From assembly GCA_035656275.1 (NCBI GenBank), contig DASRSW010000062.1, positions 986 to 64,985 on the forward strand: a stretch of 64,000 nucleotides of DNA, given 5' to 3'. Position numbers and translations under genes: made by a program. Below are positions 1 through 64,000 of the stretch, piece by piece. Numbering within the stretch: position 1 is the first letter of the stretch; each line of letters begins with the position of its first letter. This DNA is from Thermoplasmata archaeon (lineage in GTDB: Archaea; Thermoplasmatota; Thermoplasmata; Lutacidiplasmatales; UBA184). Under the pieces are notes generated by a model. It was not told the DNA's origin and made no database searches. It saw nothing but the letters and a program-made list of their open reading frames with translations.

Positions 1-132
1 CGGGTGTGCAGGCGCCCCTTGGGGGAATTGCTGCTAGATTGGGGCGGCGCAAATCTCTGGACACTACATTACAGTGTGACAACCTAGCAACCTACATCTA
101 CCCACACCACACTGTGGCGTGCGAGGTCCCTT

Positions 133-966
133 ATGGGAAGTCTTCGACTCTGGAAAGCGATCCCTGGACGGAAACCCATTCGAGCAGGACTAACCGGCAT
201 CGGCGGAGCGCTGGTCGCGCTGATCCTAGTCGCGGCCCCGATCTCCGCCTACACTTGGCATGGAACGACTTGGAATGCGCTGGGAACCACGTCGGCTGCT
301 GGTATCGTCTCCGGAACTGGCGTCGTCACCCCTGCTCTTGGGCAGCCGACCGCGGCTGGTCCGGGTCCCGTTACGGTGACCTTCGGCGCCTCCGCCTCCA
401 CAGGAGGTGGGGTGGGGCAGGCGAACTACATTCAAACGGCCCATGCATGGACAGCGACGACCTTTGTGGCGTGGAAACCCGCCGGGTCGCACTACAACAC
501 CAGCGTCCTTTACGGATTCAAGCTGGCCGCAGGCGACCTGAGCGAGACCGTGAACTGCTATGCCGGTGGTTCGGCCAACGCCACCGCCGTCATCTACGTC
601 GAGATCGCGATTTACGACGTAACGACGGGGGTCTACGCGGCCGCCCTTGGGCCAACGCCGACGCTCACGCCTCACGGGGCTTGGGGCCTTATCGCTGCGT
701 TTGCGACACCAGCAGCCCCATTCAATGTGGCCTGCATAGGAGTAGGAACCGTGACGGCCAACAGCCTGGCGATGACCATTCCCCCCTACGGGAACCTGAC
801 GGGGCCGATCGGGATCGTGCTGAATCCTGGAAACACGTACCAGATCGAGGGCTTCTTGGGGGCCTACGTCGGAGCGCAAACGACTATCGGTGGCGCGACT
901 GCGAGCGCGACGATTTCGTTTGCGCCGGGAGACGTTGCGGAGATCGTCAACGCGAACGCGTGGTGA
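133..966 (+). CDS. Secreted/surface protein with N-terminal signal peptide and many N-x-S/T sequons (paralog A of a duplicated glycoprotein gene)
   Basis: N-terminal hydrophobic signal-like segment (ALVALILVAAPISA). Repeated NxS/T sequons. About 45-50% identical by eye over the full length to the ORF at 12896-13720, with the same C-terminal ending (EIxxxNAW/Y). Confidence 0.6.
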   Translation: MGSLRLWKAIPGRKPIRAGLTGIGGALVALILVAAPISAYTWHGTTWNALGTTSAAGIVSGTGVVTPALGQPTAAGPGPVTVTFGASASTGGGVGQANYIQTAHAWTATTFVAWKPAGSHYNTSVLYGFKLAAGDLSETVNCYAGGSANATAVIYVEIAIYDVTTGVYAAALGPTPTLTPHGAWGLIAAFATPAAPFNVACIGVGTVTANSLAMTIPPYGNLTGPIGIVLNPGNTYQIEGFLGAYVGAQTTIGGATASATISFAPGDVAEIVNANAW

Positions 967-1049
967 AGCGCGTCCAAGAGGGACGGGCCGATCGGCCCGC
1001 CGGCTAACCCCGGCGGGCCAAATCCTTTCCTCGGCCGCGGGCCTAGCTC

Positions 1050-2744
1050 TTACGAACCCACAGCCGATGCGGAATCGAGTCCGAGTGACCTAAGGATCTG
1101 CCCTTGGTTTCGAGCCACGAACGCGTTCCGGATCGTGTAGACTCTTTCAGTCAGCTGGTTCCGACGGAGTCTCAGGAAGTCCTCCGTCACGTCGGCCGGT
1201 CGTTGAGTCAACCCCTCCGCATCGGCTCCGGCTTCGTGAATGTCGGCGAGACCTTCAACGAGCCCGAGAAGCATCTCGTTGCTCTCCCTCGTTACCTCCC
1301 TGAGCGATTTCTCATAGGATTCGGCTCCGTCCAGGTCGGGGAAGAGGCGTTCGCTTACGGCTCGCTCTTCCCATACACTCTTGAGAAGAGTCGAAAGCGC
1401 CCCGTTCCCATGAATCCATCCCGCGAAATTGACGAGTGGGGCCAGTTCCTCATAGAAAGCGTTCAAACGAGGATCGAGAAAGTCATAGTCGGGATTACAG
1501 ACGTCCCCACGGAACCGCCCGGTGGACTCCAGGGTCTTCTTGATCGGAGTGCCGTCGTACGGAAGCATTCGACAGAAGATCGCCGGATTGGTGCCGTCGC
1601 CGACGATCTGACGAAGGAAGCGAACGTTGGAGCGGACCGAATCGAACGTGCTTGAGGGATCGAGGAGCATGAAGCCGAAATCAAAGCGGATTCCGAGGCT
1701 CTTGAGAATCGATACAGCCCGAAGATTCTCCTCCACTGTCGTCCCCTTGTTCAACGTCTCGAGGCCCTCCTCCGTACCGGACTCGAGACCCATGTAGACC
1801 ATGTAGAGTCCGGCCTCCTTGAGCCTCGCGAATAAGGTCGATTCCACCGAGTCCGCCCGACAATTGATCTTCCAGATGGTGCGCTCCGGCAGCTTCGACC
1901 CGTGAAGTTCGCCGAGCAACTCATCGGTCCAGCGGCGCCAGGCTGGACCGAAAAGCGGGAAGTCATCGTCCTGGAACAGGAAGATGCTTGCGTCTTTCCG
2001 TTCGCGAAGGTGCAACATTTCGCGGACGACCTCCGCCGGACGGCGGGTCCGTACGACTTTGCCTCGGACGGAACGATAGAAGGCGTGGATCGAACAGAAG
2101 GAGCAAGTCCGGGAGCACCCTCGGCTGGCAAGTATCGGCATGATCCTTCGGCCCAGAATCATGTCACCGTCGTACTCTCGGTCGGGGAATGGCAGGTCGT
2201 CAAGGTTCGTAATCAGAGGGCGCAGCTCGTTGCAGACCCCCCCAATATCGCCCCGATAAGCGATGCCCCGAAGGTCATGCCACTCTCGGTGGGTTGCGAC
2301 TCGATCGACCAGCTCAAGGAGTGTCTGTTCTCCCTCGAACCGGACGACGCTGTCCAGATCAGGGATCAGATCGAGGGTCCGCTCCCAACTGAGACTGGGA
2401 AAGTGGCCTCCGATCGTGAAGTGAGACGACACGCCATGGGACCGAAAATAGCGGGCAAGGTACGCGAATCGGTGGACATGGAACTGAAAAATCAGGGAGA
2501 ATCCGATGACGCTGGGCTGCTCTTGCTGCGCCCGGCCCAAAAGCGTCTCGGCCTCGTCCTCGAAGTCGCCCACGATTACCTTGTACCCCTCTTGGCGAAC
2601 CACAGCCGAAAGGTAACCGAGCCCCAAGTTCCCCTGTTGTTGGAACCCAATGAGCATGACCGGACGCGACAAGTCTCGAGCGAAAGTCGAATCAACTCTT
2701 CCTTCGAGCCTCGAGAGCTGAACGAAGGAGGGGCCGACCGTCAT
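1050..2744 (-). CDS. B12-binding-domain radical SAM protein (class B rSAM)
   Basis: N-terminal cobalamin-binding-like Rossmann segment (VMLIGFQQQGNLGLGYLSAVV..). Canonical CxxxCxxC motif (ASRGCSRTCSFCS). Long C-terminal extension. Confidence 0.8.
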   Translation of the reverse strand: MTVGPSFVQLSRLEGRVDSTFARDLSRPVMLIGFQQQGNLGLGYLSAVVRQEGYKVIVGDFEDEAETLLGRAQQEQPSVIGFSLIFQFHVHRFAYLARYFRSHGVSSHFTIGGHFPSLSWERTLDLIPDLDSVVRFEGEQTLLELVDRVATHREWHDLRGIAYRGDIGGVCNELRPLITNLDDLPFPDREYDGDMILGRRIMPILASRGCSRTCSFCSIHAFYRSVRGKVVRTRRPAEVVREMLHLRERKDASIFLFQDDDFPLFGPAWRRWTDELLGELHGSKLPERTIWKINCRADSVESTLFARLKEAGLYMVYMGLESGTEEGLETLNKGTTVEENLRAVSILKSLGIRFDFGFMLLDPSSTFDSVRSNVRFLRQIVGDGTNPAIFCRMLPYDGTPIKKTLESTGRFRGDVCNPDYDFLDPRLNAFYEELAPLVNFAGWIHGNGALSTLLKSVWEERAVSERLFPDLDGAESYEKSLREVTRESNEMLLGLVEGLADIHEAGADAEGLTQRPADVTEDFLRLRRNQLTERVYTIRNAFVARNQGQILRSLGLDSASAVGS

Positions 2745-2759
2745 GCTCGGGGGCCGGCG

Positions 2760-2990
2760 CTAACGAGTGAGCGTCTTGGCGATCCTCTCGTTAGCCGAGA
2801 TCTGGGCATCAATCATAGCTCTCTGGGCTGTGAGCATCGCTCGCTCCCGCTCGAGCACGATCCCGGCGAGCTGCACCTGGAGCTCCCTCGAGAGCAAGGA
2901 AAGAACCCAGGGAACGGGATCTCCGATCGGCCACCGCGGAAGGCGCAACACTTCTGCAAGCATCTCGGCCTGCCTGTCTTGCTCTGGCAT
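2760..2990 (-). CDS. Small helical hypothetical protein (76 aa) immediately upstream of and co-directional with the rSAM gene
   Basis: ORF ends 16 nt before the rSAM start. No Cys. Predicted all-helical. Confidence 0.35.
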   Translation of the reverse strand: MPEQDRQAEMLAEVLRLPRWPIGDPVPWVLSLLSRELQVQLAGIVLERERAMLTAQRAMIDAQISANERIAKTLTR

Positions 2991-3322
2991 GGCAGGGACA
3001 TTGATATCCCCGATTAAAATCTATCTGACGGCCCTAGACACTTACCTACTACACCGGACCTTGTCCCAGAGGCTGAAGGTCAACCCGATAGCGCCCGAAT
3101 GGGGGATTGGCGCTAGCCGCGCGATTGGTTCCCGGAGTAGTCTCGATGAGCGCAGCCCCCGCCCTGCGTGCGACCTCTCGGCGAGGCTGTAGGCCAAGTC
3201 TCTGTGCGAGCCAGTCTACCCCCGGCAGGATAGGTCGCCACAGTAGTTGACGGCAGAATAGCGATCGCCGCTTCTCTGGGACAGGGAGCTTCGACGCAGG
3301 CAAGAGAAAGCCGCCTGACAAG

Positions 3323-3346
3323 GTTCGAACTCGCCGACGAGCTCGG
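3323..3346 (-). other. tRNA 3'-end-like remnant (T-arm plus CCTTGTCAGG), putative att scar
   Basis: Minus-sense GCGAG-TTCGAAC-CTTGT-CAGGCGG. No matching 5' acceptor half found nearby. Confidence 0.35.
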
Positions 3347-3681
3347 AAAGCAATCTGCCCTTCGTCGAGGTCTTCCCCGGCGAGAGCCCCCGCGACCCGG
3401 AGCTGCGGTGGGGTCCGGTAGCGACGTGTCTCTGTGGAGGTCCCGCGCGAAAGGACTCACACGGCCGCGTCGCGGTGGGGCGCTCGTGAAGCTGAACGCT
3501 ACGCGGGCTGGGAGGGTCGATGGTTTCCCCATTGTCGGGAAACCGATTGGCCAACAGGGCAAGGATTGGAAGGTACTCAGCTCCGATTGAAGAAAACACG
3601 CGGCTGGTCAAGTCAGGGACCTCCCCCGCGGAGGATCGACTGAGGAGTCCAATGGCAGCCGATCTGACGTCGAGCGCGTAG

Positions 3682-4065
3682 CTACGCCTTCGAGAGCTCT
3701 TGTATCAGCCCTCCAAGGTCAGAGTTCAGGAGGCTGGTCCTTCGACTTAGGATCACTCGTGCGGCGCCGGTGCATGGATCGTCGGGGTCGAAGGGGGGGA
3801 TCTTGTAGAGCCTCGTCGACCTGTGGAACAGGTTGGCGTCTGCGACTTTCACAGATAGCGCCCGAGCTTGGTGGAGTGTCCTGGCAGAGATGACCGCCTC
3901 CACGAATCGCACGTCGGCTGGCCGGAGCCTCAGTCGGGCTGACTCGTGACCGAGCAAGGTCCGGTAATTCGACATGGCACTGCGGAACGTGGGGTCGATG
4001 CGTACTCCCTCTTTCCTAGCGCGCACCTGGACTAAGTCGATGACTCCTTTAGCTGAACGGGGCAT
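3682..4065 (-). CDS. Hypothetical protein (127 aa)
   Basis: ORF only. Confidence 0.3.
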   Translation of the reverse strand: MPRSAKGVIDLVQVRARKEGVRIDPTFRSAMSNYRTLLGHESARLRLRPADVRFVEAVISARTLHQARALSVKVADANLFHRSTRLYKIPPFDPDDPCTGAARVILSRRTSLLNSDLGGLIQELSKA

Positions 4066-4092
4066 ACGGGCCGTAATGTATTACGGGTTAAG

Positions 4093-4968
4093 GTGATTGT
4101 CTTGGATACCGAGGATTCACAAGCTAGCGAAACGCCTGCCCTGGACACGACCCCCCTGCCGGTAACTCCATCGAGAATGGGATCATCCGGCGGTCTCGGG
4201 CAAGGGCTGGTCGCTCAGCCGCCATCAGGAGCGACCATGGATGGCGCGTTATCTCAGAAGAGACGCACCGCGAACAAGGAAGGTAAGCCTTCGGAGCTGC
4301 AGACCAAGATCGCAGAGCTTCACGGGATTCTCGCGGTCGCGTCGGAGAATGGACTCTTCGCGAAGGGGGCGGCTGGAGAGCGTCACTTCGCGGCGTTAAA
4401 GACATCGCTCGAGCGAGCGTCGGTTCTCTCAGACGGTGAGGTTCCGAGTGAACACGAGGCATACTCCGCCCTCCAGGATTTCTACAAGGAACTGAGTGAA
4501 GCGCAGAATGAGGCGGGGTTTGGATGGCGGTTCGTCCAGCTGTACGCAGTCCCGGCGTGGATCTACCTGGTGCTTACTCCGTTGGCGGTCTACTTCATTC
4601 AGAACTGGTACCACCTCTTGCCAAGCTCGCCCATTCTCGAAGCATCAATATGGGGACTTCTGGGTGGCTGCCTGCAGGGTTTCTACTGGATCTGGCAACA
4701 AGTGAGCCGCGGACAATTCAGGGCACAGTGGGCCTTCTGGGTGCTCTCACTTCCCCCGGGCGGACTGATCTTCGGGGCGATTGCCTATCTGGTCGTCACC
4801 GGAGGATTGTTGTCGCTGTTCACCACGTCGCCGCCTGCCATCAACGAGACATCGGCCTTTCTTTTCTCCGCATTGGCCGGCTTCAGCTGGAAGGACTTTG
4901 CTCGCCTGCTGAAACAGTTCTGGGATCGACTGGGAACGGAACCTGCAAAAGGTCAAGCAACCAAGTGA
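4093..4968 (+). CDS. Hypothetical membrane protein (soluble N-terminal half, about 4 C-terminal TM helices)
   Basis: Hydrophobic segments from residue ~150 onward. AT-rich box about 20 nt upstream. Confidence 0.55.
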   Translation: MIVLDTEDSQASETPALDTTPLPVTPSRMGSSGGLGQGLVAQPPSGATMDGALSQKRRTANKEGKPSELQTKIAELHGILAVASENGLFAKGAAGERHFAALKTSLERASVLSDGEVPSEHEAYSALQDFYKELSEAQNEAGFGWRFVQLYAVPAWIYLVLTPLAVYFIQNWYHLLPSSPILEASIWGLLGGCLQGFYWIWQQVSRGQFRAQWAFWVLSLPPGGLIFGAIAYLVVTGGLLSLFTTSPPAINETSAFLFSALAGFSWKDFARLLKQFWDRLGTEPAKGQATK

Positions 4969-5046
4969 CTCGCTTAACGCGCGGGAGCCTCTGTTGACGA
5001 CGATCTCCTAGGCACAGAACCAGGGTGGGAACCCGGTTGGTCGAGT

Positions 5047-5150
5047 CCTGACAAGGATTCGAACCGCCCAGCGTTTCAAAAGCTCTGGATTCGAGGGTAG
5101 GCATGTTATGGGGAGTTTCGGGGATTCGAGAGTCCATCCCCGGGTGGTCG
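5047..5150 (-). repeat. Array of degenerate tRNA T-arm/3'-end-like remnants (GGTTCGAATCC-CTTGTCAGG plus two further CTCGAATCC-like copies)
   Basis: The minus-sense sequence contains CTCGAATCCCCG, CCTCGAATCCAGAG and GGTTCGAATCCTTGTCAGG within about 100 nt. The T-stem does not pair canonically and no 5' half was found. I interpret this as stacked att remnants. Confidence 0.4.
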
Positions 5151-5415
5151 ACCACCTTTGTCCTCGGGTGTTGGGCGAGATTTCGTACTCATCCTGCACG
5201 GCCCGCGTCTCGCCCGGGATTCTCGGATGCTCAGATTCAACGTTCGTTCTGCGGGGGATCGGCTGGACCCCAGTTGGCGAGTTGTGTTCCACCGAGGAGC
5301 GAATTCCACTTGCGCCCCTCATCAGGTCCTTCCGAAGGCACCTGCATCTTCCTGATTCGTCTGCTCGGTACGGCAAGGAAGGATTGCAACCGAACGACCT
5401 CTCGGCCCGGTATGA

Positions 5416-7107
5416 CTACGGGAAGAGGCCGGTGTCGGGAAGCGGATCAACTTGAATGGGTATGGCTCCGCCATAGGTCACCCGTGGAGTCGGATTGTCT
5501 CTGGACCCCGAATCAGGCTTGGAAACTGTCGAGTCGTTCGCCTTAAACACCCTATGGTAACGCAGCATCGCCTCATTCGCAGACTGAGCTCTACCGAGGT
5601 CCGTATACACCTCGATTAGCGCGGGCAATAGGACGAAGCCTTCCAGCGCCATGTAGTTCGCCTGAAGAATCCTGTCAGCTTCCTCCAAGTATGGTAGGGC
5701 TTGTGTGGGCATGCCAGCCACACGGTAAAGATTGCCGAGAAGGCTAGATAGTCGAGCCCTGATCGCCGGAGGTAGTACTGTTCGATATCGTTCTAGTAGG
5801 TCTTCGATAACCAGGATGCCCTCTGCGGCGCCATCCGGCTCTTCAAGGATGCAGTTGGCGTACAGCAGTTTGCATTGGGCTTCTAGCATCGGACTCGGAT
5901 TGTTCAGGAGGTCCAACAATTGTACTGCTGTTGCGCTGTACAGGAACATCCTGGCTCGCATCTGTTGCACACGGCGAGTTACATCGAAGGGGGTTGAAGT
6001 CTCTGTGGAGCCAAGTTGCACCTGTCGGATTGTCGCGATTCTTCGTCCCACGGCAACCGCCGCAATGTAGTTTGTAATCAGCCTGTCCTCGACAGATTCT
6101 GCTGTCAAACTCATGCGGCTAAGATCAGCGGAGGGGATTTCTACCATGGACTTGCCGGAGTCGAAGGTACCCCACCAGGCCGCCTCTGTTAGGTTGAGGC
6201 GTATCACCGTCTGGCAGAACTGACGGGCGTTCGATAGGTGATACTGCAGCTTGTTGAGCTTTAGTCGGGGACTGGCTTGATGGACCGCTTTAGGACGGAC
6301 GAAGTCCTCCGTGATGGAGAGTCTTGCCAGAAGTTTGGCCAGGAGCGCTCTCGTATCGCACTTGACAGCGGTTCCGTGTAGTGATCCCTTCAAGTCGCTC
6401 CTGAGAACTGCGTTCAGGTCCTCGACCTGGAACCCCGGCCCTGCCTCCTGGTGATTGACCAATATCAGTCTGCTATCAGTCGGACCGATGTCTCTGAGAG
6501 TTGGGTTAATGTCGAAGTAGTCAGAAAAGCTGTAACCAAGTACTAGCACGAGCCCATGCCCATCTTTTGCTAGGAGCTCTTCTAGACTTGAGCGGAGCTC
6601 CGGCCTGGCCTGATTACGAACAAGCTCCTCTGACGTGGCCTTAACGGAAGCGGGGTCAGAGGCTCGCCCGTGAAGATGGTCAACGTCCAGCCTGAACTCC
6701 TCAGTGGGGTCCAATCGAAACCGGCCCGACCGGCTAAGAGAATTGGCCGCTTTCTCCACAAGTTCATCAAAGTTTGTCGTCACTACCCGTCTGGTGCAGC
6801 CCGCCGACATAATCGCGGCGATGGCGTAGTGCTCGAACGTTGGCTCCGCCGATGAAAATACATCCAGCAGTTCGCCGTAGAAAGAACCACCAAGTGATCC
6901 GATTATCACCTCAAGCGGGAGCTGTCTCACTCGAGGAGGAATCGGGTCGAGCCACAGCGCCGACAAAATTGAATTCGAGATGCTGAGAGCACCAGGGATT
7001 CCCGATGGTATCGAGACTCCCGCACCTAACCATAATGCTAGCTCGCCGCGTCTCGCGGAGCCAGCCAGAATCTCGATGATACCGTCAACAGAGTCCGGAG
7101 TCGTCAT
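5416..7107 (-). CDS. SIR2-like (SIR2_2 / DHS-like NAD-binding) domain protein fused to a C-terminal TPR-like helical-repeat domain
   Basis: N-terminal motifs LWLGAGVSIPSGIP, VVTTNFDELVEKA, VDHLHG and LVLGYSFSDYFD match the defence-type SIR2_2 signature (GAGxS / TTNYD / LHG / GYSxxD). The C-terminal ~300 aa is a helical repeat. Confidence 0.75.
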   Translation of the reverse strand: MTTPDSVDGIIEILAGSARRGELALWLGAGVSIPSGIPGALSISNSILSALWLDPIPPRVRQLPLEVIIGSLGGSFYGELLDVFSSAEPTFEHYAIAAIMSAGCTRRVVTTNFDELVEKAANSLSRSGRFRLDPTEEFRLDVDHLHGRASDPASVKATSEELVRNQARPELRSSLEELLAKDGHGLVLVLGYSFSDYFDINPTLRDIGPTDSRLILVNHQEAGPGFQVEDLNAVLRSDLKGSLHGTAVKCDTRALLAKLLARLSITEDFVRPKAVHQASPRLKLNKLQYHLSNARQFCQTVIRLNLTEAAWWGTFDSGKSMVEIPSADLSRMSLTAESVEDRLITNYIAAVAVGRRIATIRQVQLGSTETSTPFDVTRRVQQMRARMFLYSATAVQLLDLLNNPSPMLEAQCKLLYANCILEEPDGAAEGILVIEDLLERYRTVLPPAIRARLSSLLGNLYRVAGMPTQALPYLEEADRILQANYMALEGFVLLPALIEVYTDLGRAQSANEAMLRYHRVFKANDSTVSKPDSGSRDNPTPRVTYGGAIPIQVDPLPDTGLFP

Positions 7108-7455
7108 GCTCCTGCCATTGAATTAGAGCGCAAACACTGTTTGAATCTTGGTTGCCCAGGCCCCCACGAGCCGCTTCTGTAATAGCACTCGGCCATTCCA
7201 ACGCCGCCCTCTCAAGCACTCGCGAGCACGATTCGACCGGCGGAAGGTGTTCCCGCCCAGACCCGAGGATCCCGGTGCTTTACCGAGACTAGTGCATCAA
7301 GCCGTCCCAAGCCTGGATGAGGAACCGAACCAGCTCCCTTCCCTGGGCCAGACCCTTGTCCGGTCGCCAACTTCGATGCCGAGTGCGAGTTCTCGTGATA
7401 TAACAGTCCTGGGGGGTTGAGATAGACCGACTTGAGGCAATCCGCCTAGCGCTTC

Positions 7456-8268
7456 CTACAACGTGCAGGTGACGGACTTCACATGGTGGAGGCCCACGAG
7501 GTCAGTGTACTCAACCGTAATGTCCAGCTGCTTCGGATCCTTGGTGAAATGGGACGAGTCGAGCTCAAATTCCGCCTTTTCACCTGCAGGAAGAACGGAA
7601 ACGTATGGCCTCCGATTAGCATCCCATTGACCGGTCGGACTTGAGAACCTCAGGGCGATCGTTACCTCCTCGGCGGGACCAAGGCCAAGGTTTCGGACCC
7701 CGACCCAGCGATGGTCCGCACGTATCAGATGCCCTTCGAATCGATAGTAGGGATCCATTGCAGGAGCGATCTTTGCGCGCTCAGTGCTGTGGCGCTCAGA
7801 CTCTGCCATGCGTTTCGCTTCCCCAGCTTCTGCAGTGAGCGAAACTATGCGGTCTTCCGCAGCGTGAAGGCGGTCCTCGAGCCGTCTTCTGTCTTCCGCG
7901 GCCTCTCGCCGCGTGTTCGTTACCTGCTCGCGAAGCTCCTTCTCGACGGCTTCGGCGGTCAGCTTTGCCTCCGAGGCTTCGCGTTGAACTCGCGAAATTT
8001 CCTGATCCTTCAGAGAAGAGTCTCTGCGCGAGGCATCCAACTCGTGTCGGAGGCGCGCGCTCCGCGAAATCGAAGCAACGAGGTAGAATCCGCCCAAGCC
8101 CAGAAGAGCGAGGAGCCCTCCGAAGGCGGATGCTTCGGATGGGTCTGCCCCAAAACGGCTGAGACTGTACGCAATAGCCGCAGCGATCCCTAGGATCGTG
8201 ATTACCGCTGCGAGGTACCCTAGAGGCCGGTCGGATTCTGAGAGCAGGCCCTGGGCTTCTCGCATCAC
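7456..8268 (-). CDS. Membrane-anchored coiled-coil protein (2 N-terminal TM helices, a long charged coiled coil, a C-terminal beta-rich domain)
   Basis: Two hydrophobic helices at residues ~18-65, then an E/R/A-rich heptad region. Confidence 0.55.
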   Translation of the reverse strand: MMREAQGLLSESDRPLGYLAAVITILGIAAAIAYSLSRFGADPSEASAFGGLLALLGLGGFYLVASISRSARLRHELDASRRDSSLKDQEISRVQREASEAKLTAEAVEKELREQVTNTRREAAEDRRRLEDRLHAAEDRIVSLTAEAGEAKRMAESERHSTERAKIAPAMDPYYRFEGHLIRADHRWVGVRNLGLGPAEEVTIALRFSSPTGQWDANRRPYVSVLPAGEKAEFELDSSHFTKDPKQLDITVEYTDLVGLHHVKSVTCTL

Positions 8269-8523
8269 GGCAGACCGTACCGCGAGTGGTGAGATAGAGA
8301 TATTGGGTTCCTATCAAGGAACGGTATCGTAGTGTCCGCGAAGTGTACTGGGTTTCTGCACGCGGCGGAAACCTGAGTGATGTCCTCGGCTGAGCTCGGT
8401 GGCCAACGACAAAAGAACTCTCCTGATGGTCCATGCACCTACACTCCTGCTGCCAATCTTGGGGGCGCTGAGAACCGCACTCCGTGACCGGTATCTTTGA
8501 AAGTTGAACAGGCCCGTTCAGAA

Positions 8524-8546
8524 CCCTCACAAGGATTCGAACCTGG
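8524..8546 (-). other. tRNA 3'-end-like remnant (CCAGG-TTCGAAT-CCTTG-TGAGGGT)
   Basis: Near-canonical T-arm (one mismatch). No 5' acceptor partner found within 150 nt. Confidence 0.35.
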
Positions 8547-8872
8547 AATAGAACTCGGTCCTCGAGGCCTCCCCAATCGTTCAAGTCTGGGCCGGCCTAT
8601 TCCTTGGGCTGGCACTCCTCGTCACTCGAACCTACGCCTTGCCGGTTGGTGCTGCTGGTAGATCTTCGGAAATCCCTGTCGCGAAATCCTGACTACCGAC
8701 CGTGTCGCAGCCACCTGGCTGAAGCACGTCTCCTAACCTGTCCGACCGCATCCTGGGCGCCTGGGGTGAAATGCAGGCGAGTCCCCTCGCAGATCCATCT
8801 CCGTCACGGTAAGCGAAGATGGGTCTCCAGGTTGCCGCAGCTTTGTTAGGCACAAACGCGAAATGCCTCTGA

Positions 8873-9127
8873 GTGAGTCCTCCATCGATGGCCGAGAAGG
8901 CATTCCGGGTGATCTACACCACACAGTGGCTCGAAGACGGGCGGCCCAAAGTCTACAGTGAGATTGTCTATGGGTTGGAGCCGGTGAGCACGGGTGAAAC
9001 ATTCAAGAAGCGGAAGATGGACGAGCACAAGGGGCTGGTAGTCCGGTTGGTCGCGGTCAACGAGATCCATTTCTCGCCCAAGGGCACACCAAGTGAACCT
9101 TCCATCAGGCTAGTCGTCGGAGACTGA
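8873..9127 (+). CDS. Small hypothetical protein (84 aa)
   Basis: ORF only. Protein-like composition. Confidence 0.25.
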   Translation: MSPPSMAEKAFRVIYTTQWLEDGRPKVYSEIVYGLEPVSTGETFKKRKMDEHKGLVVRLVAVNEIHFSPKGTPSEPSIRLVVGD

Positions 9128-9321
9128 AGCTGTCTCTTCTTCCGCCCCGACGCACGCATCTGCCCCCAGCTCTCGGGCAGCCCCTGTACCACGAACCGGC
9201 GCTCTCGAACAGCTCCGTCAATCTCCTGAAGTTTCCCTGAGCAAGAGTTCCGGCTTTCCGCCCTCGTGACATGGGTTGCCACGCGAGTGGTTCGAGGGCG
9301 GACCACAGCCCAGTTCGGCGG

Positions 9322-10359
9322 TCAGTCGGAGGTAGGAGCTGGATGAAAGCCTCGTAGTACGCTCACCATTCTTTCGATAGCCTCAATCGAGCGATAGACG
9401 GCGGGAATCTCGAATCTCCTCTGACTCTTGTGGATGATGTTATTCCTGATGTTGTAGACTTTCTCGACATCCGCAATCAGCTGGCTTACATCAGACCGCG
9501 CTTCAAGTACTTCGATAATGAACCTGGTGAGTCCGATTAGTGGAATGTTCCTGATGATCTCCTCGGCGTGGGTTCGCCTTTGCTCCTCCACTCCGCTCTC
9601 GGTTCCGAATCTAGACGCGAGATAGGCTTCGATCTCGGCTTCTAGCGCTATCACCAGCTCGATGTAGACCAGGTCGTATTCCCTAGTCACGTAGTGAATT
9701 CTGCATCTGGCGAGGTAGTTTCGTCTAAGCTGCGTGCGTCCGTCGTAGTCGATTGTCAGGATTCTGAATCTCTCAAGCTCTGCCCGACCAGCCGGCCAGT
9801 CAGCGGTGTAGCACAAGTCTAGGTAGACGATTGCTTCAGGGGGAGTTGTCTCGAGAATGAAGCGAATCTTGCGTAACGTCGGTAATGGGCCTAGGTCCGC
9901 ACTCTTCACGCGATAGGAGGTCTCCCAGTACCCTTCGGAGGCGGTATCGTCGATGGCGGCCGCGAGCCTTTCTTCCAGATTCGTTGTATCAAGGCGACCC
10001 GCCGAGGCCAATCCCAATTCGTAGTCGGAGTAGTCGAGCACTGCCAGTTCGACGGACTCGACCGGGATCCCCGCCGCTTCCGAAATCCACTTGTCAAGAT
10101 TCTGACGGGTCAGCCCGAGACCGTCTAGGCGGACAATGGCGGTACCCACCGTAGTCTCGTACCAACAGTCGAGTCCGTCATGCTCGCGAGACGGAGCGAA
10201 CGCCGCAGAATCGGGATTCGGCCGGCGAGAATCTAAGTCTATTTTCCGATCTGCAGGTCGGAATAGACAGCTCAGGGCGTGGTCGTCAGTCTCCGGGACC
10301 GCGTTTCGCCATTTCAACGCCGCTGAATCGCCTATCCAGAGAGTCGACCAATCCGCCAT
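9322..10359 (-). CDS. Hypothetical protein with C-terminal HEPN-like module (RNxxxH motif IRNNIIH)
   Basis: Helical C-terminal ~110 aa carries R-N-x3-H about 45 residues from the C-terminus. The N-terminal ~230 aa is an unknown domain. Confidence 0.6.
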   Translation of the reverse strand: MADWSTLWIGDSAALKWRNAVPETDDHALSCLFRPADRKIDLDSRRPNPDSAAFAPSREHDGLDCWYETTVGTAIVRLDGLGLTRQNLDKWISEAAGIPVESVELAVLDYSDYELGLASAGRLDTTNLEERLAAAIDDTASEGYWETSYRVKSADLGPLPTLRKIRFILETTPPEAIVYLDLCYTADWPAGRAELERFRILTIDYDGRTQLRRNYLARCRIHYVTREYDLVYIELVIALEAEIEAYLASRFGTESGVEEQRRTHAEEIIRNIPLIGLTRFIIEVLEARSDVSQLIADVEKVYNIRNNIIHKSQRRFEIPAVYRSIEAIERMVSVLRGFHPAPTSD

Positions 10360-10617
10360 CGCCGGGACAAAGGGCGCCGTCCCAAAGCGATTGTCTTGTA
10401 CCAGGTCCGGTGGGGCCTATTGACACGCGACTCGACCTACCTCGCCCGGCTCCGTGCGTCAATGCGCTGTTGCGAGGTCCCCTCTCAGACCCGTTTTGAG
10501 AAAGAGTGGCCCATCACATGCCGTCTCCGCCCGGGCTTCTCGCACCTCGGCCGTTACGGGCTCGACACGGTGTGCGGGCCGAGCGCACCATCCGAAAGGT
10601 GGCTTCAGGCGGCGCGA

Positions 10618-11583
10618 TCAAATCGTCTCTTCCCTCCCACCCGAAAGCTCCCGGGCACGGCCTACCAAGAGCAATCGCACTAGCGCCCGGAGGTACCCAT
10701 ATCCGTTATTCAACTCGTCTGGGCTCTTCGCGTCCCACTCGTCATGCACGACCCTGTTTCGGGTCTCCCCCAGGGCCTCCAACTTTTGGACCTCGACATC
10801 ATTCAAGCCGAGCCTCCGGGCGGCTTCCATCCGCTGGGCCTCGTGCTCGTTTGTAAGGCAGACTACGGCCTTCCACAAGAGGACCATCGCGAGCGCCCCC
10901 GCGTATCCAAAGCCCTTCTGGACCTGAACCATGCTCTCGCGCTCCTCTCGTGCCGCGTTGATTCCGGCCTCATACACCCAAATCGCCCGCTTGTAGAATA
11001 GCAGTGCAGAACTGAGGGCGCTGTCCGCCGCTGTGGCCCACTCTGCTCCTTCGCGAAAGTCAGAGGCGAGCCGCGTCGTGTTCCAGCCGGCAAACGAGTG
11101 AGTCATCATCTCGGAAGTTCCGACCGTTCCGCCGGCCTCAGTCCAAGCACGTTGATACTTCGCCTTGAAAACCACGTTCGTCCCCAGCCCAGCGGTAACC
11201 TCCAGGTCCCGAACAGCTTCAGTGGTGAGGTCAATCGCGCCCCAGAGATCGTTCCCCATAACAGTGAGGGACACAACCAAGATGTTGTCCTTGAGAGAGT
11301 ACTGGTAACCCTTGAGGGGGAACGTGATGTCAATCGCCTCCTCTGGCGACCTGCTCCGCGGCGTAGTTTCGCCGTCAGGCTGTAGCAGGGTGGTTCCATC
11401 CGGAAGTCCGAACTGCGTCCGAGGTTCGAGTTCGAACTCGACGAATGCTCGCGTGGGGACTGGAGGTGGCCCGAACCACTTCCTACGCGCTTCCTCATCC
11501 ATGCGACCCAACAGGTCCTCCTTCTCAAGAAAGCTCCCAGAGCTCGACGGTCTGATCGGTCGGGTCCTCCCCCTGGGCCGCAA
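10618..11583 (-). CDS. Hypothetical protein with C-terminal HEPN-like module (RNxxxH motif TRNRVVH). Divergent tandem neighbour of 9322-10359.
   Basis: Same layout (unknown N-terminal domain plus helical C-terminus with R-N-x3-H about 50 residues from the end). The N-terminus is unrelated to its neighbour. Confidence 0.6.
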   Translation of the reverse strand: MRPRGRTRPIRPSSSGSFLEKEDLLGRMDEEARRKWFGPPPVPTRAFVEFELEPRTQFGLPDGTTLLQPDGETTPRSRSPEEAIDITFPLKGYQYSLKDNILVVSLTVMGNDLWGAIDLTTEAVRDLEVTAGLGTNVVFKAKYQRAWTEAGGTVGTSEMMTHSFAGWNTTRLASDFREGAEWATAADSALSSALLFYKRAIWVYEAGINAAREERESMVQVQKGFGYAGALAMVLLWKAVVCLTNEHEAQRMEAARRLGLNDVEVQKLEALGETRNRVVHDEWDAKSPDELNNGYGYLRALVRLLLVGRARELSGGREETI

Positions 11584-12883
11584 TGGCGTGGATTCTCGGT
11601 CCTACCCCTCGGGCCGAATCCCTAACCAGGAATCGCAGATCTGTTCGCATCTGGAAACTGGTGCCCCGCTTGCGGACCGTTCATTCCTTTCAGCCTCGGA
11701 GCCAATCGGAAGTGAACCACATGGACGCGACGTTCAACTTTCTGGACGCCCCCCTGTCACCGTAACAGCGAGGGCGGAGAGCCTGAGGAAGGACTCCTGA
11801 CTGGCCCCGGCTCCGAGACCCATCTCCTCTCGCCGGCAGGCCTGCAACCCGCCACCATGTTCGTCTTCAGACCCTCCCTTACCCGATCATGGGAAGGGTT
11901 TCACGGTCCAGGAATCGGCACAAGAGACCGACTTTGTCATGAGGTCCAGCCGCGATGCTTGCATTAGACGGATCACCCTCGCCGAGCAAGGATCCCAGCA
12001 GCCGTGGGGTCCGTTATGTGGGCTAAACCGACTCTGCGGCCAACGCCCTGTCTATGAATACAAGAGCTTGGGCCGACGTCGATCTAAACTCTCTTCGAGC
12101 CACCTTCTGAAGCTTCGTCAGAAGCCCCTTCGGCAGGTAGACGGCTAGCGCAGCTCGGCCCTCCGCTTGCGGCTTGCGTGAACGCGACATTCCCCGGTTC
12201 CCTCAATGGCCAGCAGCCAATCCGTCGAGAGGACACCCGGCGCCCCCTCGACTCGGGACGTTCGGTGGACAACAGCGGCGCGTATATATTCGTTAGCCGA
12301 GGCTCGCTCTCGGGTCTCATTGGCCAGCCGTTCCGGCTCTGACTCCTGGGACAGGAGTCGCACCTTGAACTCGCACCGCCGTCACCATGCTGATAGGTGT
12401 CGGCGAGAGTAGAAAGCAAGAGCCTAACTAGTCCTATCGACGCTGTACGTCACAGCTCGAGGTTTCGGGCAGAAGATTTACGAGGGGGCCGATCTGCCCG
12501 ATGGCGGCTGCCTCCGATCGCACTCGAGATGGTAAAAGTCTTGGCGCCATCAGCTAGCAAGCTTGGCACCTAGCGTTTTCCCGGAACCGGGCTGCCATGT
12601 CGAGGGAGCAAGCCAATCGATGTCGTTAGGGCGTTACAGACGACATTTGTGACTGTTCACGATGGATCATTGGCCCGATCCGGCAACTCTCCGCGAGCTG
12701 GCCACTAGGCATCCTATTCTTCTAGGACGCCCTCTCGCCTCTGGCGGTTACTAATCCTTCCCGGCATCCATTTGGCCAACCGGCAAACCGGGTGTGCAAG
12801 GAGCCCCTTGGGTGACCTGCTGCTAGAGTACCTCCGCGCACGACACTATACAACATGTTGCAGCACTAAGACGCTAGGGTACG

Positions 12884-12890
12884 TTATATT
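12884..12890 (+). promoter_or_regulatory. Archaeal TATA-like box (TTATATT) about 35 nt upstream of the probable ATG at 12924
   Basis: AT-rich heptamer in otherwise GC-rich DNA at the expected distance. Confidence 0.35.
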
Positions 12891-12895
12891 CTAGC

Positions 12896-13720
12896 GTGCC
12901 ACTACGGCGCACAGGTGGGTCTATGCGACGAAATCCTCAAGAAGAAACTGCCGTCCACGTGAAAAGACGAATCCCAAGGGGAATGATCGGCCTCGGGGCC
13001 GTTGCCCTGGCGCTGCTAGTAGCAGTGTCGCCGTTGGCGTCGGCCAACTGGGTCAATGGGACTTGGGTGAGAATAGCGACAGCCTCTGTGGCGGGCCCGA
13101 CCGCAGGGAGTGGGGTCAACACCCCGACTCCCGGGCAGCCGACAGCCGTGGGCCCAATTCCCGTCAGGGTAACTTTCGGCTTTACAAGCACTTCGGGCCC
13201 GGCGATTGGGTGGGCGAACTACCATCAGCAGGCCACGGCCTGGGCCCTCCCCACTTTCGCTGCGTGGAAGGGGGTCGGGGCTAGCTACAATGTCAGCGTT
13301 CTCTTCGGTTACCAGATCAGGGCCAACGACGTCGTGGCAAGCGTGAACTGCGTGAACGGCGGGACAGCGAACGCGACCGCCATCATCATCGTCCAGCTTG
13401 CCATCTACGACGTGACCACCGGTACGTATGCAGCGGCGCTGGGCCCCCCAGGCGGGATACCTATCTGGCTTCCGTACCAGGTCAGCTGTACCACCGGCGG
13501 GTCCGCTACGGCTGGCAACCCGGCGATGAGTCTTCCTGCGCTGGGCAACCTGACGGGTCCAATCGGCATCCACTTGACCGCCGGAAATGTCTACCAGGTC
13601 GAGGGACTGATTGCGGCGTACGGGAGCGCTTACACCACGGCGGTGGGAGCCACGGCTTCGGCGACCGTCAACTTCCCCGCGGGCGATTACGTCGAGATCG
13701 CGAGCTCAAACGCGTACTGA
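12896..13720 (+). CDS. Secreted/surface glycoprotein paralog B (probable true start ATG 12924; the GTG at 12896 is a finder artefact)
   Basis: Signal-peptide-like MIGLGAVALALLVAVSPLASA. Sequons NGT, NVS, NAT, NLT. Paralogous to 133-966. Confidence 0.65.
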   Translation: MPLRRTGGSMRRNPQEETAVHVKRRIPRGMIGLGAVALALLVAVSPLASANWVNGTWVRIATASVAGPTAGSGVNTPTPGQPTAVGPIPVRVTFGFTSTSGPAIGWANYHQQATAWALPTFAAWKGVGASYNVSVLFGYQIRANDVVASVNCVNGGTANATAIIIVQLAIYDVTTGTYAAALGPPGGIPIWLPYQVSCTTGGSATAGNPAMSLPALGNLTGPIGIHLTAGNVYQVEGLIAAYGSAYTTAVGATASATVNFPAGDYVEIASSNAY

Positions 13721-14172
13721 GGGTGAATCCGCGGAGCCGTAGCCTGCCGCGCTGTGAGCCACGCCAACCCATTCCCTTCTCTCTTTTCAAGGGGCGCGCC
13801 ACGTGACCTGAGTGGATAGCCCTGATCGAGCATGCCGGCCACGAAACTTGGATCCATCCGGAGTGCGGGTTCCTACGGACGCAACTCTGGAATCCGACTT
13901 CCTCTTTCGAGCTCACTGAACGCGTGCGAATGTCAACAGGCATTAGGACTGGGGCAGACTGTCCAAAAGATCTCGGGCGCCTCTCGCTGAAGGGGTTGGC
14001 AAGGCGAGGGCCGCTACTACGTCCGGTCCGCTGATGCAACGCGGTTGGAACGTACGCTGGCGCTTGGCGCCCCGGATTCTGCAACAGGGCTCCATATTGC
14101 CGCCACTAGTCATCGAGATGAGCGCACTCAAACCCTCGCTCCGTTCTCGGCGGTAGAGCGGAAGCCCACTAC

Positions 14173-14709
14173 TCATCCGGTGGGGGTATCGTTGGTGTTT
14201 TCTCCTCCGATCTTCTTACCCATGAACTGGTACGTAGCCTCGTAGCCCATTGATCGGTAGAATGCATGCGCTTGCGCATTCCCGGCGAAGGTCCCCAAAG
14301 TCGACCAGTCGAATCCGTCGCACGAAAAGGCCTGCTCAATCGCGGAAAAGAGTTCCCGCCCTATCCCACGTCGACGGAAGGCCGCATCCACATGGGCCTC
14401 CATAATCATGAGCGTCTTCTTGCGCGTCTGATCCCACGGCTGAGCCTCCTTGGGTAGTGCTGCAATGAACCCGCACCTCGTGCCCTCTTCCAGGGCAACG
14501 AGGAACTTGCCCCCCTCGTTTTGAGTCTTTTGAATCAGTCTTGGGAGGTAACTGTCGGGGAAGTCGTCTCCTACACCCATTTCGGGAACACGACGTCTCT
14601 CTTCTTCAAGATAAGCGGCGAAAACCGATCTCACGAATCCAAAGTCCGTTTCCTCATAGGCCCTCACCACGCGCGTCATTCGCGGGACCGAGGGCGGTAA
14701 CTGGTACAA
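14173..14709 (-). CDS. GNAT family N-acetyltransferase
   Basis: Acetyl-CoA binding motif RRRGIGRELF and overall GNAT fold pattern. Confidence 0.75.
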   Translation of the reverse strand: MYQLPPSVPRMTRVVRAYEETDFGFVRSVFAAYLEEERRRVPEMGVGDDFPDSYLPRLIQKTQNEGGKFLVALEEGTRCGFIAALPKEAQPWDQTRKKTLMIMEAHVDAAFRRRGIGRELFSAIEQAFSCDGFDWSTLGTFAGNAQAHAFYRSMGYEATYQFMGKKIGGENTNDTPTG

Positions 14710-15000
14710 ATAGCGGCACCCTTCCGCGACCTTGACCTCGCCCCTCGCAATCCGGCTTCACGGTAGCTTGAGTTCGTCAAGATCCCAAATTAGTGCTTGC
14801 TGCGGGCTATTTGACTGTCCGTAGAGTTGTGGTATTCGAAGCGGCTCTTGTCCGAATTCCATATCTTAACCGAAGTGTAACTCCAGCCTACAATAGATCT
14901 GTTGCCCGATTAGGAAACCAAAAGCGACGCTCGGAAGAACAAGGCTAGCGTACGGCCCTGATTCAGGATCGCGTCGGGCCATCCGACACGCGGTAGGTTC

Positions 15001-15870
15001 CTAACACCAACCGGAAAGCATGCGATGGCAGTCCCAAGGAAGGTAGTTCCGAAAGGCGATAGGGAGAGGCTGCTCGAGTGAGCAGTCGAGTGAACCCAGA
15101 GCCGACCCGTGGCGGGCGAGGAGGTTCCGTGTCTCGCGGGGTTCTTGAGCGACCCGGTTCCTCCGGACAGTCTTGGTGATACGACCGTTCTTGATCTTGT
15201 GGTCCACGTCGCACCGCTCCGCGATCCACGGATCGTGGGTCACGATGATGGTGGTCGTTGCCGATTCGCGAGCCGCCCGGAGGAGATATTCCAGCACGTT
15301 CGACCGTGCGCTGGGATCGAGATTGCCTGTGGGCTCATCGGCCAGGATGAGTGCAGGACGCTTGGCGATGGCGCGGGCGATTCCCGCCCTCTGCTGTTCG
15401 CCACCGCTCATATGCCCGGGGCGATGTTCGGCCCGTTTAGCCATCCCTACTGCGCGGAGCGCCTCCATGGCACGCTCCCGCCGTTCCCTCTTCGAGACGT
15501 CCAGCGGCTCCAGCGCAGCCGCCACGTTCTCCCGAGCCGACAGCCAAGGGAAAAGATAGTACGATTGGAAGATGAACCCCACCGTGTGCGCACGGTAGTC
15601 GACCAACTCCCGATCCGACATCTCGGTCAGTTCACGGCCGTCGACCGAGATGGAACCAGAGTCCGGCCGATCGAGGCCGCCAATCAGACTCAGCAGGGTT
15701 GTCTTCCCGCTGCCGCTGTCGCCTCGAATGGCCACGACCGCTCCCTTCGGCACGCGCAGACTGATCCCCGTCAATGCATCGACTTCGGCAGTCTTTCGAG
15801 TCGCCCGATAGCGGCGGCACACGTTCCGCACAACGACCATGTCGCCGCTGTCTCCTTCGAGTTCACTCAT
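15001..15870 (-). CDS. ABC transporter ATP-binding protein (MacB/LolD-like)
   Basis: Walker A GDSGSGKTT. ABC signature LSGGEQQR. Walker B ILADEPTGNLD. Confidence 0.85.
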   Translation of the reverse strand: MSELEGDSGDMVVVRNVCRRYRATRKTAEVDALTGISLRVPKGAVVAIRGDSGSGKTTLLSLIGGLDRPDSGSISVDGRELTEMSDRELVDYRAHTVGFIFQSYYLFPWLSARENVAAALEPLDVSKRERRERAMEALRAVGMAKRAEHRPGHMSGGEQQRAGIARAIAKRPALILADEPTGNLDPSARSNVLEYLLRAARESATTTIIVTHDPWIAERCDVDHKIKNGRITKTVRRNRVAQEPRETRNLLARHGSALGSLDCSLEQPLPIAFRNYLPWDCHRMLSGWC

Positions 15871-17092
15871 CGCGAAGCGCCTCCGTAGGCGGCAGGCGAA
15901 GCGCCCGAATGCTCGGATAAATAGCCCCGAGGACGCCGAAGAGAAGGGTCACCGCCAGCCCGACCAAGAGTAGGTCCGTCGTGAGAACTATCTGAACGCC
16001 ATTCAACAGTTGGCCGCCAGCGTATCCCCCGGCCGCGCCGCCCACCGCCCACTCAGCCACTGCGGGGCCCAGGAGGAGGGCCAAGCCGAACGCGGCGGGG
16101 AGTCCGAGAAGTGCTACCAGAAACGACTCCAGTGAAACTTGGGCCAGGATTCTGGAATTGCGGTGGCCCAACGCTTTCATGAGTCCGAATTCTCGGGTCC
16201 GACGCGAGGTGACGACAACCATGGTCGTGACGACCACAAGCGCGCCCCCGACCAGTGCGACATACTGGGCGGTTTCGGAACTGGCGAGGATCGACGATAC
16301 GGCTCCCCGAAGCGCCTCATGATTGGCGTTGGCGAGGCTCTGGACGTTGTAGCCGCTGCCGAGGGAGTGCTGCAGGCTTGAGACGACCGAGGAGACTTGC
16401 GCCTTCGGCGTGAGGTAGGCGTACACGATTGTGGCGTTCGTAGTGCCGAGCGCCGACGTTCCGCTGGGGAACGGTGCGATGACGGTTTCTCCGCCCTCGG
16501 CACAAGTCGGCGCGTTAAAGATGCCGACCACGGTGAATGTCGCACCGTTCAGGCTGAGCGGACTCCCCGCCCGTAAGCCATTGTCGGAGGCGTATTCTGA
16601 CCCGACTACGGCCGCGCTTCCCTGCTCGTCACCGTACGACAGGGTACGTCCGGCGTTCATTGTGAGGGTGGTCGCGCCTCCCAATCCCGCCAACAGGAGG
16701 AAAACCGGGCCAGTCGTATCGATGGCCTGAACGTTCGGATCGCTGCTGGACCCGCATATCGGGTTAGAGGGGTTCAGAAATTCGGGCTGCCAGGTGATGC
16801 GCTGGACCGATGCTACCGTCGATAGCTGATCGATTTCCTGTACCGTGCCCGGCGTAACTCCAGCCCCAATCGAGAAATTGAACGTCCCCCCGCCGAACGA
16901 GTTACCCGCCAACTGAACTGTCACAATGTTCTGAACCGAACTGACGGCCTGCCCGGCCCCGGAGACCACGGCGGCGTTTACTTGGCTCAGAACAAGGAAC
17001 ACCCCGAGCGTAAGCGCGACGACGACAAGGACGCCGATGCTCCGGACAGGGTGGCGACTTACGGTCGAACCTACCCTCGAGAGAAGGCTCAC
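15863..17092 (-). CDS. ABC transporter permease, FtsX/MacB family, with a large extracytoplasmic domain
   Basis: N-terminal TM, a long Ser/Gly/Thr-rich extracellular domain, three C-terminal TM helices with FtsX-like MKALGHRNSRIL. An 8-nt overlap with the ATPase gene indicates an operon. Confidence 0.8.
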   Translation of the reverse strand: MSLLSRVGSTVSRHPVRSIGVLVVVALTLGVFLVLSQVNAAVVSGAGQAVSSVQNIVTVQLAGNSFGGGTFNFSIGAGVTPGTVQEIDQLSTVASVQRITWQPEFLNPSNPICGSSSDPNVQAIDTTGPVFLLLAGLGGATTLTMNAGRTLSYGDEQGSAAVVGSEYASDNGLRAGSPLSLNGATFTVVGIFNAPTCAEGGETVIAPFPSGTSALGTTNATIVYAYLTPKAQVSSVVSSLQHSLGSGYNVQSLANANHEALRGAVSSILASSETAQYVALVGGALVVVTTMVVVTSRRTREFGLMKALGHRNSRILAQVSLESFLVALLGLPAAFGLALLLGPAVAEWAVGGAAGGYAGGQLLNGVQIVLTTDLLLVGLAVTLLFGVLGAIYPSIRALRLPPTEALRDE

Positions 17093-17576
17093 CCACGTTG
17101 GAGCCCGCCACTCCTACATATTCCTTAGTGGTCTTCTCAGCGAGTCGAGGGGCCGAGAGGGGGCCTCCGTCGCCAGAATCGCCTGTTGCGTGACTTCGAC
17201 GAACAGCACCTGCCGGAGACGCGCATTCACCTGACGCCACTGCACTGCACCCAGAGCAGCTGTTGGAACTCACCCACTCTTCTGGTCAGACCGCACCGTT
17301 TCACCTGCCTTCCGCGGGGTGAGACGATGAACCAAAGCATCACTCCGCCCACGACCGAGCCCGCCGACCCCCGCTGCGACAACCGGTGTCCCCCGCCTCC
17401 GCACCGTCACCGGAAACCGATGGCCCCGATAGTGCGGCTGTAGCCAGCCGATCCCCCACGACCCCGAGATCCGCTAGGTCGTCGACTTCGGCGCCTCGCG
17501 CCCCTACCCCGCCTATCTCCGTGAGCACTCCCCCGACTTCGGGAGCTATCGCGGGGCGGCGTCCACCGGGCCGAAG

Positions 17577-17927
17577 GTGACGGTCGTCGAAGTCCCCCGG
17601 TTCACCCCCGCGAGCGATCTTCCTTGTCCAACGGCCGTCGCGCCCGAGATCGCCCACGCCAACGACGACTCCTCTCCCTCGCCCGAGGCCGGTCGCGCCT
17701 GGGCCCTCGGCCAGCTCGTCATCAACGCGGGCCAGTTCGAGTCCGCCCGCAGCGGCTTCGCCTCCTACGCCGCGAACGGCGAAACCGAAGCGCAGCTCCG
17801 TGCCCGCGTGAACCGCGTCATCCTCGAGGACCTGGAGCAGAAGGTGCTCGCCCTCCGCGAGAAGCTCCGCGACCGCCTGGAAGGCTCGTCGTTCGGGGAT
17901 TTCGTGGCGCGTGGCCATCCGAGGTAG
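17577..17927 (+). CDS. Hypothetical protein (116 aa)
   Basis: Protein-like composition. The opposite-strand ORF 17340-17963 looks antisense (G/R-rich). Confidence 0.3.
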   Translation: MTVVEVPRFTPASDLPCPTAVAPEIAHANDDSSPSPEAGRAWALGQLVINAGQFESARSGFASYAANGETEAQLRARVNRVILEDLEQKVLALREKLRDRLEGSSFGDFVARGHPR

Positions 17928-18141
17928 GTCCGGCTGGGGGGAGCTCGGGGAGATTACTATCAAAGCCTCAGACTCTGAAGTTTGCCGCTGCCACTAATCG
18001 ATTCACTTTGACGGAAGGACGAGAACTTATTCGAGTCCCAAATTTTGGGCTTTCTTGCTTGGTGGGAGGCTGTTTTGGCTCCGTCGAGCTCGGGGATCTA
18101 ACTTTAGTCGACCGTCTGGAAAGTCGGAGTCGGCGTCCTAC

Positions 18142-18702
18142 TCAGTCGTGAGGCTCGAGCCATTTTCCCATGCACAGAACGTCGGTCGGAACGTTTCGTA
18201 ACACGACGTGACCCCGAAGGCGACCCTCCACCTCGAAACCCACCTTCCGATAGAGTGCGATGGCCGGCTCATTCGAAGCGAATACTACGAGAGCAAGCTT
18301 TCGAATTCCGACGTGCCGACTCCACTCAATCCCCTGGAGAAGTAGTGCTTCGCCGAGGCCCAGCCTGCGCGCTCGGCGTTGGATCGATATCGCAATTTCC
18401 CCTACATGGGCGTTCTTTTCGAACTTTCCCCGAATGAAGTCGATGGCGGCCACTAGTCGACCATCGCGAAAGGCTACAAGGGAGAGACCTCGCGTCCCAT
18501 CGTAGCTCTCAAGTCGCTTTCGTTCTTCCTCCGGCGAGCGTGTCACTCGCTCGGGTCCAATGTAGACTTCCTCCGCGCCCACTTCGTTAAGGTGGGCCAG
18601 AAGGGCTTCCGCGTCACCCTGTTCGGCTCGACGGACTAAGGCAGTGGATCCATCCTTCAGCTGAATCGTTCTCGGCGAGAACATGATTTGGAAACCGGGC
18701 AT
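18142..18702 (-). CDS. GNAT family N-acetyltransferase
   Basis: RRARRLGLGEALL acetyl-CoA motif. Typical GNAT length. Confidence 0.8.
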   Translation of the reverse strand: MPGFQIMFSPRTIQLKDGSTALVRRAEQGDAEALLAHLNEVGAEEVYIGPERVTRSPEEERKRLESYDGTRGLSLVAFRDGRLVAAIDFIRGKFEKNAHVGEIAISIQRRARRLGLGEALLLQGIEWSRHVGIRKLALVVFASNEPAIALYRKVGFEVEGRLRGHVVLRNVPTDVLCMGKWLEPHD

Positions 18703-19040
18703 TGACCCGCCTAGGGCCAGCTCCTCAGCCCATACAGCGGATCCCCGATACTCCGACCCCCGTCAGCCCCCTCATCTGGATGGTCAGCCGCCCACTCCAA
18801 GAAGGTGTCCGTCGCGGCCGCCACGCATTCGGGGTCGAGCACCAGCCGGCGGAGAAGGAAGCGGAGCTTCCCCAGGTCGACGTCCGCCGAGAGGCGACTC
18901 TTCAGCGAGCGGGCCGCGTGCCAGGAGCGGACCTTGGGGTTCTGGGGCAGCCCATGGCCGGGTCCAGGGCCGATATTCGCAGGCATTCCGGGGTTTCCAA
19001 ATCGGTCTAGTATTTGTGTATTCAGACCGCTCCGACCGAG

Positions 19041-19071
19041 GGGCGGGGACGGATTCGAACCGCCCGGCGGT
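19041..19071 (-). other. tRNA 3'-end-like remnant (GGCGG-TTCGAAT-CCGTC-CCCGCCC)
   Basis: Canonical T-arm with one G-U. The anticodon arm could not be folded and no 5' acceptor GGGCGGG was found. This may be an intron-containing or split tRNA that I could not resolve by hand. Confidence 0.35.
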
Positions 19072-19264
19072 TCAAGTATTGTGGAGGATGGCGAGGAGAC
19101 TGAATCGTCGGGACGGCACGCTCAATTCAGTGTCGACTTACGCGCCTCGCTCGCAGACTTCTATTCCCGGTCGAAGTGCAGAATTGGCGGGGCGACCGTC
19201 GACAGGGGCTCCCGATCCCAGGGCCTCTGAATCCAGGACGCAGTTCGTTGCCCACCCATCCTGG

Positions 19265-19747
19265 CTAACAGACGAGGTTGGCCGCTAGTTCTAGTTTGTC
19301 GAGACAGTTGTTCGTCCCCGGGACGAGCTTTGCGAATACCTGAGGCGCACGATGCTCGAGTTCCTCCAGCCCCTCGTGAACGACTAAGATGCTCGTCCGA
19401 TTTCCCGAGCGGGGCCTGAGACGGACCGTGACGAGCGTGTCAATGTACTCCCCCTTCTCCGGCTCAGTCCCGACAAAGGCCCACCGGTATACGAGGTGTT
19501 TTGGGGGGTCTATAGTGAGAAAGACTCCCACAAACTTTCCGGTACTGGACCCGTTCCTCGAATGCCAAACCTCAATCCGGCCGCCGACTCTCGGATCGAC
19601 GGTCACTCGATCAACTTCCAGTTCATCGGGCGCAATCCACCGGCGCAGTAAGTCTGGGTCCAAAAAGGCGCGGAAGACGCGGTCGGGCGGGGCGTTCAGG
19701 GTCCGGCCAATCCGTACCGCTAGGGGAGCCATTCTGGGCCAGATCAT
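19265..19747 (-). CDS. SRPBCC / AHSA1 (activator of Hsp90 ATPase-like) family protein
   Basis: Sequence pattern RVFRAFLDPDLLRRW ... GG.IEV typical of AHSA1/polyketide-cyclase-like proteins. A 4-nt overlap with the upstream ArsR gene. Confidence 0.7.
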   Translation of the reverse strand: MIWPRMAPLAVRIGRTLNAPPDRVFRAFLDPDLLRRWIAPDELEVDRVTVDPRVGGRIEVWHSRNGSSTGKFVGVFLTIDPPKHLVYRWAFVGTEPEKGEYIDTLVTVRLRPRSGNRTSILVVHEGLEELEHRAPQVFAKLVPGTNNCLDKLELAANLVC

Positions 19748-20118
19748 CGAGATTCCCGTCCTCGGGGGCGTGCCTCTTCCGAAAGAACCCTATCGAGCCG
19801 ACTCAAGCCGCGCGCCCAGTATCGCTCGTAGTACGACAGCCACTTGGAGGCCTCTTGAAACGGTCGGCCTTGAATCGAATACAGATGCTGCCGGCCCGCT
19901 TTGCGGAGGCTGACCATCCCCGAGTCCAGCAGCAAGCGCAGCTGCTTCGACACCGATGGCTGCGACAGGCTGGTCTGGTCGACCAATTCATTGACCGACC
20001 TCTCACCGTGACGAAGGGCGTCGAGCAACCGTCTGCGTGAGCGTTGAGCGAGGATTTGAAAGACGTCGGCCATGGAGAAGGAATGCCCAAAGGGATATAT
20101 GTCAGCTACGGCATGCAT
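19744..20118 (-). CDS. ArsR/SmtB family transcriptional regulator
   Basis: HTH region LRHGERSVNELVDQTSLSQPSVSKQLRLL. Classic ArsR-AHSA1 operon arrangement. Confidence 0.75.
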   Translation of the reverse strand: MHAVADIYPFGHSFSMADVFQILAQRSRRRLLDALRHGERSVNELVDQTSLSQPSVSKQLRLLLDSGMVSLRKAGRQHLYSIQGRPFQEASKWLSYYERYWARGLSRLDRVLSEEARPRGRESR

Positions 20119-20176
20119 CTACAGCGCGAACCGTAGTACTGAATTCGGACGGCGCCGCCAAGGGAGTTGGAAACCG

Positions 20177-20767
20177 ATGCGCAAAGTCACGGCCAATGTC
20201 TACATGACTGTCGACGGGCGTGGAGAATTCCCAAAGTACCCCGGATGGGATAGAGATTCGGGCGAAGCCAATCCGCTATTCGAAAAGATGTGGATTCCGA
20301 GATACAACGACGTGACCACAGTCGTCATGGGTCGACGGTCTTTCGTCGGTCACCGGAAGGTGTGGACCGAGAAGGCGCGGAAGCCGAAGGACCCGAAGTA
20401 CGCTCACGATTTCGCTCGATTCCTTGACCGGGTCGACAAGGTCTGTCTTTCCCATCGGCTCAAAGCCTCGAAGTGGGAGAACACTCGGATCATGAAGGGG
20501 GACCTTTCGAAGATTGTGGCGAAACTCAAGCGCGAGAAGGGCGGGAACATCATCATCGAGGGGGGCCCTCGGCTGATTTTCGATGTGTTCCGCCGGGATC
20601 TCGCGGATGATTACTGGTTCGTGATGATGCCGGTGGTGTACGGTCGCGGGCCGCACTACTGGGGTAAAATGAACAGTCAGTGCACGCTGAAGCTTCTGGA
20701 GTCCACTGCGACCCAGGATGGTGAACTCTTCCTCCACTACGATGCGGTTCATGGATTCAAGGGCTAG
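20177..20767 (+). CDS. Dihydrofolate reductase-like (RibD C-terminal domain) family protein
   Basis: ANVYMTVDG...TVVMGRRSF...IIEGGPRLIFDVF pattern. Start moved to the internal ATG at 20177. Confidence 0.7.
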   Translation: MRKVTANVYMTVDGRGEFPKYPGWDRDSGEANPLFEKMWIPRYNDVTTVVMGRRSFVGHRKVWTEKARKPKDPKYAHDFARFLDRVDKVCLSHRLKASKWENTRIMKGDLSKIVAKLKREKGGNIIIEGGPRLIFDVFRRDLADDYWFVMMPVVYGRGPHYWGKMNSQCTLKLLESTATQDGELFLHYDAVHGFKG

Positions 20768-21039
20768 TCTGGCCCACGCGCCTTGAATCGTTCCACGGTT
20801 AAGACTGCCGAGAGAGACCTAACGATCGCTGCCCCAGTCAGTCCAAGAAGTCCCTGGATTTCGTGTAGTCCCGACCTAGCGGCAGATTTCTTGACCCCAA
20901 ACAAAACTGTCGAGCTTCAAACACCTGTCGGCCTGTGCTGTCGGAATGGGGGTTGAGCGGCATTCGTGCGTTGACTTCACGTCAATCGGGCCATCTCCAG
21001 CCCTTTGACTCGACTTCCTCAAGCAGGTCCGCAAACTGG

Positions 21040-21680
21040 CTATGACTCTCTCGACTCCCGTGAGAGCTTCGGCGGATTTGTGGTCGTCAATGCAACCACT
21101 CGCAACCCCGCAGCGCGAGCGGACTCGATTCCGAGTGGTGCGTTCTCCAACACCAAGACTTCATCGGCATTGACGGCCAGCTTCTTCAGTGCAAGCAGGT
21201 ACGCATCTGGGTCGGGCTTTGTCCTCGAAACATCCTCGGCGGTCACAATCACTTTGAAAAGGCTCAGTATGGCCCGAGATTTCTGGTGACAACGTCGTGC
21301 CAATTGCCCGAAGCAAGCGCGAGGCTTACTTGATGCGCTTGGAGTTCGCGGATGACCCTCTCGGCATCAGCGTAGAGAGGCATCGTCCCGAGGAAGTGGA
21401 AGAGCAGCTGATGGAGCTCGCTCATCTAATCCAACTGTTCCTCCGTGAAACTGACCCCGTGGTCCTGTGCGACGATACTTATCAGGTCCCGGGATCGTCT
21501 ACCCTCATTCGCGAGGACTTCACCAGGAACGATGGCTAGACCGAACCGACGAAAGATGGAAAGGTACACCTCGGCGTTCAGTTCCATCGATTGGAAGAGA
21601 ACTGTGTCTCCGTCGAAGATGACCCCCCTTAGTCGCCGCCGGATTGTGTCGGGGCCTGGGGGATGACGAATCGACGCCAT
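21040..21680 (-). pseudogene. HAD-IA (beta-phosphoglucomutase-like) hydrolase pseudogene, split by a frameshift into ORFs 21426-21680 and 21040-21303
   Basis: The N-terminal fragment has a degenerate motif I (GVIFDGDTVL). The C-terminal fragment has KPDPDAY...VLVLENAPLGIESARAAG. The two ORFs are in different frames with a 123-nt gap. Confidence 0.55.
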
Positions 21681-22140
21681 AGCCCACAGTCAATCCGCCT
21701 GGGCGACCTTCATCCGGGACCTCGGGGCACCGCCCCCGAAGGTCCAGATCAGCCGCGGGGAGTTGTATTCGACCTGGACGGAACGCTGGTCCCGAGTCAC
21801 CACGACTTTAGGAAGATGCAGGACGCGATCATCTCTATCGCTGTTCGTACTGGCGCCCGGGAGAGGACATTGGTCGCCACCGAAAGTGTCGGAACGAGTC
21901 AGATTCTGAGCGACGCACGGAGAGAGTTGATCCGCGCAGAAGTCTCGACGAAAGCCCTTGCACGATTTCACGAGGAGGTGGCATTCGTTGTAGACGCAAT
22001 AGAGATGACCGCGGGCAATCGGACGACGCTCCGACGCGGGGCGAAGGAACTCCTCGAGTACTTGAAAGGGCAGGGCTACCGGCTCGGGCTCTTCACCCGC
22101 GCATCGGGCCCATTCTGCGTTGAAATCCTGACAAGGATTC
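21663..22140 (+). pseudogene. Truncated HAD hydrolase gene (motifs I and II present, motifs III/IV missing). The reading frame runs into the tRNA-like remnant at 22127.
   Basis: GVVFDLDGTLV and GYRLGLFTRAS are present. No K/DD motifs follow before the att-like sequence. Confidence 0.45.
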
Positions 22141-22147
22141 GAATCCA
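22127..22147 (-). other. tRNA 3'-end-like remnant (CCTGACAAGGATTCGAATCC), shares a 17-18 nt core with 5047-5066
   Basis: Exact match of CCTGACAAGGATTCGAA to 5047-5063. The T-arm is non-canonical (palindromic GGATTCGAATCC). Confidence 0.35.
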
Positions 22148-22575
22148 GTCCCGCCGCGTGTCACAGCGTTTTTGAAGGGTTCGGCTGATTGGCACGGGCG
22201 GTGCCCTCTAGCTCAACCTCGGGACACAGTATCGTGTCCTGTACACCACTCGACTGGAGCTTTTTCCACCGTCGGGCCGTGGCCGATGTTCTGACTACGG
22301 CCAAGCGGTGGCAATCTGCCATGATGAGCGGCGAACTATGACTAACTCGTGCTACTTTCACCACAGCGAAGGACGAAGAGGAAGATCAGCGTCGAGTCAA
22401 GGGGGGTGGAGCAGGTAGTTTACCGCTCCGGAGCTAAAATCCATAGAAACGCTGCGTCACGCGCAGCCATGCACTGATTCGCCGACGCTCCCCCTCCAAT
22501 GCCGAACTCGGCGGATCGACCTACTACAACTGTGCATTGTGCTCACCATGGTGAGGGCCCTGCGAGCCTTCACAC

Positions 22576-23391
22576 TCAGAATCGTACCCAGCCCAACCAC
22601 TCCGCAAGAGCGATTCCCCCTGCGACTACCGCTGAGCCCAGGACCGACGCTTGGAACCACGCTTTCTCCCAGAACGACCTGATCTGAAAGTCAAGTCTGT
22701 AGGTTGAGGACTTGACACGACCCGCTGTGCTGTAGCTCAGGGTAAACGGAATGCTGTAGGTTCCCGCGGCCGCCCAGAACGGGATTTGGGCACGAATTAG
22801 GAAGGGCTGGTGGCGGACAATGACTCCCTCGGAACTGATTTCGGTGATGTCTACCTCTCCCACCGTCCGGTACCCCCTGTCAACTTCCGAGTCCTCGGGT
22901 CGGCGAGAGCCGCGGGGATTCGCGCTCGTCAGGAGGGGGAAGAAGTGGGCGATTGGCACCTTCATGTCCGCGCCATGTTGAGTGACAAGGATTTCGTGGA
23001 CGTCCTTGATCGCGACCAGCGGAGTTCCTTCTGGAATCGCTTCTTCCGCGATTCCTTGCGGCATGCCGGTCGATATCGATGAGGTTACTGAAATGCAATC
23101 GTCCTCACTCGATTGTCCTCGCTTGAGAAACAGCCCGAGCGGCGGATAGAAAGAGAGCTTTGCCCACTGAGGTATGCCGTAGCCCGAAAAGTAAACGTGA
23201 ACTAGCAAGTCATCACCCCACCCGAGAGAGTGTTTCTCCACTCTCGCGGAGAGATCCCAGTTCGCTTCACCTGCCCCGGCCTCTCCATAGGGAACCACCG
23301 GACTGAGGATATCTCGGGCGGGGACGTGCGGGGGCCCGTGGGCAGGGAACCCTTGGTCGGGGACGTTGACGGGGCGAATCCTCTTCGGCAA
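22576..23391 (-). CDS. Hypothetical protein (271 aa), downstream of the NERD-like gene
   Basis: ORF with protein-like composition. No recognisable motif. Confidence 0.5.
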   Translation of the reverse strand: MPKRIRPVNVPDQGFPAHGPPHVPARDILSPVVPYGEAGAGEANWDLSARVEKHSLGWGDDLLVHVYFSGYGIPQWAKLSFYPPLGLFLKRGQSSEDDCISVTSSISTGMPQGIAEEAIPEGTPLVAIKDVHEILVTQHGADMKVPIAHFFPLLTSANPRGSRRPEDSEVDRGYRTVGEVDITEISSEGVIVRHQPFLIRAQIPFWAAAGTYSIPFTLSYSTAGRVKSSTYRLDFQIRSFWEKAWFQASVLGSAVVAGGIALAEWLGWVRF

Positions 23392-23650
23392 ATTCGATTC
23401 TCGCTCTACCGCCCCTCAGCGGCCGAAGCTGCCTGCGTCTCCTGTGGGTCAGTGAACGTGGTAAGAGCTAGGGAGTGCCGATACAAGGGGATGGCGCACG
23501 TGGATCATAACCTGGAATGCTGACTGGCCGAAATACACCAGCTGCAATGGTCAGGCTAACGCAAAGCTCGAAATGCGCGACACCCTCAAGCTTGATTCTG
23601 CGGCCATGGCAAGCTTTCGGATTGGCGTCTAGTCCGACCCGTCAGATTGC

Positions 23651-25378
23651 TCAGTCTGGGGCCTCAGACCCTGGTTCACTAAGGCTCGGAATCAACGCGT
23701 CGGCCGAGCTTGCGCCTCGTCGAAGGAACTTCTTCACGTAGCTTGGAGGCGGATCAATCATCAGATCTTCATAGGGATCAAAGTTCAGAAGTCGATCGGC
23801 CTCAGCAAGACACTGCTTCTGATATCCTACGTCGCTCCCGATTATCGAAACTCGAACCTGTTTCCGTTCACCGACTTCCCATCGAGCTTGATCTCGTATG
23901 AGGAAGGCCCTGAGCATGTCGAACTCATCGGTGGGGAGCGTAGTCTGAAGTCGAAGTCGCTCAGACCTCCAGTCGAGATAATCGACGAGCTCCGAGGATG
24001 GGATCTTGTCGAGCAGGTAATTGAAATCGAAGACGTTGATGATCAACGGCCTCGTCAGTCCTTGGAGTGCCTTTCCAATTGTCCCTTTCATCGTGCATTG
24101 AAGGGGAATAGCCGGAAAGTAGGCCTCGAGAACAATGAGATTCCCGAATATGTTAGCCGAGTCGAGTCCCTCCTCGCAGGCGTGCGCCTGCTCAGCGGCG
24201 TGCAGAATCGTGCTTTCGACGTCGCGGTAGAATCCGAGGTAAGTTCCCCAGCGACCCGCGGGCGATAGGGGGCGGGCTTTGCATTGGACAAAAAAGCGGC
24301 CACCGCTTGGGAGCACCATGACGAGATCGATTTCTGGAGACCGCGGGTTCGAGCGAACATCGTTGTGAACCATGACTTCAGGCCAGGACCGCTTGATTCG
24401 GCCTGCGACGACTCGCTCAAAGGACTTGCCAATAGTCGACCCGTAGTAACCTAGTTCTCGCGAGTCGAGACGTTCGGCCAACCCCCAATGAATAGCTGAC
24501 GGAAGTTCGCGATCGAGGATGTGGGTGTCGAGCAACTGAACCCCTCCGTCTCGTCTCTTGAGAAATGTCCAGCGGCTGATCGACGGAAAGGGCTCTGCGA
24601 GAGCGTTCAGGTCTGTCGCCAGGAAGAATGGAACCGCTGGATTCAGTCCGATGAGTGGAAGTCGGTCGAGCTTATCCTTCGAAAGGGTGATTGCATCCAC
24701 TATCATTTCGAGGAACACGGCGGGAGGAAGCAGGACTCGGCCCGCGTACTTGTGCGGGTGCCGGCCGTACCATCGCATCTGAGCCATCTCCTTACGAAAC
24801 CCGGACACGGCCGGCGTTCCGCGATGGACCATCCACCATGCAAACCGACAGGCGTCCTCCGAGGTGAACCCAAGGTGCTTGACCAACAGCTGGTCTGATG
24901 TCCAAAACTTCTCCATCACATAGACCACGCATTCACCCAGAGTCGGACCTCCCTCCACCAATTCGGCCAGACTTTGAAGGGCAAAGGCAGCCGAACCCGA
25001 TTCCGAGTGTTCCGGCTCCAGGTCGATGGGCTCCAAGGGGTTCAATCCAGGGCCTTCGCCGAACGCCTCGTAAAGGCCCTGCAAGACCTCACGAGTCTTG
25101 ACCAGAGTCGCCCGCTCTCTCCCGCTCCCAGAGCTGCGTTCCAGTGTTCGACGGACTGCAAGGTGGGTCGGGAGGAGCTGTCCTGGCATTTCACCGTTCC
25201 AGAGATGGATCGCTGCCTCAGCAGCCAGGAGCTCCTCAACGTCGAGCTGACTGATCCGCGCTGTGAGAGCCTCTGGTTGACTGACTTGGGCTCCATGGTG
25301 CGCGTCTCGTCTGGCGTGCCTCATCCTCAGGACATTGGGTCCTGCGCCATAAGAGTACAATAGGAGAGGACAGGTCAC
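23651..25378 (-). CDS. Hypothetical protein with a NERD-like / PD-(D/E)xK-like nuclease motif
   Basis: The segment EIDLVMVLPSGGRFFVQCK matches the NERD pattern (E-I-D-hhhh ... G-hF-V-h-E/Q-x-K). Confidence 0.55.
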   Translation of the reverse strand: MTCPLLLYSYGAGPNVLRMRHARRDAHHGAQVSQPEALTARISQLDVEELLAAEAAIHLWNGEMPGQLLPTHLAVRRTLERSSGSGRERATLVKTREVLQGLYEAFGEGPGLNPLEPIDLEPEHSESGSAAFALQSLAELVEGGPTLGECVVYVMEKFWTSDQLLVKHLGFTSEDACRFAWWMVHRGTPAVSGFRKEMAQMRWYGRHPHKYAGRVLLPPAVFLEMIVDAITLSKDKLDRLPLIGLNPAVPFFLATDLNALAEPFPSISRWTFLKRRDGGVQLLDTHILDRELPSAIHWGLAERLDSRELGYYGSTIGKSFERVVAGRIKRSWPEVMVHNDVRSNPRSPEIDLVMVLPSGGRFFVQCKARPLSPAGRWGTYLGFYRDVESTILHAAEQAHACEEGLDSANIFGNLIVLEAYFPAIPLQCTMKGTIGKALQGLTRPLIINVFDFNYLLDKIPSSELVDYLDWRSERLRLQTTLPTDEFDMLRAFLIRDQARWEVGERKQVRVSIIGSDVGYQKQCLAEADRLLNFDPYEDLMIDPPPSYVKKFLRRGASSADALIPSLSEPGSEAPD

Positions 25379-25761
25379 CGATGCGCTTCAAACCAACCCG
25401 GCTCACCACATTTCGATCTCCAGTTCCGACTGAGGACCCTGACCAGCAGTCGACGAGTTCACGACTGCTACTCTGAGTGTGGAGCAGGAAACAATGGTCC
25501 TGAATGTGTGACAAATGCACGATGATTCCGCCGGTCCGACTCGTAGGCCTGACTAGAACCAAACCCTCAACGGCCAGACCATGATTCCCCCAGAGCAAGC
25601 CAGGGACTTCGAGCTCAGCCCCACGGGGACAAGACGCGTGGCCAGCACGCTTACAGAGGGGGGCTCGTCAATCACTTCCGCATTCCTTGCAGCCCGTGGG
25701 TTCCCTAACCAAGAACTGAACGTGGGACGGGCGTAGCCAACGTCGAGCCGGCGTCGGTTGG

Positions 25762-26460
25762 TCAGATGGTCCCCAATGTGCTCTGGTTCGGGGTCGGCCC
25801 GCGGTGCCTGGCTAGGCCTGTTGCTTGAAAGATCCTCGAAACCCGGTGTGACCCGACTCGGCCAAACTTCACGAGCTCACGCTGCCGAAACCCCCGTCGG
25901 ACGAGGTTCTCGATGACCGCGTCGGTCGCTCCGAATCTCGCGAACACTTCTACCGGTGAACCTTCGGTCCAAGTCCGCACTCTCTCGCCACGCTCTCGGG
26001 CCGCCTCCTCCTGGGCACGCCGCTCCGCTTCGGCGGCGAGTCGCTGGCGAGCAGCCTGGGTGGCGAGGGCTAGATTCCGTCGCGCCCTCTCAGCGGCTTG
26101 TGCTCTCCAGTACCGACGACATTCGAGCTGATAGTCGTTCACCGCTCGGACCAAGGCTTGGTCAACCTCGGGAGGCGGAACCAAGTAAGTCTGTCCTGCG
26201 CCCTCGAGAAGTAACCCGTTCGCCACCGCACTCTCCAGCGCATGGGGCATGATCTTGACTTCCCCCCAAGTACCCCCCCGTCCGGTTCGAGTCTGCCAGC
26301 GCCAGCAGGCTAGCACCGCTTTGTGGGCGTCACCGGCGCGACGGAGATAGTCGAGGTAGTACCTGTATCGTGCAGGGTCATCCAGCCGCCGAAGGAGTTC
26401 GCGTCTCACGAGATATGTGAGAACCCGCGGGCCTAATATCCGCTTTGGAAGCGACGGCAT
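25762..26460 (-). CDS. Hypothetical protein (232 aa)
   Basis: ORF only. Confidence 0.5.
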   Translation of the reverse strand: MPSLPKRILGPRVLTYLVRRELLRRLDDPARYRYYLDYLRRAGDAHKAVLACWRWQTRTGRGGTWGEVKIMPHALESAVANGLLLEGAGQTYLVPPPEVDQALVRAVNDYQLECRRYWRAQAAERARRNLALATQAARQRLAAEAERRAQEEAARERGERVRTWTEGSPVEVFARFGATDAVIENLVRRGFRQRELVKFGRVGSHRVSRIFQATGLARHRGPTPNQSTLGTI

Positions 26461-26544
26461 CCGGCCGGCATCGTAACCAGCATCACGGGGACATCAGCGT
26501 CGGCATCAGCCACGGCATCAAGCGTCCGGCTGACCCATCCGGCT

Positions 26545-26590
26545 ACGCGCGCGTGCGTAACGCGCGCGCCTAACGCGCGCGCGCCAGGCA
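26545..26590. repeat. Tandem (CG)n-containing repeat, about 3 x T(A)ACGCGCGCGC, in the upstream region of 25762-26460
   Basis: ctacgcgcgcgtgcg / taacgcgcgcgcc / taacgcgcgcgcgcc read directly. Confidence 0.5.
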
Positions 26591-27379
26591 ACCCCGTCCG
26601 CATCCGCCTGACCCCGGCGGACGGATCACAGCGGGGTGGTCAGCCGGACCGTTCGCCCAATGCTTAGGCTACACGAGAAGGCAACGCGTGTGCTGAAGAT
26701 GGATCGGTGGACCGCCTAAGTAGACGACATGGTCGAGATTCACGCGAATCATGCCAGTCGGTTTGGGCCATGGACGTCCCCGACTGACTCGAGAAAGACT
26801 GGCCTCGACTAGTGGTCGAAGGACGCCGGCGTGCCGGTTGCAACCAAGCGCCAACGGGCCCGTCAGCGGCCCAGCGATGGCGAAGGTTGCTTTGGCCCCA
26901 CATGCGCCGCATCGTCTCGGGTCGGGGTTTCCACTCTGATCTCTCCAGACCAACTGCGCACCACCCTCGGCGGACATACACGATCGCCCCGTGGGGGTGG
27001 CGCATTAGGTGTTCGCTCCATCGGCGCCGACATCCGGGCCGATTTCCATGCCACAAGTCTGACGGGGTCGTCAACTGACGGGTGACTGGCCACCTGCGTC
27101 TTCCGCGATCGGCCTGTGAGCCATCGGCACGGACCCCGTCCGACCCCGCGAAGATCGCTTTTGCAGTCCATCGGTGGGACGGCTAGTCCGCGGGGTGCCG
27201 ACCACACTCGCCGGAGTTCATCCGCACTCGATTCGCTCACCTTGATCGTCGGACATTCCTGGGCGACGGCGACCGCGGAGCTGGGTCACCTGAAAGGGAA
27301 CGAGCACCGGTTTCGACGCCGGTCAACCGAGGGATGCACAACGGGTCGACATCCCAGCGAAACGGTGCGGATGGGTAAC

Positions 27380-27994
27380 TCAGGCGACCACTTCTTTTCC
27401 GCCGATGGCGGCCGACTGCGTCCCAAAGGAGGTCAGTGAATCTCGTTCCACCGGGGAACGCGATACCGCGATGACGGTGCCGAAGTCCCGACCGACTCTG
27501 ACCCTCACGTCGACAAGTTCGGGTACTTCTGCGAGGAGAGGTTGCCACCAAAGCGGGTCGGACTCGCCCTTCGGTCGCCGCCACCGCACATCGGCGTCCG
27601 TGACACTCGTAGGATTCACTGCTGAAACGACCGCAATCGCTCCGATGCTCACTGCTGGGTAATGTCCGTCGGCGAGTCGGGGGAGCGGGCGCAAGCGATT
27701 GTAGAGCGAGTATCGTGCCTGAGGGCTTCGCGCCTTGCACAGAGCCGAGAAAACGCCTCGACGGTGGGCCTCAAGGTATTCGTCGACCTTAACGACCTTG
27801 CTGTGGCTTCCGCATTCACGAAAGGCATCCGCAATGGCATTGGTGAGTTGGTCCTCACTCAACCCTGAAACGAGAATCCTTGGACCGCGGTGATCCCGCC
27901 GTGCCGTCATCGGCCGGGGAGGGCACTCCTGCATTTCTCGTCTTCCTACCCATGGACGTAGCGCCATGGGTCGCTCTCCGTCGGGCAAACCCAC
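27380..27994 (-). CDS. Hypothetical protein (204 aa)
   Basis: ORF only. Confidence 0.4.
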   Translation of the reverse strand: MGLPDGERPMALRPWVGRREMQECPPRPMTARRDHRGPRILVSGLSEDQLTNAIADAFRECGSHSKVVKVDEYLEAHRRGVFSALCKARSPQARYSLYNRLRPLPRLADGHYPAVSIGAIAVVSAVNPTSVTDADVRWRRPKGESDPLWWQPLLAEVPELVDVRVRVGRDFGTVIAVSRSPVERDSLTSFGTQSAAIGGKEVVA

Positions 27995-28490
27995 GGGGCG
28001 CAGCGGGGACGCCCCGGCGGGAGACGACCGCGATCAACTACCAGCCCGCCTGAACGCCGCTTGCCTACACCTTGCTCCGCTCCCCGCCGTCCATCCGTGG
28101 GCCCAGACGGGTGGGCCCCGTGGGCGAGTCCGGTGACCGGGATTCGACCTCAGATTGGCACCGAAAGACCGGCGAAGCAGAAGAGCAGAGGGTGATCCGA
28201 CATGGCTGATCCAGGGAGTTCCCCGGAGCCTGCCGAACCCTCTGAGGGCGGAGGGTCCTCAAAACGCGCTGCGCATGCTGCTGAGGAGAGGGTGCGCGCG
28301 TCTGTATTCGTGGGTTCCAACCTTCTTTACGCCTGGCGATTGATTCAAGCCAGAGCTAACGAACTAGCAACCCACGTTGACACGTCTTCGAAGTCGAAAA
28401 CTCACGATGTGAAGGCGCTCTCGAGAAAGCCAAAGCCCGGCAAAGCGCCCCCGCGGGATGACCCCCCTCTGACGGCTCCCGGTCAGTCAC

Positions 28491-29270
28491 ATGCCGAAGG
28501 ACGTACCGACTTCTGAGCAACCGTCGAGAGCGGCCGACCCAGCGTCCGATTCTGTCGACGGTGAACGTGGCGTCGCTCTTTACATTCGTGTGAGCACGAA
28601 CGATCAGAGCCTGGAAGGACAGGAACGCGAACTGCGACAGGAGGCGACGAGCCGTGGCTGGACGGTCGTGGCCGTCTACAAGGAGAAGGCTTCGGCCAAT
28701 GGCAAGTCGGCACGCCATGCCTACGACAGGCTGATTCGAGACGCCGGCCGACCGCGCCGACCCTGGCGGCATCTGCTGGTCTGGGCGCTTGACAGGTTCA
28801 GCCGCGATGAGACCTTCACTCGGGCGACCCAGACGATACTCGACTTGGAGCGCACGGGCGTCAGATTCCACTCCCTAAAGGAGCCGACGTTGGACACTCC
28901 GGACGACGGACGACCCAACCTGGGTCGGGATGGCCTCCTCGCCCTGCTCCCGGTTATCGCCAGTTTCGAGTCGAGGCGTCGCTCGGAGAGAGTCCGAGTC
29001 GCGATGAGAGAGATTCGAGAGGGTCGCCGTCGCACGCGATCGGGTCGCCCACCGGGTCGACCGCGGAGGCTCACACCGGAGAAGGTGCAGCAGATTCTTC
29101 GCTTCCGGTCGCAAGGCCTCCCCTGGTCAACGATCGTTCAACGAGTAGGCTTACCCTCGGGCACATGCCGCTACGCCTTTTCGATGGCCAAACGCGCGGC
29201 TGTCGAGAACTCCGGTATGTGCAACGCGGGGGCGAGTAGCGGGAGTCCTGAAGGTCCTCCAACGGCATGA
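28491..29270 (+). CDS. Serine recombinase (resolvase/invertase family) with C-terminal HTH
   Basis: ALYIRVSTNDQSLEGQ with catalytic Ser. LLVWALDRFSRD. VRFHSL.EP.LDT. C-terminal HTH (WSTIVQRVGL). Confidence 0.85.
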   Translation: MPKDVPTSEQPSRAADPASDSVDGERGVALYIRVSTNDQSLEGQERELRQEATSRGWTVVAVYKEKASANGKSARHAYDRLIRDAGRPRRPWRHLLVWALDRFSRDETFTRATQTILDLERTGVRFHSLKEPTLDTPDDGRPNLGRDGLLALLPVIASFESRRRSERVRVAMREIREGRRRTRSGRPPGRPRRLTPEKVQQILRFRSQGLPWSTIVQRVGLPSGTCRYAFSMAKRAAVENSGMCNAGASSGSPEGPPTA

Positions 29271-29736
29271 CGCCGCGCGAAACCTAAGGTAGAGGGCATC
29301 CTGGACTCCCTTCGCCCTCACCGAGTGGGACGATTCGACAGGGCGCCACAGGCTTACGGTGACCCGCAACCTCCCATGGAATCCAGGAAGGACCGGGAAG
29401 CTCGGCTCACAGCGCCCCTTGGAGGGCCAAGGATTGCACCGGACGCGACGCGAGTAGCTGAGAGCACTCCGGGAAGGAAGTTCGACAGGTTCGCGTTGTC
29501 AATGCGGGACGTTGGAAAGGGTCAGACTTCCGGGCTCTCGGTGGGACGAGCCACGTGCGGGTGCGACCCCGGACTGCTGGCTGGGTGATACCGGTTAACC
29601 AAGAGTTTCCGGCTCGGTGCCGATCCCCAACCCCAGCATGACGACGTCGGTTACTGCGTCAAGTGCGAAATCCTCTCCCAGACCTTACTGGAGACGTCCT
29701 GAATCTCCGAACAGTCTGCCGCCCGCCGAACCACAG

Positions 29737-29745
29737 TTTATATAC
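29737..29745 (+). promoter_or_regulatory. Archaeal TATA box (TTTATATAC) about 35 nt upstream of the ATG at 29778
   Basis: gtttatataccgtaacc read directly. Suggests a leaderless transcript. Confidence 0.4.
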
Positions 29746-29777
29746 CGTAACCCCCGGAGTGCTAGCCGTTCCTCGAC

Positions 29778-30194
29778 ATGGACCCCGAACTGACTCTCGC
29801 ACTCGCTTTGCGCATCCCCGCTGCGATACTCTTTGGAGGCGCGATACTGATGCTCGCCCTGGCTTGGAAACGAAGCTCGCTCCAGGCTGCGCTGGCGGCC
29901 GCAGTGCTAGATCAGAGGCGAAGGGGTTCGACGGTCGCGGCGCTGCTCGTCTTGTTCGCGTTCGTCGGCATCGCAGTGGGCCTCTCGGCGTTCCAGGATC
30001 TGACCGCCGTCCCCTTCGACCTTTCTCAGGTCGTGGGCGGGGTGTTGCTTCTCTCAGCTTCACTTGCCACCTTCACGCTGACCTGGGTGGGCTTCACGAT
30101 GCTGCCGACGCCCGCGGAGGCAAAGATAGTCTTGGACTCCCCGGAGCCCTACTTGGCGTCCGTAGGGGTCCTCGACCGGAAGTTCGACCGGTAG
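29778..30194 (+). CDS. Small membrane protein (about 4 TM)
   Basis: Hydrophobic helices. TATA box upstream. The overlapping 233-aa R-rich ORF was rejected. Confidence 0.5.
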   Translation: MDPELTLALALRIPAAILFGGAILMLALAWKRSSLQAALAAAVLDQRRRGSTVAALLVLFAFVGIAVGLSAFQDLTAVPFDLSQVVGGVLLLSASLATFTLTWVGFTMLPTPAEAKIVLDSPEPYLASVGVLDRKFDR

Positions 30195-30318
30195 CCCTGA
30201 AGATTCGATTCTTGGTTCGATGGGCGCAGCGGTTCCCTTTCGGGGCATTGCACCTAGAAGGGTTCGATTTGCCATTCGGCCGCCATATCCTTAGGACTAT
30301 CGAACCTCCTTCTCCTCC

Positions 30319-31350
30319 CTACGTGACGGAATACTGCCGCCGCCAGTCACATTCCGCCGCTTGACACGACCCGGCGTTTCGGACCCAAGTCCTGGGTTTC
30401 AACCCGGCGTATCGGGCACGGGTCAGTTCTCCGCGGGGCGTCCAGTCATCGTCAAGGGGGTTCCGGCGCCGGTGGCGAGGTCCTCGCCCCGGGGGGAGTG
30501 GGTCCCAGCGGTCCGGGGGAGACTTGATCCCGCCAATCGCGGGAGAGTCGGTCGAAGGTGGGTCGCCCGGCCTCGGGTAGAGGTCTGGAACGTACTTGAA
30601 TCCAAACCCGATATCGACGCCCGCTTCTGCCGGCGCCCGTCTACCGATTGCGTTGGCGAGGTCGACAAGGGCGTTGACCTTCTTCGCGAATGCGTCCCAC
30701 TCATCGGCAAGGTAGTTCGGCAGGAGACCGATACCCGCACTCCGCCTGGCGTTCACGAAGTTCTGCGCACTGAGGGGTGAACGAGAGAAGTCGACCCCGA
30801 AGAGCCGGGCGGTGTAGAAGAACTCGTACGTGTCGAAATAGGCAGCCTCCCGGATGCGCCAGTCAAGGAGTCCCTTGAGCTGCGTCGCATAGGCGGCGCC
30901 GTTCGACCACGCCGTCAATTGAGCATGCGCCCGGGTTCCGGAGTCGCGCTGGGGCTGATTCCGTGGTGAGCCGCTCCTTTGACTTTCTTGGAGCCAGCTC
31001 TGCATGAGGCGATTGCCGACGGAGAGGAACTCCCGACCGGACCTGAACAGTCTTTCGTACTCGTTGAAGGCAGACGCAAGTTCGTCAACGAGGGCGCGAT
31101 GCCTTCGAATGTGCCGGCGGATGACCCACTCGCCGTACCACTCGAACGATCGCTGCCAGAAGCCGAGGTAAACGAACGACACGAACGCAAAGAGAACCAC
31201 AACGAGGCCCAGTGCCCAAAGCCGTTCGCCCGCTGCAGGGGCTATTACACCGATCTGGAGTGCGGCCGCGAGAACGACGGCGGTGAGGATGATGAGAAAC
31301 GCTTCCCGGTGGGCAAGTGGCCGGGCGTCGGTATCGGTAGTGGCGGCCAT
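30319..31350 (-). CDS. Hypothetical membrane protein (2 N-terminal TM plus a soluble domain)
   Basis: ORF. The N-terminus is hydrophobic and the C-terminal tail is possibly read-through. Confidence 0.45.
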   Translation of the reverse strand: MAATTDTDARPLAHREAFLIILTAVVLAAALQIGVIAPAAGERLWALGLVVVLFAFVSFVYLGFWQRSFEWYGEWVIRRHIRRHRALVDELASAFNEYERLFRSGREFLSVGNRLMQSWLQESQRSGSPRNQPQRDSGTRAHAQLTAWSNGAAYATQLKGLLDWRIREAAYFDTYEFFYTARLFGVDFSRSPLSAQNFVNARRSAGIGLLPNYLADEWDAFAKKVNALVDLANAIGRRAPAEAGVDIGFGFKYVPDLYPRPGDPPSTDSPAIGGIKSPPDRWDPLPPGRGPRHRRRNPLDDDWTPRGELTRARYAGLKPRTWVRNAGSCQAAECDWRRQYSVT

Positions 31351-31486
31351 TCCGGAACCTCCGTAGACGCTGAGAGTTAGCGGGTGAGATAAGCCCCCGG
31401 CGGTCCCGATGTCCCGCCCGAACCGGTCTCCCCGGTGGTTGCCCTCGGCGGTAGGTTCATAACCGGGCTATCGTCTCAACTCCGCC

Positions 31487-32254
31487 GTGAGCCTCGCCTA
31501 CGATGTCCTCGACCGGTATCTCTACAAGGAGGACGTTCAGCAGCTCGCCCGCGATCGAGGACTTCCAACTAATCGTCCGAAGGATGAGCTGATTGCCACA
31601 CTCCTCGGGTCGGGGCGATTCGTCCCGGCAGAGGCACTCCGGTACCTGAACAAACGGGAACTTCGCCAGATCTGCCGTGAGTACCTCTTACCAGACGAAG
31701 GAGGCCGCGAAGTCCTCTTCCGGAGAGTACTGGCCGCGATCTTCGCCGGAGAGAGAACGGACCTAGCCGAGGAGGTGCCCGACGTAGACGATGAAGATAG
31801 CGATGAAGAAGAGACCGAACCGGGGAATGCAAACATGGGAGAGGAGGAGAATCACCGCGACAAAGGCGGACCTGGACCCCCGAAACGGCGTACGTCTCTC
31901 AGGTGGCCGGCTAGTGAGGCCCCGGTGCCACGGGGTGAGAATCTTGAACCAGGCGCGGCTCTCGGGTTCATACGGATGCCCCCCGCCCCCTGGCCCACCT
32001 CTAATCCCTCGGCCTCGTACGCTCTGGCACAAGACGTGTCTCGAGAACATCCGGATTCCACCGGGCCGTGGGCGGTCGCGTCGATTGTCGCAGGAGCAAT
32101 CGTGGCAGCCGGGTTCTATCTCCTCATTCCGGCACTTGGCCTCGGGGAGGGCCTTGCGGCCGCTATCACTCTGGCGATAGTCGTCGCGGCGGCTTTGATG
32201 CTAACCCGACAGCGGTGGGTTCCGTGGCTCGCGGGACTTGGTCAATCCTCGTAG
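31487..32254 (+). CDS. Hypothetical protein: N-terminal SAP-like helix-extended region, acidic linker, C-terminal TM anchor
   Basis: VQQLARDRGLPTNRPKDELIATLL resembles a SAP motif. DDEDSDEEETE acidic tract. C-terminal hydrophobic helices. Confidence 0.5.
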   Translation: MSLAYDVLDRYLYKEDVQQLARDRGLPTNRPKDELIATLLGSGRFVPAEALRYLNKRELRQICREYLLPDEGGREVLFRRVLAAIFAGERTDLAEEVPDVDDEDSDEEETEPGNANMGEEENHRDKGGPGPPKRRTSLRWPASEAPVPRGENLEPGAALGFIRMPPAPWPTSNPSASYALAQDVSREHPDSTGPWAVASIVAGAIVAAGFYLLIPALGLGEGLAAAITLAIVVAAALMLTRQRWVPWLAGLGQSS

Positions 32255-32390
32255 GATGGAACGACTCATAGACCGCCGTAGTCGAACGCGCCCTACTCCC
32301 CCTAGCGTCAGCAGAGTTCATCCCACCTTTAAGCCGGACCGATGGAAGTGTACCGAATCCTGCTGGATGGTGACCAGCAAGACGACCTAG

Positions 32391-33836
32391 CTAACGTCGC
32401 GAGACTAGGCCAATCACGCGCTGCTGAAAGGCCGGGTCCCGAACTTCTGAGAGCTTGGCTGACGAGTACGCTCTCAGCGCTTTCTGGAACACTGCGTTCG
32501 TCGTCCTGCCTTCAAGAGACTTAGCCAAAGTCATGAAGCGGGAGGCTCGTGTGCTATCTCCTATTGCCTGCCGAATGTGGTCCTCTCTTGGGGACTGTAT
32601 GAACTCGACGATCTCTTCGTCCTGGAAGACGCTAATGAGAGTGTCGTAGATTGGCTTTGCGATGAAGGACACCCCGAACCTGTTTCCAAGTCTGCAGATT
32701 ACGAGGGTTTGTACGTAATCCTCGACTACGTCTGGAGGGATTGCCCCGCTCTTCGGAACGAGTCGTAACAGTTCTCTGGCGTGCGGCTCTTCATTGAAGA
32801 AGTTGTCCCACGCGAAATGTGCGCTGCGCAACTCCTGTATGCAGCTCGCCATCTCAACTGCTAGTTGACCCGTCGGAAGGTACCCGAGTCCGTCGATTCG
32901 GGACAGAAACCTGCGTGCGAGGGCGGCGCGGTCCGTTTCGCCGTTTGCAGCAAGAGTGCCGTACTTGATTCCGATCCCGTGCCGCGCGGACTCGCCGCAG
33001 CGACCCCAAATCGACTGGGCAATGAAATCTACGTTGGTTCGAACTCGTTCGTCAAGGTCCTTATCCACGTACATTCCGAAGACCGCCTGAACCAAGGAGT
33101 GAGCAAAGTCGTCGGGGAGTCCCTTGATGCTGGCCTGTATGGGCTTTGCCTCCCTCTCGGTTAGGGTCGTGGTCCGGAGACTTGTCAGAAGTCGTTTCAG
33201 CTCGACCAATGGACCTTCGGATGGGGCAGCCTGGACATTCCTCAGACAGGTTTCCAACCACGAGACCAAGCTGATGCCCGTAATCTCATTCAAGTTCGGG
33301 TGCGCTGCGCTGGCAAAGTTCCTCATGTCGCGTATGAAGTCCAGTTGCCGATACGCGATGTCGGAGAGAAGGCCAATTTCCTTGCAGCCCCGAATAAGGT
33401 CCCAGTCGCGCAAATTGGCCAGGTCCTCCACTGCTTTGAATTTCAGTCGCTCTGCGGCGTTCGTCACAGTCGCATCGAAGAAGTAAGTCAGATCGAACAG
33501 TACCACTCTGTCACGAAGAGTTACGACCGTCGCATCCCAGAGGTAGTTCAGTGCGGCGTCGAACAACCCTACCGCACACGCGGCAGTGAACTTCGAGATG
33601 TAGAACGCCTCAGAACGCTGTTCCGACTTTAGTACCGAGACGGTCTCCGGTAGTAGAGAAAATACCTTTCGTCTCTCCGGGAGCGGGGCGAGAATGTCTC
33701 TTGTCGGCAGATCAAGCGCCTTTAGGTAGGATGTGAGATCTGAATCGAGCGAGGCAATCTGAGACTCGACGGGTTCGCTAACAACGAGTGCCTTTGAACC
33801 GGACTTACTCTTGGCCGCTTCTGCCATTTGCGCCAA
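32391..33836 (-). CDS. Hypothetical protein (481 aa) containing an R-N-x6-H-P motif (FIRDMRNFASAAHPN)
   Basis: Long ORF in the lower-GC island. The HEPN-like motif is suggestive only. Confidence 0.6.
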   Translation of the reverse strand: MAQMAEAAKSKSGSKALVVSEPVESQIASLDSDLTSYLKALDLPTRDILAPLPERRKVFSLLPETVSVLKSEQRSEAFYISKFTAACAVGLFDAALNYLWDATVVTLRDRVVLFDLTYFFDATVTNAAERLKFKAVEDLANLRDWDLIRGCKEIGLLSDIAYRQLDFIRDMRNFASAAHPNLNEITGISLVSWLETCLRNVQAAPSEGPLVELKRLLTSLRTTTLTEREAKPIQASIKGLPDDFAHSLVQAVFGMYVDKDLDERVRTNVDFIAQSIWGRCGESARHGIGIKYGTLAANGETDRAALARRFLSRIDGLGYLPTGQLAVEMASCIQELRSAHFAWDNFFNEEPHARELLRLVPKSGAIPPDVVEDYVQTLVICRLGNRFGVSFIAKPIYDTLISVFQDEEIVEFIQSPREDHIRQAIGDSTRASRFMTLAKSLEGRTTNAVFQKALRAYSSAKLSEVRDPAFQQRVIGLVSRR

Positions 33837-34983
33837 TCATGTAGCAGGAGTATGATTGCCTTTCGCAGCCGACCTCGATCGCAAATCTCGGCCACCAGAT
33901 CCTGGGCGGGTCGCCCTCGGTCAATCTCGATTTACACCAAATAGTCGGCCGCCGAAAGGCCCGTCGGAATCCACTGCGTACGTGTACCGGAAGATAGCGC
34001 ATCTAGTCCTTGAGGTCGTGTGCCCAGCTGCATTTAGAGTCGGATTCAGTTTCCTTCCAACATCCGGCTGAGAGACCAATCCATTCCCTCGGCCGGCCCC
34101 ACTCCCTCTCGAACGCCCGAATCTCGAATGGAAAATGTCTTCATCGCTTGCCCATTACCGCGTCGGAATCCATTCAGGAAGCGAAGCCGACGTGGGAGTC
34201 GTTTAGGGGTCGGAGAATCATCCCCGTTCTTGGTGAAATCCACGAGCACATGGTCCGCGCTCGCGTTGAAGCGCGTAGGAACACCGCAGCCTTCGCCGAG
34301 GCGCTTCCGGTGCTAGCAGCGTTTCTGCTCGAAACCGCGCCACCAGAGGTCGTATCGACGTGCCGAGACGAGCCCACCTGTTTCCCGCTCGGTCTTCCCC
34401 TCAATGCCGCCCACTACTAGAGCGAGGGAGGGTTGCCACTCACCAACTACTTTGGAGCGAACGGCGAGCTTCCCCCAGAGGCCGCGCGAGAGGACTACTA
34501 TCTCAGCAGTCGGAGCTTCGCGAGCCGAGTAACCATGGGTATGGTTGATCGGGGTGCGACGATGTTCGCATGCCTCTCAAAGGCGATGCACGGTCGCAGT
34601 GGAGGCCGTCTCCAGCTCTGGACTCCCGATACCGAACGGACGACAGTGTTACTTGCTCGATAGACTTCGACGAGCCGGATTGGACTCCCAGATCTTCGCT
34701 CGAGAGCCAGGTTTGGGAGCGGAAAGCTCGATCCCCCTTCGGGGCATTCCGAGTCTCGATGCAGCTCTCATCGATTCTGATCGAACCCTCCTCGGAGTAG
34801 AAGCCATTAGAGATTCTCTCCTTGGACGTTCACATTGGCCAGTGGAGTCGCGGCTGCAAGACAGCTGTGAACCGTTAGGCTAAGATTTGATTCTCGTTGC
34901 CGTGCGTCTGTTAGAGGCTAAGGCGTCACACAGTAGCTAGGACCAAGTTCTTTTACCCTGATGAACTCGGAGGCATCAGGGGA

Positions 34984-36123
34984 ATGTTGCGTCAGGGAAA
35001 GAAGGACCTCAAGAAGCTCCTAAGTCGATTTAGTCGCACTGCCCTGGTCGAGATTCTGGATCACCTCGGAATCGACGCCAAGGCACCCACGCGCGCTGCG
35101 ATACTCGACTCTCTAGTCCGAAAACAGTCGGAGACGGCGCTAAGAATTGTAAGAACATACCAGCGTCTCACTGGCGTTTCGTTGAACCTTGCGGTCGACC
35201 AGCTCTACCTACACGACCCCTCGCTTGGCCCGGTCGTCCGAGACTCGAAGAACAAGCCGGACCTCGTCCGGAGGCTCTTTCTTTCGGACAGGACGGAGGC
35301 TCTCGAGTCCATCGCCTCATTCGTTAAGTTCGCTAGGAAGAAGAACGTCTCGCCGCTCACTTTCGAAGGCAACGCAGTCCGTGAGCTCGACCAAAAAGGA
35401 GTTGAGAGGTTGATCCAACGAGCGATAGATCGAATCAACCCTGGTAGACCCCGCCCAATCCTTCTTGACCGTGTGGAAGTCGCAGCGGAGGTCGGTAGGG
35501 TCAAGGTGGCGCTTTGGCGAGAAGGAGGGAAGAGGCACGTTCGGCAGCACCCCGCACGCGTTGGACGTGGGGCAGCCGTGGAGCATGACGACTACCCGCT
35601 TCGACCCCACGTGATTGAGGTTAGCCTCAAGGAAGGAAGGATTCGCACGACGTTCCGAAGTACCGACCGTGACGGAGAGGGTGTGCTGCGGGCGGTGACA
35701 GAGTCATTCATAACGTACTCTGCACCCCCGGCACGGTCGCGGTTTCTTTCGAATCCTTTCGATGCGGATGAAGCCGAAGAGCTCAAGCGACGCATCGGAG
35801 CATTGAGAAGGAGTCTACGGGTCGACGATTCCCGAATTGCTCTTCTCGACGCTCTAACCACCGCAAAGAAGAATCTGATCGCATTCAACAGCCTCCAGAC
35901 TGAAGGTAATCTGAAGAAACTCGAGGTCCGAGCCGACGATGCCGACAAAGCGCTCAGGGCTCTCGGGGCCAGGGTCGATCTTCTCCAAACGGCCAAAAGC
36001 CACGACTACGAATTGCGATTCGATGATGGGCGCACGATCCGAGTCTCACCTTGGAGGGTCGGTTTGACCGGAATCTTCACACCCGCCGAAAGGGAATCGG
36101 TCGAGCTTATCTTTTCAGAATGA
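34984..36123 (+). CDS. Hypothetical protein (379 aa), first gene of a two-gene operon
   Basis: Its stop overlaps the start of the next gene (ATGA). Confidence 0.6.
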   Translation: MLRQGKKDLKKLLSRFSRTALVEILDHLGIDAKAPTRAAILDSLVRKQSETALRIVRTYQRLTGVSLNLAVDQLYLHDPSLGPVVRDSKNKPDLVRRLFLSDRTEALESIASFVKFARKKNVSPLTFEGNAVRELDQKGVERLIQRAIDRINPGRPRPILLDRVEVAAEVGRVKVALWREGGKRHVRQHPARVGRGAAVEHDDYPLRPHVIEVSLKEGRIRTTFRSTDRDGEGVLRAVTESFITYSAPPARSRFLSNPFDADEAEELKRRIGALRRSLRVDDSRIALLDALTTAKKNLIAFNSLQTEGNLKKLEVRADDADKALRALGARVDLLQTAKSHDYELRFDDGRTIRVSPWRVGLTGIFTPAERESVELIFSE

Positions 36124-37571
36124 GCCTTGCCAACCTCGCCCAGACCCTCGATTTGGTCCTCTCCCTTCCCAAGGGCCAAACCATTCCCGGTAGAAGCCCC
36201 CTTGCAAGGCGAACGGAGACGAAAGCCGCAGTAGCGGCCCAGGTTCTGTCTCGGACCTCACAGAGGGTCTACTGCGCCGAACACGAAACCGACTGCGAAG
36301 TCGAGCGACGGGGGGGTGCTCTGGTCGCATATCATGCGGAGGGCGGCGTTCACCAGTTCGAGGTGACTGAGGAGGACACGTTCCACTACGTCGTATCGTT
36401 CCCAGAAACGGTTCGCTTCACTTCTAAACGCCTGTTTGGGGATAGTGCAACCGTTTCAGAAGTGTCTGAAAATCATGACATGGCGTCCGCGCTTGTCGAA
36501 GTCGGAAGGGAACGCATTCGGCTCATACTCGTGCCGAAGGCATCACGGGGTACGGAGGGGGCGATCTACAGCAGGCTGGCGGAAATGACGGGCACTCGCG
36601 CCGCCGGGATCATCGCGTTTGACCTCGACATCGACAAGTGCTCGGGCCCCGTGCACCTCCTGAGCAAGGGCTACGCAGGGATTTGCCTGACTTCATTCTT
36701 CGAGGAAGCCGGCTATGCCTCGTCGTTTAGCCGAGAGTGTCTTCAACGCGCAGGCATTGAGCGCGTAAGTCTGGATCTCTTTGGCTCTGCTCACGCGAGC
36801 ATCGGTTACGATATCGAGCCGGCCGTGTGCTCCGACACCAGCCGCTTTGTAGGTAGCCTTCTGGAGAGTTGTAGGGCTCATGAGTGGAAGGCCTATGAGA
36901 GGCTCTGTAGATTCGCACTCTCTCGATTGTATGCATCGCCGCTCGAAGGATTCGGAGCCGAGGACTCCGGAAGGCTCCCCGACTCAGTAGCCATCTTACC
37001 CGACAACAATGGGCGCCCGGACCGGTTCGTCATCATCGATTCGAAGTCGCTACTCTCGGCCAGACGCGAACGGTTTCGCTTTGAAAGGACCGACCCGGCC
37101 AAATATCTCAGCTACGTTCAGAATGCAGATGCGCTTTCAAATAGAATAGATTTGCATCGGGTTACCCTTCTTTTCGTAGCCCCCGAGTACTCTCCGGAGA
37201 ATTGTGAGGCGTTTGTATCGGACTTCAGAACGGAGCGGGAGAAGGCCCGATTGCAACTCCCCACGGACGTCGTTTTCCTTACCCACACTGCACTTGCTGT
37301 ACTCTATCTGACCTTTGCCAGCCCAACTCACTCTGTGGTCCTCAAGAGCAAGGACCCTCATGGAGAATTCGAGAGACTAATGATATCACCGCGGGAACTT
37401 CAGATCAAGCATCTGGTTGATGGCGGCGCACCATGCCCTAGATTTCAAGGCGAGGGCTATGTTATTCTGCACCCGGATGACATTGGACCCATCTTCAATC
37501 ACATTCTCCAGAACCCTGACTACTTCGCGGCTCACTATGAGACTTACAGAAGACTTTCAAAGCAACTCTAG
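36120..37571 (+). CDS. Hypothetical protein (about 484 aa) with a PD-(D/E)xK-like motif (GRPDRFVIIDSK)
   Basis: Start moved to the ATG overlapping the upstream stop. P-D ... I-I-D-S-K fits the restriction-endonuclease-like core. Confidence 0.6.
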   Translation: MSLANLAQTLDLVLSLPKGQTIPGRSPLARRTETKAAVAAQVLSRTSQRVYCAEHETDCEVERRGGALVAYHAEGGVHQFEVTEEDTFHYVVSFPETVRFTSKRLFGDSATVSEVSENHDMASALVEVGRERIRLILVPKASRGTEGAIYSRLAEMTGTRAAGIIAFDLDIDKCSGPVHLLSKGYAGICLTSFFEEAGYASSFSRECLQRAGIERVSLDLFGSAHASIGYDIEPAVCSDTSRFVGSLLESCRAHEWKAYERLCRFALSRLYASPLEGFGAEDSGRLPDSVAILPDNNGRPDRFVIIDSKSLLSARRERFRFERTDPAKYLSYVQNADALSNRIDLHRVTLLFVAPEYSPENCEAFVSDFRTEREKARLQLPTDVVFLTHTALAVLYLTFASPTHSVVLKSKDPHGEFERLMISPRELQIKHLVDGGAPCPRFQGEGYVILHPDDIGPIFNHILQNPDYFAAHYETYRRLSKQL

Positions 37572-37700
37572 GGGGCTCCTATCCTCGCAGGCGCCTTCGT
37601 TGCGGAACTTGTGTTCAACGCCGGCACACTGGCCATATAAGTGTAAGGTGGTGAAGGGGCGACTTCAGCGGGTGTAGCTCTCCGCAGTGGTCATATCTTG

Positions 37701-37728
37701 CGCAGGGATTCGAACCCTGATTCGACTC
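37701..37728 (-). other. tRNA 3'-end-like remnant (CAGGG-TTCGAAT-CCCTG with a partially duplicated GTCGAATC just upstream)
   Basis: Perfect 5-bp T-stem in minus sense. No 5' acceptor partner. Confidence 0.4.
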
Positions 37729-37880
37729 CAAGTGAGCCTGCTCATTCGTGCCGCTGTATCACGGCAGACTGCGGGCCCAGCTATTTCGAGAACACGGTGG
37801 GGCGTGAACTCTGCCGGAATGCCTACCTGACTCGCCCGTGGTCGGCGAGCCGCCATCCCGCCGGTGGCACGGCTGTTGGT

Positions 37881-38546
37881 TCAGAGGAAACCACCAATAA
37901 GAGTTGCCACTTTCGCGACTAGAGCGAGGCAGCCCCCGACCGCAGATGAAGCCTTCACCGCTTCCCACGCAACCTTCACGATGCCCCTCGTTGGTTCAGG
38001 CTTGGCTAGCTGCGATTGAATCGTTTCGATGTCTGCGACAGCTGCCATCTTGTCAAGTTCTGGTGCATTTGACGCCGTGACCGCGTTGCGCAACTCGGCC
38101 AACGCTTGTCCCAGGTCGGCAAACTTGGAATTGACCTGATTACCGTCACCAACCGTTATCACGTTCTGTCCTGTCGCTTCTATTCTTATGCCGTGAAACT
38201 TGGCGGGCGTGAATTCGCCAGGACCTTCAATCTTGTCGATTCCAGCAGCCGTGATCTTGTAGAAACTTGTAGTTGAGGGGATAAGGGTTCCACCGGGCGC
38301 TGGGAATGACTTCTCTATCTTGTCCTCTTCCACCCATCCTTGACTGATAAGGTAGGTAAGGTTGCTCTGAACCTCCTGCTGAGTAAGATTGTTAGATGCC
38401 TTCAATTCACTCTTAACATCGCTGATCCTGACTGCCGATCCCCTCTTCCCCCGAGCGCTAGTCGCGTACTTGTTGCGTTCGTAGAAGTACTGAAGCATGA
38501 GGCGACGAATCTCGTTATTCGTTGGAGGAACACGGACGGTCTTCAT
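37881..38546 (-). CDS. Hypothetical protein (221 aa). Noticeably lower GC. Divergent from the kinase-AdSS gene.
   Basis: ORF. K/N/S-rich composition unlike the rest of the replicon. Confidence 0.55.
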   Translation of the reverse strand: MKTVRVPPTNNEIRRLMLQYFYERNKYATSARGKRGSAVRISDVKSELKASNNLTQQEVQSNLTYLISQGWVEEDKIEKSFPAPGGTLIPSTTSFYKITAAGIDKIEGPGEFTPAKFHGIRIEATGQNVITVGDGNQVNSKFADLGQALAELRNAVTASNAPELDKMAAVADIETIQSQLAKPEPTRGIVKVAWEAVKASSAVGGCLALVAKVATLIGGFL

Positions 38547-38671
38547 TGCAATCGAAACACGGTCCTAATCGGAGCTACGATTGTGGCGATCAGTTCCTTC
38601 GACTGGCCCTGTCGGTACTTCATCATTGCGGTTAGCCAGCGACTTTCCGCCATCCCTGGCGTACTTGAAAT

Positions 38672-40303
38672 GTGGGGACAGGGTTTACCGAAACGGCACA
38701 CATGGGCGATCGAATCGTCATGCTCTCAGGTGCAATTGGTTCGGGTAAGTCCCTCCTCGGGAGGTCCCTAGCCGCTAGCGAGGGGGCCCGAGTATTCCGT
38801 ACGCGGGATGTGCTGAGACGACTCGTCCCTTCGGAGAGCGCGGATGACAGAAAGGCGCTCCAATCGGTTGGAGACCGACTGGACTTCGAGACAGAGCACC
38901 TGTGGGTCCTGCAGGAGTTCCATCAGTGGCTCGCTGGCCAAAGCGCTTCCAGAATGTCCGTTGTGGACTCGGTCCGTACCCTCGGCCAGGTAATGGCCTT
39001 TCGAGAGGAGTACGGGGCACGGGTGACCCGTGTCCACCTTTCGGCCCCTGTCGTCGAACTCGAGAGCAGGTACGCCCAACGCGCCCAGCCCAGTTCGGGC
39101 CGCGCGTACTCCTTTGCCGAGGCGCGGGCGAACGCCACCGAGCAGCAGATTGAGGCACTTGGGAACGTCGCAGACCTGGTCGTCGACACAAAGCGCTGCA
39201 CGCCGGCAGATGTCCTGATTCGTACACAGAGTCACTTCGGCGTGCGCCCCTCCGCGGGGCGTGGCTACGTTGACGTAGTGATCGGGGGACAGTATGGCAG
39301 CGAAGGGAAAGGTCAGATAGTCGATTTCATTTCGGAAGAGTACGACCTCCTAGTTCGGGTCGGCGGACCCAACGCCGGTCACTCGGTCTATCGAACACCG
39401 AGGCCCTACGTTCATCACCACCTTCCCTCAGGCACGCTCCGCGGATCGGCACGCCTTCTCATCGGACCTGGGGCCGTTCTGGGTGTTCAGACGCTCCTCA
39501 AGGAGATACGCGAGTGCGGGGTTGAGCAATCCAGGTTGACCATCGACGGAGGCGCTATGACGATCTCCGCGGACGACCTCACAGCCGAAAAGGGGCTCGT
39601 CGCGTCTATCGGGTCAACTGGTCAAGGTGTCGGGGCCGCGACTTCACGCCGAATCATGGGTCGTGGAACCGGGATCAAGCTGGCACGCGATGTGCCCGAC
39701 TTGGCCCAGTTCATCGGGAATGCGCTCGACGTGCTTCGGGAGACTTTCGCCTCTGGCGGGCGCGTCCTCCTCGAGGGTACCCAAGGGACCGGTTTGAGCC
39801 TATTTCATGGAAGCTACCCACATGTAACCTCGAGGGACACCACGGTCATGGGTTGCCTCTCCGAGGCCGGAATCCCACCGTCCCGAGTTCGGAGGATCGT
39901 AATGGTCTGCAGAACCTATCCAATTCGGGTTGAGAGCCCGGAGGCCGGCAGTTCAGGCCCCCTGCGTGAAATCTCTTACCAGGAGCTTGCCTCGCGCTCG
40001 CATATCGACGAAGCTGAGCTACTTGCAACCGAAAAGACTTCAACGACCCGGCGACAGCGACGCCTTGGGGAGTTTGAGTGGGACAATCTCCAACGAGCCG
40101 CGTTCTTGAACGCCCCGACCGACCTAGCGATAACGTTCGCCGACTACATCGACAAAGGCAATCGCGAAGCACACCGGTTCGAGCAGCTTTCTGAAGAGAC
40201 TATCAACTTCATCCAAGAGGTCGAGAGGGTTACTGGCGTCCCGGCCTCTCTGGTCGCGACTGGGTTCGGCGAGCGCAGTGTCATCGACCGACGGGCCTGG
40301 TAG
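38672..40303 (+). CDS. Fusion protein: N-terminal P-loop kinase-like domain plus C-terminal adenylosuccinate synthetase (PurA)-family domain with altered catalytic residues
   Basis: Walker A [14 protein letters not shown] in the first ~180 aa. The C-terminal ~360 aa aligns by eye to PurA: [19 protein letters not shown] vs [30 protein letters not shown] vs [23 protein letters not shown] vs [37 protein letters not shown] vs [39 protein letters not shown] vs TTGRRRRTGWLD. Asp13 becomes Ser and Lys18 becomes Gln. Confidence 0.8.
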   Translation: [543 protein letters not shown]

Positions 40304-40309
40304 GATATC

Positions 40310-40984
40310 GTGCGCGAGCCTGCCCTCTTCTCCCTATATCCGACCCTCTTCCACATGGCAGAGGACGGCAGTTGGCCAAGCATTCAGGAACGGGGTCTGC
40401 TCAGCACCACCGCCCTCCTCGACGCATACGGTGTGCAAGGGCCACAGCGAGTCGCAATAGAGTCTGCCTGGCGGCCCAAGAAGGTTGTTCTCAGACGTAG
40501 AGCGCTCCCAGACGCGGTGATTCGGGATCAGATCCCATTGCGGCCCGATCTGCTCGAACCCTGTCTCGTGGGCGGAGTTACGGTCCGGGAGTGGTACAGG
40601 TTGATCAACGGACGGGTGTTCTTTTGGCCAGATCGGAGGCGGCTGCAGTGGTTTCTCTCAGCCAAGGAGTACCGCGGCGAGCCACACATCGTCTTGACCA
40701 TGGACACTCGCTCGGTAGTCCAGCGACACCGGGAGAAGATTACGCTCTCCCAAATCAACTCGGGAAGCGCGTATCCCTCCAAAAGCACCGGGGTCGCTCC
40801 TAAGCGCGGTCCCTCGACCTTTCAACCCATCGCCGAATACCCCTTCCAGTATGCGGCTGAGCTCGTAGTAGAGGGCGGTATCCCTCAGGTCAACGGTCTG
40901 GTCCGTTCCGTTGAGCGCTGGGTTGCTCACAAGTCCGGAGACGAGGAGGCTATCTACGAACTCTTGGAAAGAATCTGGCCCTAA
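40310..40984 (+). CDS. Hypothetical protein (224 aa), starts 7 nt after the kinase-AdSS-like gene
   Basis: Tight operonic spacing. No recognised domain. Confidence 0.55.
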   Translation: MREPALFSLYPTLFHMAEDGSWPSIQERGLLSTTALLDAYGVQGPQRVAIESAWRPKKVVLRRRALPDAVIRDQIPLRPDLLEPCLVGGVTVREWYRLINGRVFFWPDRRRLQWFLSAKEYRGEPHIVLTMDTRSVVQRHREKITLSQINSGSAYPSKSTGVAPKRGPSTFQPIAEYPFQYAAELVVEGGIPQVNGLVRSVERWVAHKSGDEEAIYELLERIWP

Positions 40985-41847
40985 CTCGCAGCCTTGAACC
41001 CAAGGCCCCGTCGGCCGGCGCTGGCCAGGTCTTCATCGCGGTCGAACAGAGCAGCCCCCAAGTCGGGCTGCCCGATTCGGCAAGGGACCCCGCGACCGCA
41101 GAGCCGGTATGCCTCAACTGTCATCATGGCACCCCACATCTGCCCAATCCGCAGTCCTCTTTCCAACAAGCCCAAAGCATGCCTTGGCTGGGGAAGCAGC
41201 ACGAATACGACGTGGGACGTTCGAAAGGCAAACATCCATTCGGCGGCGCCCAGCGCCCCCAAGCGAGCCGCGAGGCGCGTTACAAAAGCGTCGCGGGGCG
41301 TGCGCGGGAAGTGCTGATACAAGAGTACCGAGTGGTCCTGGTCCAGAGCACGGCTAACTTCCACTTCGAATAGGTACTTCGACGATCGCGGCTTCCCCCG
41401 GCCCACTGACTTGACGGCGAGCCCATTGTCAGGATCAAAGAAGACGAGGTCGGATCCGTCGGAGAGCTCGAAGAAGCGGTCGAAGTACTCGTTCCGGCCA
41501 TCGGAGTCATCAACGAGATGGTCGTCGAAAAACTGGCAGTTCGACAAGATTCCCGCCTCGTGGATGGCACGCACCTCGCGTACGCCTCGGTCGATCACCT
41601 GGTGTCTGAGGAATCCGTAGACTACCGGGTCGTAGCCGCCCCAGGCATTGGGGTCAAATAGGTACGACGTGCGACTTCCATCACGACCTGTGTCGTCCGG
41701 AGTCAACGCCCAACACACGGTCGCGGCAAGTCGACCCCGCCCGGTCAGAGCCCGTATGAGGCTGTACTTCCGGTAGTCATTGAGGTCCCCGAAGTACTGG
41801 TTCTTCATCTCAAAGAACACCCCCCTTGGCATTTCGAACCAATGCAC
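40981..41847 (-). CDS. Hypothetical protein (288 aa), convergent with 40310-40984
   Basis: ORF with protein-like composition. Contains FFDPDNG...YLFEVEVS segment. Confidence 0.5.
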   Translation of the reverse strand: MHWFEMPRGVFFEMKNQYFGDLNDYRKYSLIRALTGRGRLAATVCWALTPDDTGRDGSRTSYLFDPNAWGGYDPVVYGFLRHQVIDRGVREVRAIHEAGILSNCQFFDDHLVDDSDGRNEYFDRFFELSDGSDLVFFDPDNGLAVKSVGRGKPRSSKYLFEVEVSRALDQDHSVLLYQHFPRTPRDAFVTRLAARLGALGAAEWMFAFRTSHVVFVLLPQPRHALGLLERGLRIGQMWGAMMTVEAYRLCGRGVPCRIGQPDLGAALFDRDEDLASAGRRGLGFKAAS

Positions 41848-42908
41848 GGTGGTCCGAGGTCACGTGGACCTCACTAGAACCGCGAACGCACTGAGCCCAC
41901 CGTATCTTCGCCCAACGGTCAAGGTCCCGTTGGGAGCGACCTGCAGATCGACCAAGACCTCGACAAAGCTATCGCTGCTGATCGTCCCCATCAGTCGGCG
42001 CTTTCGCTCCCCCACGGTCAGAGACTGAGACTTCTGGCCGGCTTTCCCCACGGCTCGAATGTGGGCTGTTCACGTACTTAATTCGTTCGCATGCGTTTTG
42101 ACTACAGTCAATCATCTTCTGTAGACGGTGTCCGAGGAGGTCACGCCCAAGGTCCACGTACCCGCAACGACCTCGGCGGAGGGCGCCCCCGGGGAGAAAC
42201 GCGGGGTTCAGGCGCCCAGAAGTGCCGAGGAGCAAGGAAGAATTCGACGGCAAGCACGGTCGAGTTTGGCGTCCACTTGGTTTCGGGTCAGGGTTGCTGC
42301 TTCATTCCGATCGCGCTGAAGCGCCTATCCCTCCGCCACAAGCTCGCTGCGTTGTATCCATCGGCGACGGTGCCATCCAGTCCGCATGGCTGGGCGTAGA
42401 TGCTCGCGCGCGAAAGCTGAGAACGAGTCGCTTCTCAACCGCACCTGCTCCTCTCCTTTCCCAGCCCCATTTCAACGATGGGCAATTCAAACCTGGAGCC
42501 ATTCGCGCTTCCCCCGTCGGACAGTACGGATGCCTCGCCATGAACCCGCCTCATGCGGGCCGCCTGTGACGCGCCCTCAATACCCCGGTGTTGGGCTCGC
42601 TCCGAATCTGTCGCGACGGCCGCTACACCCCCGTCAAGTAGGGTCGGCCCCCTAGGAAGTTGCCCGATTCCCTCCTATGGCGTCGTGCCGAGTCTCCCGG
42701 CACTCGATGACTATCGCTTTGGACGACGGACGAACGCTTACCCTGAGCCTGCCCCGGGCCGATTCGGTGGAGAAGTCGGCGGAATCAGTCCGCCGGCTCC
42801 TGATTCTCGATTCTGTGGTCATCGAAGACGATATCGTGGCTTGACGGCGGTGTCCTGTCCCTCGCTGAGCGTGCGTTTACCCCAGATGGCTGTCTGATGA
42901 GTCCTACT

Positions 42909-44393
42909 TCAGTGCAGTCGGCCGTCGTTGTCCGTCCGAGGGATCGGAGTGGGCCTTAGGATTGCACGGTTGGGTCCCAGTTGGGCCACGAACTCATAAC
43001 CCGACCCGATGAAGCGCTCCGCCTCGGCGAGGGAGACCACTCGCTGAGTCGAGGGAGGGCTGGGGGTGGCAGCCGGGGTCTGGAAAGGTAGTTCCTCGTT
43101 CGTGGCGGTGGTGCGTTGACCAGACCGCTTCCCGGGCTCTCCTCGGCTCTTCTCCTGCTCCGCCAGCATCTTCGCGAGGAACTCGATCGCCTCGGGCTCG
43201 CGGAGTAGCGCCGCCAAGCGCTCCTCCGCGCTCCGAGCTTCCTCGATTTGCTTCACGGCTGGAAGGGAGAGGGGGCCTCCGCAGGTCATGCAATACACTG
43301 CGCCGGGCGGGTTGACCGTCTTACAACGACCGCATCTGGACGGAGCCCGGCTAGGCTCCGGATTCTCCCTCGGGTCTGGCACTTTCACCCCGTAGCGTGC
43401 ATTCAGTGCACCGATCACATCCTTCCCACTCAAGTGGACGTAGTGCCGGGCGACGTCGCTCCCGGGAACCCACCCTGCTACCTTCTCGAGAATGGAGGTC
43501 GAGATTGCTGGGTCCTTAGCGAGTATAGTCAGCCGGGATCGGCGCAGCGCGTAGGCCGTCACCGGCTTCTTTATGCCCGCCCGCAGTGCGGCGGTCTCGA
43601 GCGCCTTGTACATCGCGCGATACGTGGCCGGCCTTCCCGACCGTTCCCCGCCCAAGTCGACCCAGAGAGGGGAGGAGGTGTCTTCCCGAGCCGGATGAGC
43701 GTTCAGCCAGGCCAGCAGCGCCGGGACCGCATCCTCGTAAACCGGGGCCGGCTCCGGGGCGGACCCTTTCTCCCGACTGACTCTGAGCTCGATGTATCCC
43801 TCGTCGTGAGGAACTACATCGCAAATCCGAAGTCGGTAGATCTCGCCAGGTCGGCAGCCGGAATTGAATAGTGTCCAGATCCAGGCCTTGTCACGGAAGT
43901 TCAGCGCCGCGTCAGCGATCCGAGCGACGTCCTCACGGGAGAGCATGTCCGATGGACCAGCCACGGGTTTCCATTTCTCCAGGCGGATTCGGAGCCAAGA
44001 AGGGTACTCCCTTCCCTGGCGGGCGAACCACCATCGCCAGAACGTTCCCAAGCAGTTCGTACCGGTCGCCCGTGTAGCTCGGGCGTAGACGCCCGGAGGA
44101 AAGGCCGCTGTGAATGCAGCCGGGGTCTCCTTGTCGGGGGAGAGGAAACGTGAGCCCAGCCGGGACGCTGCCAAAGGCAGCCAGGTTAGGAATGTCCGGA
44201 TCCGGACCTCGCTGACCTCGGGCCGGCGGGCCGAGACAAAAGCGAGAATCGCGTCCCGTTCAGATCGCTCGAGGTCGAGGACCGTGCCGACGGGTCCCCC
44301 CCCACCCAACTGAGCGAGACGTTTCTCGACGTAGCCAGACACGAGGTGGACGTCCCCGAACGGATCTTCGCGAAGTCGCTTCCGGCCCGCCAT
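42909..44393 (-). CDS. Tyrosine recombinase/integrase with C-terminal zinc-ribbon (CGRC...CMTCGG) extension
   Basis: Catalytic-domain residues ALRRSRLTILAK, ARHYVHLSG. Located 43 nt from the tRNA-Thr 3' end. Confidence 0.85.
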   Translation of the reverse strand: MAGRKRLREDPFGDVHLVSGYVEKRLAQLGGGGPVGTVLDLERSERDAILAFVSARRPEVSEVRIRTFLTWLPLAASRLGSRFLSPDKETPAAFTAAFPPGVYARATRATGTNCLGTFWRWWFARQGREYPSWLRIRLEKWKPVAGPSDMLSREDVARIADAALNFRDKAWIWTLFNSGCRPGEIYRLRICDVVPHDEGYIELRVSREKGSAPEPAPVYEDAVPALLAWLNAHPAREDTSSPLWVDLGGERSGRPATYRAMYKALETAALRAGIKKPVTAYALRRSRLTILAKDPAISTSILEKVAGWVPGSDVARHYVHLSGKDVIGALNARYGVKVPDPRENPEPSRAPSRCGRCKTVNPPGAVYCMTCGGPLSLPAVKQIEEARSAEERLAALLREPEAIEFLAKMLAEQEKSRGEPGKRSGQRTTATNEELPFQTPAATPSPPSTQRVVSLAEAERFIGSGYEFVAQLGPNRAILRPTPIPRTDNDGRLH

Positions 44394-44436
44394 CGCCCTG
44401 ACGGAGAGGCAACATGGGATATGAACTGAACGGGAA

Positions 44437-44509
44437 AGCCGCGGGAGGGGTTTGAACCCTCGACCTGCTCCTTACCAAGGAGCCGCTCTGCCAGCTGAGC
44501 CACCGCGGC
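44437..44509 (-). tRNA. tRNA-Thr (anticodon GGU)
   Basis: Hand-folded cloverleaf. Acceptor GCCGCGG/CCGCGGC. D-stem GCTC/GAGC. Anticodon stem GCTCC/GGAGC with loop TTGGTAA. T-stem GAGGG/CCCTC with loop TTCAAAC. 73 nt, no encoded CCA. Confidence 0.85.
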
Positions 44510-44529
44510 GCGTTGGGGGCTGACGCGTT

Positions 44530-45390
44530 TCAGTTCTTCCGCTTTGCCCCCGGCGGTGGCGGGGAGGATGCCCACGGAAACCCCTCCGAGAGCCGGTCCC
44601 AGTTCTCGCGGTCGCCCGGATTCCACGACCTCTTCTCGAGGAACGCCTGCATCCCGGCCTTCTGGTCGGGCGTCCCGAACAGTCGGGACCATAGTTCGAG
44701 TTCGTACGCGAGGTCGGCCTCACGCCCCGGGTCGAGGGCGTGGTTGAGCGCGTACTTGGCCGCCGCGAGCGCGGTCGACGATTTCTGGGAAAGTTCGTCC
44801 GCGAGACCTCGGGCGGCTCGGTCGAGCTCGGCCCGCGGCACGACCTGGTCGACCAGACCCTGCTCCAGCGCCTCGGGGGCTCGCACAGAACGCCCCGTCA
44901 GGATCCAGTGGCGCGCCCGGGCGGCCCCGATTCGGCGAGGAAGGCGCTGGGTCCCTCCCCACCCCGGCATGACGCCGAGGTTGATCTCCGGTTGCCCAAA
45001 CACGGCGTCGTCGCTCGCCACGATGAAGTCGCAGGCGAGCGCGATCTCGGTGCCCCCGCCGAGGCAGGATCCGTGGACCGCGGCGATCACCGGAAGGGGA
45101 AGCTCCTCGATCGTCACCGTCACCCCCTGTCCACGGCGGCCGTGGTGGCGGGCTTCCGCAGGACCCATCGGCGCCATCTCGCGAATGTTCGCGCCTGCGG
45201 CGAACGCTCGCTCCGCCGCGCCCTTCAGCACGACGACGCGGGCCCCCCGGTCGCCTTCCGCGTGACCGAGGGCCTCCGAGAGCGCGACGAGGACCTCGCC
45301 GCTCAGGACGTTCACGGGGGGATGGTCGATCGTCAGGACTGCGACAGGTCCGTCGCGTTCGTAGCGCACCAGCGGACGGTCGGGAGTCAT
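44530..45390 (-). CDS. Enoyl-CoA hydratase/isomerase (crotonase family)
   Basis: VAVLTIDHPPVNVLS, AAVHGSCLGGGTEIALACDF, FGQPEINLG. Confidence 0.85.
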   Translation of the reverse strand: MTPDRPLVRYERDGPVAVLTIDHPPVNVLSGEVLVALSEALGHAEGDRGARVVVLKGAAERAFAAGANIREMAPMGPAEARHHGRRGQGVTVTIEELPLPVIAAVHGSCLGGGTEIALACDFIVASDDAVFGQPEINLGVMPGWGGTQRLPRRIGAARARHWILTGRSVRAPEALEQGLVDQVVPRAELDRAARGLADELSQKSSTALAAAKYALNHALDPGREADLAYELELWSRLFGTPDQKAGMQAFLEKRSWNPGDRENWDRLSEGFPWASSPPPPGAKRKN

Positions 45391-45457
45391 CGAGGGGGCG
45401 ACTCCGCCCCGATTATAAAGCGCAGTCTTGGGCGCGTATCGGTCGCGTCAGGGTCGG

Positions 45458-46873
45458 TCACTTTCCTCCAGGCGATCGCTCGTCCGCGACGGGGAGCACG
45501 AGGGGGCGAAGGTGGGTGTGCTGGGGGAGCACGGTAGCGAGGTCGTCGAGACAGCCGACGCTCGCGTCGATATTCCCCCACTTCGGATGTACGAGCATCC
45601 CCTCGGCGACGAGGTCCCACTGGGGCGGGTCGGCCGGCCCGTCGACCGCGACCCCCAAGAACGGCTGGCCCGCGTGGCCGGCCCGATGGAACGCCGCGTA
45701 GCTCTCGACGATCTGGACGCCCGCGTACTTCCCGACGCCATGCCAGATCGCTCCGTCCTCCGGAGATACGAGCATGTAGATCGCGAACTGCGGCGAAGCC
45801 GGCGTCACGGCAAAGTCGTACTCCTGGAAACGGGACGGTTCCAACGAGAAGGCGGCCTCCGCGGCGGCGTGCGCCACATCCTCGGGGTCGACCTCGTTCG
45901 GATAGAGCGGGCCAGATCCGTAGCGGACCTCGACCCGTTCCACCCGTTCTTCGTTGACGATGATCTTGCCCCGGGCGAGCCGCTTCGACGCGGCCTTATC
46001 CGGAGCATGCGGCACCGCCGGAAGGAGGGTCTTCCGACGACCGAACTCCCGTCCAAAAAGCCCGTAGAGCTCGCGGAGGGTCGCGACGTCCCGGTGTGTG
46101 GCGGAGATCATCCGGTGCAGGAGACCGCTCGAGGACTCCGCGGTCAACGTGGCGAGCGGCATTCGGAGCGCCGGAATCCCCAAGTCGATGCCGAGGGTCT
46201 GAGACGCCTCCGCGAGCTGGCGGTACTTGACGCGGTCCACGAAGTCCACATAGCTTCCGTCGGTGACGGTCCCCAGCTCCTCCTCGATCACCCGGAGGTC
46301 GGGGTCGCCGATCAGCTTCCCTCGGTACTTTTCCACGAAGCCGGGGTCGAGGGAGAGCCCCTCGGTCCGGACCTCCGCGACCGCGCGCGCGCTCTGGCCC
46401 GACGCCACGATCGAGGCCCGGAGAGGATTGACCGAATACCGGTCCGGCTCGATATCGTCCACATTGAGTACGAACGGGACCACGCCCTCCTTCGGCGGGG
46501 CCCCCAACCGGGTCTTCATCTCGGCGAGGTCCCGCGGCTGGGGCCGTTGTCCCGGGTGGTCTCGCGCAAACGGCGCACTCACCTCGAGGAGCCGGGCCAG
46601 GAGCACGCCCTGGAGCTCCTCGAGGGTGACCTGGGGATTGGCGTACTCGACCGAAGTGCGGAGGAGGAACGTTTCCCCCGGCACAGACACGGGGTTGCGT
46701 CGGGACCCTTCGAAACGGAACAGCGGGACGGGGGGTCGCTGCCGCGCCGACCGGGTGCGCAGGGCCTCCGCCAGCGATTCGACCGCCGGCCACGAGTTCG
46801 TATGGAAGGAGGTCAGGAGCTGGCTGATGATCGCCTCCGACATGGATGGCAACTCGCGACTCTTCCCCCACAA
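45458..46873 (-). CDS. Conserved hypothetical protein (471 aa)
   Basis: Protein-like composition. The opposite-strand 812-aa ORF is R/G/D-rich antisense. Confidence 0.55.
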   Translation of the reverse strand: MWGKSRELPSMSEAIISQLLTSFHTNSWPAVESLAEALRTRSARQRPPVPLFRFEGSRRNPVSVPGETFLLRTSVEYANPQVTLEELQGVLLARLLEVSAPFARDHPGQRPQPRDLAEMKTRLGAPPKEGVVPFVLNVDDIEPDRYSVNPLRASIVASGQSARAVAEVRTEGLSLDPGFVEKYRGKLIGDPDLRVIEEELGTVTDGSYVDFVDRVKYRQLAEASQTLGIDLGIPALRMPLATLTAESSSGLLHRMISATHRDVATLRELYGLFGREFGRRKTLLPAVPHAPDKAASKRLARGKIIVNEERVERVEVRYGSGPLYPNEVDPEDVAHAAAEAAFSLEPSRFQEYDFAVTPASPQFAIYMLVSPEDGAIWHGVGKYAGVQIVESYAAFHRAGHAGQPFLGVAVDGPADPPQWDLVAEGMLVHPKWGNIDASVGCLDDLATVLPQHTHLRPLVLPVADERSPGGK

Positions 46874-47110
46874 TTGAACTCTTGGGCGGGCCGGCCCGAG
46901 GCGGATGGTTCATGGGAACGAATGGCCGTCCCGCGCCCCGTTGACGGCCGGAAAGAGCGACCGCGCATGGGATTTGGACGTCGAGCGGCGACGCAAGCCC
47001 CGAAAGCGCAGGGTGCGTTACCGTCACGCGCGGAACGCGAAAGGGACCGCGCGCGCAGGGGCCTCCACGGGGGGCGGGACCCGTCCCGCGCCACGGTAGG
47101 CGGCAAGCCT

Positions 47111-47866
47111 ATGGCGGGGGCGACGCTGGGCCGGAAAGTGCGCGCGCTGATCACGGGCGCCTCGAGGGGAATCGGAGCCGCGACCGCCCGGCGGCTCGCC
47201 GGACCCGGCGTAGAGCTGGCGCTGCATTTCCACGAGCACCGGGCCGAGGCGGAGAACGTCCAATCCGAGGTCGTTGCCCGGGGGGCTTCCGCTTTCCTCG
47301 TACCGGGGAACCTCGAGGATCCGGACGAGACCCACGGGGTCAGTGAAGCAGTACGATCGGAGTGGGACACTCTGGACGCGCTGGTGCTGAACGCGGGGGC
47401 GTACCCGCGGGCGCCCTTCGAAGAGATTAGCGAGGCCCAGTTTGAGGCATGCGTCCGGTTGAATTTGCTGAGCCCCGCGCAACTCGTTCGTGAGCTTCTC
47501 CCCTCGATGCGACGCGCGGCTTCGGGCCGGATCGTCCTCGTGTCGAGCGTTCTCGCCGTGACCGGCTCCGCGCACGGCGCCCACTACGCGGCGGCGAAGG
47601 CGGGGCTCCTCGGGTTGGGCCGGTCGCTCGCGCGCGAGCTCGCCCCGGCCATCACCGTGAACGTCGTGGCCCCCGGCTCGATCGACACGGCGATCCTCGC
47701 GGGAGACTCCGCCGGCCAGCGGGCGGAGCGCCACCGGACGATCCCCCTGGGACGGCTGGGAACGCCGGAGGAGGTCGCGAGTTCGATCGCCTTTCTGTTG
47801 GGCCCTGAGGCGGCCTATATCACCGGGACGACCGTCCACGTGAACGGGGGGGTGTATCTCTCGTGA
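47111..47866 (+). CDS. SDR family oxidoreductase (FabG-like)
   Basis: ALITGASRGIGAA. YAAAKAG. Full SDR layout. Start set at ATG 47111 inside the long artefactual ORF. Confidence 0.85.
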   Translation: MAGATLGRKVRALITGASRGIGAATARRLAGPGVELALHFHEHRAEAENVQSEVVARGASAFLVPGNLEDPDETHGVSEAVRSEWDTLDALVLNAGAYPRAPFEEISEAQFEACVRLNLLSPAQLVRELLPSMRRAASGRIVLVSSVLAVTGSAHGAHYAAAKAGLLGLGRSLARELAPAITVNVVAPGSIDTAILAGDSAGQRAERHRTIPLGRLGTPEEVASSIAFLLGPEAAYITGTTVHVNGGVYLS

Positions 47867-48897
47867 CCCCGCCCCCCCGTCGCGCAATCGTCGCCACGTG
47901 GTACGGCGCGTTCCTGTTGGAGGGGGGAGAGGTTCGGCGTTCCGAACTGTCGCCCACGGAGCCCGCGGAGCTCTTCGCCCGAGCCAAGACCCGGCTCGGT
48001 GGGGGCCTCACCGAAGAAGAGCACCGACTTCTCGAGGGAGTACCTCGGGAGGGTCTGGTGAGCCGAGACCGACGGTTCGAATCCGAAGGGGTCCGCTGGG
48101 CGCCGGTCGCGGCCGACGCCCCGGCCGCGGAAGGGCTGGGCTTCGCGGCAGCCCTCCACCGTGAGGTGCTCCTGGCCTCTGCGGCCGAGGCGCTGCGCAG
48201 CGCATGGGACCCCTCCATCCACGTGGAAGAGGCCGTCCGGGCCTCGGCCGACCTCGACCGGGTGCTGAATCTCGTGGCGGAGCGCCTGACCGGGTGGGCG
48301 GGACGGGATGCGATCGTCACCGACCTTGCGCTCTCCGATGACCCCCGACGCGTCGCCCGGGAGATCGTCGACGGCTCCTGGGGGTCCGCTTCCGAGCTCC
48401 CGCGCCTGGACGCGGCGCTTACCGAGGGGCGACGCGCGCTGGCACGGCTCTACCTAGAGGCGCTTTCCGCCCGGGACGCCCTGGACGCCGCGGTCGTGGC
48501 GACGCTTCCGCGCCGCGCACCGAACCTGTCGGCCCTTTTGGGACCCGACCTCGCCGCCCGGCTGATCAGCCACGCCGGCGGCCTCGAACGCCTCGCGCGT
48601 CTCCCCGCGAGCACCGTGCAGGTGCTGGGGGCCGAGCGGGCCTTCTTCGAGCATCTCCGGGGGCGGGGCAGCTCTCCGCGCCACGGTCTGCTGTTCCTGC
48701 ACCCGAAGGTGCAGTCCGCCCGGCGGCCGGAACGCGGCAAGCTGGCCCGCGCCTTAGCCGGAAAGACCTCCATCGCCGCCCGGCTGGACTTCGCCGGTGC
48801 GGCCCTTAGGCCCGAGCTCGCTGCCTCCTTCGAGGCGCGCGCCAAGGCGATCCGCGCAAGCCCCCGGTCCCGGGAGCGCGGGCGAAAGGCCCCCTAG
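47863..48897 (+). CDS. nop5: Nop5 (Nop56/58 homolog, C/D box sRNP protein)
   Basis: Nop domain pattern LLGPDLAARLISHAGGLERLARLPASTVQVLGAERAFF...HPKV...RGKLARALAGKTSIAARLD. GTG start overlapping the SDR stop. Confidence 0.75.
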   Translation: MTPPPRRAIVATWYGAFLLEGGEVRRSELSPTEPAELFARAKTRLGGGLTEEEHRLLEGVPREGLVSRDRRFESEGVRWAPVAADAPAAEGLGFAAALHREVLLASAAEALRSAWDPSIHVEEAVRASADLDRVLNLVAERLTGWAGRDAIVTDLALSDDPRRVAREIVDGSWGSASELPRLDAALTEGRRALARLYLEALSARDALDAAVVATLPRRAPNLSALLGPDLAARLISHAGGLERLARLPASTVQVLGAERAFFEHLRGRGSSPRHGLLFLHPKVQSARRPERGKLARALAGKTSIAARLDFAGAALRPELAASFEARAKAIRASPRSRERGRKAP

Positions 48898-49445
48898 GGC
48901 TTCCACTTGACCGAGCAGCCCAGCACGGGCAGTTCGGACTCGGCGATCGCACGCCCGTCGAGCGCCGCGTCCAGGGCTTCCACGAGGGATCGTCGATGGA
49001 CGGCCCCGGGGTCCCGGTGATTGTCGTCGATGCGCCCCTGGTAGAGGAGGCGTCGGTCGGGACCGAACAGCATCGGGTGGGGCGTCACCAGGGCCCCGTA
49101 GGAATGGGCGACCTGCTGGCTCTCATCGCGCAAGTACGGGAACGGATACCCTTTCTCCCGCGCCCGTTCGACCATCCGCTCGAAGCGGTCGTCAGGGTAG
49201 GCCTCGTCGTCATTCGGGTTGATGAGCACGACCTGGACCCCTTTCGGCCCGTAGCGGCGGCCGATGTCGATCATCCGCTCCTCCCACGCCTGGACATACG
49301 GACAGTGGTTGCACCAGAACACGACCAGGAGGAAGCGGGAAGCTGCGAAGTCGGGAAGGCTGTGCGTCTCTCCATCGACGCCCGGCAGCGAGAACGGCGG
49401 GGCACGCGACCCGGGATGCAGCGAGTACGTCGAGAGTTCGGCCAT
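48894..49445 (-). CDS. Thioredoxin-fold redoxin (AhpC/TSA-like thiol-disulfide oxidoreductase)
   Basis: FLLVVFWCNHCPY motif. Start trimmed to MAELSTYS. Confidence 0.75.
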   Translation of the reverse strand: MAELSTYSLHPGSRAPPFSLPGVDGETHSLPDFAASRFLLVVFWCNHCPYVQAWEERMIDIGRRYGPKGVQVVLINPNDDEAYPDDRFERMVERAREKGYPFPYLRDESQQVAHSYGALVTPHPMLFGPDRRLLYQGRIDDNHRDPGAVHRRSLVEALDAALDGRAIAESELPVLGCSVKWKP

Positions 49446-49532
49446 CGTTCTCCCGTCTGGCGAGGGGAGCCTTAGCGTTTCCGAAGCGGGGGAGAGGGTT
49501 TTCCGCCGGTCGCCCCCTGGGGAGGTGGGGCC

Positions 49533-50195
49533 GTGTATCGGGTTCGCGAGGAGGGGTGGCTCGACGCCGCCGAGAACCTGCGGCGGGACGAGGCGCTCCT
49601 GGCCCAGGGCTCGCCCGCCGCTAGAGTCGCCCGGCTGAGGGGCCCGGTCGTTTCCCTGGGGGTGGCTCAGCCCGCCGGGTCCCTGGTCTACGGGCGGGCC
49701 GAGAGGGAGGGGCTTCCGTTGGTCCGTCGCAGGTCCGGGGGAACCGGGCTCCTCCACCTGGAGGGGGACCTGGTCTGGTCGGTCGTCCTGCCTCGACCGG
49801 ACCCTCGCGTGGGACGCGATTATTCCCGCGCGTACGCGCGGCTGGGGGATCCCCTCGTGACCACCCTCCGCGGATTCAGAATTGCCGCGGCGTGGTCCCC
49901 CCCGATCGGGGTGTCGACCGAATTCTGTCTCCTCGCCCCGCGGGGGCAGGCCCTCTGCGTCGGCGAGAGGGTCCTCGGGGGAGCCGCGCAGCATGTGACG
50001 CATCGGGCGCTGCTCCACCACGGCACGCTCAGCGTGCGGGTCGACCGCCCCCGGCTCTCCACCCTTTTCGCGGTCGCACCGAGCATCCTGGAGCGCCACG
50101 TGACCGCTCTTTCCGAGTTGTCCGGGGCTCCCGAAGCGGAAGTCGTGGCCACGACGCTACGGGCCAACCTAGAATCTTGGCTAGGCCCGCCTTAG
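49533..50195 (+). CDS. Lipoate/octanoate-protein ligase family protein (BPL_LplA_LipB domain)
   Basis: RRSGGTGLLH...GDLVWSVV pattern. Confidence 0.7.
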   Translation: MYRVREEGWLDAAENLRRDEALLAQGSPAARVARLRGPVVSLGVAQPAGSLVYGRAEREGLPLVRRRSGGTGLLHLEGDLVWSVVLPRPDPRVGRDYSRAYARLGDPLVTTLRGFRIAAAWSPPIGVSTEFCLLAPRGQALCVGERVLGGAAQHVTHRALLHHGTLSVRVDRPRLSTLFAVAPSILERHVTALSELSGAPEAEVVATTLRANLESWLGPP

Positions 50196-51505
50196 CGCGG
50201 CGCGCTGGGACGGGCGGCCCAAAGCGCCTCGGCGGCGGTCTCGGCGCGCTCGCGCAGATCCTTCCAATCGGCCCGAACGAGGTGCCGGTGCTCCACCACG
50301 GGGCTCCCGTCCACGTAGACCGCGTCGACGGCTTCCTCGCTCATCGCGTACGCCACGTGTGACACGATCGCCTCCGGACGGGCCGGAACGAGGGTGGGGT
50401 GGTCGAGCCGGGCGAGGAGGAGGTCTGCCCGCTTCCCGACCTCGAGCGAGCCGATCTCCTGCTCCGCCCCGAGGATCCGCGCCCCCTCGATCGTCGCGAG
50501 GTCGAGGAGCACGGGGGCGGGAAGCGCCGCCGCATCCCAGCGGTGGTGCTTCTGCAGCAGGCCCGCGACGTGCATCTCCCGCAGCATCGAGAGCGCATTG
50601 TTCGACGCGACGGAATCGGTGCCGAGGCCGACCCGGGCACCGGCGTCCCTCAGCTCCACGACAGGGGCAACGCCGCCCGTCGCGAGCTTCAGGTTCGAGC
50701 TCGGGCAGTGGGCGACGCCCACCTTCCGCTCCGCGAGGAGCTGGATCTCCCGGCGGGTGAGCCAGACCCCGTGGGCCGCCACCTGGCCGGGTCCCAGAAA
50801 TCCGATCGACTCGAGCCAGATCGCCGGTCGCTCCCCGGTCTTCGCCTCGTGCTCGTGCACCTCGCGCCGGGTCTCCGAAAGATGGTAGTGGACGAGGGTG
50901 CCGGACCGCTCCGCGAGCTCCTTCGCGCCGAGCCAGGTCTCCCGGCCACAGACGTAGACGCCCTGGGGCGCGACCAGCGGGTGGACCCGATCATCGCTCT
51001 TCCAGCGCTCGAGGAAGCCCCGCGCATTGTCGAGGGGCCGGCCCTTCTGCGTCGTGAGCTCGGGGTCGAGGACGGCCCATCCGAGGTAGCCGCGGATCCC
51101 GAGGGTGCGGACGGCGCGGGCGACGGCATCCTCCCCGTAGTAGAGGTCGAGGAACGTCGTCGTCCCCGAGAGGAGCATTTCCGCAATGCCCGCGGCCGCA
51201 CCGGCCTCGATGTCCGCCTCCGTGCGGCGCGCGTCGACGGCGAACAGCGTCTCCAGGAACCCGGCCAGGTCCCGGTCGTCCGCGATCCCTCTCAGGAGCG
51301 ACATCGCCACGTGCGCGTGCGTGTTGACGAACCCCGGGAGGAGGGCGTACCCCTCCGCCTCCACCACCTGGGCGCCCTCCGTGGGCGCGTGCCCGCCGAC
51401 GTGCGTGATCCGGTGGCCGTCGACGCGAAGGTCCCCGCGCACGACGCGGCGGGCGGGGTCCTGGGTGACGAGGAGCCCGCCCCGGAAGACCGTCGAGGAC
51501 GTCAT
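50192..51505 (-). CDS. Amidohydrolase, MtaD/SAH-deaminase (chlorohydrolase) family
   Basis: PGFVNTHAHVAMSLLRG metal-binding motif. About 430 aa. Confidence 0.8.
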   Translation of the reverse strand: MTSSTVFRGGLLVTQDPARRVVRGDLRVDGHRITHVGGHAPTEGAQVVEAEGYALLPGFVNTHAHVAMSLLRGIADDRDLAGFLETLFAVDARRTEADIEAGAAAGIAEMLLSGTTTFLDLYYGEDAVARAVRTLGIRGYLGWAVLDPELTTQKGRPLDNARGFLERWKSDDRVHPLVAPQGVYVCGRETWLGAKELAERSGTLVHYHLSETRREVHEHEAKTGERPAIWLESIGFLGPGQVAAHGVWLTRREIQLLAERKVGVAHCPSSNLKLATGGVAPVVELRDAGARVGLGTDSVASNNALSMLREMHVAGLLQKHHRWDAAALPAPVLLDLATIEGARILGAEQEIGSLEVGKRADLLLARLDHPTLVPARPEAIVSHVAYAMSEEAVDAVYVDGSPVVEHRHLVRADWKDLRERAETAAEALWAARPSAPR

Positions 51506-51532
51506 CGCCGACGCGGGCGAGTCGGGGTGGGA

Positions 51533-52492
51533 CTAAAGACGTTGCGACTCGCGGGGCGGCTCGCCCGACGGAACGTCCGGTTCCATCTCGGGAAGGTCGC
51601 GGACCCCCTCCGAGGCCCGGGCCTCGTAGGCGGGCAGCCCCGCGAGGATCGTGCGCACCCATCGGGGACGCAGCACCAGGGCCAAGGGCACCATGGCGGT
51701 CGTCACCAGGACGAGGTCGACGACCACCCCCGGCACCCACGACGCCGACGGCATCCCGAGGATGGTGGCCGCCGTGTTGGGAAACAGGACCACCGCGCTC
51801 ACGAGGCCGAGGAGAAGCGCGATGTAGGTGAGCCCCAGCATGCGGATGTTCGAGATGTTCGCGAGCGCCGCGATCCGATTGGAGACCTTCGAGAGCCGGT
51901 TCGCCGCCTCCGCGATCCGGTTGGATTCCTCCGCGTTTCTCAGCAGGATGAGGTCCGAGAGCGACTGCTGGAGGTTCGCGCACAGCTGCTGCACCCGCCC
52001 CAGCTCGCCCTCAAGGGAGGGAAGCGCGGCGGAGAGCCCCGGGAAGGCGGCCCCGAACGGGCCCGCGAGCTCGGCGAGGGCGACCAGGCTGCGGCCGATC
52101 TGGGCGCGCAGCAGCGCGGCCCGCCGTTGGAGCCGCCAGACGTCGGGGAGGGGGACGGTGCGTCCGCGCTGCTGCGCCTCGCTCAGCTGCTGGTCCAGCT
52201 CCTCGATGCGCTCGAGGTAGTTCCGGGCGACGTCGACGATCGTGTCGAAGAGCTGGGCCGCGGGACCCGTGAGGCGATGGCTGCGGGAGGCGCCGTGGCT
52301 CTCGGCGGGGACCCCCAGGAACTGGAGGCCGGAAGGAGTGATCCACACCCCGCTCCAGAGGAGGCCCCCATCCGCGGCCGGTCGGCCGAAGGTGACGAGC
52401 GTCTCCCCGTTGCCGTGGAGGACCGGGTGGCGGACGACGTCCGCTTCCGAGCGACCCACCGCCGCGAGGGCGGGGACGAGGGAGGAGGCCAT
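51533..52492 (-). CDS. CorA-like divalent cation transporter (GMP variant of the GMN loop)
   Basis: Cytoplasmic helical domain plus two C-terminal TM helices flanking ILGMPSASW. Confidence 0.6.
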   Translation of the reverse strand: MASSLVPALAAVGRSEADVVRHPVLHGNGETLVTFGRPAADGGLLWSGVWITPSGLQFLGVPAESHGASRSHRLTGPAAQLFDTIVDVARNYLERIEELDQQLSEAQQRGRTVPLPDVWRLQRRAALLRAQIGRSLVALAELAGPFGAAFPGLSAALPSLEGELGRVQQLCANLQQSLSDLILLRNAEESNRIAEAANRLSKVSNRIAALANISNIRMLGLTYIALLLGLVSAVVLFPNTAATILGMPSASWVPGVVVDLVLVTTAMVPLALVLRPRWVRTILAGLPAYEARASEGVRDLPEMEPDVPSGEPPRESQRL

Positions 52493-52514
52493 TGCGCCCG
52501 GGTTCTCCGATCCC

Positions 52515-55242
<2,728 letters not shown>

Positions 55243-55254
55243 AAGGGAACGAAG

Positions 55255-56562
55255 ATGGAACGATCGTCCGAGATCTCCGGGTTCTACAAGCGAAGCGTCG
55301 AGGAGCGCCGCCAGGTCGTCCGCGAGTGGGCCGGCATCACCGAGGAGGAGGCCCGGGTCTACGACTTTCCGCCCGGGATCGACCCCACGATCCTCAATCG
55401 CATGATCGAGAACGTCGTCGGGGCATTCGCCCTACCGCTGGGCATCGCCACCCATTTCCGGATCAACGGGAAAGACTACCTCATCCCCATGGCCATCGAG
55501 GAGCCGAGCGTCGTGGCCGCCGCCTCGAACGCGGCCAAGGTGGCACGCGCGGCCGGGGGGTTTACGGCGCAGACCACGGCCCCGATCATGATCGGGCAAA
55601 TCCAGGTCATGGACGTGCCCGACCCCGCCGCGGCTCGGCTGCGAATCCTCGCGGAATGCGACCGCCTCCTTGAGGCGGCGAACACAAAGGACCCGATGCT
55701 GGTCAAGTTCGGAGGAGGCGCCCGAGACCTCGAGGTCCGAGTCCTGGCCTCTCCCCGGGGTCCGATCCTCGTCGCCCACCTCCTCGTCGATGCCCGCGAC
55801 GCGGGGGGGATGAACGCCGTGAACACCATGTGCGAGGCCTTGGCCCCGGAGGTCGCCCGGCTGGCCGGCGGTCGCTCCGTGCTCCGCATCATCTCGAACC
55901 TCGCCGTCTACCGGCTTGCCCGCGCTTCGGCCACGTTCCCGCGCGCGGCGCTTGCGACGCCCGAGGCGACGGGGGAGCAGGTCGTGGAGGCCGTGCTGGA
56001 CGCGTACACGCTCGCCGCCGTGGACCCGTTCCGCTGCGCGACGCACAACAAAGGAATCATGAACGGGATCTCCGCCGTCGTCGTGGCGACGGGGAACGAT
56101 TTCCGCGCCATCGAGAGCGGGGCGCACACCTACGCCGCCTTCCAGGCCCGCGAGGGGGGTGTCGTGAAACCGCTGACGACCTACGAGAAGAACCGGAATG
56201 GGGACCTGGTGGGCACGATCGAGCTTCCCATCGCGGTCGGGCTCATCGGCGGGGCGACGGCCGTCCACCCGACGGCGAAGGCGAACGTGAAGCTCCTGGG
56301 CGTCAAGGGCGCACAGGAGCTCGCCCAGGTCCTCGCCGCCGTCGGCCTCGCCCAGAACTTCTCCGCGCTGCGCGCGCTCGTCACGGAAGGGATCCAGCGG
56401 GGGCATATGGAACTCCACGCGCGGAACATCGCCGCCACGGCCGGGGCCAAACCCGAGGAGGTCGATGCCGTGGTCGCGCGTCTCGTGGCGGAGCACGCGA
56501 TCCGCATCGACCGGGCCCGGGAGATCCTGGGCGAGCTTCGCCAGGCCGCCGCCACCCGATGA
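55255..56562 (+). CDS. hmgA: HMG-CoA reductase (class II-like)
   Basis: ENVVGAFALPLGIATHFRINGKDYLIPMAIEEPSVVAAASNAAK and DAGGMNAVNTM motifs. Confidence 0.9.
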   Translation: MERSSEISGFYKRSVEERRQVVREWAGITEEEARVYDFPPGIDPTILNRMIENVVGAFALPLGIATHFRINGKDYLIPMAIEEPSVVAAASNAAKVARAAGGFTAQTTAPIMIGQIQVMDVPDPAAARLRILAECDRLLEAANTKDPMLVKFGGGARDLEVRVLASPRGPILVAHLLVDARDAGGMNAVNTMCEALAPEVARLAGGRSVLRIISNLAVYRLARASATFPRAALATPEATGEQVVEAVLDAYTLAAVDPFRCATHNKGIMNGISAVVVATGNDFRAIESGAHTYAAFQAREGGVVKPLTTYEKNRNGDLVGTIELPIAVGLIGGATAVHPTAKANVKLLGVKGAQELAQVLAAVGLAQNFSALRALVTEGIQRGHMELHARNIAATAGAKPEEVDAVVARLVAEHAIRIDRAREILGELRQAAATR

Positions 56563-57221
56563 AGGTCGGGGTCCTCGCCCTCCAGGGGGACGTACCGGAA
56601 CATGTGGCCGCGCTCCGCCACCTGCTCCCCCCGGAATCCGTCGTACCGGTACGGACGGTCTCCGACCTCGACCGGGTCGTTGCCCTCTTCCTACCGGGGG
56701 GCGAGAGCACCACCATCGGCCGGCTCCTCGAACACGCGGGGCTCGACACCGCGCTGCGCGAGCGGGGCTCGAAGGGGTTCCCCATCCTCGCGACGTGCGC
56801 GGGGCTCATCCTGATCTCCGGGGAGCTCGAGCCCAGCCCCGGCGGGCGCGACCCGCACCCCCTGGGACTGCTCGACGTCCGGGTGCGACGCAACGACTAC
56901 GGGCGACAGCGGGAGTCGTTCGAAGGGCCGGTCACGGTGAGCGGCCTCGACACCCCCTTTCCCGGGGTCTTCATCCGCGCCCCGCGCATCCTCAAGGTCG
57001 GCCCGGGGGCCCAGCCGCTCGCCCTCCACGGAGAGGAGGTCGTCGGGGTCCGGCAAGGGCATCTCTGGGGCCTGACGTTCCACCCCGAACTCTCCGGCGA
57101 CCCCCGGTTGCACGCGCTCTTCCTCGCGGAGACGCTCGGCTTCCTTCAGCCGGCTACGGCGAGGGCGAAGAGCACAGCCACCAGCAGCAGGGCGACCCCG
57201 ACCAGGACGGCGAGCCAGTAG
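56559..57221 (+). CDS. pdxT: Pyridoxal 5'-phosphate synthase glutaminase subunit PdxT
   Basis: MKVGVLALQGDVPEH..., catalytic ATCAGLIL, FHPEL. A 4-nt overlap with hmgA. Confidence 0.85.
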   Translation: MKVGVLALQGDVPEHVAALRHLLPPESVVPVRTVSDLDRVVALFLPGGESTTIGRLLEHAGLDTALRERGSKGFPILATCAGLILISGELEPSPGGRDPHPLGLLDVRVRRNDYGRQRESFEGPVTVSGLDTPFPGVFIRAPRILKVGPGAQPLALHGEEVVGVRQGHLWGLTFHPELSGDPRLHALFLAETLGFLQPATARAKSTATSSRATPTRTASQ

Positions 57222-57619
57222 ACCGCCCGGGCCGGGTGCTTCCAGCCGCCGAAGAAGAGCGGGAAGGGACCGAGCAGCAGGACTCCGCCCGATCCGCCCG
57301 ACGGGCGGGAGCCGTCGCGCGCGCCTAGCGGGGAACGCGGCGCCGGCGGGCCTTCTTCTTCGGACCTCGAGGCCAACACCAGCGGTAGGCTGAACAATCC
57401 CAGCAGAAGGACGAGAATCCCCAGGAGGAAGAGGGGGGAGCTCCCGCTCACCACGGGAATCACGAGGAACAGCGACAGCGTCGCTTCTCCGCGCACGATC
57501 GCCTCGGCGGTGAGTCCGGCTCCAGCGGCGAGGAGGGCCAGCGGTAGCGCGCGGAGGGGCAGCGACACCGCCCTCGCCGTCCGGCGTTGGGGCAGCGAGG
57601 ACCGCGGGGCCATCCTCAC
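57146..57619 (-). CDS. Hypothetical small membrane protein
   Basis: Three hydrophobic helices. Overlaps the pdxT 3' end convergently, so low confidence. Confidence 0.35.
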   Translation of the reverse strand: MRMAPRSSLPQRRTARAVSLPLRALPLALLAAGAGLTAEAIVRGEATLSLFLVIPVVSGSSPLFLLGILVLLLGLFSLPLVLASRSEEEGPPAPRSPLGARDGSRPSGGSGGVLLLGPFPLFFGGWKHPARAVYWLAVLVGVALLLVAVLFALAVAG

Positions 57620-57633
57620 CCGAACTCACGTCC

Positions 57634-58428
57634 TTACTTCGGACGCCGGGTACCCAGCGGACCCCGTTGCCCCCACCGTCGGCGTTCCCACAGGACGGCG
57701 CCGGCGACGGTCGCACCGCCGACGGCCCACAAGGCCGACGCGATCCACCAGCCGTTGATTGAAGCGACCCCGGGACTTTGATTTGGCTGCGTACCCTCGA
57801 ATCCCCCCGGCCCCTTGGAGGAGAAACTCGGACCCACCTGAGTGATCGGCCCCTGGATCGCACCACTGGTCGCGTTGGCCGACCAGTACTCCTGATAGCT
57901 GCACTCCCCGGACCCCCAGGTCCCGTTGGAGGGGCAGGTGTCGGTCCAGAAGAAGCCGAACGACACGAAGATCGCACCCGTCCGCGTGTTGCCGCCTCCA
58001 CCGAGCGAAAAGTTCTGGACTCCGACGCTCCCCAGCAGCCGGACGAACTCCGGGAGCGGGCAGACCTGGGCGAACAGCTGGGCGACCCGGCCGTCGGTCA
58101 GATTGGGCAAGGGGGGGAACATGGGAGGAATCGTTCCGTTGGTTCCGGGCATCGGAGGTGGACCCCCAGAAAAGTTTGCCTGGCCGGTGGTGCCGTTGGA
58201 CCCGTTAAACGCCGGGAAACCCGGAAAGAACGAGGTGTTGGACGTCACGTTCAGCAGCATCGGGTACACCGCACCGACCTGGTCGCAGGCGGGTACCACC
58301 TCCGGCGCCGCGCCCGCGGAACCGGTACCGGTTGCCATCGCCGTTCCAATCACCGCACAGAACGACAGCGCGAGGACGAGCACGCCCGCCGGGTGCCCCG
58401 CCTCGACGGCCTGGGCCCTACCGAGCAT
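57634..58428 (-). CDS. Secreted glycoprotein with C-terminal TM anchor (archaeal surface protein-like)
   Basis: Signal peptide LVLALSFCAVIGTAMA. More than 10 NxS/T sequons. C-terminal WWIASALWAVGGATVAGAVL anchor plus basic tail. Start trimmed from a 698-aa artefact ORF. Confidence 0.6.
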   Translation of the reverse strand: MLGRAQAVEAGHPAGVLVLALSFCAVIGTAMATGTGSAGAAPEVVPACDQVGAVYPMLLNVTSNTSFFPGFPAFNGSNGTTGQANFSGGPPPMPGTNGTIPPMFPPLPNLTDGRVAQLFAQVCPLPEFVRLLGSVGVQNFSLGGGGNTRTGAIFVSFGFFWTDTCPSNGTWGSGECSYQEYWSANATSGAIQGPITQVGPSFSSKGPGGFEGTQPNQSPGVASINGWWIASALWAVGGATVAGAVLWERRRWGQRGPLGTRRPK

Positions 58429-58490
58429 ACGGCCTCCGTAGGGTCGTAAGGGGCCGCGAGGAATATCAGCCCTCGCTCCGCGTCGCCGTC

Positions 58491-59570
58491 CTATCGGTAC
58501 GTGTCGAATCGATACGGGGCCAGGGGCAACTCCCCGAGGGCCATCAGGAACTCCGGCGGCGTCAATAACGGACGCGGATAGAGGGCGGAATCGTCGAGCG
58601 CGATGCGGGGACAGGCGGTGTTCACGTACGCCTCCATGTCCCGGCCCTCGAGGTCCCGCGGGTCGAGTCGGTCGAAGACGAGGATCTCCGCCTCTCGTCC
58701 TGCTCGCGCCGCCCGGCGCTGCAGCGCGAGCGCCATCGGATGCCGGTCCTGGCCGGCAAAGGACGAAGTGAGGATCCCCCAGCGCCGGGCATCGCGCACC
58801 GACGCCACCAAGAGCTGGCGGCGCCGGATGAGGGCCTCTCGATCGATGGGCTGTTCCAGGAGCTCCTGGAGCGGGTCGAGCGCCCAGACCGGGCGGTCGA
58901 CGGCGAACGCCAGTCCCAGCGGGTGAAACCGTCCCGTACCCACGAACAGGAATGCCTCCACGTCTCGTTGAATCGACTCGGCCGTCGAGTAGTTGCAGCC
59001 GAGGGCCTGGGCGGCGTAGGCCAACCGATGGTCCCCCGTCCCCGTGCGGGGGCGGTACCCGCGTTCCTCGAGGGCGCGGGAGAATTCGGGCAGCAGGTCG
59101 AGGTGCTGGACCGAGGCGACGATCCCGAGGGAGCGAGGGAGACCCGCCCGCTCCACGAGCTCGGCCATGGCTCGCGGGTCGCCCCCCGGCTCTCGCATCT
59201 CCACGAAGAACGTCGGGCGGGTCAGGTGGACGTTCGGAATCGGGGCATGCCCGAGCACGACCGCGAGCTCGGCGCCGGGGGCCTCGGAATCCGAGGGGAA
59301 GTCGCACGCCCCGAAGCAGGCTCGGGTCGCGAGGACGACGGGCTTCGCCGTTGCCTCCCGGATTTGGGCCGCCAGCCGATGGGCATTGCGCGTGAGACCC
59401 GCCGGCACCTGGAGGACCACCTTGCGCGCCGGATGACTCTGGATCGCCTCGAACAGGTCGGCGCCGACAAGGCGAAAGACACGACCCTCGGGGGTCGACG
59501 CGACCGGCGGGCTTGGGGCGTCCAGGATCTGGTCCACAGACTCGGTGGGGGGACCCGGCGGTTCGGTCAT
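58491..59570 (-). CDS. dph2: Diphthamide biosynthesis enzyme Dph2 (2-(3-amino-3-carboxypropyl)histidine synthase)
   Basis: LATRACFGACDF, FLFVGTGRFHPLGLA, YVNTACPRIA. Start trimmed to MTEPPGPP. Confidence 0.8.
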   Translation of the reverse strand: MTEPPGPPTESVDQILDAPSPPVASTPEGRVFRLVGADLFEAIQSHPARKVVLQVPAGLTRNAHRLAAQIREATAKPVVLATRACFGACDFPSDSEAPGAELAVVLGHAPIPNVHLTRPTFFVEMREPGGDPRAMAELVERAGLPRSLGIVASVQHLDLLPEFSRALEERGYRPRTGTGDHRLAYAAQALGCNYSTAESIQRDVEAFLFVGTGRFHPLGLAFAVDRPVWALDPLQELLEQPIDREALIRRRQLLVASVRDARRWGILTSSFAGQDRHPMALALQRRAARAGREAEILVFDRLDPRDLEGRDMEAYVNTACPRIALDDSALYPRPLLTPPEFLMALGELPLAPYRFDTYR

Positions 59571-60058
59571 GGGACCTGACCGGCGCGGTCGCTGACGGCC
59601 GGTGCCCCGAGGCCCGGCTTCGCGGAATCCTTCGAGATGCGCTGACCGAGCCGGCGAAGGGCCTCTTGGTTGTCCGGATAATGGAGCCGTTCGAGGGCGA
59701 CGGCCTGGGGGACCCACGCATAAGCGACATGCTCCGGGCTCAAGCGCGGCGGAGCGGGGTCGGGAAGCTCCACTCCGTACGCGTGGAGCCGCCAGGGGCG
59801 GCCATCCGGACCCGTAAACGGCACGTGCCAGTCGAGCGAGAAGGGATCTTCGTACGTGCGGAACCCCGTTTCTTCCGTAAGCTCGCGCCGCAACGCCGCG
59901 ACAAAGTCGGCGTCCGTCGGCTCGACCTTTCCGCTGACGGGCACCCAGATCGAGCCCCGGGCCGGAGGGCGACGCAGGAGAAGGAAGGAGAGCGGTCGCC
60001 GGACGAACAGGTACCCTTCGACGCACTCCTGGGCGATCGTTCCGGCGCTAGCCGCCAC
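59567..60058 (-). CDS. NUDIX hydrolase
   Basis: Nudix box GKVEPTDADFVAALRRELTEETG. Confidence 0.75.
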   Translation of the reverse strand: MAASAGTIAQECVEGYLFVRRPLSFLLLRRPPARGSIWVPVSGKVEPTDADFVAALRRELTEETGFRTYEDPFSLDWHVPFTGPDGRPWRLHAYGVELPDPAPPRLSPEHVAYAWVPQAVALERLHYPDNQEALRRLGQRISKDSAKPGLGAPAVSDRAGQVP

Positions 60059-60464
60059 CGGACCCCCGCCGTGTCAGCAGATGGAGGATCGCCTCCGCGG
60101 GCGCTCCGTCGGCGGCGCGGAGCGCCGCGAGCGCCTCCTCGCGCTCGACCCCCGCCTGCTCCATCACCAACTGGACGTCCTCCTCGGGCGGTCCCGCGGC
60201 CGCGGGGGGGGCGCTACGGGGGGGTCGTTCGGAGGCCCCTTCGGGCTCCGATCCGCGGGCACGGAGCATCGGTTGACCCACGACCTGGTAGGTGCGAACC
60301 CCCTGCACGGTAAGGATCGTGACCTCGGGACGCTCGAAGACGTGCTCCGTCGTCCGGGTCCGGACGATCACCTCCTCGACATCCTCGACGTTCTCCGTCT
60401 TCATGCCGAGACGGCGCATCATCATCTCCATCTGACGCGCGTTGCGGGGCCCCCCGGGCATCAT
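60048..60464 (-). CDS. Nascent polypeptide-associated complex (NAC) alpha-subunit homolog
   Basis: NAC domain (EVIVRTRTTEHVFERPEVTILTVQGVRTYQVVG) plus C-terminal UBA-like domain. Confidence 0.8.
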   Translation of the reverse strand: MMPGGPRNARQMEMMMRRLGMKTENVEDVEEVIVRTRTTEHVFERPEVTILTVQGVRTYQVVGQPMLRARGSEPEGASERPPRSAPPAAAGPPEEDVQLVMEQAGVEREEALAALRAADGAPAEAILHLLTRRGSGGG

Positions 60465-60473
60465 GTTCCGCTC

Positions 60474-61709
60474 CTAGGACTCGCTCTCGTCGTCGCCGCT
60501 GACGGACCGGATCTTGGCCTCGAGCTCCCGGTCCTCGCTGAACGTCTCCTCCGTCGCGGGCATCCGAATGCCCCGGCGCCGCCGGCGGCGCGCCTCTTCC
60601 GACGTCCGGCGGGCCTGCTCCGCGAGCTCCTCCATCACGTCCGCGATACCGGCGAAGAAGTTCCACGCCGTTTGACTGGCGTAGTAGATCCCGCGGTCGG
60701 TGTGCAGCCGCGCCTGAACGGTCGCGTCCCCCGAGCGATGCGTGGCGTGGGGGCTCACGTTGAGACTGAGGAAGTTCGGCTTCGCGTGGCGGGCGATGTG
60801 GCGCAGCCCCTTCGCGATCGCACGGTCGATCTCGGTCAGGATGGCGGGGTCGCCCGAGCCGCGGAGCCCGGTGACCTGGACGTAGACATCGCCGACGCTC
60901 TTGCCCGTCCGCTCGCCGCCGACGGCGAGCCCCAGGAGGTCGGCCTGCGAGACCACCCCGGTGGGCCGGTCGTTCTCCACGACAAAGACGCTCGAGATCT
61001 TCTCGCTCGACATCCGCGCGGCGGCGTCGCCCGTCGAGGTCCCCGCGGGAACCGTGACGGCCGGGGAGTGCATGATGGTGGAGACCGCGACGTCCAGGAC
61101 CGAGCCGCCCCGTTGTGCGTCCTCCTTCCCGGGCGAAGTAGGCCGCCAGAGGATCCGTCCGAGGTCGGCCACGCCGACCGCCCCGACGAGATGCCCTTTG
61201 CGGTCCACGACGGGGAGCGGGTGCTCCTCGAGGAGGCGGATCTGGGTGAGGAGCGTGCCGCAGCGCTCCGATTCCTGAACGAGGAGGCCGACGGGGCTCA
61301 TGATCTCCTCGACCGTGTGCTTCGTCAGGGTGGGGAGCCCCGGCATCGCCCGGACGAGGTCCGTCCGGGAGACGACGCCCTGCAGGTCGCCCTTCTTCCC
61401 GACGACGGGCGCGGCGCGGAGGCCGGCGGCGAGGAGTTGCTCGGCGAGCTCCGCATAGCTCGTGGTGGGGGTCACGACCGGCGGGAGGAGCATCAGGTGG
61501 GAGACCTTCGTTGCGAACGAGATGTTGCCCCGCCGGACGATCGATTCGAAGGTGATCATCCCGGTGAGGCGTTTTCGGTGCAGTACGGGCAACTCATGGA
61601 TCGCGTGGCTGCGCATGAGCCCGATCGCCTGAGAGAGCGGGGCGTCGGCGGGGACCGTGATCGGCCGGGGCGTCATCAGCTCCCCTGCGGTGGGCCACGC
61701 GACCGGCAT
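60474..61709 (-). CDS. CBS-domain protein (4 CBS repeats) with a C-terminal extra domain
   Basis: Repeated CBS patterns (MTPRPITVPADAPLSQAIGLM..., VSRTDLVRA, VSQADLLG). Confidence 0.75.
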   Translation of the reverse strand: MPVAWPTAGELMTPRPITVPADAPLSQAIGLMRSHAIHELPVLHRKRLTGMITFESIVRRGNISFATKVSHLMLLPPVVTPTTSYAELAEQLLAAGLRAAPVVGKKGDLQGVVSRTDLVRAMPGLPTLTKHTVEEIMSPVGLLVQESERCGTLLTQIRLLEEHPLPVVDRKGHLVGAVGVADLGRILWRPTSPGKEDAQRGGSVLDVAVSTIMHSPAVTVPAGTSTGDAAARMSSEKISSVFVVENDRPTGVVSQADLLGLAVGGERTGKSVGDVYVQVTGLRGSGDPAILTEIDRAIAKGLRHIARHAKPNFLSLNVSPHATHRSGDATVQARLHTDRGIYYASQTAWNFFAGIADVMEELAEQARRTSEEARRRRRRGIRMPATEETFSEDRELEAKIRSVSGDDESES

Positions 61710-61766
61710 CGACCGAAGGGGGACCGCTGAGGGGTTTTAGGGTTTCGTAGGGCCGGGCCCGCCGCG

Positions 61767-62291
61767 CTAGAGGTCGCGGGCCATCTGGTAGCCGTTCTCG
61801 CCGTCGGAGTAGTACCCTCGGAGGAGGTCCGTGACCGAGTAGCCGTAGTGGCTGTAGAACCGGATGGCCGTGGCGTTCGACACCCGTACCTCGAGCGTGA
61901 CCCGTCGCAGCCCTCGGGCACGGCAGCGGGCGAAGAACCGCTCCATGACGAGGCTCCCGATCCCTTGCTGCCGGTGGTCCCGGTCCACGGCGAACATGAG
62001 GATCCGGGCCTCCCCCTCCACCTGGTTCACTCCGAGCAGGAACCCCACCGGGCGGTCGTAGCCATCGGTCGCCACGAGAAACCCGGCGGGCCACTGGAGG
62101 CTCAGCGACTGGTAGAGCGCGGAATCGTAGTGCTCGTGCAGCGCCTCCGACACGATCTGAACGATATCGGGGATGTCTTCGGGCCGGAACTCCCGGAGGG
62201 CCGCCGGGGCGGCCACCCGCGGAGGCGCGCTAGTCAGCGCGCGGGGGGCGGAATCAGCGATACATCTCACCCGGCCCTTCGTCCTCCCCAC
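61767..62291 (-). CDS. GNAT acetyltransferase (RimI-like). The N-terminus is probably over-extended.
   Basis: HRQQGIGSLVMERF acetyl-CoA motif. Confidence 0.7.
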   Translation of the reverse strand: MGRTKGRVRCIADSAPRALTSAPPRVAAPAALREFRPEDIPDIVQIVSEALHEHYDSALYQSLSLQWPAGFLVATDGYDRPVGFLLGVNQVEGEARILMFAVDRDHRQQGIGSLVMERFFARCRARGLRRVTLEVRVSNATAIRFYSHYGYSVTDLLRGYYSDGENGYQMARDL

Positions 62292-63027
62292 GTCGCATGG
62301 AGTTCATGGACCTTTGCTGCGCCTCGAGATTCCTCCGGACTTCCGCCTCGAGCTGGATGGCCTTTTCGCGTAGCGGCTTCGTGTCGAGCACGAGCATCGG
62401 AACGAGGGGGTTCACCGTCTCAATGACCTTCGCCGCCGCCCGGGCGTCGGGGAAGTCCTTGTGCGCCTGGGCGACGAGGCAGAGCGTCGGAAGCCCCCGG
62501 TCGATCGCCGAGAGCATGAGCCCGCCGGCAAAGCCGGTGACGACCCCATTCGCCGGTTCGAACTGGTACTTTTCCAAGAGCGGCGCGGCCGCCCGATTGG
62601 CCATGGCGACGACGCGGGCGTCCCCACGAACCTCCTCCTCGAGCGGCTGCCCCTCCACCGCGACGACGAGCTGGACCCCCTTCGCCTCGGCCCAGTCGAG
62701 GAGGGTGCGGCCGAGGGCATTCAGAAGCTCGGGCGGGGGCTGGATGTCGCTGATGGCGACGACGAGTTGGTCGCAGCGTCGGTCGACCCCGCAGACGACT
62801 TTGCTCGCGTAGAAGCGGACGGGGGCCGTCACCACGCCCCCTTCCATGATCACCGTGGGGGGCAGCGACTCGCTCACCATGTAGGCCACGGGCTGCATGT
62901 CCAATGCATGCACGAGGTACGAGGCCGCTACCGAGCCGACCAGCCCGTGCGTGGGGAATCCGACCACCATCATCGCGCCGCGAATCGGCTCGTCGCGGGT
63001 CTCAGCGATGCGGAGTTCGCCGCTCAC
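62254..63027 (-). CDS. PAC2-family proteasome assembly chaperone (PbaA/PbaB-like)
   Basis: MMVVGFPTHGLVGSVAASYLV N-terminus typical of the PAC2 family. About 250 aa. Confidence 0.7.
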   Translation of the reverse strand: MSGELRIAETRDEPIRGAMMVVGFPTHGLVGSVAASYLVHALDMQPVAYMVSESLPPTVIMEGGVVTAPVRFYASKVVCGVDRRCDQLVVAISDIQPPPELLNALGRTLLDWAEAKGVQLVVAVEGQPLEEEVRGDARVVAMANRAAAPLLEKYQFEPANGVVTGFAGGLMLSAIDRGLPTLCLVAQAHKDFPDARAAAKVIETVNPLVPMLVLDTKPLREKAIQLEAEVRRNLEAQQRSMNSMRRGEDEGPGEMYR

Positions 63028-63153
63028 GGTCCCCCTAGCTCATGACCGCGTCAACCGCTTAAACCGTTGGACGGACGGCGGATCTCCGAGGAACGAGGGC
63101 CCGGCGCCCAGCACCATACCTAAATAGAACGGGTACCAACGAACCGTGGGTCG

Positions 63154-64000
63154 ATGAAAGTCCTCATCGCGGGCATCGACGGCTACTCCGGGTGGCCCCT
63201 CGCGTTGCACCTCCTCTCCCGCGGTCATGAGGTGGTCGGGGCCGACAATTTCGTCACCCGGCGGCGGGTCCGCGAAGTGGGGAGCTGGTCGGCGACCCCG
63301 ATCGGCACGTTCCCCCGTCGACAGGCGGCGGTCAAGTCGATCCTGGGGAAGGAGCTGAAGTTCCATCGCGGCGACATGGCCTCCTGGCCGTTCGTCCGCG
63401 ACCTGGTCCGCGCGGAGCAGCCGGACGCCATTGTCCACCTCGCCGAGCAGCGCTCGGCCCCCTACTCCATGATCGATGTCCATCACGCCGTCCGGACGCA
63501 GACGGAGAACCTCGCCGGGACGGTCCACCTCCTCTACGCCATGAAGGAGTCCGCTCCGCACGCGCATCTCGTGAAGATGGGGACGATGGGCGAGTACGGG
63601 ACCCCCAACCTCGACATCGCCGAGGGGTTCTTCGAGGTCGACTATCGGGGCCGGACCGACCGCGTCCCGTTCCCCCGCCAGGCCGGCTCGTGGTACCACT
63701 GGTCGAAGGTGCACGACTCGGGGAACGTGATGTTCGCGACCCGGATCTGGGGCCTTCGCGCGACCGACGTGATGCAGGGCGTGCTCTACGGCACCCGGAC
63801 GCCCGAGATCACAACGAACGCGCTCCTGACCCGTTTCGACTTCGACGAGGTCTGGGGGACCGCCCTCAACCGGTTCGTGGTGGAGGCGATCCTCGGACTT
63901 CCCATCACTCCGTACGGGAAGGGGGAGCAGAAGCGAGGCTTCATCGCCCTCGAGGATTCGATGCAGTCCCTCCGCCTCGCTCTCGAGCATCCGCCCGAGG
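63154..64000 (+). CDS. UDP-sulfoquinovose synthase-like (SQD1/Agl3) NAD-dependent epimerase. 5' partial; continues past the window end.
   Basis: MKVLIAGIDGYSGWPLALHLLSRGHEVVGADNF... strongly resembles the SQD1 N-terminus. It has no stop, which is why it is absent from the ORF track. The opposite-strand ORF 63040-63990 was rejected. Confidence 0.8.
   Translation, partial: MKVLIAGIDGYSGWPLALHLLSRGHEVVGADNFVTRRRVREVGSWSATPIGTFPRRQAAVKSILGKELKFHRGDMASWPFVRDLVRAEQPDAIVHLAEQRSAPYSMIDVHHAVRTQTENLAGTVHLLYAMKESAPHAHLVKMGTMGEYGTPNLDIAEGFFEVDYRGRTDRVPFPRQAGSWYHWSKVHDSGNVMFATRIWGLRATDVMQGVLYGTRTPEITTNALLTRFDFDEVWGTALNRFVVEAILGLPITPYGKGEQKRGFIALEDSMQSLRLALEHPPE

Follow-up and report, generated by a model that had tools for sequence, protein, structure and literature searches.

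What do two overlapping genes with no match in the domain databases do for an archaeon? The question is raised by positions 34984..37571 of the window (the whole stretch of Thermoplasmata archaeon DNA that was analysed, 64,000 nucleotides long). The initial annotation had proposed a candidate nuclease-based defence pair, acquired as a discrete cassette that ends at a tRNA remnant.

Organization and family of the gene pair

ORF1 (34984..36123, + strand; NCBI tag VFG07_07355) encodes a predicted DNA-binding partner of 379 residues with a pI of 10.1, and ORF2 (36120..37571, + strand; NCBI tag VFG07_07360) a predicted nuclease subunit of 483 residues with a pI of 6.0; the first length is as annotated initially, the second had been put at about 484. 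Read from the sequence, the ORF1 stop and the ORF2 start share an ATGA (36120..36123, + strand), which bears out the description of a coupled operon, and a putative Shine–Dalgarno-like GGAGG lies at 34969..34973 (+ strand), 10 nt 5' of the ORF1 ATG. The N-termini of homologs favour the ATG at 36120 as the ORF2 start, not the TTG at 36051. The same 4-nt ATGA overlap is found in the related loci L001, L003, L009, L012, L013, L018 and L019. To judge from comparative sequence data, ORF1 and ORF2 are real genes under selection, because of the ATGA overlap, because ORF1 and its 55% identical homolog in L001 give a dN/dS of about 0.15 (synonymous sites are saturated) and because the next gene downstream in L001 is ORF2-like, with 41% identity to the ORF2 N-terminus.

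Neither protein, nor any family member, has a conserved domain above threshold in Pfam, NCBIfam, PHROGs or PADLOC, in line with the earlier statement that no further motifs could be recognized. A scan with the PADLOC-DB v2 HMMs returns 0 families for ORF1 or ORF2 at E up to 1, and upstream of ORF1 a gap of 1.15 kb that is poor in ORFs has no Pfam match in the frames tried. Word-indexed homolog searches find only ORF2 itself with ORF2 as query and one homolog with ORF1; a rerun with profile A1 yields two proteins. A scan of a genome collection for ORF1 relatives gave none. An exhaustive HMMER search of 1.84 billion proteins, with ORF1 and ORF2 concatenated as the query, recovers both families and gives 29 representatives at E <=1e-3. 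The family is very rare and the pair undescribed; PADLOC, Pfam and NCBIfam all lack it.

In all 15 distinct loci examined (15/15) a member of the ORF1 family is followed by a member of the ORF2 family on one strand, the genes being adjacent or overlapping. The named hosts are all archaeal (Thermoplasmata, Halobacteria and Micrarchaeota), and the pairing is kept down to 15–25% identity. The ORF2 homolog in L016 is split by two frameshifts, which reflect either decay or long-read assembly errors.

The cleavage domain of ORF2

The initial annotation had located a PD-(D/E)xK motif in GRPDRFVIIDSK (ORF2 residues 298–309, 37011..37046). When ORF2 is shuffled with its composition preserved, 9.5% of the shuffles contain a motif of the form PD-x(4-25)-(D/E)-x-K, so on its own it is weak evidence, and the alignment of the ORF2 family (A1, 16 members) retains just one half of the assignment. 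D307-S-K309 (37038..37046, + strand), at the end of the predicted strand E300–308, is the (D/E)xK triad, with D307 and K309 each conserved in 16/16. P300-D301 is not the PD: D301 is kept in just 3/16 members, and the true PD is P287-D288, within a G-x-R-[LVI]-P-D motif (D288, 36981..36983, + strand, 16/16; P287, 15/16). An invariant acidic residue, E260 (36897..36899, + strand, 16/16), lies on the helix H256–270 that precedes the core strands. The full set of family invariants is E260, G284, D288 (in LPDS), D307 and K309, each present in 16/16 members that share only 15–37% identity.

The AF2 model of ORF2 (pLDDT 88.8, pTM 0.77) places these residues in the order helix 256–270 with E260, D288 followed by strand 289–294, and strand 300–308 ending in D307. 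The conserved acidic/acidic/lysine set together with a restriction-endonuclease-like α/β core assigns ORF2 to the PD-(D/E)xK superfamily. When the ORF2 family profile is compared with the PDB, N.BspD6I is the sole significant sequence (E 2.5e-5), as it is for a profile of the nuclease domain by itself (E 3e-5). Foldseek also returns N.BspD6I as the top match of the model (6qnz_B), with a TM that is low because the query is multidomain. From profile and Foldseek the domain is predicted to span residues about 239–412 (36834..37355, + strand). Computation supports the view that ORF2 carries a PD-(D/E)xK cleavage domain of the FokI/N.BspD6I type with its predicted active site intact. Candidates set aside were GGDEF proteins and the death domain of MALT1, which came up as noise in single-sequence PDB searches, and acyl-CoA carboxyltransferase and Cap4, proposed for ORF2 by Foldseek with a probability mostly <=0.6 and an rmsd around 20 Å.

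In N.BspD6I the C-terminal domain holds the active site, and the substitutions E418A and D456A leave the enzyme deficient in catalysis (PMC6261011). Because the sequence alignment with ORF2 covers only what follows the DxK motif within the domain, the catalytic residues are equated by extrapolation. The likeness to the heterodimeric type IIS system Nt.BspD6I/R.BspD6I lies in the C-terminal half of ORF2, the one stretch of the gene pair for which a significant known relative exists, and includes a shared LFIAPE segment; each protein combines a PD and a (D/E)xK with a helix that bears an acidic residue, and both have a second polypeptide encoded next door, the co-operation of ORF2 with ORF1 being predicted. 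The differences are considerable. ORF2 has no match above threshold to Pfam RE_AlwI or FokI_cleav_dom (for the latter the best E in the family is 0.039, in 1/16 members, and none reaches the gathering threshold), its N-terminal region is unrelated at the sequence level to the BspD6I recognition domains, and the partner has an RdgC-like predicted fold where BspD6I has a small second nuclease subunit. Unlike BspD6I, the present pair has no conserved cognate methyltransferase, and its named hosts are archaea throughout.

Ahead of the nuclease domain, the N-terminal ~235 residues of ORF2 consist of a Cys/His part and an α/β part. The former is a zinc-ribbon-like β-rich region at residues about 43–92 (36246..36395, + strand), defined by C52, H55, C59 and H72 and by strands in the model. 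C52 is kept in 14/14 ORF2 members and the other Cys/His positions are partly kept; a metal-binding role is putative. A profile of the N-terminal 235 residues gives no significant match in the PDB or Pfam.

The predicted fold of ORF1

ORF1 is a basic protein, and six of 10 family members have a pI >=9. Its AF2 model (pLDDT 84.1) and the conservation within the family delimit an all-helical N-terminal domain (residues 1–118, 34984..35337, + strand), in which residues about 18–47 form an SAP/HeH-like helix–loop–helix at the level of pattern, with no significant match to Pfam SAP. Residues 119–379 (35338..36120, + strand) make up an α/β region with an RdgC/CENP-N-like predicted fold; the Foldseek matches are whole-chain and this residue range was assigned by us. 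RdgC is a ring-forming, sequence-independent DNA-binding protein of Proteobacteria associated with recombination, and CENP-N is the vertebrate counterpart of CHL4. The best PDB matches are E. coli RdgC (2owl, E 8e-5; 2owy, E 5.6e-4) and CENP-N (E 7.6e-4), with a probability of 1.0 yet a TM of about 0.3; for RdgC the rmsd is about 11 Å. A fold search of BFVD with ORF1 matches RdgC-type phage proteins.

The resemblance of the ORF1 model to RdgC and CENP-N is at the fold level only. By hhalign the ORF1 family has no profile-level homology to E. coli RdgC (probability 0.6%), and none of 11 family members matches Pfam RdgC. ORF1 differs further from RdgC in having about 118 additional N-terminal residues, which form a helical domain, and in its setting: RdgC is a solitary housekeeping gene, whereas ORF1 is carried by mobile DNA and is tied to a predicted nuclease partner. 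The basic character of ORF1 and a basic β-hairpin, WREGGKRHVRQHPAR (residues 178–192, 35515..35559, + strand), are in keeping with non-specific DNA binding. In alignment A2, Q188 and R192 of this hairpin are invariant, and the model has strands at E172–180 and E184–188; the hairpin is a candidate DNA-contacting finger, and we infer that it may touch DNA directly.

Two other systems invite comparison. For RexA, the sensor in phage exclusion by lambda, an RdgC/IML3/CHL4 fold is reported (PMC11077077). Like RexA/RexB, the present pair is a two-gene module on a mobile element, in the Rex case one for exclusion, and the fold matches of ORF1 belong to the same fold group; the partner in Rex is the membrane protein RexB, whereas here it is a predicted globular α/β PD-(D/E)xK nuclease. 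A sequence relation between ORF1 and RexA is undetectable (hhalign probability 0.2%, no profile-level homology), the top 50 PDB fold matches of ORF1 do not include RexA and the PADLOC models are unmatched. The ‘RdgC histone’ operons of Halobacteria and Bacillus encode a histone, an RdgC-like protein and a transmembrane protein (PMC11390915). By their description they resemble our pair in having a divergent RdgC-like protein (in ours, by predicted fold) with extra terminal domains and a conserved multi-gene operon with haloarchaea among the hosts; the partners there are a histone-fold and a transmembrane protein, here a nuclease. The combination of a FokI-type cleavage domain with a partner of RdgC/RexA-type predicted fold has not previously been reported.

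Genomic context and possible functions

A region of low GC (0.55–0.67) spans 1..~44400 of the window, about 44 kb, with the operon inside it. Beside it are a tRNA-Thr (44437..44509) and, next to that, an integrase (42909..44393); the whole ~44-kb region is a low-GC island adjoining a tRNA-Thr and an integrase. A second tRNA-Thr 3' end that could form the other island boundary is absent from the window. The island carries a SIR2 gene as well. The ‘tRNA remnant’ of the initial annotation is a T-arm-like hairpin of 17 nt, CAGGG TTCGAAT CCCTG (CAGGGTTCGAATCCCTG, 37703..37719, minus strand), in the 309-bp gap separating two convergent genes. Neither ARAGORN nor Rfam at the gathering score calls it a tRNA, and the match in a lenient Rfam scan is confined to the 17 nt of the hairpin. 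It has no cloverleaf, its folding z-score is −0.72, it is unlike the resident tRNA-Thr and an exact-match scan of 185,579 species genomes finds no copy. The operon has a GC of 0.56, in agreement with the range of the ~44-kb region, and the idea of a discrete cassette bounded by a tRNA remnant is abandoned.

Elsewhere, too, the pair keeps the company of mobile DNA. It is found on two haloarchaeal plasmids (in Halorussus salilacus YCN54 as NGM10_RS17215/17220, in Haladaptatus sp. QDMS2 as P1M51_RS19855/19850), in the fetched flanks an integrase lies within about 6.5 kb of it in six loci, and both the window and L016 contain tRNA-adjacent integrase islands. Restriction-modification genes are near the pair in seven loci (types I, III, IIG and C5, at variable positions), and other neighbours across the loci include AAA_15/21 ATPases, SLFN_AlbA_2 and MazE. 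No third gene is conserved across the loci, the convergent downstream gene being common to the window and L018 only. The homologs sit on plasmids, in integrase islands and beside restriction-modification systems, not among syntenic housekeeping genes, and the nuclease fold is predicted. Of the proposed nuclease-based defence pair, the nuclease stands, while the defence role is backed by context that is good yet circumstantial; a defence-island context is equally typical of other mobile-element cargo.

On a modest balance of probability, we read the locus as a translationally coupled two-gene nuclease module on mobile DNA, most likely serving archaeal defence (exclusion) against viruses or plasmids. 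A dimer of ORF1 would bind DNA non-specifically, perhaps clamping invading DNA or threading onto it at free ends or at replication/recombination intermediates; it would then recruit or license the mildly acidic ORF2, whose FokI-type domains would have to pair for a cut in both strands. Since no methyltransferase is conserved, protection of self DNA would probably rest on a gate to activation, or on a requirement for a certain DNA structure or modification, and not on methylated recognition sites. A sharper and decidedly tentative version of this proposal makes ORF1 a ring or horseshoe protein of RdgC/RexA fold that senses the structure of invading DNA (free double-strand ends or replication/recombination intermediates) and licenses dimerization of the FokI-type nuclease there, as an undescribed archaeal immune system. 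If true, it would unite a Rex-like sensor with a restriction-type effector and would discriminate self from non-self without methylation or guide RNAs.

Other readings assign the two proteins different roles. ORF2 could restrict DNA without a methyltransferase, in the manner of a type IV or a type IIS-like enzyme: its N-terminal domains would recognize either a base modification or a particular site, the FokI-type domain would cut nearby, and ORF1 would be no sensor but an accessory that clamps DNA or aids processivity. We think this rather unlikely. It would suit the type IIS nature of N.BspD6I, the sole significant relative, which likewise acts as a two-subunit complex (PMC6261011), as well as the absence of a methyltransferase conserved beside the pair across the 15 loci, as expected of modification-dependent enzymes, and the zinc-ribbon-like region of ORF2 could read DNA. 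Yet the N-terminal 235 residues have no detectable similarity to known recognition or modification-reading domains, the basic protein of the pair is ORF1 while ORF2 is acidic, strict co-occurrence with a 380-residue partner is foreign to known type IV enzymes, and ORF1, unlike R.BspD6I, is not a second nuclease subunit. A toxin–antitoxin-like or abortive-infection pair, in which ORF2 is a non-specific DNase toxin kept inactive by stoichiometric binding of ORF1, seems to us a little less probable again. Were ORF1 lost, or titrated away as foreign DNA might do, the freed nuclease would degrade all DNA in the cell, with death or stabilization of the mobile element as the outcome. The order of regulator first and effector second in overlapping genes would favour a fixed stoichiometry, the pair rides plasmids and integrative islands, a self-protecting methyltransferase is absent, and lambda Rex sets a precedent for an abortive response set off by a protein of RdgC-related fold (PMC11077077). 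Against this, the size of ORF1 (about 380 residues) and its DNA-binding-type fold are not those of a typical antitoxin and the toxin–antitoxin and abortive-infection models in PADLOC or Pfam are unmatched; the present data do not separate a toxin from the recruitment of ORF2 by ORF1.

The least probable of the alternatives, and one that we doubt, is a recombination, replication or DNA-processing module that serves the mobile element in place of host defence, for maintenance of the plasmid or island or for competition between elements, ORF1 modulating recombination as RdgC does and ORF2 processing DNA intermediates. RdgC is associated with recombination and RdgC-type proteins are encoded by phages (PMC11077077); on the Halorussus plasmid, genes for an SMC-ATPase/metallophosphoesterase, an ArdC-like protein and Orc1/Cdc6 are near the pair, and the integrases close to it in six loci point the same way. 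However, neither tblastn over 50,697 phage records nor a scan of IMG/VR viral contigs matches the pair, and its neighbours vary between loci, which places it outside any fixed replication or recombination module. The adjacency to restriction-modification genes in seven loci fits defence islands better.

Should the pair be a defence system, as we favour, it would add to lambda Rex a second case of the RdgC/RexA-type fold in immune sensing, and would offer a means of controlling a restriction-type nuclease that needs no methyltransferase. For engineering, too, FokI-type domains would be of interest if their activation depends on a separate DNA-binding partner. Since it is found on plasmids of cultured haloarchaea, the pair is directly testable.

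Coordinates, coupling and distribution of the gene pair

ORF1, the first gene of the pair (34984..36123, + strand), encodes 379 aa and is preceded by GGAGG 10 nt 5' of its ATG. ORF2, the second gene (ATG 36120 to 37571, + strand), encodes 483 aa; its long open frame begins earlier, at TTG 36051, and ATG 36120 is the start at which the N-termini of homologs align. The overlap of stop and start proposed in the initial annotation is read directly at 36120..36123: because the junction (36110..36129) reads tcttttcagaATGAgccttg, the TGA ending ORF1 (36121..36123) overlaps the ATG that opens ORF2 (36120..36122). In the protein database the products are VFG07_07355 and VFG07_07360, both hypothetical proteins of a Thermoplasmata archaeon MAG. 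A metagenomic contig (L001) encodes a 379-aa product with 55% identity to ORF1, and its second gene overlaps the first by the same 4 nt, its initial 167 residues being 41% identical to ORF2. Comparison of ORF1 with this homolog gives pN 0.30, pS 0.72 and dN/dS ~0.15; for ORF2 and the L001 fragment synonymous sites are saturated. Judged from these alignments, purifying selection acts on both genes.

Neither protein matches a Pfam, NCBIfam, PHROG or PADLOC model. Exhaustive HMMER searching of 1.84 billion cluster representatives, with ORF1 and ORF2 concatenated as the query, returned only 29 proteins at E ≤ 1e-3 (ORF1 family ~10, ORF2 family ~19), and phage records (50,697) and IMG/VR gave no match. 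Context was compared at 15 distinct loci (the window, L001, L003, L004, L007-L011, L012, L013 and L016-L019). The pairing is obligate: at 15/15 loci an ORF1-family gene comes first and an ORF2-family gene directly after it on the same strand, with an overlap of 4 to 23 nt or with abutting ends. GC of the loci ranges from 33% to 56%, and all four named hosts are archaeal (Thermoplasmata, two Halobacteria and Candidatus Bilamarchaeum, the last a MAG with one locus of a low-GC subfamily). The haloarchaeal copies are carried by annotated plasmids of Halorussus salilacus (L012, NZ_CP099995.1) and Haladaptatus sp. QDMS2 (L013, NZ_CP119793.1), where they are annotated as hypothetical. At L016 the ORF2 homolog (11104-12588) lies in three reading frames (two frameshifts) downstream of an intact ORF1 homolog, reflecting either decay or long-read assembly error.

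The predicted nuclease and its basic partner

In the ORF2 family alignment (19 sequences, 16 of them covering the catalytic region) E260, G284, D288, D307 and K309 are invariant (16/16). E260 lies in F-E-x-L on a helix, D288 in G-x-R-[LVI]-P-D and D307/K309 in D-[SA]-K-S; strong conservation extends to K-Y-x-x-Y, L-L-F-[IV]-A-P and F-L-x-L-x-A-L. Of the PD-x(n)-(D/E)-x-K core claimed in the initial annotation, the D307/K309 half therefore stands and the other half does not, since D301 of "RPDRF" is kept in 3/16 and the true PD is P287-D288, 19 residues ahead of D307. A PD...(D/E)xK pattern is present in 9.5% of ORF2 shuffles, so the evidence for a nuclease is the conservation, not the motif. 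In a confident AF2 model built on the family alignment (mean pLDDT 88.8, pTM 0.77), E260 lies on helix 256-270, strand 289-294 starts right after D288, and D307 closes strand 300-308.

Against PDB, the ORF2 family HMM identifies the R.BspD6I large subunit, the nickase Nt.BspD6I (E 2.5e-5), and a profile of the nuclease domain only finds it at 3e-5, matching residues 474-573 or 474-555 with the LFIAPE segment included; no other PDB sequence is significant with either profile. Foldseek with the whole model also places N.BspD6I top in PDB (6qnz_B, E 1.2e-3, prob 1.0), so that two independent comparisons, of profile and of predicted fold, converge on this nickase as a relative. R.BspD6I is a heterodimeric type IIS enzyme, and the active centre of its large subunit is in the C-terminal domain, E418A and D456A variants being catalytically deficient (PMC6261011). 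The HMM alignment begins just past DxK, and equivalence of catalytic residues with Nt.BspD6I is therefore extrapolated rather than aligned. Pfam FokI_cleav_dom reaches one family member at E 0.039, under threshold. Invariant residues and both matches bear out the proposal that the second protein is a PD-(D/E)xK nuclease; it is very probably of FokI/BspD6I type, with an active site predicted to be intact. The N-terminal ~235 aa, for which PDB and Pfam hold no match, are modelled as a β-rich segment with a Cys/His cluster (C52 kept 14/14; H55, C59 and H72 present in the window protein) followed by an α/β domain and a long helix.

ORF1 is basic (pI 10.1; ≥9 in 6/10 family members) and ORF2 mildly acidic. 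The ORF1 model (pLDDT 84.1, pTM 0.59) has an all-helical N-terminal ~118 aa and an α/β remainder. Foldseek against PDB ranks E. coli RdgC first (2owl, E 8e-5), then P. aeruginosa RdgC (2owy, 5.6e-4) and CENP-N (7.6e-4), matches with probability 1.0 yet TM of just 0.24-0.35 and rmsd ~9-11 Å. Viral models matched by ORF1 include some annotated "Recombination-associated protein", "Exonuclease" and "RdgC", of which "Exonuclease" is an RdgC-type phage annotation. A basic hairpin, WREGGKRHVRQ.P.R, is conserved in the family, with Q188 and R192 invariant. Pfam and PDB profile searches with the ORF1 family find no match, and hhalign gives 0.6% probability against E. coli RdgC and 0.2% against λ RexA. 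There is no sequence-level relation, and the assignment is therefore limited to the fold: by its model, ORF1 resembles RdgC in predicted fold and is not placed in the family. RdgC and λ RexA are reported to share one fold, used to bind DNA independently of sequence, with two kinetochore proteins, IML3 (counterpart of CENP-L) and CHL4 (counterpart of CENP-N); the RdgC dimer is a ring whose pore is basic (PMC11077077).

Island context and the downstream hairpin

Low-GC DNA in the window (1..~44400, GC 0.55-0.67) gives way to high-GC DNA (~0.65-0.74) at tRNA-Thr(GGT) (44437..44509, - strand), beside which lies a tyrosine integrase (42909..44393, - strand). Given these features and its own GC of 0.56, the operon is part of a large integrated island and lies ~6 kb within it; a second copy of the tRNA-Thr 3' end was not found within the window. 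A 563-aa SIR2_2-domain protein (5416-7107, - strand; PADLOC SIR2, pAgo-associated and ThsA models, best E 3.7e-11) is more defence-type cargo of this island.

The initial annotation had the operon bounded by a tRNA remnant. What is found there is a hairpin (37703..37719, - strand), CAGGG-TTCGAAT-CCCTG, a perfect T-arm look-alike at which ARAGORN and Rfam (gathering threshold) make no call; in a lenient Rfam scan the hairpin alone matches. It is unlike the resident tRNA-Thr, no exact copy of the 23-mer occurs in 185,579 species genomes, and 131 nt around it fold no better than shuffles (z = -0.72). Motifs of GGTTCGAATCC type give 7 matches in the window, one site being counted twice (both strands), vs 2.15 expected, and 0/100 shuffles reach 7. 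Five T-loop-like examples on the - strand (5055-5065, 8533-8543, 19051-19061, 22135-22145 and 37706-37716), scattered in the low-GC island, are oriented as the tRNA-Thr gene, and three of them have TTCGAATCCTTGTSAGG in common. These motifs may be fragments of att sites or tRNAs, left by successive integrations and since decayed; none is assignable as a boundary of this operon.

Integrases occur at six loci (the window, L004, L010, L016, where the integrase adjoins tRNA-Leu, L017 and L019) in the flanks fetched, at distances up to ~6.5 kb. Restriction-modification genes near the pair differ in type among loci: a C5 methylase (L004), type I hsdRMS (L007, L017), type III (L008), hsdM (L011), an HsdR-like fragment (L018) and a type IIG fusion (L019). 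AAA_15/21 ATPases, SLFN_AlbA_2 and MazE are additional neighbours. The pair is set among mobile elements and defence islands, and the loci examined do not place its homologs in synteny with housekeeping genes. All-against-all comparison of flanking ORFs finds no third gene conserved with it, and no methyltransferase is conserved across loci. In the low-GC subfamily the pair stands directly beside type I hsdR/M/S genes (L007 12439-18724, L017 11139-16802, L011 140-1651), which recalls backup nucleases within type I loci such as PrrC and may be simple synteny between related genomes.

Possible roles and neighbouring genes

We lean towards defence by recruitment of the nuclease. ORF1, probably dimeric, would bind DNA without sequence specificity and bring or license ORF2, whose FokI-type domains would have to pair for a double-strand break. 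More speculatively, since archaeal chromosomes are circular, a ring that loads where DNA has free ends, or at unusual intermediates of replication or recombination, would single out invading DNA. Alternatively, ORF2 could be a methyltransferase-less restriction enzyme, modification-dependent or site-specific, with ORF1 as an accessory. The two could also act like a toxin-antitoxin or abortive system, with ORF1 holding the DNase in check, or process DNA for the mobile element itself.

Taken singly, the components are of known kinds, one a PD-(D/E)xK effector, the other a DNA-binding partner, set on a defence island; their combination is not a known one. Full-text literature searches on RdgC with defence and nuclease, and a recent archaeal defence survey (PMC12988326), yielded no account of such a pair. 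RdgC-like proteins occur in other conserved operons of archaea and Bacillus, where their partners are a histone and a membrane protein (PMC11390915); the partner here is a predicted nuclease. The pair is amenable to study in cultured haloarchaea.

Upstream, 1.15 kb (33837-34983) separates ORF1 from a divergent 481-aa gene (a phrog_27609 relative); its longest ORF is ≤136 aa, six ORFs tried have no Pfam match, and a gene in decay or a long stretch of regulatory or non-coding DNA could account for it. Genes for proteins with a SAP DNA-binding motif and a hydrophobic C-terminal segment precede the pair in the window (31487-32254, + strand) and at L019 (6724-7770, + strand); the proteins have only the SAP motif in common (pairwise E 6e-6, 38 aa). 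The ORF1 N-terminus (residues 18-47) likewise appears SAP-like, as a pattern only.

Converging on ORF2 is a 221-aa gene (37881-38546, - strand) with a hydrophobic C-terminal tail, an N-terminal winged helix apparent by eye and weak PADLOC PDC-M14B matches (E 1e-5). L018 has a homolog (6772-7440, - strand; 25.6% identity, E 1e-14) in the same convergent place right after the pair, a position without such a homolog at the other 13 loci. Beyond it lies a 543-aa fusion (38672-40303, + strand) in which a P-loop kinase domain (AAA_33) is joined to an adenylosuccinate-synthetase-like domain (Pfam E 2.8e-53). Directly after the fusion come a DUF7002 protein (40310-40984, + strand) and a convergent 288-aa protein without family match (40981-41847, - strand). 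The fusion and the DUF7002 protein, a pair of nucleotide-metabolism type, could be another conflict system.

What the first reader, a model, noticed from the sequence alone, without database searches (positions are those of the whole stretch)
38672..40984. P-loop kinase fused to a divergent adenylosuccinate-synthetase (PurA/PurZ-family) domain with Asp13-to-Ser and Lys18-to-Gln changes, operonic with an unknown 224-aa protein, in the integrase-proximal island
The C-terminal ~360 aa of the 543-aa protein aligns block-for-block with PurA: the P-loop GDEGKGK region, [18 protein letters not shown], the [18 protein letters not shown] loop and the TTGRRRR loop. The general-base Asp of GDEGKGK is Ser here and the second Lys is Gln (GSEGKGQ). 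The His of NAGH and the arginine loop are kept. The N-terminus adds an independent Walker-A kinase-like domain (GAIGSGKS). A stand-alone kinase fused to an AdSS fold that has lost its own phosphoryl-transfer base suggests re-wired chemistry, for example phosphorylation in cis by the kinase domain followed by amino-acid ligation onto a purine or other nucleotide. PurA relatives outside purine biosynthesis are known from phage PurZ and Z-genome biosynthesis. This gene sits 3 kb from a tyrosine integrase and tRNA-Thr, in lower-GC DNA, and is followed 7 nt later by an unknown gene. That context fits mobile nucleotide-modification or defence/counter-defence, not housekeeping purA.
Basis: partly seen in the sequence, partly recalled or inferred. 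Interest (0 to 1): 0.85.

Follow-up and report, generated by a model that had tools for sequence, protein, structure and literature searches.

The report
Kinase–PurZ-like enzyme with DarT-like partner
A mobile island in a Thermoplasmata archaeon carries a nucleotide kinase fused to an enzyme of the type phages use to make 2-aminoadenine, always paired with a DarT-like ADP-ribosyltransferase; this looks like an untested, widespread conflict module rather than housekeeping purine synthesis.

Summary
ORF 38672-40303 (true start probably ATG 38702, 533 aa) is a P-loop, adenylate-kinase-like domain fused to an adenylosuccinate-synthetase (AdSS) fold carrying GSEGKGQ.

The interpretation needs revising in three ways.
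- Asp13-to-Ser is not a lost base. It is the hallmark of phage PurZ (dGMP to succino-2-amino-dAMP). The domain shares five further PurZ/PurZ0 signatures and groups with them against PurA (99.5% NJ bootstrap).
- The pair is a conserved core. An AdSS-domain gene sits directly upstream of DUF7002 in 45 of 50 DUF7002-seeded loci, across many bacterial phyla and archaea.

Optional partners in related loci are an M78-peptidase/DarG-like macrodomain protein (absent here), an RlmJ-like methyltransferase-fold gene (present here, convergent, 40981-41808) and deoxynucleotide enzymes.

One 2025 survey noted the ART/AdSS neighbourhood ("Lmac_3114") without testing function. How the two enzymes are coupled is unknown. 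I propose a DarTG-like DNA-ADP-ribosylating module whose obligate partner makes 2-aminopurine-type nucleotides.

The parts
38702..40303 (+). Kinase::PurZ-like AdSS fusion gene. The maximal ORF starts at GTG 38672 (543 aa); the probable start is ATG 38702 (533 aa).
   Evidence: Homologues are ~533 aa and align from residue 11.
38702..39256 (+). N-terminal P-loop nucleotide-kinase-like domain. Walker A GSGKS lies at 38738-38752 and Asp99 at 38966-38968.
   Evidence: Pfam AAA_33/AAA_18. A family profile against PDB gives S. solfataricus AdkA-like/UPF0200 proteins 3lw7 and 3h0k as best hits (E 3e-8), followed by adenylate kinases. G25, K26, R60, D99, R102 and R133 are invariant.
39263..40303 (+). 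AdSS-fold domain of PurZ type. Features: GSEGKGQ 39296-39316 (Ser210 = E. coli Asp13), NAGH 39371-39382, IGSTGQG 39608-39628, EGTQG 39773-39787, loop insertion [12 protein letters not shown] 39926-39961, TTRRQRR 40043-40063, TFAD 40133-40144 (Asp491 = E. coli Asp333).
40310..40984 (+). DUF7002, a DarT-like ADP-ribosyltransferase-fold protein (224 aa). Motifs: His15 within 40346-40369, FFW 40619-40627, Glu184 within 40853-40870.
40981..41808 (-). RlmJ-like methyltransferase-fold gene (275 aa; the maximal ORF runs to 41847). It is convergent with DUF7002 and overlaps it by 4 nt. It is a recurrent optional partner of the module.
42909..44393 (-). Tyrosine integrase of the island (494 aa).
   Evidence: Pfam Phage_integrase. 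Integrases 68-70% identical lie beside the same module in L109 and L046.
44437..44509 (-). tRNA-Thr(GGT), the probable integration site and the island/chromosome boundary.
   Evidence: ARAGORN. GC steps from 0.60 to 0.70 here.

Best explanation
SHOWN. The gene encodes an adenylate-kinase-like nucleotide kinase domain fused to an AdSS-fold domain that carries the active-site signature of phage PurZ/PurZ0, not of PurA. Together with the next gene, a DarT-like ADP-ribosyltransferase (DUF7002), it forms the nearly invariant core of a horizontally mobile module. The module is found in many bacterial phyla and in archaea, usually in islands beside restriction-modification genes, integrases or transposases. 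Relatives add four kinds of partner:
- an M78 peptidase fused to a DarG-like macrodomain (an ADP-ribose eraser or reader), upstream; this is absent here;
- an RlmJ-like methyltransferase-fold protein; this is present here;
- dCTP-deaminase-like, HD 5'-deoxynucleotidase-like or deoxynucleoside-kinase genes.

INFERRED, with rough probabilities.
(a) The AdSS domain uses GTP (Asp491 is kept) to phosphorylate O6 of a 2-amino-6-oxopurine nucleotide, dGMP or GMP. Aspartate then displaces the phosphate to give an N6-succino-2-aminoadenine nucleotide, which is PurZ chemistry (~0.6).
(b) The fused kinase performs a neighbouring nucleotide phosphorylation, NMP to NDP. This is the step that host GMP kinase supplies in the phage pathway (~0.5).
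(c) DUF7002 uses NAD+ to ADP-ribosylate a nucleic-acid base, as DarT does. Where present, the macrodomain protein reverses or senses this (~0.5).
(d) Coupling, the weakest step (~0.3). The two enzymes act together on replicating DNA as a DarTG-like toxin/abortive-infection or addiction module. The ART blocks templates, while the fusion diverts guanine deoxynucleotides into 2-aminopurine-type nucleotides.
For: Domain identities.

Family-wide conservation of catalytic residues in both domains.

PurZ-type signatures shared with four phage PurZ/PurZ0 enzymes (Vibrio VP5, Streptomyces Hiyaa, Microbacterium Theresita, Gordonia Ghobes) and absent from E. coli, alphaproteobacterial and P. horikoshii PurA:
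- Trp11->Tyr/Phe
- Asp13->Ser
- Pro before NAGH
- Thr128->Ser
- GAA instead of GPA
- a loop insertion after Val273
- Gly302->Lys/Arg/Asn/Gln

NJ split {fusion + PurZ/PurZ0} | {PurA}: 99.5% of 200 bootstraps.

Literature: Ser replaces Asp13 in all 147 phage PurZ enzymes, and a few archaeal Ser/Gly sequences sit basal to PurZ (PMC12884076). The PurZ pathway needs host PurB and GMP kinase (bioRxiv 10.1101/2025.10.22.683976).

DUF7002 fold and motifs.

Linkage:
- DUF7002 lies directly downstream of the fusion in 14/14 fusion-seeded genome loci with enough flank.
- An AdSS-domain ORF lies upstream of DUF7002 in 45/50 DUF7002-seeded loci.
- An M78-macrodomain gene is present in 25/34 loci. Its match to NCBIfam antitoxin_DarG has E 1.9e-5.

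Accessory deoxynucleotide enzymes.

Mobile or defence-island context.
Against: - No biochemical data exist for any member.
- There is no PADLOC match for either core protein.
- The AdSS domain scores higher against the archaeal short-AdSS model (269 bits) than against the PurZ model (188 bits), and is below both cut-offs.
- The tree has only one archaeal PurA and used a distance method.
- Five DUF7002 genes occur without the fusion or a macrodomain gene; three of them are one lineage beside dnaE. The ART is therefore not strictly dependent on the fusion's product.
- The window lacks the macrodomain gene, which leaves open what restrains the ART here.
- Only 3 hits in IMG/VR.
Confidence: 0.55

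Rival explanations
1. Antitoxin/sensor model. The kinase::AdSS protein binds the ART and holds it inactive. Its nucleotide sites monitor the (d)GMP/GTP pool, so a virus-induced pool change releases the toxin.
For: The fusion lies upstream of the ART with a 6-nt gap or an overlap, the usual antitoxin-toxin order. It is linked to the ART more strictly (90%) than the macrodomain gene is (74%). The window and L017 have no macrodomain gene, so something else must restrain the ART.
Against: Every catalytic residue of both domains is invariant, which a pure binder or sensor would not need. Orphan ART genes exist without it.
Confidence: 0.2
2. Self-marking DNA-modification model, restriction-modification-like. 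The element replaces or decorates purines in its own DNA using 2-aminoadenine nucleotides from the fusion plus the RlmJ-like methyltransferase. The ART attacks DNA that lacks the mark.
For: The accessory set mirrors the phage Z-cluster: a PurZ-type enzyme, an HD phosphohydrolase, a dUTPase-superfamily enzyme and kinases. An amino-methyltransferase-fold gene is linked in either orientation.
Against: No dedicated polymerase or clear dATPase is present. The accessory genes occur in only a minority of loci. Complete base replacement in a cellular genome is implausible for a 2-4-gene module.
Confidence: 0.12
3. DraT/DraG-like regulation. The ART (writer) and macrodomain (eraser) reversibly ADP-ribosylate the kinase::AdSS enzyme itself. 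That enzyme is the real effector and depletes or corrupts guanine nucleotides.
For: Writer, eraser and enzyme are encoded together. Nucleotide-depleting effectors are common in defence, and weak PADLOC dCTPase and mads_8 (mad8) hits fall on the kinase domain.
Against: The best fold matches are the DNA-targeting DarT proteins. The macrodomain is most like DarG.
Confidence: 0.1
4. First reader's model. The AdSS domain lost its catalytic base, so the fused kinase phosphorylates the purine in cis before amino-acid ligation.
For: Asp13 is Ser, and a kinase is fused.
Against: PurZ enzymes with the same Ser are active on their own. The AdSS P-loop, His237 and the GTP-base Asp491 are invariant. The kinase domain resembles NMP kinases, which phosphorylate phosphates, not lactam oxygens.
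Confidence: 0.05
5. It is the organism's ordinary purA, with a fortuitous N-terminal extension.
For: No second AdSS gene is present in the 64-kb window.
Against: It is below all purA/AdSS cut-offs and has Ser in place of the essential Asp13. It lies in a low-GC integrase island and has a patchy distribution across phyla. L004 has a canonical purA beside its fusion.
Confidence: 0.02

Closest known systems
Phage PurZ / PurZ0 (2-aminoadenine 'Z-genome' biosynthesis)
   Same: AdSS fold. Ser replaces Asp13, Tyr/Phe replaces Trp11, with P-NAGH, GST, the insertion after Val273 and a non-Gly at position 302. It groups with PurZ/PurZ0 against PurA. Like PurZ0 it keeps the Asp of the guanine pocket.
   Different: At most 35% identity and below the NCBIfam PurZ cut-off. 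It is cellular or island-borne, not phage-borne. It is fused to a kinase. Its partner is an ADP-ribosyltransferase rather than DatZ/MazZ/DpoZ. The substrate is untested.
DarTG toxin-antitoxin/defence systems (DarT2-DarG, DarT1-NADAR)
   Same: DUF7002 has the DarT fold with conserved His and Glu. Most relatives encode a DarG-like macrodomain in the same operon. The context is islands and mobile elements.
   Different: No sequence-level DarT match. FFW replaces the motif-II Tyr. In relatives the macrodomain is fused to an M78 peptidase, and it is absent from the window. The kinase::PurZ-like enzyme is the nearly constant partner, which no described DarTG system has.
'Lmac_3114' ART-like family (Legionella ART survey, BMC Genomics 2025, PMC12522546)
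   Same: It is described as a distant DarT homologue with motifs Hxx / FFW / xxE. An AdSS domain is in its neighbourhood in 60% of cases, and in Pseudomonas it occurs with an AAA domain. This matches DUF7002 and locus L009. It is very probably the same family; this is an inference, because no sequence was compared.
   Different: The paper reports the family in bacteria only, does not note the PurZ signature, the fusion, the M78-macrodomain or the RlmJ-like partners, and offers only 'regulating NAD+ availability'. No experiments were done.
Archaeal short adenylosuccinate synthetase (P. horikoshii PurA, PDB 2d7u/5k7x)
   Same: It is the best overall sequence match (E 2e-50) and shares the short architecture lacking the bacterial insertions.
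   Different: That enzyme keeps Asp13, Trp11, GTT and TGRRRR, and is a stand-alone housekeeping enzyme.
RlmJ / DUF519 N6-adenine methyltransferases (for the third gene)
   Different: No sequence-level hit. The catalytic DPPY is replaced by DPDNG. The substrate is unknown.

Membership tests
PurA (adenylosuccinate synthetase, housekeeping) | Catalytic base Asp13 in GDEGKG | tested here: not met
   Ser210 aligns with Asp13 of the real E. coli PurA, and it is invariant in 50 fusions.
PurA (adenylosuccinate synthetase, housekeeping) | Reaches the curated score of TIGR00184 / NF003295 / NF002223 | tested here: not met
   192/395.55, 268.8/368 and 160/402 bits.
PurA (adenylosuccinate synthetase, housekeeping) | The only AdSS of the genome, in a core-genome context | tested here: inconclusive
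   No other AdSS is in the window, but only 64 kb is visible. The gene lies in a low-GC integrase island. Relative L004 has a separate canonical purA.
PurZ / PurZ0 | Asp13 replaced by Ser | tested here: met
   Literature: 100% of 147 phage PurZ enzymes.
PurZ / PurZ0 | Groups with PurZ/PurZ0 rather than PurA in a tree | tested here: met
   NJ, 338 columns, 99.5% of 200 bootstraps. Only one archaeal PurA was included, and the tree is unrooted.
PurZ / PurZ0 | Reaches the NCBIfam NF038379 cut-off | tested here: not met
   187.9 bits against a cut-off of 300.
PurZ / PurZ0 | Phage Z-cluster context (DatZ, MazZ/DutZ, DpoZ) | tested here: not met
   None of these is in the window. Relatives have only analogous HD, dCTP-deaminase-like and kinase genes. 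No phage carries the fusion.
PurZ / PurZ0 | dGMP + Asp -> succino-2-amino-dAMP activity | not testable with these tools
   Needs an enzyme assay.
DarT (PF14487) ADP-ribosyltransferases | Sequence-level family match | tested here: not met
   Only DUF7002 is hit in Pfam, even at E<=10. A family profile finds no DarT in PDB.
DarT (PF14487) ADP-ribosyltransferases | DarT-type ART fold with conserved His (motif I) and Glu (motif III) | tested here: met
DarT (PF14487) ADP-ribosyltransferases | Cognate ADP-ribose-removing antitoxin (DarG macrodomain or NADAR) in the operon | tested here: not met
   Absent from the window. Present as an M78-macrodomain fusion in 25/34 related loci.
DarT (PF14487) ADP-ribosyltransferases | NAD+-dependent ADP-ribosylation of ssDNA bases | not testable with these tools
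   Needs biochemistry.
Lmac_3114 ART-like family (PMC12522546) | Motifs Hxx / FFW / xxE and an AdSS-domain neighbour | tested here: met
   A direct sequence comparison was not possible, because no supplementary file is held.
Known anti-phage defence systems (PADLOC 2.0) | Model match for the core proteins | tested here: not met
   No significant hit. There are only weak dCTPase (E 0.008) and mads_8 (E 0.0046) hits, both on the kinase domain of the fusion.

The most novel reading that the evidence does not exclude
Cells and their mobile elements, not only phages, run a PurZ-type pathway that makes 2-aminoadenine-type (Z or succino-Z) deoxynucleotides. This pathway is mechanistically coupled to DarT-like ADP-ribosylation of DNA, either as an immune system or as a self/non-self marking system. 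Phage PurZ would then have been recruited from this cellular conflict module.
Probability: 0.2. Interest if true: 0.9.

Novelty: new variant of a known kind. Interest (0 to 1): 0.66.

Why it matters
PurZ chemistry has been treated as a phage invention derived from archaeal PurA. A large cellular family with the same active-site signature would bear on two fields.
- Origin of Z-genomes. The family is fused to a nucleotide kinase, locked to a DarT-like ADP-ribosyltransferase, and spread across bacteria and archaea on islands. It gives a concrete candidate for where PurZ came from.
- DarTG biology. It points to an unexplored link between purine-nucleotide editing and nucleic-acid ADP-ribosylation.

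The proposal is directly testable with two recombinant proteins. If the module is a defence or addiction system, it adds a new enzymatic logic to DarTG-type systems and to archaeal immunity.

Tried and rejected
- PADLOC: no real hit for the fusion, DUF7002 or the third gene.
- Literature: no paper contains 'DUF7002'. Searches for AdSS with defence terms, and for PurA-like/PurZ-like terms, gave nothing beyond the Legionella survey and the Z-genome papers.
- Sequence searches of DUF7002 against PDB, as a single sequence and as a profile, found nothing meaningful. Only the fold search worked.
- An M78-macrodomain homologue in the window: none.
- The far att site of the island, searched as a repeat of the tRNA-Thr region of at least 14 nt: none in the window. 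The island extends beyond it or the repeat is shorter.
- The look-up of encoding contigs for the window's own DUF7002 protein: not on record.
- The window ORFs upstream (221, 506, 379 and 481 aa) are not conserved next to the module elsewhere. They were rejected as parts.
- A 470-aa convergent gene recurrent in an M78-less subclade has no Pfam, NCBIfam or PDB match. It was left unexplained.
- Most recurrent neighbour clusters were antisense shadow ORFs inside the conserved genes and were discarded.
- Supplementary files of PMC12522546 are not held, so Lmac_3114 could not be compared directly.
- No structure was predicted for the fusion.
Full report
**Observation**

Pfam places AAA_33/AAA_18 on residues 16-146 and Adenylsucc_synt on residues ~202-541 (E 3e-53). 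NCBIfam gives archaeal short AdSS NF003295 at 269 bits (cut-off 368), purA TIGR00184 at 192 (cut-off 395.55) and PurZ NF038379 at 188 (cut-off 300). The protein therefore has the AdSS fold but is a curated member of none of these families.

Alignment with the authentic E. coli PurA confirms Asp13->Ser210 and Lys18->Gln215.

The fusion is not an artefact. More than 120 full-length homologues of ~533 aa at 54-86% identity were returned. In an alignment of 50 of them the following are invariant:
- GSEGKGQ, NAGH, IGST, EGTQG, T458/T459/R463/R464 and D491 in the AdSS domain;
- Walker-A G25/K26 and D99 in the kinase domain.

The 224-aa protein is 100% identical to a hypothetical protein of a Thermoplasmata archaeon MAG. 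The host is therefore an archaeon.

**Context in the window**

GC is 0.60 from position 1 to ~44.4 kb and 0.70 beyond. A tyrosine integrase (42909-44393, -) abuts tRNA-Thr (44437-44509, -). No repeat of the tRNA region marks the far end of the island inside the window.

**What the AdSS domain is**

The closest solved structures are the short P. horikoshii PurA (E 2e-50), then phage PurZ (E ~1e-33), then E. coli PurA (E 1e-30).

Asp13->Ser is not a defect. In a 2026 survey Ser occupies this site in 100% of 147 phage PurZ sequences, Asp13 is 99% conserved in the PurA group, and four archaeal Ser/Gly sequences sit basal to PurZ (PMC12884076).

I aligned 14 fusion domains with:
- four phage PurZ/PurZ0 enzymes (Vibrio VP5, Streptomyces Hiyaa, Microbacterium Theresita, Gordonia Ghobes);
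- a bacterial-type PurA carried by an Acinetobacter phage;
- P. horikoshii PurA;
- an alphaproteobacterial PurA (L004);
- E. coli PurA.

The fusion shares the following features with PurZ/PurZ0 and not with any PurA:
- Trp11->Tyr/Phe and Asp13->Ser;
- Pro before NAGH;
- Thr128->Ser;
- G-A-A instead of G-P-A;
- an insertion after the Val273 loop. This is the loop that PMC8342488 links to exclusion of the 2'-OH in PurZ;
- Gly302->Lys/Arg/Asn/Gln.

The fusion keeps Asp491 (E. coli Asp333, guanine recognition), as do PurA and PurZ0. ATP-using PurZ has Asn/Gln there.

An unrooted NJ tree (338 columns) supports the split {fusion + PurZ/PurZ0} | {all PurA} in 99.5% of 200 bootstraps. Two caveats apply: only one archaeal PurA was included, and a distance method was used.

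The residues that bind the nucleotide 5'-phosphate and base are conserved: N234, T316, R331, Q371 and T386. The substrate is therefore a mononucleotide.

My inference is PurZ-type chemistry on dGMP or GMP, with GTP and aspartate.

**The kinase domain**

A family profile finds the S. solfataricus AdkA-like/UPF0200 proteins (3lw7 and 3h0k, E 3e-8), then adenylate kinases and phosphomevalonate kinase. Walker A, Asp99 and several Arg residues are invariant.

This is an NMP-kinase-like small-molecule kinase. In the phage Z pathway the step after PurZ/PurB is a GMP-kinase step supplied by the host. A fused NMP kinase fits that position; this is an inference.

**The partner gene**

The 224-aa protein is Pfam DUF7002 (E 7e-59). 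No paper in the library contains that name.

Conservation in the alignment: His15 in 59/60, FFW104-106 in 69/69 and Glu184 in 68/68, plus invariant Arg55, Arg72 and Arg166.

A 2025 survey of Legionella ARTs describes a family 'Lmac_3114' (PMC12522546). It is a distant DarT homologue with motifs Hxx/FFW/xxE. An AdSS domain is nearby in 60% of cases, and in Pseudomonas it occurs with an AAA domain and NUDIX. The survey reports it from bacteria only, and no function was tested. This is very probably the same family, so the ART/AdSS neighbourhood is already in print, though only as a bioinformatic remark.

**Linkage**

In 16 genome loci seeded with the fusion, DUF7002 lies directly downstream in all 14 with enough flank. 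These loci come from Dehalococcoidia, Phycisphaerae, Bathyarchaeia, Alpha- and Gammaproteobacteria, Pseudomonas, Longimicrobium, Acidobacteriota and others.

In 83 loci seeded independently with DUF7002:
- 45 of the 50 loci with at least 1.1 kb upstream have an AdSS-domain ORF ending at the DUF7002 start;
- five are orphans, three of them one lineage beside dnaE;
- only three loci come from IMG/VR.

No phage in INPHARED carries the fusion. All 219 phage hits are PurZ/PurA-like at 35% identity or less.

**Additional, optional components**

1. *M78 peptidase-macrodomain protein.* A ~460-aa gene lies immediately upstream on the same strand in 25 of 34 loci with enough flank.
   - Its N-terminus is a Peptidase_M78 domain with HExxH.
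   - Its C-terminus is a macrodomain: Pfam Macro E 0.004, NCBIfam antitoxin_DarG E 1.9e-5.
   - It has no homologue in the window and none in the Thermoplasmataceae locus L017.

2. *RlmJ-like gene.* The window ORF 40981-41808 (-) is convergent with DUF7002 and overlaps it by 4 nt.
   - It is 44-51% identical to the gene next to DUF7002 in L017, L018, L026, L028, L031, L041, L046 and L109, on either strand.
   - It is adjacent to DUF7002 in 14 of 52 loci.
   - The contigs of its closest homologues match those of the fusion and DUF7002 homologues.
   - DPDNG stands in place of the catalytic DPPY.
   - No Pfam, NCBIfam or PDB sequence hit was found.

3. *Deoxynucleotide enzymes, each in a minority of loci.*
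   - dCTP-deaminase-like genes in six loci.
   - A weakly matching HD YfbR-like 5'-deoxynucleotidase in seven loci.
   - A deoxynucleoside-kinase gene in L010 and an extra stand-alone kinase in L009.

Together these resemble the toolkit of phage Z-clusters, namely PurZ plus an HD DatZ plus a dUTPase-like DutZ.

**Genomic setting elsewhere**

- L017: beside an MjaI-type restriction enzyme and a methyltransferase.
- L108: beside DUF1156/DUF499 genes.
- L111: beside a transposase.
- L109: the layout M78-macro, fusion, DUF7002, RlmJ-like (-), HTH, integrase mirrors the window. The integrases of L109 and L046 are 68-70% identical to the window's.
- L004: a canonical purA (585 bits) lies 3 kb from its fusion.

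This is the pattern of a mobile conflict module, not of purine biosynthesis.

**How it most likely works**

Shown: the identities of the parts, their conservation, and their linkage.

Inferred:
- The ART uses NAD+ to ADP-ribosylate a nucleic-acid base, as DarT does.
- The macrodomain protein, where present, erases or senses the mark.
- The fusion converts a guanine (deoxy)nucleotide into an N6-succino-2-aminoadenine nucleotide and carries out an adjacent NMP->NDP step.

The coupling is the weak point. I favour a DarTG-like toxin/abortive-infection or addiction module in which both enzymes hit replicating DNA (~0.3). The alternatives are:
- an antitoxin/sensor role for the fusion (~0.2);
- a self-marking, restriction-modification-like scheme (~0.12);
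- DraT/DraG-like regulation of the fusion by ADP-ribosylation (~0.1).

The evidence against strong claims is as follows. No member has been assayed. There is no PADLOC match. DUF7002 resembles DarT only at the level of fold. Orphan ART genes exist. The window lacks a macrodomain gene.

**Novelty and verdict**

The ART/AdSS association has been noted once in the literature. I found none of the following described:
- the PurZ-type signature of the AdSS domain and its tree position next to phage PurZ;
- the obligatory kinase fusion;
- the M78-DarG-like macrodomain partner;
- the RlmJ-like partner;
- the deoxynucleotide accessory genes;
- the occurrence in archaea.

I rate it a new variant of known kinds (DarTG-type ADP-ribosylation modules and PurZ-type synthetases), with interest about 0.66. 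The most novel reading that the evidence does not exclude is a cellular Z-type nucleotide pathway coupled to DNA ADP-ribosylation, which would also be the source of phage PurZ. I put its probability at about 0.2.

Noticed in passing
window 5416-7107 (-): A 563-aa protein with a SIR2_2 domain (E 1e-9). This is a family common in anti-virus systems, and it lies in the same low-GC island.
   Followed up: no
window 37881-38546 (-): A 221-aa ORF divergent from the fusion gene. It has weak PADLOC hits to candidate defence family PDC-M14B (E 1e-5) and no Pfam family. It is not conserved next to the module in other loci.
   Followed up: partly
window 42909-44393 (-); L109 10756-12264; L046 ~6023-7129: The island integrase has a C-terminal zinc-ribbon hit (DZR). 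It is 68-70% identical to integrases beside the same module in two metagenome loci, which is more conserved than the fusion itself (57-58%). The module seems to be cargo of one family of integrative elements.
   Followed up: partly
L051, L059, L087 (DUF7002 at 2852-3496, 5755-6399 and 1965-2609): Orphan DUF7002 genes without the fusion or a macrodomain partner, beside a DNA polymerase III alpha (dnaE) gene. These form one lineage, and how the ART is controlled there is unexplained.
   Followed up: partly
L035, L049, L050, L054, L061, L075, L079 (e.g. L050 6699-8111 -): In a subclade without the M78-macrodomain gene, a conserved ~470-aa convergent gene follows DUF7002 and has no Pfam, NCBIfam or PDB match. 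It is often followed by an HD YfbR-like protein. It may take the place of the macrodomain partner.
   Followed up: partly
L053 5460-6377; L018 11038-11958; L108 10149-11042; L110 8775-9686: The recurrent dCTP-deaminase-like neighbour (~300 aa) has a C-terminal extension with faint SLATT-domain similarity (E 0.006).
   Followed up: no
L095 4212-9763: Two fusion genes lie tail-to-tail around a single DUF7002 gene, and the second fusion has its own M78-macrodomain gene. This suggests two modules, one of which has lost its ART.
   Followed up: no
window 1050-2744 (-), 15001-17092 (-): The island also carries a B12-binding radical-SAM protein and an ABC-transporter/FtsX pair. Several large ORFs (9322-11583, 23651-25378, 30319-31350) have no Pfam match.
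   Followed up: no
The exact fusion protein did not appear in the protein database search although its two neighbours did. Its gene may be called differently or not annotated in the source record.
   Followed up: partly
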